Shown here one piece after another: positions 1 through 24,077 of a stretch of 24,077 bases of DNA. Origin of the DNA: a virus. Taxonomy: Duplodnaviria; Caudoviricetes. The DNA lies in the IMG/VR virus record IMGVR_UViG_3300044617_000445, positions 1 to 24,077 of that record; one strand, given 5' to 3'. Below the pieces are notes generated by a model. The model had not been told where the DNA came from, searched no databases, and saw only the letters and a list, made by a program, of their open reading frames with translations. Every line of letters starts with the position of its first letter. Position 1 is the first letter of the stretch. The position numbers were made by a program, and so were the translations under genes.

Positions 1-373
1 GGGCTTCGTGGCCGATCTGAATTTGCGAGAGCAGCATGTCGGCAACGGCAACCTCGACATCGAGGAAGCGAGCCAAGTCGCGCTGCGTGGCATCAGGAAG
101 GATTTCCTCAAGGCCGTATTCCGTGGCGGCAAATGTGTCGGAGACAAACTTGCGGGAAACGCGGGGATAGGCGCTGCCTGCGGCGATCTTGGTGGCATCG
201 TCGTTCAATGCTTCGGACTGGCCGAGATTGATCTTGAGATATTCGCCAGAGCGAACATCAGCCACATAGATGGGCATGACTTCCGCGCCGATGAAAAGGT
301 TCTGGCGGTTGCTGCGGCCTTCGTAAACGGCCTGGGCAATGTCGCCTCGGATGGTGGTGGTTGTTAGTGCCAT
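1..373 (-). CDS. Major capsid protein #1 (lambda gpE-like, HK97 fold), N-terminal part; runs off the window
   Basis: Not in the ORF track. Hand translation from ATG at 373 gives MALTTTTIRGDIAQAVYEGRSNRQNLFIGAEVMPIYVADVRSGEYLKINLGQSEALNDDATKIAAGSAYPRVSRKFVSDTFAATEYGLEEILPD... with no stop to the window edge. AAGGA lies upstream. The 'FIGAEVMP..V...SGEY' and 'EYGLEE.LPD' segments resemble gpE-like capsids, and the gene follows protease/scaffold and decoration genes. Confidence 0.8.
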   Translation of the reverse strand, partial: MALTTTTIRGDIAQAVYEGRSNRQNLFIGAEVMPIYVADVRSGEYLKINLGQSEALNDDATKIAAGSAYPRVSRKFVSDTFAATEYGLEEILPDATQRDLARFLDVEVAVADMLLSQIQIGHEA

Positions 374-392
374 AATGGTGGTTCCTTAAAAA

Positions 393-746
393 TTAGAGCT
401 TGCAGGCGTATTCGATCACATCGCCGGTTGCGCCAGAATTGATCGCAGTTCCGAGGGTGATTCCGCTGGTGAGAAGGGTTCCAACAACCACGCCGCCAGT
501 CGTTGCGAAAACATTGAGTCCCGCAGTCACGGGGCCGGGAGAGACCAAGCCGAACTGAGTTGGGCTGAAAAGTTTCACGCTGCCGATGCCGGTAGCAGAA
601 ACATCTTCTTGAACCACGCCGACGGCTTCGCTGGCGGTGACCAATGCGGCGGCTGCGTTATCGCCGGAGACTCGCACCAGCGTGTTTGCGGAGATTGCAG
701 TCGCGAACGAGAAGCTCCGGTAGGTATTGTCGATTTGTGTAGCCAT
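393..746 (-). CDS. Head decoration / capsid cement protein (DUF2190-like)
   Basis: 117 aa, small, G/A/V/T-rich beta protein ('AVGVVQED', 'TLGTAINSGATGDVIE') between scaffold and capsid genes. Confidence 0.7.
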   Translation of the reverse strand: MATQIDNTYRSFSFATAISANTLVRVSGDNAAAALVTASEAVGVVQEDVSATGIGSVKLFSPTQFGLVSPGPVTAGLNVFATTGGVVVGTLLTSGITLGTAINSGATGDVIEYACKL

Positions 747-752
747 GAGATT

Positions 753-1178
753 TTAGAGATTGGTGAGTTGATTGGAATCGCGGAGGGCGATGTATTCGGC
801 GGGGTGATTGCTCATCGCGAATTTGATCGCGGCGGTCTTGCTGCCGAGTTCGGCAGTTTTGTTTTCGATGAGAGCCTTCAGATCAAACTTGGCGGCGGGC
901 TTCTCTTCGGCGGTGGCGCTGCCCTTCATGGGAGCGGAGCCGAAATTTGCGATGATCGTATCCATCTTTGCCTCAAGCTTTGAAATAGGAGAAGCGGATT
1001 GGCAGTTGCACATTTCATCCTTTTTCTCTTCAGCCATTTTCTCTTCGGGCATCTCTTCCATTTTGTTCTTGTAGTCGCCGAAAGCGGTTTCAAGAGCGGA
1101 GAGGCGGGAAAGGATGTCAGAGATATCGATCTCGTCTTCTTTGACGATCTCTTCAGCTTGGGTTTTTTCGTCTTCCAT
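753..1178 (-). CDS. Putative nested in-frame scaffolding protein (internal start Met151)
   Basis: In-frame ATG at 1178 (MEDEKTQAEE...) at the boundary of the acidic domain, preceded by TTGACA-N14, mirroring the main start. Analogous to lambda Nu3 inside gene C. Confidence 0.55.
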   Translation of the reverse strand: MEDEKTQAEEIVKEDEIDISDILSRLSALETAFGDYKNKMEEMPEEKMAEEKKDEMCNCQSASPISKLEAKMDTIIANFGSAPMKGSATAEEKPAAKFDLKALIENKTAELGSKTAAIKFAMSNHPAEYIALRDSNQLTNL

Positions 1179-1628
1179 ATTGGTGAGATTTTTGTCAACT
1201 GCCTTTGCCTCGAAACTGAAAAGGCCGGTAGGATTGGCGGCAGGAGTTTGAACGAGATCAGCGCTGTAAAGCTCTTCGCAGCTTGCAAAGCGCTTGCCGT
1301 CGATCTCGCGCACAGGGCCAGAGAAAGCGATTGAGATGCCGAAGGTGTCGGGGAGCTTCTCGGCGATTTCGAGCACATATTCCCTGCGCTCGGCGTTCTG
1401 GAGAAGGTTTAGATCGGCGACGAGTTTATCGCCTATGATGCGAAAATTGTCGCAGAATCCAACAATGTCTTTGATCCCTGCGCCGTGATCGAGATTGACC
1501 TTTACGCCGCCAGCGTAGGACTCCGCACATGCTTTCACTTCCTGCAATGTTATGCGATCCACGAAAAGGCCGTGGCCTTTGGCTTCGCCTACGCTGATCA
1601 CGCTCACGCCTTCGATGATGTCGCTCAT
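753..1628 (-). CDS. Prohead protease-scaffold fusion protein
   Basis: 291 aa. N-terminal globular domain (GEAKGHG, LDHG, FGISIAF, SADLVQTPAANPTGLF) resembles phage maturation proteases; acidic helical C-terminal half is scaffold-like; directly upstream of decoration and capsid genes. Confidence 0.7.
   Translation of the reverse strand: MSDIIEGVSVISVGEAKGHGLFVDRITLQEVKACAESYAGGVKVNLDHGAGIKDIVGFCDNFRIIGDKLVADLNLLQNAERREYVLEIAEKLPDTFGISIAFSGPVREIDGKRFASCEELYSADLVQTPAANPTGLFSFEAKAVDKNLTNMEDEKTQAEEIVKEDEIDISDILSRLSALETAFGDYKNKMEEMPEEKMAEEKKDEMCNCQSASPISKLEAKMDTIIANFGSAPMKGSATAEEKPAAKFDLKALIENKTAELGSKTAAIKFAMSNHPAEYIALRDSNQLTNL
1193..1198 (-). promoter_or_regulatory. TTGACA motif 14 nt upstream of the internal scaffold ATG
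   Basis: Minus strand reads TTGACA aaaatctcaccaat ATG. Confidence 0.5.
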
Positions 1629-1641
1629 GCGAAGGCGCGAG

Positions 1642-1647
1642 TGTCAA
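1642..1647 (-). promoter_or_regulatory. TTGACA motif 13 nt upstream of the protease ATG
   Basis: Minus strand reads TTGACA ctcgcgccttcgc ATG; no Shine-Dalgarno or canonical -10 box in between. Confidence 0.55.
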
Positions 1648-1656
1648 AAGAAAAGG

Positions 1657-1801
1657 GCCGATGGAGTCCAGGTCGCTCAGCCGATTGATGCGCTTCCTTG
1701 TATTCTTTCAGACAAGTAAGGGATTCAGTCGCCCATACGGACGCTTGCACCCGCCTCAAACTTACGACTTAGTGGCGCACCGCCCTCGATGCTCCATCGG
1801 C
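1657..1801 (-). ncRNA. Candidate structured non-coding RNA element
   Basis: Perfect 10-bp inverted repeat GCCGATGGAG (1657-1666) / CTCCATCGGC (1792-1801) closes the intergenic region, with internal helices, followed on the minus strand by CCTTTTCTTTT. Confidence 0.45.
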
Positions 1802-1805
1802 AAGA

Positions 1806-2291
1806 TCAATCTTTGTATCGATTAACGATATCTTCAAGGTAAAATTCCTCAAGCGCAGCCTGCGCGAGCATCAGAATCTCAAGCTCGTTCTCTTCGCGGC
1901 AACCGACGATCTCAAACGAAGTCGATATTTCTGGCTTGATGCGGTTAGCCGAGATGTTGGTCGCCATTCCCTGCACAGGAACCTGCGCGGAAATGGAGAG
2001 CGCCACCGGCCCGATTGCCGATGACGCTCTCGCACCCACAACACCGACCGCACTAGAAATTTGAACCTGCGCTTCGCCGACTTTGAGCTTGCCAACAACG
2101 CCGCGCTTGATCTCGACAACTACGCGCTGGCGCTCGCGATATAGGCCGCCCGGTAGATCGCGCGGCGCGACGATTGGCGGTGGCGGCGGGCCGCTTGGGA
2201 TTTGAAGCAAGCCCTGCGTGCCGATCGAGAGTGGCGTTGGGCTTGGCAGCAAGCCCTGCGTGGCGATGAGCAAGCTGGTCAAGATCGTCAT
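1806..2291 (-). CDS. Hypothetical phage protein, probably virion-associated
   Basis: 161 aa; TAATG stop/start overlap with the upstream gene; duplicated I(A/G)TQGLL motif and a Pro-rich linker. Confidence 0.65.
   Translation of the reverse strand: MTILTSLLIATQGLLPSPTPLSIGTQGLLQIPSGPPPPPIVAPRDLPGGLYRERQRVVVEIKRGVVGKLKVGEAQVQISSAVGVVGARASSAIGPVALSISAQVPVQGMATNISANRIKPEISTSFEIVGCREENELEILMLAQAALEEFYLEDIVNRYKD
2206..2262. repeat. 15-bp direct repeat, 42-nt period (encodes TQGLL twice)
   Basis: agcaagccctgcgtg at 2206-2220 and 2248-2262. Confidence 0.8.
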
Positions 2292-3976
2292 TAGTCGCGA
2301 GAGACGGTGGTCGTTGTTGCGCCGTCGCCGCCGATCGTTTGCGAGATCGCACCAGCGGTGCGGCTCGTTGGAGTGACGGTGAGCGTGTCTCCGGTCTTCA
2401 GCCCGTGGATGAGATACATTTCATCAATCTCCGCGCCAACAGTTCCGGTTGGGTGATCTCCCCGCGTAACAAGAGGATCGCGCACCGTAGTGAGTAAATA
2501 CTCGTCGCCTGCCGTTGGCACAACGCACCAGTTAGAATCTACGGTGGCGGTGTCGGTGCCGGTATCAAAATCAAGAATGAAGCGCGCCTGCTTGTCGTCG
2601 GTGTCTTGGTTTGTGACGACGATTGTTTGCCCGACGCACAAGGTTCCGATTGGCTCAAGCGTGATTGTATTCGTAGTCGCCGAGACTGTCTGTCCATCTG
2701 CGATGATACGCTCGTCGGCAATTTGGCGAAGCCTCTTCCCCGCCGATCTGTTGACATTGTGCGTTGCGCCGGTAAGAACTTCATCCCACACGGCATCTGC
2801 GATGCCTGCGGTGGTAGCTGTGGAGCGGCTTGAGATTGTGGCGTCGATGTTTGTTTTTAGGAGCGTGCCGATCGTGCTGCTTGTTGTGATGGCGGTGAGT
2901 AAATGATCCCACACACTCGCAGGCGTGAGTGCAGCAGTTCCGGTAGTCGCATCCACGGGGACGCCGAAACCAACCGAGGCGGCGGCTGGGACTTTGCAGC
3001 TTCCGGTGAGAGCGCCGCTGGCGTAGCTCACCCCGTCGCGGACATCGGTGGCGGCTGGCATTTGGCCTTGGGTGGCGTCCACCAGAGTTTTTGCGGAGCC
3101 TGCATCGACATAATTGAAGACGGCGACATTGCTGGAGAGCTTTTTGAGGCGAATGCCTGTTCCGCTGGTGGGTGACATTCCGAATGTGCCGTATTCGAGT
3201 TCTTCGATTTCGATGACGCCGAGGCCCGCGTTGCTTGCCCCGACCGCCGCCCCTGTTCCTGCTCCAGAATTTCCGGGGCCATACGGGCTGCCTTTAGCGC
3301 GGGTGAGATATAAATTCCCAGTAGATACATTGTTGGCTCCAGAAGCCGAAGTTGCAGAACCACCTGTGCAAATGCCAACAACCGTAACATTTCCCGTTGA
3401 ATTATTCATAAGGCCAAAATTTGCGGCGGTTCCTCCTTGGCAGTTTCCAATTACGGTAATTGATCCAGTAGATGTATTTTGAGCGCCATGAGCATTTTGA
3501 AAACTTCCGCCCGTGCAATTTCCCGTGATTGTCACAGTTCCAGTAGAATTATTTGAAACAGCACTGCACCCCAATATCGCACCTCCTTGACCTCCGCTGC
3601 CGCCCGTGCAGTTTCCTGTGATATTTAGAGAACCGGTGTTAATATTTACAGCTGCCACATTGGCGACTGCGTTGATGCCTCCAGTGCAATTCCCAACAAT
3701 ATATCCAACCGCTGGCGAGGCCGCCGTAAATTGCAGGCAGTTGCGCGTAGTCGTGGCGGATTTGCTTGAAACATTGGCGGTGAGTGTGACGCCATCATTT
3801 AGCGTGAAAATACCGGTGCCTGCGTTGGAGACTTCGTCGCAAGTGGCATTTGCGGTGATGGTGATGGTATGGCCGTTGCTGGCGCGGGCTTCGTCTCCGA
3901 CGCCGGGAACGACGCCGCCTGTCCATGTCGCGCCTGCGTTGAAATTGCCGCTGGCTGCGGAGGTGATGAGGGCCAT
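2291..3976 (-). CDS. Fibre/adhesin-like virion protein with beta-solenoid repeats
   Basis: 561 aa, G/T/A/N-rich. N-terminal 'TWTGGVVP..GD' motif, five G(N/I)C(T/Q)GG repeats, 'P..TDVRDGVSY' segment and two 'VWD' repeats. Confidence 0.7.
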   Translation of the reverse strand: MALITSAASGNFNAGATWTGGVVPGVGDEARASNGHTITITANATCDEVSNAGTGIFTLNDGVTLTANVSSKSATTTRNCLQFTAASPAVGYIVGNCTGGINAVANVAAVNINTGSLNITGNCTGGSGGQGGAILGCSAVSNNSTGTVTITGNCTGGSFQNAHGAQNTSTGSITVIGNCQGGTAANFGLMNNSTGNVTVVGICTGGSATSASGANNVSTGNLYLTRAKGSPYGPGNSGAGTGAAVGASNAGLGVIEIEELEYGTFGMSPTSGTGIRLKKLSSNVAVFNYVDAGSAKTLVDATQGQMPAATDVRDGVSYASGALTGSCKVPAAASVGFGVPVDATTGTAALTPASVWDHLLTAITTSSTIGTLLKTNIDATISSRSTATTAGIADAVWDEVLTGATHNVNRSAGKRLRQIADERIIADGQTVSATTNTITLEPIGTLCVGQTIVVTNQDTDDKQARFILDFDTGTDTATVDSNWCVVPTAGDEYLLTTVRDPLVTRGDHPTGTVGAEIDEMYLIHGLKTGDTLTVTPTSRTAGAISQTIGGDGATTTTVSRD

Positions 3977-3979
3977 GGC

Positions 3980-4282
3980 TTAGAGTCCTTTCGAGATCAA
4001 AAGGGCTTGGAGTGCGGTCTGGATCGCAGCGACGGCGGCTTGCTCGGCGGGGTCTGTGACTTCGGAGAGGTGGCCGCGAAGCAGGCCGATGGCTGCGGAG
4101 TCGGCAGTTTCGACCGAGGCGGGAGCTTCGTCGGCGGCGGGGGCGAGGCGCGTGGGGACGAGGCGCATGGCGATGCTGGCGTCTGGCGATCCGTCGGCTT
4201 TGTAGCTGCCGGTGATGGCGAGGTTGAGGCTGAAGCGGTCGAAGGTTTTGCCGTCGATGGTGATGGGATTGGATGCGGTCAT
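3980..4282 (-). CDS. Hypothetical phage protein (100 aa)
   Basis: Start reassigned to ATG at 4282 (MTASNPITIDGKTFDRF...), 2 nt after the upstream stop; GC-rich codon usage. Confidence 0.7.
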   Translation of the reverse strand: MTASNPITIDGKTFDRFSLNLAITGSYKADGSPDASIAMRLVPTRLAPAADEAPASVETADSAAIGLLRGHLSEVTDPAEQAAVAAIQTALQALLISKGL

Positions 4283-4284
4283 AG

Positions 4285-4659
4285 TTATGTATAAGTTAGA
4301 GTTTCTCGATCCGACCAAGCACCGATTACGCTGCCTTCGGATACGACTTCTCCGGAAGAATTTAATTCTATCCTGTAAATTGTCCAGTCATTTACTTCGT
4401 CAGGGTCTCCCTCTTCTGGCTGGTCTACCCAAGCCAACCTGCCGATGTATGCGTTCAGCCCGTCCGAACTGGTAGCGGACTTGAACTGGTAAAGCGAAGG
4501 ATCGTTAGGCCCGTTAAGCCGAAACACGGTTCCTTCTGTGTCTTTGCTGTAGAGCCTGCGATCTGTAAGATTAATCGCAAGCTCTCCAACAGAAAGGTCT
4601 AGTGCCGCAGGGATACGACCTGCGACACTAGAGCGTTTTAATTTGATCGTTGTAGGCAC
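4285..4659 (-). CDS. Fibre-associated protein with Mtd_N/hyaluronidase-N-like domain
   Basis: GTG start; 'TIKLKRSSVAGRIP...GELAINLTDRRLYSK' is the N-terminal module common in phage fibre proteins. Confidence 0.7.
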   Translation of the reverse strand: MPTTIKLKRSSVAGRIPAALDLSVGELAINLTDRRLYSKDTEGTVFRLNGPNDPSLYQFKSATSSDGLNAYIGRLAWVDQPEEGDPDEVNDWTIYRIELNSSGEVVSEGSVIGAWSDRETLTYT

Positions 4660-4668
4660 GAACCTTTA

Positions 4669-5595
4669 TTAGAAGGTTCCGCCGTCAACTTCTCCCTCAA
4701 GAGCGGAGATGCGGGTTTCGTGATCCGCAACATCAGTCTCAAGGGTATCGGCACGACCTTCAAGGGCGGTGATATCGCTTTCGGCAGTATCAACACGCCC
4801 GCTCAAGGTGCTAGCGGCAGACTCGATGGCGTCGATATCGCTCTCAGCGGTATCAAGGCGTCCTTCGGCGGCGTCAACATCACTCTCAAGCGTGGTGGCA
4901 CGGCCTTCGAGGGCGTCGATATCACCTTCGGCGGTTGTCACGCGGCCTTCCAAGGTGGAGGCAGATGACTCGATAGCAGAGATGTCTCCCTCAACGGTGT
5001 CGAGGCGACCTTCAACCGCAGTCACATCGCTCTGAAGGGTGGACACATCCCCCTCAAGGGTAGTGGCGCGTCCTTCGACGGCGGTGGCGCGGGACTCAAG
5101 CGAGTCGATATCCCCTTCAGCCGTGGTGACACGACCGCTCAGGGTAGTAGCTGCAGACTCAATTGCTGTGATGTCGCCTTCAATTGCTGAAAGGCTGTTC
5201 GCCACAGTCGAGGCGAAGTTAGCGTCGTCGTTAAGAGCAGCAGCAAGTTCGTTCAGGGTGTTGAGGGCAGCAGGAGCAGCGTCAATGACATTGCTGATAG
5301 CTGTATCGACATAGCCTTTGTTGGCGGCGTCGGTCGAAGCAACAGGAGTTGCAACGCTCTCGATAACCACGGAACCAGCGTCAATACCACCGGAGAAGGT
5401 TTTCTTACCGGAGATGGTCTGAGCCGAGGCTTTGTCAACGAATGTGCCTTTACCAGCGATAGCTTTGATGTCTGTGCCATTGCCGATGTAGAGTGTCTCG
5501 TCTACAAAGTTATGTGCCATCTCACCAGCGAGCAAAGAAGCGGGCGCTCCTGCATTGCCAGTTAGGCGGCGTTTGATGCGAATATTAGTAGCCAT
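4669..5595 (-). CDS. Trimeric coiled-coil fibre protein
   Basis: N-terminal 'IRIKRR...GEMAHNFVDETLYIG' module, 'DAANKGYVD' and 'APAALNTLNELAAALNDDANFASTV' tail-fibre motifs, long heptad array, C-terminal DGGTF. Confidence 0.85.
   Translation of the reverse strand: MATNIRIKRRLTGNAGAPASLLAGEMAHNFVDETLYIGNGTDIKAIAGKGTFVDKASAQTISGKKTFSGGIDAGSVVIESVATPVASTDAANKGYVDTAISNVIDAAPAALNTLNELAAALNDDANFASTVANSLSAIEGDITAIESAATTLSGRVTTAEGDIDSLESRATAVEGRATTLEGDVSTLQSDVTAVEGRLDTVEGDISAIESSASTLEGRVTTAEGDIDALEGRATTLESDVDAAEGRLDTAESDIDAIESAASTLSGRVDTAESDITALEGRADTLETDVADHETRISALEGEVDGGTF
4690..5184 (-). repeat. Heptad (21-nt) coding tandem repeat array with higher-order repeats
   Basis: About 23 uninterrupted heptads, e.g. 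LEGRVTT/AEGDIDA/LEGRATT; the block IES(A/S)A(T/S)TL(S/E)GRV occurs three times. Confidence 0.85.
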
Positions 5596-5623
5596 ATTAT
5601 TTTGTCTTTCTTGTTTTTGTTTG

Positions 5624-5652
5624 ACTCAACGAATCATCTGACTCGTTTAAGT
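5624..5652 (-). other. Intergenic hairpin without U-tract
   Basis: Minus strand ACUU-A-AACGAGUC agau GAUUCGUU-GAGU, followed by an A-rich leader before the fibre ATG. Confidence 0.5.
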
Positions 5653-5661
5653 TGTGATCTT

Positions 5662-5895
5662 TTAGAATTCCCCGCCGTCGTTGTCAACGCGCAAAGGAAT
5701 ATAATTATTTTGTGCTGCATTCCAAAGGTAGGGAAGACCTTCCTCGTCCTCAAAATAAATGCGACCGCGCTCTCCCGTAGCAGGAAAGTCGCTTTTGCTT
5801 TGGTATGTGACAACATCGTCAAAGTCTGTAGGGATGCTGTCTGCGACTAGCTTACCCTTCTCTTCGACCACTCGTCCGTTGTAGATTACTTTCAT
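5662..5895 (-). CDS. Small fibre-associated protein ending in DGGEF
   Basis: 77 aa; 'DDVVTYQSKSDFPATGERGRIY....YLWN' is a common phage fibre module; C-terminal DGGEF. Confidence 0.75.
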   Translation of the reverse strand: MKVIYNGRVVEEKGKLVADSIPTDFDDVVTYQSKSDFPATGERGRIYFEDEEGLPYLWNAAQNNYIPLRVDNDGGEF

Positions 5896-5896
5896 A

Positions 5897-6673
5897 TTAA
5901 GGCGCGTCTGCGTTTACGATGTTGTTATCTCCGTCTAGGCAGAAGCGGATTATTCCAGAGCCGGATGGGGTTGAGTATGTAGCGCCAGCGCCAACAAGCC
6001 TGCAATAAAGTATTTGACCTGAGAAATAATCTACTGAACCAAATCCTCCAGAACCAGAAACGCAAGATACATAAACACCAGATGCAATGTCACCAAAGCC
6101 ATCTAATCCAGCGGCACATCCATAAAACTTTCCAGCACATGACCCTCCGCTATTTGCAAAACTTAAATTACCACCCACACAATTCTCAAAAACTTGCAAT
6201 GGTTTGTTGCCAGTAATTTTAAACTGCTGTGTCCCTACAGAAATACCGCTAACCCTTACATCGTTTGCCGTTACATTCAGCGTGTTATTGGAAACAATAA
6301 CAGCGGGGCTTTGAAATTGTGCGCCTAATCCTACGAGATCAACATACTCTGCGTCTATCTCTAGTTCAGAGGAGAGAGGGTATGTGCCGGGGACGATAAA
6401 GAGCGTGATGCGATTGGTTGCTGAAGGGCTTTTAGTCTTAGCCTCTGCATACTTTGTTGCAAGATTGTCTCCCTGCTGGGCTAGGACATATCCATCCCCG
6501 CTTGATTGCAACGCAGAGGAGCTTGTAACCGCGCTTGCGTAGGTATTCTGCGCGATCTTGAACAGCAAGTTGTGCTGCCCGTCACCTACCTTTGGCTGGG
6601 ACTCGCCTGTATTAGCGGCGATCTTCGCAAGTAAGGCGTTCTGGGAATCGTTGAATTGAGGGGATTGTGCCAT
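5897..6673 (-). CDS. Putative head fibre/spike with beta-helix-like domain
   Basis: 258 aa; duplicated N-terminal motif D(S/G)QxxLLxKIAxNT; 'FIVPGTY' and 'VDLVG' typical of pectin-lyase-like beta-helix entry; Cys/Gly repeats. Confidence 0.6.
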   Translation of the reverse strand: MAQSPQFNDSQNALLAKIAANTGESQPKVGDGQHNLLFKIAQNTYASAVTSSSALQSSGDGYVLAQQGDNLATKYAEAKTKSPSATNRITLFIVPGTYPLSSELEIDAEYVDLVGLGAQFQSPAVIVSNNTLNVTANDVRVSGISVGTQQFKITGNKPLQVFENCVGGNLSFANSGGSCAGKFYGCAAGLDGFGDIASGVYVSCVSGSGGFGSVDYFSGQILYCRLVGAGATYSTPSGSGIIRFCLDGDNNIVNADAP

Positions 6674-6674
6674 G

Positions 6675-6989
6675 TTAGGCTAGTCCGGCACGCTGACGGA
6701 GACGATCTTGAAAGGGAACCTCTTCTTCCATCTCTGGCTCTTCCATCTCATCCTCGTATCCTTCAGGCATTTCTTCTTCCTCTGACATAGCAGAGAGCGG
6801 GTATCCGTCTACGGAAACCAACTTGAATTCACCGTCTCCATCGTAACGAACTTTAGCGAGAATCTCTTTCTCCTCGCCTTCTTTCATTCCAGAGTAATCA
6901 AACCCTTCTGGGGCCATGAACTCAACCTCGTCTCCTTCGGGCTTGCCGCCCATACCGATAACAACCGCCATTCCGCCTTTGTCTTTCAT
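6675..6989 (-). CDS. Small acidic hypothetical protein
   Basis: 104 aa, Glu/Met-rich, directly downstream of capsid gene #2, AAT-ATG start. Confidence 0.75.
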   Translation of the reverse strand: MKDKGGMAVVIGMGGKPEGDEVEFMAPEGFDYSGMKEGEEKEILAKVRYDGDGEFKLVSVDGYPLSAMSEEEEMPEGYEDEMEEPEMEEEVPFQDRLRQRAGLA

Positions 6990-7011
6990 ATTGTATTTCT
7001 TTCTAGCTTAA

Positions 7012-7040
7012 GAGCGGAGAGGGATAGAACCTCCCCGCTC
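7012..7040 (-). terminator. Strong hairpin after capsid gene #2 (weak terminator or stabilising stem)
   Basis: Minus strand GAGCGGGGAGG-ttctatc-CCTCTCCGCTC (11 bp, one G-U), followed only by TTAAG. Confidence 0.55.
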
Positions 7041-7054
7041 AAATTAGTTAGCTC

Positions 7055-8242
7055 TTAGGAGCAGGACTGATACACGGTCGCAGGATTGCAACGCAGATGC
7101 ATGATCGCGTAACCCCACTCGGTGCGTTTAGGCTGGGAACCCTGCATGAACAGAGCGTAGAAGTAGCCAGTCAACCCAAGGATGTTGTTTGCGTTATCCT
7201 TGTTGTTGATCCAGACATACTCACCGCGATAGTTCACGGGGTCGAACTTCAGACCGCTGCCGGGGCTGGTGATCACCTGAGCAACACGCGATGTAAACAC
7301 ATGCGGGTTGTAGATGAAGCTAACCTCGTAAGGAGCGGTGCGGTAAGCCGGATTCACGACAGCTTTGTTGCCAGTAGTAGCAGGGCTGTTGGTGAAGAAC
7401 GGCACACGGACAAACTCTCCGTTGACGAAGTTGTAGCGAGGAGCCTGACGATCCACGATGTGGACGAAGCCAGAGTAGCTGAACGCTGCACCGAAGGGCT
7501 TGATAAGCTCGTCAACCTGCGAGGAGAAGCGCAAATCCTGACGGATGTCAGCATTCTGTTTCTTCAGGAAGTTGCTCGATTCAGGGGAGCAGATGAGCGC
7601 ATACTGAGGCTCACCGTCAACCATGGCGTAGTGACCTTCGGCAGAGTCGCGGGACAGATCAAGATAGAACTGATCCAGCATACCTTGATCCAAAGCGAAC
7701 TGAGGAGTGACGGCAGGGAAGTTCTGGTTAGAACCGCTGCTGGACATGCTGAGGGTATCAGCAACATCGAGAACAACTTTGTTGCCAACGAGACGAGAGA
7801 ACTCATCACGATAGCGGTTGCTCCAGAACCATTGGCTGTTCTCCTTGAGAACTTTGACTTCGCCAGCAAGCTGCTCTTCAGCCTTCCAAGCGGTGCGAAG
7901 ATCATTCACACAAAAGCCGGGACTGCGGATAGCTGCTTGTTGGAGGTTATAACTAGAAAGGGTGCGAGCAAAGTCAACCGTTTGAGGGGTTGGGTTGCAA
8001 GAGTTGCCAGTTCCGTCATTCGTTCCGACATCTTCCCAAGCGGAGTTACTGACATTGGGGACAGTAGAACGCTCTTGGATGAGGGTTTGAATGGTTTCAC
8101 CCATCCCAGCAGGGAAGGTGTCCTGTTTAATGAGGCGGTTCCAGACATCGGTTCCGATCATTTTTGCGCTGATCATTTCGCCAATACGGCCAGCTTCGGC
8201 TTGAAGCTGTGTATCGACATCAGCAAGATTGTATTGTGACAT
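7055..8242 (-). CDS. Major capsid protein #2 (podovirus-type)
   Basis: 395 aa; portal-scaffold-capsid gene order; 'QDTFPAGMGETIQTL' resembles HK97-fold coat N-terminal/E-loop segments; strong codon bias; flanked by hairpins. Confidence 0.8.
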   Translation of the reverse strand: MSQYNLADVDTQLQAEAGRIGEMISAKMIGTDVWNRLIKQDTFPAGMGETIQTLIQERSTVPNVSNSAWEDVGTNDGTGNSCNPTPQTVDFARTLSSYNLQQAAIRSPGFCVNDLRTAWKAEEQLAGEVKVLKENSQWFWSNRYRDEFSRLVGNKVVLDVADTLSMSSSGSNQNFPAVTPQFALDQGMLDQFYLDLSRDSAEGHYAMVDGEPQYALICSPESSNFLKKQNADIRQDLRFSSQVDELIKPFGAAFSYSGFVHIVDRQAPRYNFVNGEFVRVPFFTNSPATTGNKAVVNPAYRTAPYEVSFIYNPHVFTSRVAQVITSPGSGLKFDPVNYRGEYVWINNKDNANNILGLTGYFYALFMQGSQPKRTEWGYAIMHLRCNPATVYQSCS

Positions 8243-8269
8243 ATTTTAGATTTTCTAAATAGATTGTTA

Positions 8270-8433
8270 ATTGCAAGTCGCCATTACCGCATCTGCGGAA
8301 ACAGCATTTCTCTTATCTCCTCTGAGCCACTTGAGAAGTCCTTTCGGTGTTTTTAAGCTCACAATTATTTTACTATGATTGCGGAACACAGCCTCCGTGA
8401 TCTCTTTTTCAACAGGTTGATCAACCCTGCAAT
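8270..8433 (-). ncRNA. Candidate structured RNA in the 5' leader of capsid gene #2
   Basis: Closing stem AUUGCAGG/CUUGCAAU encloses several helices with G-U pairs that only form on the minus strand, and a CC-GAAA-GG tetraloop. Confidence 0.5.
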
Positions 8434-8437
8434 GTGA

Positions 8438-8466
8438 TCGTTAAAGTATTATCTGAAGTTATGCAA
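8438..8466 (-). promoter_or_regulatory. Possible sigma70-like promoter for capsid gene #2
   Basis: TTGCAT-N17-TAACGA immediately after the scaffold terminator and just before the structured leader; the -10 match is weak. Confidence 0.3.
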
Positions 8467-8474
8467 GTAAAAAT

Positions 8475-8518
8475 AACAAAAAAAGAGCGGAAGGTTTTAA
8501 TCCTCCCGCCCTTTTGTT
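8475..8518 (-). terminator. Rho-independent terminator after the scaffold gene
   Basis: Minus strand AGGGCGGGAGG-attaaaa-CCTTCCGCTCT followed by TTTTTTGTT. Confidence 0.8.
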
Positions 8519-8536
8519 AAAGTAAAAACTTTTACC

Positions 8537-9706
8537 TTACGACCTGATTCGGGAGACGAGTCCCTTAACAAAGTCGTCTGTATCTACTTTCGTATAATCC
8601 ACAGGCTTGTTTGCATCCGCAGGGGAACGAGGAGCAACCCCGCCAGCAGCAGGTGCAGCACCTCCGCGAATCTTCACATTCTCGTTGCGGACTGTTTCTA
8701 ATTCACTCTGGAGTGAAGTAATGCGATCAACCAAGTCTGGAAGGATGGCAGCACCAGCAATGCCGTAGACCTTCAAGTCTTCCGGCCATTTATCGTATCC
8801 CATGATCTCTTCTTGCAACTTCGCAATGTCTGGACGCTGGTCTTCAGGCAATAGATTAAACACCTTTTCGCTCAAACGAGGGATAACGGTGTTAACCGCA
8901 GTCTCACGCTGTGCAAAGTATTGTTTCATCTGTTGCTCTTGCTCGGCCTTTTCTCGCTCCGCAGATGCCTCGTATGCAGCTTTGGAATTAGATTCGATCT
9001 CTCCCTTGCGCTTCTGAATCGCAAGCAGATTGTCGGCAAGCTGGTAAACTTTTGTCTTATCTCGATCCGACCAGTCGGCAAGAAGTTGCTCTAATGCTTT
9101 AGGGTTGCCATTCACATCCGCCTCAAGAGCGTCCATGATGTCTCCGCCGTCAACGCTGTTACGACCTGCATAGAAGTCCACATCGTCAAAGAGTTGGTTA
9201 AGTGGTTCCGTTACGAACTTCTTATACTCTTTGCTTGCTTGAACCCGCGAAATGTAAAGCTCTCCGTCCAACGCTTCACGCTCTTGCTCAATCTCGGAGA
9301 TTTGCTCTTTAAGAGCTTGAACCTCTTGGGATGCTGTTTCAAACTCTTCTCCGCGCCTCTTTAATTCGGCAAGTTCTTTCTGCGCAAGCTTCAATTCTTT
9401 CTCGGCTTGTTTCAACTCTTTCCAACGAACTTTTGCGCTGTCGCCTTCTGGTTGAACCTCCTCTGCTTCTGTATTGGATTCCACTTTTTGCTTTTCAACT
9501 TCTGGAGTGGATTCCACTTTAGGCTGTTCCTCCTTGTTGATTGCGTGTGACGGAATCGGTGCGCTAGGATTTGGAGGACGCTCTGTTAAGTTCGTCTCCG
9601 TGTTGAGATCGTTGCGGGCAATGGAATCCAATGCTCCGCGAAGATTGTCGATTGCTATATTGGGCTGAACTGGAGCCTCAGGTGCTGGCGTTGCTTGGTC
9701 GGACAT
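8537..9706 (-). CDS. Capsid scaffolding protein
   Basis: 389 aa, acidic, disordered N-terminus, long coiled coils, short C-terminal helix; lies between portal and capsid; AAAGGAAAT upstream of ATG. Confidence 0.7.
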   Translation of the reverse strand: MSDQATPAPEAPVQPNIAIDNLRGALDSIARNDLNTETNLTERPPNPSAPIPSHAINKEEQPKVESTPEVEKQKVESNTEAEEVQPEGDSAKVRWKELKQAEKELKLAQKELAELKRRGEEFETASQEVQALKEQISEIEQEREALDGELYISRVQASKEYKKFVTEPLNQLFDDVDFYAGRNSVDGGDIMDALEADVNGNPKALEQLLADWSDRDKTKVYQLADNLLAIQKRKGEIESNSKAAYEASAEREKAEQEQQMKQYFAQRETAVNTVIPRLSEKVFNLLPEDQRPDIAKLQEEIMGYDKWPEDLKVYGIAGAAILPDLVDRITSLQSELETVRNENVKIRGGAAPAAGGVAPRSPADANKPVDYTKVDTDDFVKGLVSRIRS

Positions 9707-9721
9707 ATTTCCTTTCTTGGT

Positions 9722-9850
9722 TTATTTCTTGATGCCAGCACGGTGACGCTCACCCCAAGACTTGCCTTTTGTGGCAACGCTGGGCTTGCTGGACTTTGCT
9801 TGTTTGGCGGGCATTTTAGCGCCCATTGCTTTAGTGTTTGCTGTTTTCAT
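9722..9850 (-). CDS. Small Lys-rich basic peptide (42 aa)
   Basis: Start reassigned to ATG at 9850 (MKTANTKAMGAKMPAKQAKSSKPSVATKGKSWGERHRAGIKK); fills the gap between neighbours; AAT-ATG context. Confidence 0.6.
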   Translation of the reverse strand: MKTANTKAMGAKMPAKQAKSSKPSVATKGKSWGERHRAGIKK

Positions 9851-9854
9851 ATTT

Positions 9855-10223
9855 TTATTCTTGTTGGGTGTTAAGTTGTGAGAGCCTTTCAGCCTCGTTG
9901 ATTTCATCGATGGTGTATAAACCAGTCGAGAAAAGTTTCTTCCGTGCTTGCTGGATATATTCTTGATCCAGCTTGTTGTCTTTAAGCATTGGAGGATTCG
10001 CAAGCGATTGAAGCTTTGCAAAGAATTCATTTGCTCCGATAGACTTTCCAGCTTCAAGAGAAAGAACATCCTTAAGATTCTCTCCATTCTTTAGCACGGG
10101 TTCTTTTGGAGAGCATTCTTGTCGAACAATAAACAATGCCTCTTTGATTGTTGGATTATCTAAAAGGCTGGAAAGTATATCCAGTTTTTCAGAGTTCATC
10201 TGAAATAGTTGTCTTGGTGTCAT
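9855..10223 (-). CDS. Hypothetical protein downstream of portal
   Basis: 122 aa, helical; starts 3 nt after the portal stop, a position usually held by a small gene in P22/N4-like head modules. Confidence 0.75.
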   Translation of the reverse strand: MTPRQLFQMNSEKLDILSSLLDNPTIKEALFIVRQECSPKEPVLKNGENLKDVLSLEAGKSIGANEFFAKLQSLANPPMLKDNKLDQEYIQQARKKLFSTGLYTIDEINEAERLSQLNTQQE

Positions 10224-10226
10224 GTG

Positions 10227-12548
10227 TTAAGCCCTGATGCCTTCGCGTTGAATCTTACTAGCTGTTTCTGCGTCACGCAATGCCATTTTTTGAGCATTAT
10301 CCTGCTGACGCATAATCATCTTTTGTTGATGTTGTTGGAAGTCCATCTCCATCTTAGCCTGTCGTTCTGCACGCATAGCTTCAATCTTTGCAAGAATCTC
10401 TGGAGAAACTTGTGGGCCTTGCTGTTCAGCACCCGCTCCAATTGTTTGTTGCATGGCAGCTTCCTCTTGCATGACTTGCTGTTCGCCCATCAACTTCTGC
10501 ACCTTGAGTGTGCCGTTGTGAAGAATCTCGTCAGCGTTCTGCAATGCTTTACGGAAGAATGCAGACTGCTCACGCATCATTGGGTCTTGACCCAACCTAG
10601 CTACATGCTCAGACATGTGTTGATTGAGGTTGTTAAGTCCCGGCAACATTTCTGCAACTGACATTGGATCAACCGCCAACGCTTCTTGAGCTTGACCAAC
10701 AAGAGGCTCAAGCGCGGTAAGGTGGACTTTAGCGTGGACAAGATCGTTCTGTCCGTCGATGACTTGAATCTGACCGCCCTGCAAGAGTTGGTTGTTCTCA
10801 ACCTGAGCAAGTGATGCATCCCAAGTCGGTGTCTCGGTCTCACCCGGAGGCACAGCGTAGCGTGCTGCATTCTCGTAGCCAGCAGTCTCGGAAACAATAT
10901 CCCAAACAAGGTTCTGCTTTCCAGAGTCTGGAAGGCTTCCAAAGATGCCCATCAGTCGATCAAAGGCAACCATGCGGGCTGCTTCTGATCCGGCTCCTAC
11001 GGGCTTTGTAATGCGAAGGCGGTCTATATCTAGTTCGTAGAATGCTTGGAGGTAACGATCCTTCGCTCCAACACCTTCAGAGCCGCGCTGCAAAAGACGC
11101 TTGCGAAGATCGGCGATATACTTACCGCCGGGTTCGCGGGAATCGTAATCCCTGCGCTTCATTCGGCGGATCATCTCACGGATAAGTGACTCCCACGGAT
11201 CAAAGAACAAGTTGAGTGCAGAGACAGACATCTTTGCAATGTTGCTGAGTTCTGCGCGAACCTGAGTCGCAGACTTCTCTACGCTTGTATTAACCAAGCT
11301 TTCCGTATTGTAAGAGGCTGTTCGTTCGCGGAACAACTGTGTGAAAGCACTAACAATCGGTAGTGTTCCGTTAGAAACATTGGGAACTATAGTATCCTTA
11401 ATGACCTCAATACCGGGAGAAAGCAAATTATAGATTCCGTTCGGAATAAACTGCATTTCTTGCAATGCCGTCTCGTCTTTAGGTTGGAATGTAGGCGCAG
11501 AACCGAAGGATGCAATCTCCAGCAAAGAACAATATGCGCGATTCAATGCGCCGTTGATTGCAAAGACATCGTAGCCTTGTCCACGAACTCCGTGATAATA
11601 GCCGTTAGTCCCAACTCCGTAGGTAAAGATTGTATAAGCTTCATAGCTATTATTGAAACGACCCACTTTCTTGAATAAAAAATCTTGGACTCCATTGTCA
11701 TCGCAAATCATCATGTGCGAAACCTTTCCGTCAAATTCAGTTACCCAAAGATGGACAACACGAATAGATTGTTGGTTCGCTGCTTGGGTTGTGAAATAAA
11801 GATCGTTGTTGCGAAGCTCAACCTCCAACTTCTCCCAATCATACTGACGGAACTGGTAGTGGTTGTTGTTATTGTTTACCGAAGAGATGATAGCCTTACG
11901 GCAAGCCTCAACATTAAAGCCGTTGATTTGTGCGATCTCCTCGTCCTTGATGAGTTGGTAAAGTTGTGTTGGGCTGTAGAAGCGCAAGCAGGCTGCACAG
12001 TCAATGTTCTCCTGACCAATCTCCGTCTTACGAGGAAGCTTGAAATCAGACATATCTGTAGCCTTCCAACGCCAATCCCATTCGTCGTTGAATAGGGCGA
12101 TACCTACTCCGTGCTTGATGAAAGAGTTACAGAGACGCAGATAGGTTGGGAAGAAGTTGCGCCAAGAGCGGACTGCTGCCGTGACTTCTTGCGCGACAAC
12201 ATTCTCAAGCTCGTCACGCTCAACCATCGGCCCATACATTGTCGGACACGAAAAGAATGTTTGCGGAGCATTGATGATGTCTGTGTATCCAGCCATCGCT
12301 GTATCAAGGACTTGCTTTGCAAACCCCCAAGAAACATTAACTCGGTAGCCTTGCCCTGCGTTGATGAGTGCGCGCTCGTCGTAAGGCCGTTCGTTATCGT
12401 ATGCCGCGTCAATCTTAGAGCGGTCGTAAGCAGATACGGCATCTGCTCGTCGTAGTGTCTCCCAAACCTCATAGGCAGATTTTGCATCCTTGATGCGGCT
12501 TACCGGAGGCTTGCCGCTTTCTGAAATTGTTTGTAGCACATCACTCAT
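10227..12548 (-). CDS. Portal protein (podovirus-type with C-terminal Gln-rich coiled-coil barrel)
   Basis: 773 aa; size, position, 'SATQVRAEL' (cf. portal TATEV motif), 'YYHGVRGQG' and a long Q/E/M-rich C-terminal helix as in P22-like portals. Confidence 0.75.
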   Translation of the reverse strand: MSDVLQTISESGKPPVSRIKDAKSAYEVWETLRRADAVSAYDRSKIDAAYDNERPYDERALINAGQGYRVNVSWGFAKQVLDTAMAGYTDIINAPQTFFSCPTMYGPMVERDELENVVAQEVTAAVRSWRNFFPTYLRLCNSFIKHGVGIALFNDEWDWRWKATDMSDFKLPRKTEIGQENIDCAACLRFYSPTQLYQLIKDEEIAQINGFNVEACRKAIISSVNNNNNHYQFRQYDWEKLEVELRNNDLYFTTQAANQQSIRVVHLWVTEFDGKVSHMMICDDNGVQDFLFKKVGRFNNSYEAYTIFTYGVGTNGYYHGVRGQGYDVFAINGALNRAYCSLLEIASFGSAPTFQPKDETALQEMQFIPNGIYNLLSPGIEVIKDTIVPNVSNGTLPIVSAFTQLFRERTASYNTESLVNTSVEKSATQVRAELSNIAKMSVSALNLFFDPWESLIREMIRRMKRRDYDSREPGGKYIADLRKRLLQRGSEGVGAKDRYLQAFYELDIDRLRITKPVGAGSEAARMVAFDRLMGIFGSLPDSGKQNLVWDIVSETAGYENAARYAVPPGETETPTWDASLAQVENNQLLQGGQIQVIDGQNDLVHAKVHLTALEPLVGQAQEALAVDPMSVAEMLPGLNNLNQHMSEHVARLGQDPMMREQSAFFRKALQNADEILHNGTLKVQKLMGEQQVMQEEAAMQQTIGAGAEQQGPQVSPEILAKIEAMRAERQAKMEMDFQQHQQKMIMRQQDNAQKMALRDAETASKIQREGIRA

Positions 12549-13479
12549 CGCTTAAGTCTTTCTTTTTATCCCGAAACAACTGAAAGAAAGAGGGGGACTT
12601 CTTCGTAGCCTTTTGAGTCTCTTCTTTCTCCTCAAACTCTTCCGCTGCTTCTTCGGCGTCCTCAACGGACATCTGTTTAACTATCTTCATATCGTTTTGT
12701 TTATTGTCCAACAATAGGTTGATAAGACTTCCATCTTTGCATCCATGGACAAGAACAGCGTTCTCGTTGATCGGATTATTAAAATGAATATCCCAAGCTA
12801 AGTTGGCAATAGAATCACATACTATCTTTCCGTTTTCCATGCGATAGTTTTTTGTGCGCCAATTGTTTTGTATAAGATCAGAGTCAATTAAGGCCGGAAC
12901 ACAATACCATTGGTGGACCGATGCCCAATGACGAGTTGTTGTTGTGAGCGATGTAAGTGTAGGGGCTTTGCAAATCTCTGGTGGGTAAACTCCAACGGGA
13001 GACATGCGGCTTCCAGCAATGGATTCTGGAAGCAGTTCTCCGTTCTTTCCTTCGTAATTTCGTTCACGACTTCCGAGGAATTGTCGGGCTGCTCGTTTCT
13101 CGTAGACGGCATCTGTTGTATCTTTGTGGTATTCATAAGCGATCTTATCTAGCCAGCCATCTTTAATCGGCGTTGCATCAAGCTCAAACCAAAAGAACGG
13201 CTTATTGTTACCGGATGCGTTGAGGAAGTAACAAGTGTTCTGCCAGAAATGATTGCAAGCCATCGGCCATCCAAAGTTGTTGTCTGGAATAATGTGAGCC
13301 AATGAAGACGAGAACTTCGGTTTCAATCGCGCAGCAACATCGGAAGCGTCTGACTCAACTTCATGTGAGCCAACAACAACAAGATCGTGATCAGTTGTGA
13401 ATGAGAATTTATCAAAAGCTGCGTAAAGATTGGGAATGAGTTCACGGTCTGATTTGGATATAGGTATTACAAGTTTCAT
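12541..13479 (-). CDS. Putative GT-A-fold glycosyltransferase-like protein
   Basis: 312 aa; N-terminal 'LVIPIS' strand, 'FFWFELDATP..GWLD' DxD-like motif, late 'VLVHGCK'; 8-nt overlap with the portal start. Confidence 0.5.
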   Translation of the reverse strand: MKLVIPISKSDRELIPNLYAAFDKFSFTTDHDLVVVGSHEVESDASDVAARLKPKFSSSLAHIIPDNNFGWPMACNHFWQNTCYFLNASGNNKPFFWFELDATPIKDGWLDKIAYEYHKDTTDAVYEKRAARQFLGSRERNYEGKNGELLPESIAGSRMSPVGVYPPEICKAPTLTSLTTTTRHWASVHQWYCVPALIDSDLIQNNWRTKNYRMENGKIVCDSIANLAWDIHFNNPINENAVLVHGCKDGSLINLLLDNKQNDMKIVKQMSVEDAEEAAEEFEEKEETQKATKKSPSFFQLFRDKKKDLSDE

Positions 13480-13480
13480 A

Positions 13481-13837
13481 CTAGAAAAGCATAGAGAATG
13501 TTGCTGTGAATGTGATCGGCCTGCTTGGCTTCCGATCAGTTACGAACTCTTGGCAGTTTACTTTGCGCCAAACACGGCGAGGCATAAAGAAGCCATACTC
13601 GTAAATACCGCGAGAAATAATGATAATTTTAAAGCCAGCCCTTTCCAGTTTGAACTGCGATCCTTCCAATGCACGACGAATAGCGAGAGCCAGAGGGCTG
13701 TTAACGGGATCGTGTCGAGTGCCATTGTCATAATCTTCGGGTAGAACTGTTACCTCGAAAGTATAATCAGGACGCTGGGAGTCAACAAACTTTTCAGCTT
13801 GTGTCTTATCTAAACCCAATGCTTGAAGGAGCGTCAT
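13481..13837 (-). CDS. Hypothetical protein
   Basis: 118 aa; ATGA overlap upstream and 1-nt gap downstream. Confidence 0.7.
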   Translation of the reverse strand: MTLLQALGLDKTQAEKFVDSQRPDYTFEVTVLPEDYDNGTRHDPVNSPLALAIRRALEGSQFKLERAGFKIIIISRGIYEYGFFMPRRVWRKVNCQEFVTDRKPSRPITFTATFSMLF

Positions 13838-14010
13838 TGTTTTTCTAGTTTGCTTTTAACCTTTGCAAGTTGCTCGTCAAACCAATCGGTGACGGTCTTT
13901 CCTTGAAACGCGAGGTAGGCTTTAAAGAGTCGCCATTCGCTTTTACGACATTTAGTGATAACCCGATGTGTTCGGGGTTCCTTCCATTCTTCGCTGAATT
14001 CGTGTGCCAT
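13834..14010 (-). CDS. Small putative DNA-binding protein (ribbon-helix-helix-like), 58 aa
   Basis: Start reassigned to ATG at 14010. 'HRVITKC' strand then 'KSEWRLFKAYLAFQGKTVTDWFDEQL' fits the RHH pattern (helix-G-x-T-helix). Confidence 0.55.
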   Translation of the reverse strand: MAHEFSEEWKEPRTHRVITKCRKSEWRLFKAYLAFQGKTVTDWFDEQLAKVKSKLEKQ

Positions 14011-14091
14011 GCGGGGTATAAATATACACAAGGACATAAATGTTGCAACAATTATGTTGAAAAAAGAATGCTGTTCTTTCAACATGACCGC
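14011..14091. promoter_or_regulatory. Divergent promoter/operator region
   Basis: 81-nt AT-rich gap between divergent ATGs; perfect palindrome TGTTGCAACA (14041-14050); minus-strand TTGCAA-N16-TATATT; bulged inverted repeat ATGTTG(AAA)AAAGAA / TTCTTTCAACAT. Confidence 0.65.
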
Positions 14092-15909
14092 ATGACAGTA
14101 AATGAAGGGAACTCCGCTCCTATCTTCGGAGAGCCGATAAAGGGCAAGAAACACAAGTATGGATTTAACTGGCGTCTGCAAACTCACGATCTTGCTATTG
14201 AACTAGCAATGTTCCGAGAAAAGATTACTCGACGCATTCCGTCTAATGTTGGTGGGGTTGAGATTGCTGACCACTTCAAGACGATAGCTAAAGCCCTTTG
14301 GCCTGAGAACGACAAGAAAGCTGGTGCTAACTTTATATGGCATCCTTGGGCAGACCGAATGTTGGATGCTGCCTGCAAGTATGACTACCTTGCTATTGCT
14401 GGCTCCGGAGGTTTCGGCAAGTCGGAAATGTATGCTATCTGGGCGATTGTTAATTACTTAGCCGATCCAGAGAACACGATTGTCCTAGCTACATCTACAA
14501 CTATCAAAGCATCCAAGCAGCGCATCTGGGGTAAGATTGTAAAGTATTGGCAAATCTGCGAACAGCTTGGACTGCCGGGTAAGTTAATCGACTCGCTCAA
14601 TACGATCCGCTATGTGGATGGAGCAGGCAAGGCGATCAAGGGCGATCTTGCTGGAATCACGCTTATCCCCGGCGAGAAGAAGAAAGAGAAAGATGCTACG
14701 GGCAAGATGCAGGGTATCCACCAAAAGAATGTTATCTTTGTTGCGGATGAGTTGTCAGAGCTTTCAGAGGCTATCACGGAAGTTGCTTTCTACAACTTGA
14801 GCAAGGGTTGCGAACGCTTTCAGTTCATCGGCATCTCCAACCCCGCCTCGTATGTCGATGCGTTCGGTAAGTTCGCCAAGCCCAAGGAAGGGTGGGAAAC
14901 AATCTCCGTGGAGGATGACGAGTGGGAAACGGAGCGCGGAATCTGTCTGCACTTTGACACGCTAAAGAACCCAAATATGATGCGCGGGAAGAAGGTTTAT
15001 CCGTGGATGGATGGGCCGGAAGACTTGGAGAAGGTTCCCGCCTCAGAACGCAATACAGCCTCGTATTGGCGCATGTATCGTGGTTTTTGGTGTCCCGCTG
15101 GTGTTAGCGATCAAATCTACAGCGAGGTTGAAATCGTCAACGCTAGGGCTACAGACAAGGCTATCTGGCTGGACAACGAGCTTGTTAGGGTGGCATTTCT
15201 TGATCCGTCTTTCACGAACGGAGGAGACAGAGCTATCCTTTACTTCGGAACTGTGGGCAAACTTGCAGAGCCTTACGGATACAAGGGGCTGCAATACGAC
15301 GAGTTCTTGAAGTTCGCAGAAGATGTAACTGACGAGTCGGCAACTAGGACGGAACAGATTGTTCGCTGGTTTAGAGATGAATGCGTAAAGCGTGGAGTGC
15401 AACCCAGACACGCTGGATACGACAAGTCCGGTGCTGGTGCGCCTCTAGGTGATGTTATCTCGATTGCTTGGAGCAAGGATGTCTACGGACTCCAGTTTGG
15501 CGGCAAGGCTTCGGATAAGCCCGTCTCTGCTTACGACCAGACTCCGGCCTACGAGCGGTATGTAAACTCTGTGTCGGAGATTTGGTATAGCCTTAAGGAG
15601 TTCATGCGAGCAGGACAGATCAAGGGCATCAGCAATGACTTCATGCAGGAGATGTGCCATCGCAAACTAGATAAAGGCGGAGTGAAGGATTTAAACCTTC
15701 GTATAAAGGTTATGCCGAAGATTGAAATGAAGCTCCGCTATGGCATGTCTCCCGACATTGCGGACGCAGGCATGGGGCTTCTAGCACTCTGTAGAGAGCG
15801 TTTAAGTCTAGATAGCTCAACCGCAACAAAAGCTCTCAACCCTAACAACAAGAGCGAAAGCAAGGGCTGGAAGAATGCGTTCAGCAAGTTCCGCTCGGTT
15901 TACGCTTAA
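14092..15909 (+). CDS. terL: Terminase large subunit
   Basis: Walker A GSGGFGKS, Walker B VIFVADE, coupling motif ISNP, RNase H-like nuclease FLDPS ... YDKSG ... SPDIADA. Start reassigned to ATG at 14092 to avoid overlap with the divergent gene. Confidence 0.92.
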   Translation: MTVNEGNSAPIFGEPIKGKKHKYGFNWRLQTHDLAIELAMFREKITRRIPSNVGGVEIADHFKTIAKALWPENDKKAGANFIWHPWADRMLDAACKYDYLAIAGSGGFGKSEMYAIWAIVNYLADPENTIVLATSTTIKASKQRIWGKIVKYWQICEQLGLPGKLIDSLNTIRYVDGAGKAIKGDLAGITLIPGEKKKEKDATGKMQGIHQKNVIFVADELSELSEAITEVAFYNLSKGCERFQFIGISNPASYVDAFGKFAKPKEGWETISVEDDEWETERGICLHFDTLKNPNMMRGKKVYPWMDGPEDLEKVPASERNTASYWRMYRGFWCPAGVSDQIYSEVEIVNARATDKAIWLDNELVRVAFLDPSFTNGGDRAILYFGTVGKLAEPYGYKGLQYDEFLKFAEDVTDESATRTEQIVRWFRDECVKRGVQPRHAGYDKSGAGAPLGDVISIAWSKDVYGLQFGGKASDKPVSAYDQTPAYERYVNSVSEIWYSLKEFMRAGQIKGISNDFMQEMCHRKLDKGGVKDLNLRIKVMPKIEMKLRYGMSPDIADAGMGLLALCRERLSLDSSTATKALNPNNKSESKGWKNAFSKFRSVYA

Positions 15910-16550
15910 ATAACCCCTCTGCGTCTAGCCTCGTCTAACTCCTCCTGCGTCCATTGCTGGGCATACCACGCTTCATCGTCCCACGGGATTGGTCGTTGCC
16001 TGTCCACTCCAAAAGATAGCCTTCCGTATATGTCAGGAGATTGTTCCTCTAGTTTGACGAACTTGTCTTCCGGAAGCATATCTTTGTCGCTGGGTAGGAA
16101 GAGATAGTCACGGATAAATCCAAGGATGCACCAATGCTTGAGGAGGAAAGTTGCTTGGGCGCAAGCCATCCAAGGTGCGGTGGTCATTCTGCCTCCAAAG
16201 ATCATTCCTTTCTGTCCGATATCTTCATACATTTTTCTGACAATATCCCCGTGCCAGATGCAGTCGGACTCCTTGAAGATTAAGTCTTTTCCTGCTCCGT
16301 AGGCTATTAATGCTAATGTCAGAACAGAGTGTGACCAACCGCACAATCCTTCCCGATTCTCCCTAATACAATCACCTACATGCCCCAAGTTATCGTTTAG
16401 CAATACTATGTTGTCGCAATCAGCAGGAACCTTCGTGCAAATGACATAGTAGTCCTTGCTGTATTTCTCTGTGTTCTCCTTCCATATCTGGAAAAACTCG
16501 GCATCCCAAGTTGACTTGTAGTGGTATCCGGAACCGATGATGTAGTTCAT
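15906..16550 (-). CDS. Putative GT-A-like glycosyltransferase
   Basis: Start reassigned to ATG at 16550 (MNYIIGSGY...; ATGA overlap). 'DLIFKESDCIW' is a DxD-like motif after a hydrophobic strand; cluster context. Functional call is tentative. Confidence 0.45.
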   Translation of the reverse strand: MNYIIGSGYHYKSTWDAEFFQIWKENTEKYSKDYYVICTKVPADCDNIVLLNDNLGHVGDCIRENREGLCGWSHSVLTLALIAYGAGKDLIFKESDCIWHGDIVRKMYEDIGQKGMIFGGRMTTAPWMACAQATFLLKHWCILGFIRDYLFLPSDKDMLPEDKFVKLEEQSPDIYGRLSFGVDRQRPIPWDDEAWYAQQWTQEELDEARRRGVI

Positions 16551-17113
16551 TTGTGATAGACGCTGATTGTCGGCTTGACCCATCTTGCTATCGCAATCTT
16601 GCGTAGATGGTTTGAGTAATGCTCTGAACGCTTGAACCCATACTTGGCGAACACCTCGTCCCAATACTCCTGCGGTTGGCAGTTCACATGATGATGCCCG
16701 CCATCAGCCCATTGTGGTTCGGAATAGGTCAAAAAGACCAGATTCGCAGTTGCGAAGAGTTGCATATAGTTGTCTTGATACTTCTCCTCCACATGCTCCA
16801 AGAACTCGCAAGACCACACGATGTCCGGTTTGAGCATACATCCGATAGGAAGCGGGCCTTTCGTAAAGTCGTGGATAAGTATGCGGTCTTGGACAGGGCT
16901 ATTGTCTAACGCCAGCTTGCTGCCATCCACGCCTATCCCTTCGATGCCGTGATCCAAGAACCACTTCACCGTATGACCCTCTCCGCATCCGATGTCCAGC
17001 ATTGTCCGTGGGCCAAACTTCTTAACGATGTCCATCCACACAACCGGATCAAATGTGTCTTGATCCCCTCCAGTAATAAAACCTCCTAGGTGTCCGTCAC
17101 ATACCAAGCTCAT
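16547..17113 (-). CDS. Class I SAM-dependent methyltransferase
   Basis: Motif I 'MLDIGCGEG', 'GVDGS', 'SCEFLEHV', C-terminal 'GGHHHVNCQPQEYW'. Confidence 0.88.
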   Translation of the reverse strand: MSLVCDGHLGGFITGGDQDTFDPVVWMDIVKKFGPRTMLDIGCGEGHTVKWFLDHGIEGIGVDGSKLALDNSPVQDRILIHDFTKGPLPIGCMLKPDIVWSCEFLEHVEEKYQDNYMQLFATANLVFLTYSEPQWADGGHHHVNCQPQEYWDEVFAKYGFKRSEHYSNHLRKIAIARWVKPTISVYHK

Positions 17114-17634
17114 TTAATTCCCTCCCCAGCGATTGATTCAACCCAAGCAGGATGCGTTCCAATAGCTTTCCAATGTCCCTCAAGATCGCGCAGATTTTTA
17201 TCTGGAGAACTTCCGATATTCACATAGCGATAATCAAATCCCGTTGCCTCAAACACAAATCTTAAGATTTCATCTGACCACATTGTTTTATGTCCGTGAT
17301 TTACCATAAGATTCCGTATTGCTGATTCCAGCGTGCCTTCTCCGAATCCAGACTTGGACAACCAATCCAAGTATTCATCGTCGGCCTTGTGTGCAACGCG
17401 AACAATTGAAGGAACGCAAATTCGCAGAACTCCACCTTTTTTTAAGATGCGGTAACATTCAGTAAAGAAGTTAAACGCTTCTTTGCTATCTGTATGCTCA
17501 ACTACATGCTCAGCAAATATATAATCGGTTGAGTTGTCTGGAAATGGAAGCGACTTTGTTATATCCACATCCATATCGTGATTTGACCAACCATCTAGGA
17601 TGTTACCACCGCAACCAAAGTTTAATTTCTTCAT
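17110..17634 (-). CDS. SAM-dependent methyltransferase (Methyltransf_11-like)
   Basis: 'KLNFGCGG', 'LPFPDNSTDYIFAEHVVEH', 'YRILKKGGVLRICVP'. Confidence 0.88.
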   Translation of the reverse strand: MKKLNFGCGGNILDGWSNHDMDVDITKSLPFPDNSTDYIFAEHVVEHTDSKEAFNFFTECYRILKKGGVLRICVPSIVRVAHKADDEYLDWLSKSGFGEGTLESAIRNLMVNHGHKTMWSDEILRFVFEATGFDYRYVNIGSSPDKNLRDLEGHWKAIGTHPAWVESIAGEGIK

Positions 17635-18164
17635 GCTTTTTGAAAGGCAACCGCTCCGTTTATCAAATCTGTAATCCAGATTGAATTTGCAGGAGAGTAA
17701 TTCGCTTCAAACTTTTCAGTCATCTCCATCAGATAAGAATGCTGTTCGTGAGTGATGTCGTCAAACACAAGCCACCCGCTTGACTTGAGTAACTGCCAAC
17801 CGTCAATCAGATCGCGCTCCCCACCTTCGTATGAGTGATCACCGTCGATTGTTACAAGATCAAATGATGCTCCTTCAGAAATAAGCTGCGGTAAAATATC
17901 ATGCGAGTTGCCATCTATAAACCTTACGGAGCCAGTATAGCCGAGCTTGTTCAACAAGTCTTTAATGTGGGCGTTACTTCCTCGTCCAGTTCCTCCGTAT
18001 TCCTTTCCCCACATATCAACAAGCGTTAAGCTTTTGATTGTAGGACACTCGTTAATAACAACCTCAAGGCTTGTGCCTTCGTTTACTCCAACCTCAAGGT
18101 ATGATTCCGCTCCTTCGCATGTGCGAGAAAGCGCCTCTCTAATTGCATATTGATGTTTGTTCAT
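17631..18164 (-). CDS. SAM-dependent methyltransferase (Methyltransf_24-like)
   Basis: 'YLEVGVNEGTS', 'FDLVTIDGDHSYEG', 'LKSSGWLVFDD'. Confidence 0.88.
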   Translation of the reverse strand: MNKHQYAIREALSRTCEGAESYLEVGVNEGTSLEVVINECPTIKSLTLVDMWGKEYGGTGRGSNAHIKDLLNKLGYTGSVRFIDGNSHDILPQLISEGASFDLVTIDGDHSYEGGERDLIDGWQLLKSSGWLVFDDITHEQHSYLMEMTEKFEANYSPANSIWITDLINGAVAFQKA

Positions 18165-18979
18165 GTTTGTATAAATCTCCTAATCCATTCCGTGTAGCCG
18201 ATAGTGCAATCACATCCGTTTCGGTAGTCCAAGACAAGATGCTTTTCCACAAAATCACGCATAGCCTTACGCCTATCATTTATGTCGCTAACTGTCATAT
18301 TCCGACAGTATGACACAATATCATTGGTGTTAGTGCTAGCCAAGTCAAAGCGTGGGGAGAAGTCTAGTTCTTGCCCGAAAGGTTTAGTCCAGTCATCAAG
18401 CCGGATCGGTATTGCTCCCATCAGCATAGACTCAAACAACCGCATGGAGGAAGGCCCGTTGCCTCTAGGACAGAACGAGAATACAGAGGATTGCAACTCG
18501 TTCATGTAGTCAGTCATCAAGTTGTGCCGCCTGTTCTCTGGTGTCTTCCACCAATCTATCCAAGTCACCTTAACTCCAGAGACATCCATCCGATGCCTGT
18601 TGCCCCATGTGCTTCGGTGTCCGCGAAAGGTGATTAAGTGCGATCTTTTGCGCCGTTCCCAGCATCCGTCCAGATAGTCTGGAATGAACTTGTCGTATTC
18701 ATATGGAACATTGAACCCGCAAGATGTTCCAAATAGATACCCAAATGGAACAAATTCCGGTGGTTTGTCCCCTGTGATAATCGCAATGACGGGCTTATTG
18801 AGATGCGATATCGCCATTAAGTCCTTTGTTACTAATTGCGAGTCACCAGTTGTGTGATACCAAACATAGTCTGCCTCTTGTGCGCTGCCAACAATCTCAA
18901 TATTCGGGTTGTATCCGATGAAACCTTTGTATCCGAAATGCTGTATCTGAACCTCGTTGTGCGGTAGTAATATCTTCAC
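18161..18979 (-). CDS. Exostosin-family (GT47-like) glycosyltransferase
   Basis: Signature 'YMNELQSSVFSFCPRGNGPSSMRLFESMLMGAIPI' and 'ITFRG'. Start placed at GTG 18979 (GTGA overlap, GGGAGG 8 nt upstream); ATG 18985 is an alternative. Confidence 0.8.
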   Translation of the reverse strand: MKILLPHNEVQIQHFGYKGFIGYNPNIEIVGSAQEADYVWYHTTGDSQLVTKDLMAISHLNKPVIAIITGDKPPEFVPFGYLFGTSCGFNVPYEYDKFIPDYLDGCWERRKRSHLITFRGHRSTWGNRHRMDVSGVKVTWIDWWKTPENRRHNLMTDYMNELQSSVFSFCPRGNGPSSMRLFESMLMGAIPIRLDDWTKPFGQELDFSPRFDLASTNTNDIVSYCRNMTVSDINDRRKAMRDFVEKHLVLDYRNGCDCTIGYTEWIRRFIQT

Positions 18980-20658
18980 CACCATTGCCTCCCGTTTGCG
19001 GCAAGCCACTCCCTAGCGAGTCTCTTGTTGTGTTCGTTGCCAGCGCATTGCCGATTCTGTAGCCAATGGCTTTCGTGCATTTCGTGGTAGGTTGCGTTGT
19101 GTAGCTCTATTCCTCCCGTAGAGCGAACAAGATCACGCATGATCATGTCCCAAGCCTCTCGGCCTAGAAGCATGTCGGGAAAGAATTGGTTGCGCTTCAT
19201 CCACCACTTCTTCTTGAATGCGAAAAAGTCTGCGCCGGGGTATTTTGTTCCCGTTGCTATCTCGATCTCGTTCACCATCGTTCTGTCTATTCTGCGGAAG
19301 TCCATGCGTTGCGAGTAGCATGAGCCGAACATCTCGCAAGCGTCGATAATCTCACCCGTGATGCCCGTGCATACTCCAATGTCGGAATTAAGGATAAGAA
19401 CGATGTCTTCGTCTTCAGCCACTCCGCAAGCTTGGTCTAGCATGTTGCGGATGAAAGGAACTGGCTTGTCTCCAACCTCTCGCCCATCTCTAGGTGCAAT
19501 AAAGTCACACTCGATCCATCTTCCTCCGCTCAACTCGTTCTCTTGCTCTATTGATCTCCGTGCGATCTTCAGCCTCTTTGCGGCGTCGTGACTTAACTCG
19601 GACGGAGAGGATGTCACCCACACGATCTTTGGAGGCAGGTATCCGTCGCTTATCGCATTCGCAATCCTATCTGCCCAATCAACCGCCTTTGAGTAAGGAA
19701 CACGGAAGGTGTGGTGTGGCTTCCAACTAGACTGATGCCAAAGCGTATTCTGGTCTGTAACGAGGGCGATTGTCTTTACATTGGATGCCGAAGCAAGGTG
19801 TAAGGGCGCGGAGTCAATTGCGACTAGTGCGTCTGCGACATCGTATAGCCCAAGCATATCGTAGAAGCGGTCTGCCTTAATGCTGGAGATGTCCACGATG
19901 TTGTGATCTGGGAGCAACGCTGTCAGCTTTTGCTTCAACTCCTCGCCTTTCCAGAAGGGGCTAGAATGACCTGAGAATGCCGTTAGAATCGTTTTCTTTC
20001 CGTTCTTGGGGATGTGGGTATCTATCAACGCTTGCTCTCGTTCTTTGCTTCTATTGTCGAACAATAAAGGAACAGAGTGCGGTGCTGCGTTTACCTTGCT
20101 GTTTGTCCAGATGTCCCGATCAAATGACCAACCCTTTTGATCTACTCGCATGTCTTCAGCGCAGACAGCACAGTTGACTATGCGGTAATCCGCATATTCC
20201 TTACTTATACGGAATGCCGCATGATTTGGTTTGCGAAAGTCATCCTGCCATACAATAGGCTCGATGTAACTACATCCTTCTACAATGCTTGCAAACTCCA
20301 TTGCGACAACCAACTTGATCTTGCAACCCAATCTGTCGTGTTCGTATTTCAACGCAGGGAGAAGGCAGAGAATATCTCCCGCCCGTCCAAGCATGACATA
20401 GATGTTCTTGTTGCAGATCGGAATGTCGTCTTGGGCAATGAAGCCCTGCGTTTGATTTGTCAGCGTGATGTATGGAACTGTCTCTTCTACTATAGCGTTG
20501 ATAATCTCTTCCTTGCTTCCCTTTACTCCAGCATCCTTTGCCCATTGGGACATTTGGTGGATGCAGTAGGTTTTGCGTTGTTTCCCGTTGATTGTAAATC
20601 TCCATCCTCCCGGTGGTGTTCTTGAGACATCCAGCCCGAATCTATTTTGGTATTTCAT
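18976..20658 (-). CDS. Multidomain glycosyltransferase: PPGxWR N-domain + GT9 (heptosyltransferase-like) + GT-A-like domain
   Basis: Start ATG 20658 (ATGA overlap). GT9 motifs 'GRAGDILCLLPAL' and 'ADALVAIDSAPLHLASA...TIAL'; C-domain 'IVLILNSDI', 'GADFFAF', 'LGREAWD'. Confidence 0.8.
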   Translation of the reverse strand: MKYQNRFGLDVSRTPPGGWRFTINGKQRKTYCIHQMSQWAKDAGVKGSKEEIINAIVEETVPYITLTNQTQGFIAQDDIPICNKNIYVMLGRAGDILCLLPALKYEHDRLGCKIKLVVAMEFASIVEGCSYIEPIVWQDDFRKPNHAAFRISKEYADYRIVNCAVCAEDMRVDQKGWSFDRDIWTNSKVNAAPHSVPLLFDNRSKEREQALIDTHIPKNGKKTILTAFSGHSSPFWKGEELKQKLTALLPDHNIVDISSIKADRFYDMLGLYDVADALVAIDSAPLHLASASNVKTIALVTDQNTLWHQSSWKPHHTFRVPYSKAVDWADRIANAISDGYLPPKIVWVTSSPSELSHDAAKRLKIARRSIEQENELSGGRWIECDFIAPRDGREVGDKPVPFIRNMLDQACGVAEDEDIVLILNSDIGVCTGITGEIIDACEMFGSCYSQRMDFRRIDRTMVNEIEIATGTKYPGADFFAFKKKWWMKRNQFFPDMLLGREAWDMIMRDLVRSTGGIELHNATYHEMHESHWLQNRQCAGNEHNKRLAREWLAANGRQWW

Positions 20659-21287
20659 AAACCTTCGCGTTTCCAGCAATGTGTGATCTGTTTGAAATCT
20701 TCCTTCAGTTCATCCGTCAGTCCTTCGTGTTGGACATTCAAAGGAACATGCACCGCAGCCTTCAATGCACAAGAGCAAGTCAAACACGCCCCAAGGTAAT
20801 TGTCCAGACTTGTCTTCCTGTCTCCTAGAACCCCGTTTATTAGCGTGAGAACGCCAGCCATGCACGCTCCGCAACTAAACTGGAGGGTAACATTGTTCGG
20901 GCATCTAGTGCAAATCTCCGCCCTTCTCTCGGCTTCCCCTTGCGTAACGAATGCGGCTTGCCCTGTAAGCGTCTTCATTGCCCAAGACTTCATCATATTC
21001 AAGAATGCCAACACAGCCTGTAAGGAAAGCCTTCTGCGGACGATTCTCTTCATGCTTGTAGGAATACACTTCTGTCCCCACTTGGGGTTTTGCTTGCACA
21101 TGTCGCTCAAGAACTGCTCCTCCCAATCGGGCGTTAGAGGAAGGTTGTTAGCCAAACAATGGTTGACATAGGCTTTCTTAATCGTGCCGTAGTCGTAACC
21201 CTTAAATGATATCCCTGTCGTTGGATGCTTGTATCTCCATTCACCCGGTGGGCAAACGGACTTGTCGGTGTATGTGTATTCGATCAT
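20655..21287 (-). CDS. Cys-rich putative metal-binding protein with PPGxWR N-domain
   Basis: 210 aa; 'RRAEICTRCP', 'CGAC', 'CLTCSC', terminal 'HCW'. Confidence 0.75.
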   Translation of the reverse strand: MIEYTYTDKSVCPPGEWRYKHPTTGISFKGYDYGTIKKAYVNHCLANNLPLTPDWEEQFLSDMCKQNPKWGQKCIPTSMKRIVRRRLSLQAVLAFLNMMKSWAMKTLTGQAAFVTQGEAERRAEICTRCPNNVTLQFSCGACMAGVLTLINGVLGDRKTSLDNYLGACLTCSCALKAAVHVPLNVQHEGLTDELKEDFKQITHCWKREGL

Positions 21288-24077
21288 TGAGCCATGCGAT
21301 TCACCGCACGGACTGCTGCATCTCTAGCACCCGATATTGGAATGCCGTCGATAGAGAAGCCCTGTGCATATCTTTCAAGCTCCCTATCGTATTGCGAAGT
21401 CGGCATGTTTTCAAGCCTCTTCCTGTTCTTGAACATTTTGTCAGACATGACGCGCCCGTATTCGCGGACATAAGTTTCAAACTCTTGATCCGATATCGGG
21501 CGACCAACAGCGGCCTGAGCAACACGCCTTGTCGGGAATGATGGACCGCTGCCCTGCTTCAAAATTAGTTCGTTAAGCTCGTTCTCTGGCGTATCCTTCG
21601 GGAAAGAGAAAACAACCGGAACTCCAAGCCTAAACAACCTGTCGCTCCAATCATCCACGCGGGTTGGTTGACCGAGTGCGTTTAGCGATTTGGAACCCAT
21701 CAGCGGTCCCACCATCGGAGTGTTGGCATAGATTGATCCAGTTACGGAAGACCTATCCACCGGATCGTTAATCATATCAGAGATGTTTCTGAAGACCGAA
21801 GCACCGATGCCGGGGATGAATGTCTTGCCGAAGAATCCAAGCTGACCGATAACCTCTTCAGTAGCCCTTCCTTCCTTTGATGCATCAAACAAAGGCTTTG
21901 TGAAGGCGGCGAATGGTCCGCGTTGAGCAAGGGCAAAGAACGCAGAGCTTCCCATCTCGATTGCTTGGTTCAATTCCTCTGGCGACTTTCTGGCTTGATT
22001 CAACTTTCCTTTGATTTGCCAATCGTCCAGCGCACCAGCAAGCATGATTGGGAAGAATAACGCCTCACCACCGCGACCGATGTTGATCGGAATGATTGTT
22101 CCGTTTACAACGATATGGATGCTGTATGGCTTCCACTTCTTGTTCCAAGCGTCGTGGAATTGACGATCCGTTGCGGCATCTGGCCCGTTGCCTGTAATAA
22201 CGATTCGGAATGCCTTATCCTCGTCTTCCTCGTCCGTTGATCCAGAAGCAAGGGCAGCAAGGCCAAGCATGACGATTGATCCGGCAATGGCATCCGTTAG
22301 GCGCTGGCGGTATTGAAGCTCGTTGCCAAGACTCATCTCGTAGCGTTTCTCCCATCCACGCTTGCCAGCTTCTTTCTCACGCCAAATACGGAAGAATCCG
22401 TAAGGCGAATACCAAGCGACATTGTGGAAGACTCGCGCTGGAACAAGGGCAAATCCGTAAAGCATCCTAGAAAATACCTGCATACCGGGAGATGACCTAG
22501 CCGCACTTTCAGCCATCTGCTCAAGGAAGTGGATTGGGTAGTAGGATATAAGTCCTTTGTCGCTCAATCTCTTGTTTTCCGCATCAAGACCTGTGATTGT
22601 AATTTCCCTGTTTCGTCCAACAGAAAGAAGTGCGTCGTTAATTGATGATTCAAGCACTTCTGTAAACGGAACATTCAGCCTTGAAAGTTCCGTCATAACA
22701 AGCGAACGAACCTCCAGATCGGCTAGAACTCCAGCCCTATCAGCGTTCATGCCTTCCGATACGAGTTGTGCCTTCGTCTTGCGGCGAGCCTCAAGAACCT
22801 TCCTTGCGAAAAGCTTCTGCTCATCCTTTGGAATGCTCGTCATCTTCATCGCTTCCAATGCATAGCGCGTGATGTTCTGGCTTTCCAACGAAGTGATCGC
22901 GCCTTGATCAAGAGAGGAGAGGACTCGTCCTGTGATCTGCGCCATACCGACAGACATGTTTAAGAATCCCTTGCCGTATTCTCCATTCTCCCATTGCTTC
23001 TTACCTTTGTTAAACAACTCGCGGAGAGTGTTGTTGCCTGCGAGATACTCAACGACATCGTTGCGGTAGATTTGCGTGCGGAATGCGTAGGAGACTTGAT
23101 CATACCAAGTCCGCATACTTTCCATAAATGTCTCGAAAGCAATCGGGATGTTCTTCGGATCGCTAGTGGAATACCTTGCGATGTCTGTAAAAAGGTTGCG
23201 GATAGAAAACCCAATCGGTGATGCGATGTTTACTAACGCGGTCGGGATACCCATCAGAGCTTGTCCCGTGTAATAGGCTCCAAGCGAGTCACGCAATCGG
23301 ACTGGTAGCTTGGCATCCGCAACGATCTTGTTAATCTCTACGATAGACTCCGTGCGTGTCACATCGTCTACATTCGGATCGGAGATAATCTCGTCCAACT
23401 CTGCAAGGCGTTGGAACTGTTTGTCGGTAAAGCCTGTCCATCCGTTCTGCTCGGCGATGACATTCTCTAGGTTCCTAGAGGGGTCAAGCGCACCCGTGCG
23501 AACTGCCAAGCGAATCTTTTCCAACGCACCCTTGGCAAGCCTTGCGTTTCGGGCGAAGTAATCCTTCCACGGCGCAGACTTGTTCAGCGTGTCCTCAAAT
23601 GCCTTCTGTTGCGCTTTGGCTAGTCGGTCGATGATAATGCTGTTGTAGAGCCGTGCCGCTGTCTCTGCCGCTTTTGTGCTTAACCCTGCCTCACGCAGAT
23701 AGTCGCGGATCACTCCTTCGCGCCAGTCCGGTCCTTGTTGTTGCAGCAGAGGAGTATTCTTAATACGCTCAACAATTGCTCCAAGAGGACCGGCTTCTGC
23801 CGCTTTTTGAATCTCCGTTAACTCGCGGTTCATAAACTTGATCTCATGCTGTCTCCAAGCGAGATCGGCGATAAGCCCAGCCTGCGTCTCGGATACTCCA
23901 GCTTGGACAAGTTTGCCCATAAGCATATTCTTCCAAGGCTCCTTGCGACCCATGTCTGGATTCAAGCGCAAGTCTTGTTGAACAATAGAACGAACGATGT
24001 TGCTCTGCGCCCTTGGGAGCATTGGCGTATCGGACTGCATTCTTGCGAATCCGTCAATAACCGCCTGCGCTTGTCCG
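21284..24077 (-). CDS. Very large helical virion protein (internal/ejection protein-like), C-terminal part only
   Basis: Frame stays open from the track's ATG (24040) to the window edge (GQAQAVIDGFAR-M), so the gene starts outside. Mostly helical, hydrophobic segment 'AIAGSIVMLGLAALA' and 'WKPYSI' motif as in C-termini of podoviral ejection / large polyvalent proteins. Confidence 0.65.
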   Translation of the reverse strand, partial: GQAQAVIDGFARMQSDTPMLPRAQSNIVRSIVQQDLRLNPDMGRKEPWKNMLMGKLVQAGVSETQAGLIADLAWRQHEIKFMNRELTEIQKAAEAGPLGAIVERIKNTPLLQQQGPDWREGVIRDYLREAGLSTKAAETAARLYNSIIIDRLAKAQQKAFEDTLNKSAPWKDYFARNARLAKGALEKIRLAVRTGALDPSRNLENVIAEQNGWTGFTDKQFQRLAELDEIISDPNVDDVTRTESIVEINKIVADAKLPVRLRDSLGAYYTGQALMGIPTALVNIASPIGFSIRNLFTDIARYSTSDPKNIPIAFETFMESMRTWYDQVSYAFRTQIYRNDVVEYLAGNNTLRELFNKGKKQWENGEYGKGFLNMSVGMAQITGRVLSSLDQGAITSLESQNITRYALEAMKMTSIPKDEQKLFARKVLEARRKTKAQLVSEGMNADRAGVLADLEVRSLVMTELSRLNVPFTEVLESSINDALLSVGRNREITITGLDAENKRLSDKGLISYYPIHFLEQMAESAARSSPGMQVFSRMLYGFALVPARVFHNVAWYSPYGFFRIWREKEAGKRGWEKRYEMSLGNELQYRQRLTDAIAGSIVMLGLAALASGSTDEEDEDKAFRIVITGNGPDAATDRQFHDAWNKKWKPYSIHIVVNGTIIPINIGRGGEALFFPIMLAGALDDWQIKGKLNQARKSPEELNQAIEMGSSAFFALAQRGPFAAFTKPLFDASKEGRATEEVIGQLGFFGKTFIPGIGASVFRNISDMINDPVDRSSVTGSIYANTPMVGPLMGSKSLNALGQPTRVDDWSDRLFRLGVPVVFSFPKDTPENELNELILKQGSGPSFPTRRVAQAAVGRPISDQEFETYVREYGRVMSDKMFKNRKRLENMPTSQYDRELERYAQGFSIDGIPISGARDAAVRAVNRMAQ

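Follow-up and report, generated by a model that had tools for sequence, protein, structure and literature searches.

Does the viral record analysed here represent one tailed phage with two unrelated head modules, or were parts of two phage genomes joined in it? The window (the whole stretch of DNA analysed, 24,077 nt) is the entire record, and the contig end at position 1 cuts the second capsid gene. We found both head modules in it, as a sequence-only reading had described them, with the genes listed for them all on the minus strand and at the claimed positions. Their order on that strand is portal, scaffold-like gene, capsid, a fibre-like run, protease, a 117-aa gene and the second capsid. 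The features are as follows.

2-373, minus strand: first 124 codons of the lambda-like major capsid gene, cut by the contig end (PHROG 1005; 99% to L051; 3bjq at E 0.0018; 319 aa in relatives)
393-746, minus strand: 117-aa gene, decoration role suggested by position only (exact protein on 25 contigs, the longest of 36,752 b)
753-1628, minus strand: lambda-like prohead protease / scaffold (PHROG 7015, E 3e-5; 59 related loci)
1806-2291, minus strand: 161-aa lambda-like gene, the immediate upstream neighbour of the protease in loci of that type
2291-3976, minus strand: 561-aa Gly/Asn/Thr-rich fibre-like protein, putatively a fibre (97% to L063)
2907-4286, no strand: shared cassette (100-aa gene and N-terminal part of the fibre) with the probable genome switch inside; core 3002-3799
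3980-4282, minus strand: 100-aa gene opening the cassette (GC3 0.79, versus 0.46 in the preceding gene)
4276-4286, no strand: cassette edge, one gene's stop codon and the next gene's ATG; bridged without differences by a piece of run X1 (4248-4696)
4285-6989, minus strand: fibre and accessory genes of podovirus type (124, 308, 77, 258 and 104 aa), in the same order in L001-L009
7055-8242, minus strand: podovirus-type major capsid gene, HK97 fold, nearest N4-like (exact protein on 15 contigs, the longest of 70,177 b)
8537-9706, minus strand: scaffold-like coiled-coil gene, its probable role judged from position; kept between portal and capsid in relatives
10227-12548, minus strand: podovirus-type portal (Atlas structure match to the SU10 portal family)
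14161-15909, plus strand: likely large terminase, podovirus-type (Walker A/B-like motifs read in the sequence; no named family match)

Bases ~4283-24077 match genomes of ~68-70 kb that are podovirus-type by their genes. The AlphaFold model of the first capsid (pLDDT 79.7) matched solved HK97-fold capsids; among 276 Foldseek matches at E<=0.001 the N4 capsid was the best (E 2e-11), and the HK97 head was found at E 8e-7. The Atlas structure of the first portal, with a TM of 0.60, reached the bar for PF23899 and places the protein with SU10/P22-type portals. The podovirus-type portal-scaffold-capsid set proposed for 7055-12548 was borne out, the scaffold by its position. Its capsid is nearest to that of N4 and its portal to the SU10 family; however, identity to these systems is only 12-14%, the likeness concerns capsid and portal only, and no cultured relative of the capsid appeared among 50,697 phage records (nor did the 561-aa fibre match any cultured relative). 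PDB sequence searches gave no match for the first capsid, the likely terminase or the protease. The 124-aa and 308-aa genes had PHROG tail-fibre matches, and the 124-aa gene, used as bait, found no near-identical podovirus contig (best 77%).

Bases 1 to ~2906 match phages of ~36-39 kb that carry their own lambda-type terminase and portal. The protease, 117-aa and capsid genes expected at 1-1628 are in place there, on the same strand and reached through the fibre-like run. Among their labels that of the capsid held, with a profile match to the major head family PHROG 1005 (E 8e-10 for the fragment, 2e-31 for the full 319-aa relative L051), while decoration and scaffold were positional labels that no family match names; the 117-aa gene had no match in PHROGs, Pfam, NCBIfam or PDB. 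The description of this capsid as 'lambda gpE style' had no backing from Pfam: its capsid models, the lambda gpE family included, matched neither L051 at E<=1 nor any of 51 family members at E<=0.05. The model of the full-length relative (pLDDT 44) was too poor to use; its best match was 3bjq at E 0.011, with none at E<=0.001 and lambda capsid chains at E 0.7-0.9. That the two capsids are unrelated, as had been noticed, agrees with a profile-profile comparison of their families (probability 1.2%).

We observed that relatives of the second set resemble lambda-like head modules in carrying gpA-type terminase, adaptor, PF05136 portal and tape measure in order. They differ in that the capsid belongs to PHROG 1005, nearest to 3bjq and the phiSHP3 capsid (26%), and in that fibre genes stand between portal and protease. 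The gpA-type terminase and lambda-family portal were found upstream on L051 and L063 and are both absent from the window, in agreement with the earlier remark that no portal precedes the second set. A GC contrast of 55.4% against 48.3% also favours a join of two genomes, and no long repeat that would explain a join was present in the window. A GC dip near 5500-6500 was considered as the junction and rejected, as relatives run straight through it.

The sequence-only reading had also offered an assembly chimera joined in a shared fibre block; this suggestion is supported, and the block can now be placed at ~2907-4286. Alignments of podovirus-type loci run from 4276-4310 upward, and those of lambda-like loci end at 4282-4289. 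In the 561-aa fibre-like protein, residues ~1-355 form the shared module and the remainder, toward the C-terminus, is lambda-like in type; homologues bear other C-termini. Where the switch lies, both parent types carry a near-identical block. The podovirus-type L137, colinear with such genomes, has 96% identity over 2907-3285 with an exact run of 124 b and diverges from the contig at 2907; its record begins inside the block and covers only 2907-3285 of the cassette. Five of seven downstream L137 proteins had an exact or at least 90% identical copy on a contig of 70,177 b (taken from its equal size to be the one bearing the exact first capsid). The lambda-like L063 is 97-100% identical in the cassette core, and between 3240 and 3778 it matches exactly over stretches of 296, 122 and 112 b. 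Compared with each other, L137 and L063 have just 11 55-mers in common and no shared words at k>=77; both are strains other than those of the sample.

Exchange of tail-fibre modules between unrelated tailed phages is known, for example in lambda Stf / T4 gp37 mosaicism. Here, likewise, a small gene and the N-terminal part of a putative fibre recur in different phage types with different C-termini; in contrast, known exchanges swap the module and keep one head. The cassette exchange between the two phage types is real but ordinary. It is a sign of recent gene flow between these uncultured, mutually unrelated types and suggests that they may have a host in common. Scans for exact patterns spanning the edge of the cassette gave 0 matches in IMG/VR and 0 in JGI metagenomes, as did a pattern inside the cassette (0 matches); near-identical records were possibly left out of these scans, so that their negative outcome carries little weight. 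The ~11-base overlap at 4276-4286 was considered as the sole basis of the join and rejected, because run X1 bridges that edge.

We consider it highly probable (roughly 85%) that assembly misjoined two freshwater phages, a podovirus-type genome (~4283-24077) and a lambda-like phage (1 to ~2906) through the shared fibre cassette. The podovirus-type lineage may recently have acquired the cassette through a genuine recombination event at the border of a gene, as suggested by the cassette GC3, which fits a higher-GC donor pool. Both phages would have been present in one sample at similar depth and, since the shared block (~0.8-1.3 kb) is longer than a short read, the assembler would have come in from the podovirus genome and exited into the lambda-like one. 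In that case the podovirus arm would naturally run on into genes of the L137 type, and the second head would naturally have its own terminase and portal upstream. PMC10914622 regards regions shared between genomes as a standard situation with multiple paths and points out that assembly gives rise to chimeric joins. The contig resembles a short-read de Bruijn chimera in having two single-copy arms around a near-identical block at about their summed depth; however, PMC10914622 says that assemblers generally break there, whereas this contig runs through.

Depths in lake runs were taken from Logan contigs, which sum over all organisms and cannot phase across the block. Among 16 of 44 pieces in X1, depth across the switch was 11.6 (2786-2986), 24.4 (3002-3799) and 12.5 (4248-4696), as expected from two collapsed genomes; within the block, a bubble at 3770-3899 had depths of 16 and 10, and 3870-4005 had 23.1. 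The same run also connects the podovirus-type gene to the cassette. An alternative piece at 4006-4028 with depth 24.4 indicates that more genomes share the region, and the doubling could reflect some third phage or an additional strain of the lambda-like one. An exit of the L137 type near 2907 was absent among the four X1 loose ends listed. Block depth near the sum of the arms was thus seen in the contig depths of X1 and weakly in X5 (6.2 over 2921-3778 versus 3.6-3.7 and 2.6-4.6 on the arms). In X3 depth was not clearly doubled, at 5.2-6.1 within the block and 3.2-7.5 along the podovirus arm. In X2 there was almost no cover at 3270-3736 with the podovirus arm present, absence in contigs not being evidence.

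A stable genome with two head modules, or a podovirus-type genome with a passenger head module, would have both modules on one strand in open frames with no gap, as we see here, but it is very improbable. Both heads occurred together in 0 of 337 loci (the first head in 56, the second in 105), a set that includes overlapping stretches of one contig and unrelated matches and from which near-identical records were possibly left out. The second capsid was found in none of five genomes of 67.8-69 kb and the first in none of five of 35.7-38.7 kb, with positive controls detected; no independent record with both heads emerged from the 337 loci or the 10 near-complete genomes. The second set was likewise missing from all 31 loci that hold the first capsid and 7 kb downstream of it. 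Instead of a dual-capsid genome, the arms represent two distinct phage types, each of which is found alone as complete single-head genomes. A passenger element fares no better: the second set matches, at 93% identity, a terminally repeated complete phage of 36.6 kb and is therefore not a free module, and a lambda-type portal normally stands 2.5-3.9 kb upstream of its protease (37 of the 39 loci with 7 kb of upstream sequence). Judged by titles or the starts of abstracts, none of the papers listed on the subject describes a tailed phage that combines two unrelated heads.

A real one-off hybrid, made by a single crossover in the shared cassette when two phages co-infected one host, is unlikely, though less so than a two-head genome. 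Its product would carry a second head stranded without its portal and would probably be a dead end or only a transient joint molecule; should the hybrid prove real, phage mosaicism would have been caught at an intermediate stage. The two types do exchange DNA, having in common the cassette, a 252-aa gene at ~65% and an RNA-like element. All frames are unbroken through the block, and a real crossover would give the same; the X1 depths, however, fit two separate genomes. The contig G014 is another case in which these two types are joined at a fibre gene; this fits either cause. Such a molecule must also have been abundant enough to win assembly, and the exact 561-aa fibre was found on this contig only. 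Host searches disclosed no shared host: the second capsid met three MAG contigs at 50% from three different phyla, with no host call, and the fibre had no match in the genomes searched. It is unlikely that lambda-like and podovirus-type lake phages share a host in which cassette crossovers make whole-arm hybrids, G014 being another, at assemblable abundance.

The misjoined assembly remains the preferred reading. A two-capsid phage would be very surprising, and the evidence favours a database artefact as most likely. The record is unfit for use as a single genome, and G014, to which CheckV gave 95% although it is without the lambda-type portal, probably is as well. Shared fibre cassettes appear to be places where lake-phage assemblies can cross over.

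As a minor observation, a non-coding element of ~160 nt on the minus strand (1647-1805) has a covarying predicted RNA structure. It had no Rfam match and occurs in both phage types.

The record is linear and the window covers all of its 24,077 bases, in which the genes named in the sequence-only reading were all found. That reading had proposed two unrelated capsid modules in tandem, a podovirus-type one (7055-12548) and a lambda-like one (1-1628). The 395-aa protein of the former (7055-8242) had no PHROG or Pfam match; Atlas assigned it to capsid families (0.97). Its predicted model (pLDDT 79.7) resembles HK97-fold capsids, best of all the N4 capsid (E 2e-11). The 773-aa protein resembles the SU10 portal family by structure match. 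The gene at 2-373 encodes the N-terminal 124 residues of a major head protein (PHROG 1005; full length 319 aa), and a head protease gene (PHROG 7015) lies before it; the predicted model of this second capsid was of too low quality for fold comparison. Comparison of the two capsid families gave no alignment (probability 1.2%). The description of the second set as lambda gpE in style holds for the module and fails for the protein family, since no Pfam capsid model matches the second capsid.

We fetched 49 related loci with capsid 1 as the query and 59 with the protease. In DNA alignments to the window, matches to the closest capsid-1 loci began at 4276-4310 and continued upward, and those to the protease loci started at position 1 and ended no later than 4289; small cross-overs in L014 (4207-4290) and L022 (3054-3226) both fell within the fibre cassette (~2907-4286). 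The first head was present in 56 and the second in 105 of 337 loci, and no locus had the two together; some of these loci are overlapping parts of a single contig or distant, uninformative matches. The second set was absent from all 31 informative loci holding capsid 1 and 7 kb downstream. A lambda-family portal of its own was found 2.5-3.9 kb away in 37 of the 39 informative loci holding the protease and 7 kb upstream, the two exceptions being one record, G014. Profile searches, in which positive controls for both capsids scored where expected, did not find capsid 2 in five genomes of 67.8-69.0 kb or capsid 1 in five genomes of 35.7-38.7 kb. The exact capsid-1 protein occurred on 15 contigs (longest 70,177 b) and the exact 117-aa protein on 25 (longest 36,752 b). 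Relatives of the second set have the order terminase, adaptor, portal, fibre genes, protease, capsid, tape measure. The GC content of the window is 55.4% below 2907 versus 48.3% above 4282, in agreement with the respective groups of relatives (53.9-56.1% and 47.7-49.4%). By sequence comparison, each half of the window belongs to a phage type of its own.

The 100-aa gene (3980-4282) is found together with the 5' part of the gene for the 561-aa fibre-like protein in 81 loci, of which 58 are lambda-like, 3 have a podovirus-type head and 20 are other or of no determined type. Among fibre homologues the N-terminal ~350 residues are conserved and the remainder is exchanged. By these alignments the switch of genome lies within the cassette, and two records are decisive. 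Over 3100-3700 the window and the lambda-like L063 share 97-100% identity, and the two have exact runs of 296, 122 and 112 bases in common; the portal of L063 lies ~400 bases upstream of the cassette. L137 starts inside the fibre gene, and its 28 kb run colinear with podovirus-type genomes; it matches the window at 96% identity over 2907-3285, with one exact run of 124 bases, before departing into the usual podovirus-type gene run. Five of its seven downstream proteins have an exact or at least 90% copy on a 70,177-b contig, which, to judge from its equal size, is presumably the longest exact-capsid-1 contig; the other two have a copy on one 70,398-b contig. The 100-aa gene and fibre N-terminus also occur in further phage types (L121, L123, L139-L144, L155, L157), each with its own fibre C-terminus; L140 has a tape-measure-like gene.

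Parts of 1-10000 were present in 20 sequencing runs, mostly of lake water, all searched as Logan contigs. Run X1 held 82% of the words and is possibly the source or from the same lake. One of its pieces (4248-4696, 0 differences, depth 12.5) bridges the cassette edge, so the link from podovirus gene to cassette exists as DNA. X1 pieces on the podovirus arm had depth 12.1-17.3. In a profile drawn from 16 of 44 X1 pieces, depth was 23.1 at 3870-4005, 16 and 10 in a bubble at 3770-3899, 24.4 at 3002-3799 and 11.6 at 2786-2986; this single-double-single course is the pattern of two genomes with one common block. Run X5, from another study, had depth 6.2 in the block versus 3.6-3.7 and 2.6-4.6 on the arms. 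Against the two-genome reading, contig depths in every run sum all organisms and are not copy numbers, and X3 had no clear depth step at the block. Further phages touch the cassette region, as seen from a loose end at 4282 and an alternative piece at 4006-4028 (depth 24.4). The predicted L137-type exit was absent among the X1 loose ends listed, and no arm-to-arm piece was seen, the block being beyond the span of Logan contigs in either case.

Of the mosaic and the assembly chimera offered by the sequence-only reading, we favour the chimera, joined through a cassette common to two phages, with a probability of about 85%. The podovirus-type lineage would have acquired the cassette at a boundary between genes: GC3 jumps there from 0.46 to 0.79, and most close podovirus-type relatives have a different fibre gene at this position. 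Both phages would have been present together at similar depth, and the assembler may have switched path inside a block exceeding the read length. Two genome types, one block common to both at the switch and a bridged block entry are directly seen. According to PMC10914622, sequence common to several genomes is a multi-path situation in which assemblers generally break, and chimeric joins need removal by curation.

A true single crossover between the two phages is unlikely, even though it would yield identical sequence and the two types do exchange DNA; exchange of fibre modules is a known process. In G014 (34,919 b; L054:1-5105 and 5155-18980), a podovirus-type arm with 92-97% identity to G004 meets a lambda-like genome with 98% identity to G010 at a fibre gene start. 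Neither the lambda portal nor capsid 1 is present in this record. From its sequence G014 is probably another chimera, and a join of the same two types is compatible with assembly error and true crossover alike. A stable genome with two heads is very improbable, and most likely no real two-capsid phage stands behind the window. A 252-aa gene (L137:4726-5481; G003:35307-36035; G010:24265-24994) is common to podovirus-type and lambda-like genomes at ~65% DNA identity, a further sign that both types may draw on one gene pool.

A non-coding element recurs in related loci and records:

1647-1805, minus strand: window copy, ~160 nt, located between the genes for the 161-aa protein and the protease
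L334:16771-16946: copy
L339:13973-14142: copy
L339:10981-11149: copy
G004:52504-52672: copy
G012:11005-11172: copy

In the predicted structure a long stem closes the element, several further stems lie inside it, and invariant bases may form a 5-bp pseudoknot. Over 19 hand-picked copies, which are related and from which the structure was itself derived, pairing is kept in 95.8% of cells, and 16 of the 40 pairs vary at both positions. A single copy folds no better than shuffles (z -1.5), and the element had no match in Rfam 15. Its distribution is patchy (5 strong matches in 97 sources; 2 of 5 genomes) and includes both phage types. This covarying element, an RNA structure by prediction only, is the sole lead of a possibly new kind.

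In the podovirus-type arm, a minus-strand run (15906-20679) found in only some of the podovirus-type relatives adjoins the terminase and carries three methyltransferase genes, a GT47 (exostosin) glycosyltransferase and a weak GT9 match; its genes may modify virion or host surface glycans. All neighbours of the likely terminase gene (14161-15909, plus strand) lie on the other strand, which is also the case in most relatives reaching that gene; in the distant relative L135 the gene shares their strand. The 308-aa coiled-coil fibre gene contains seven imperfect 44-nt repeats (4718-5076) spaced by 42 or 63 bases, and one X5 contig omits 147 bases within them, which suggests that the repeat number varies.
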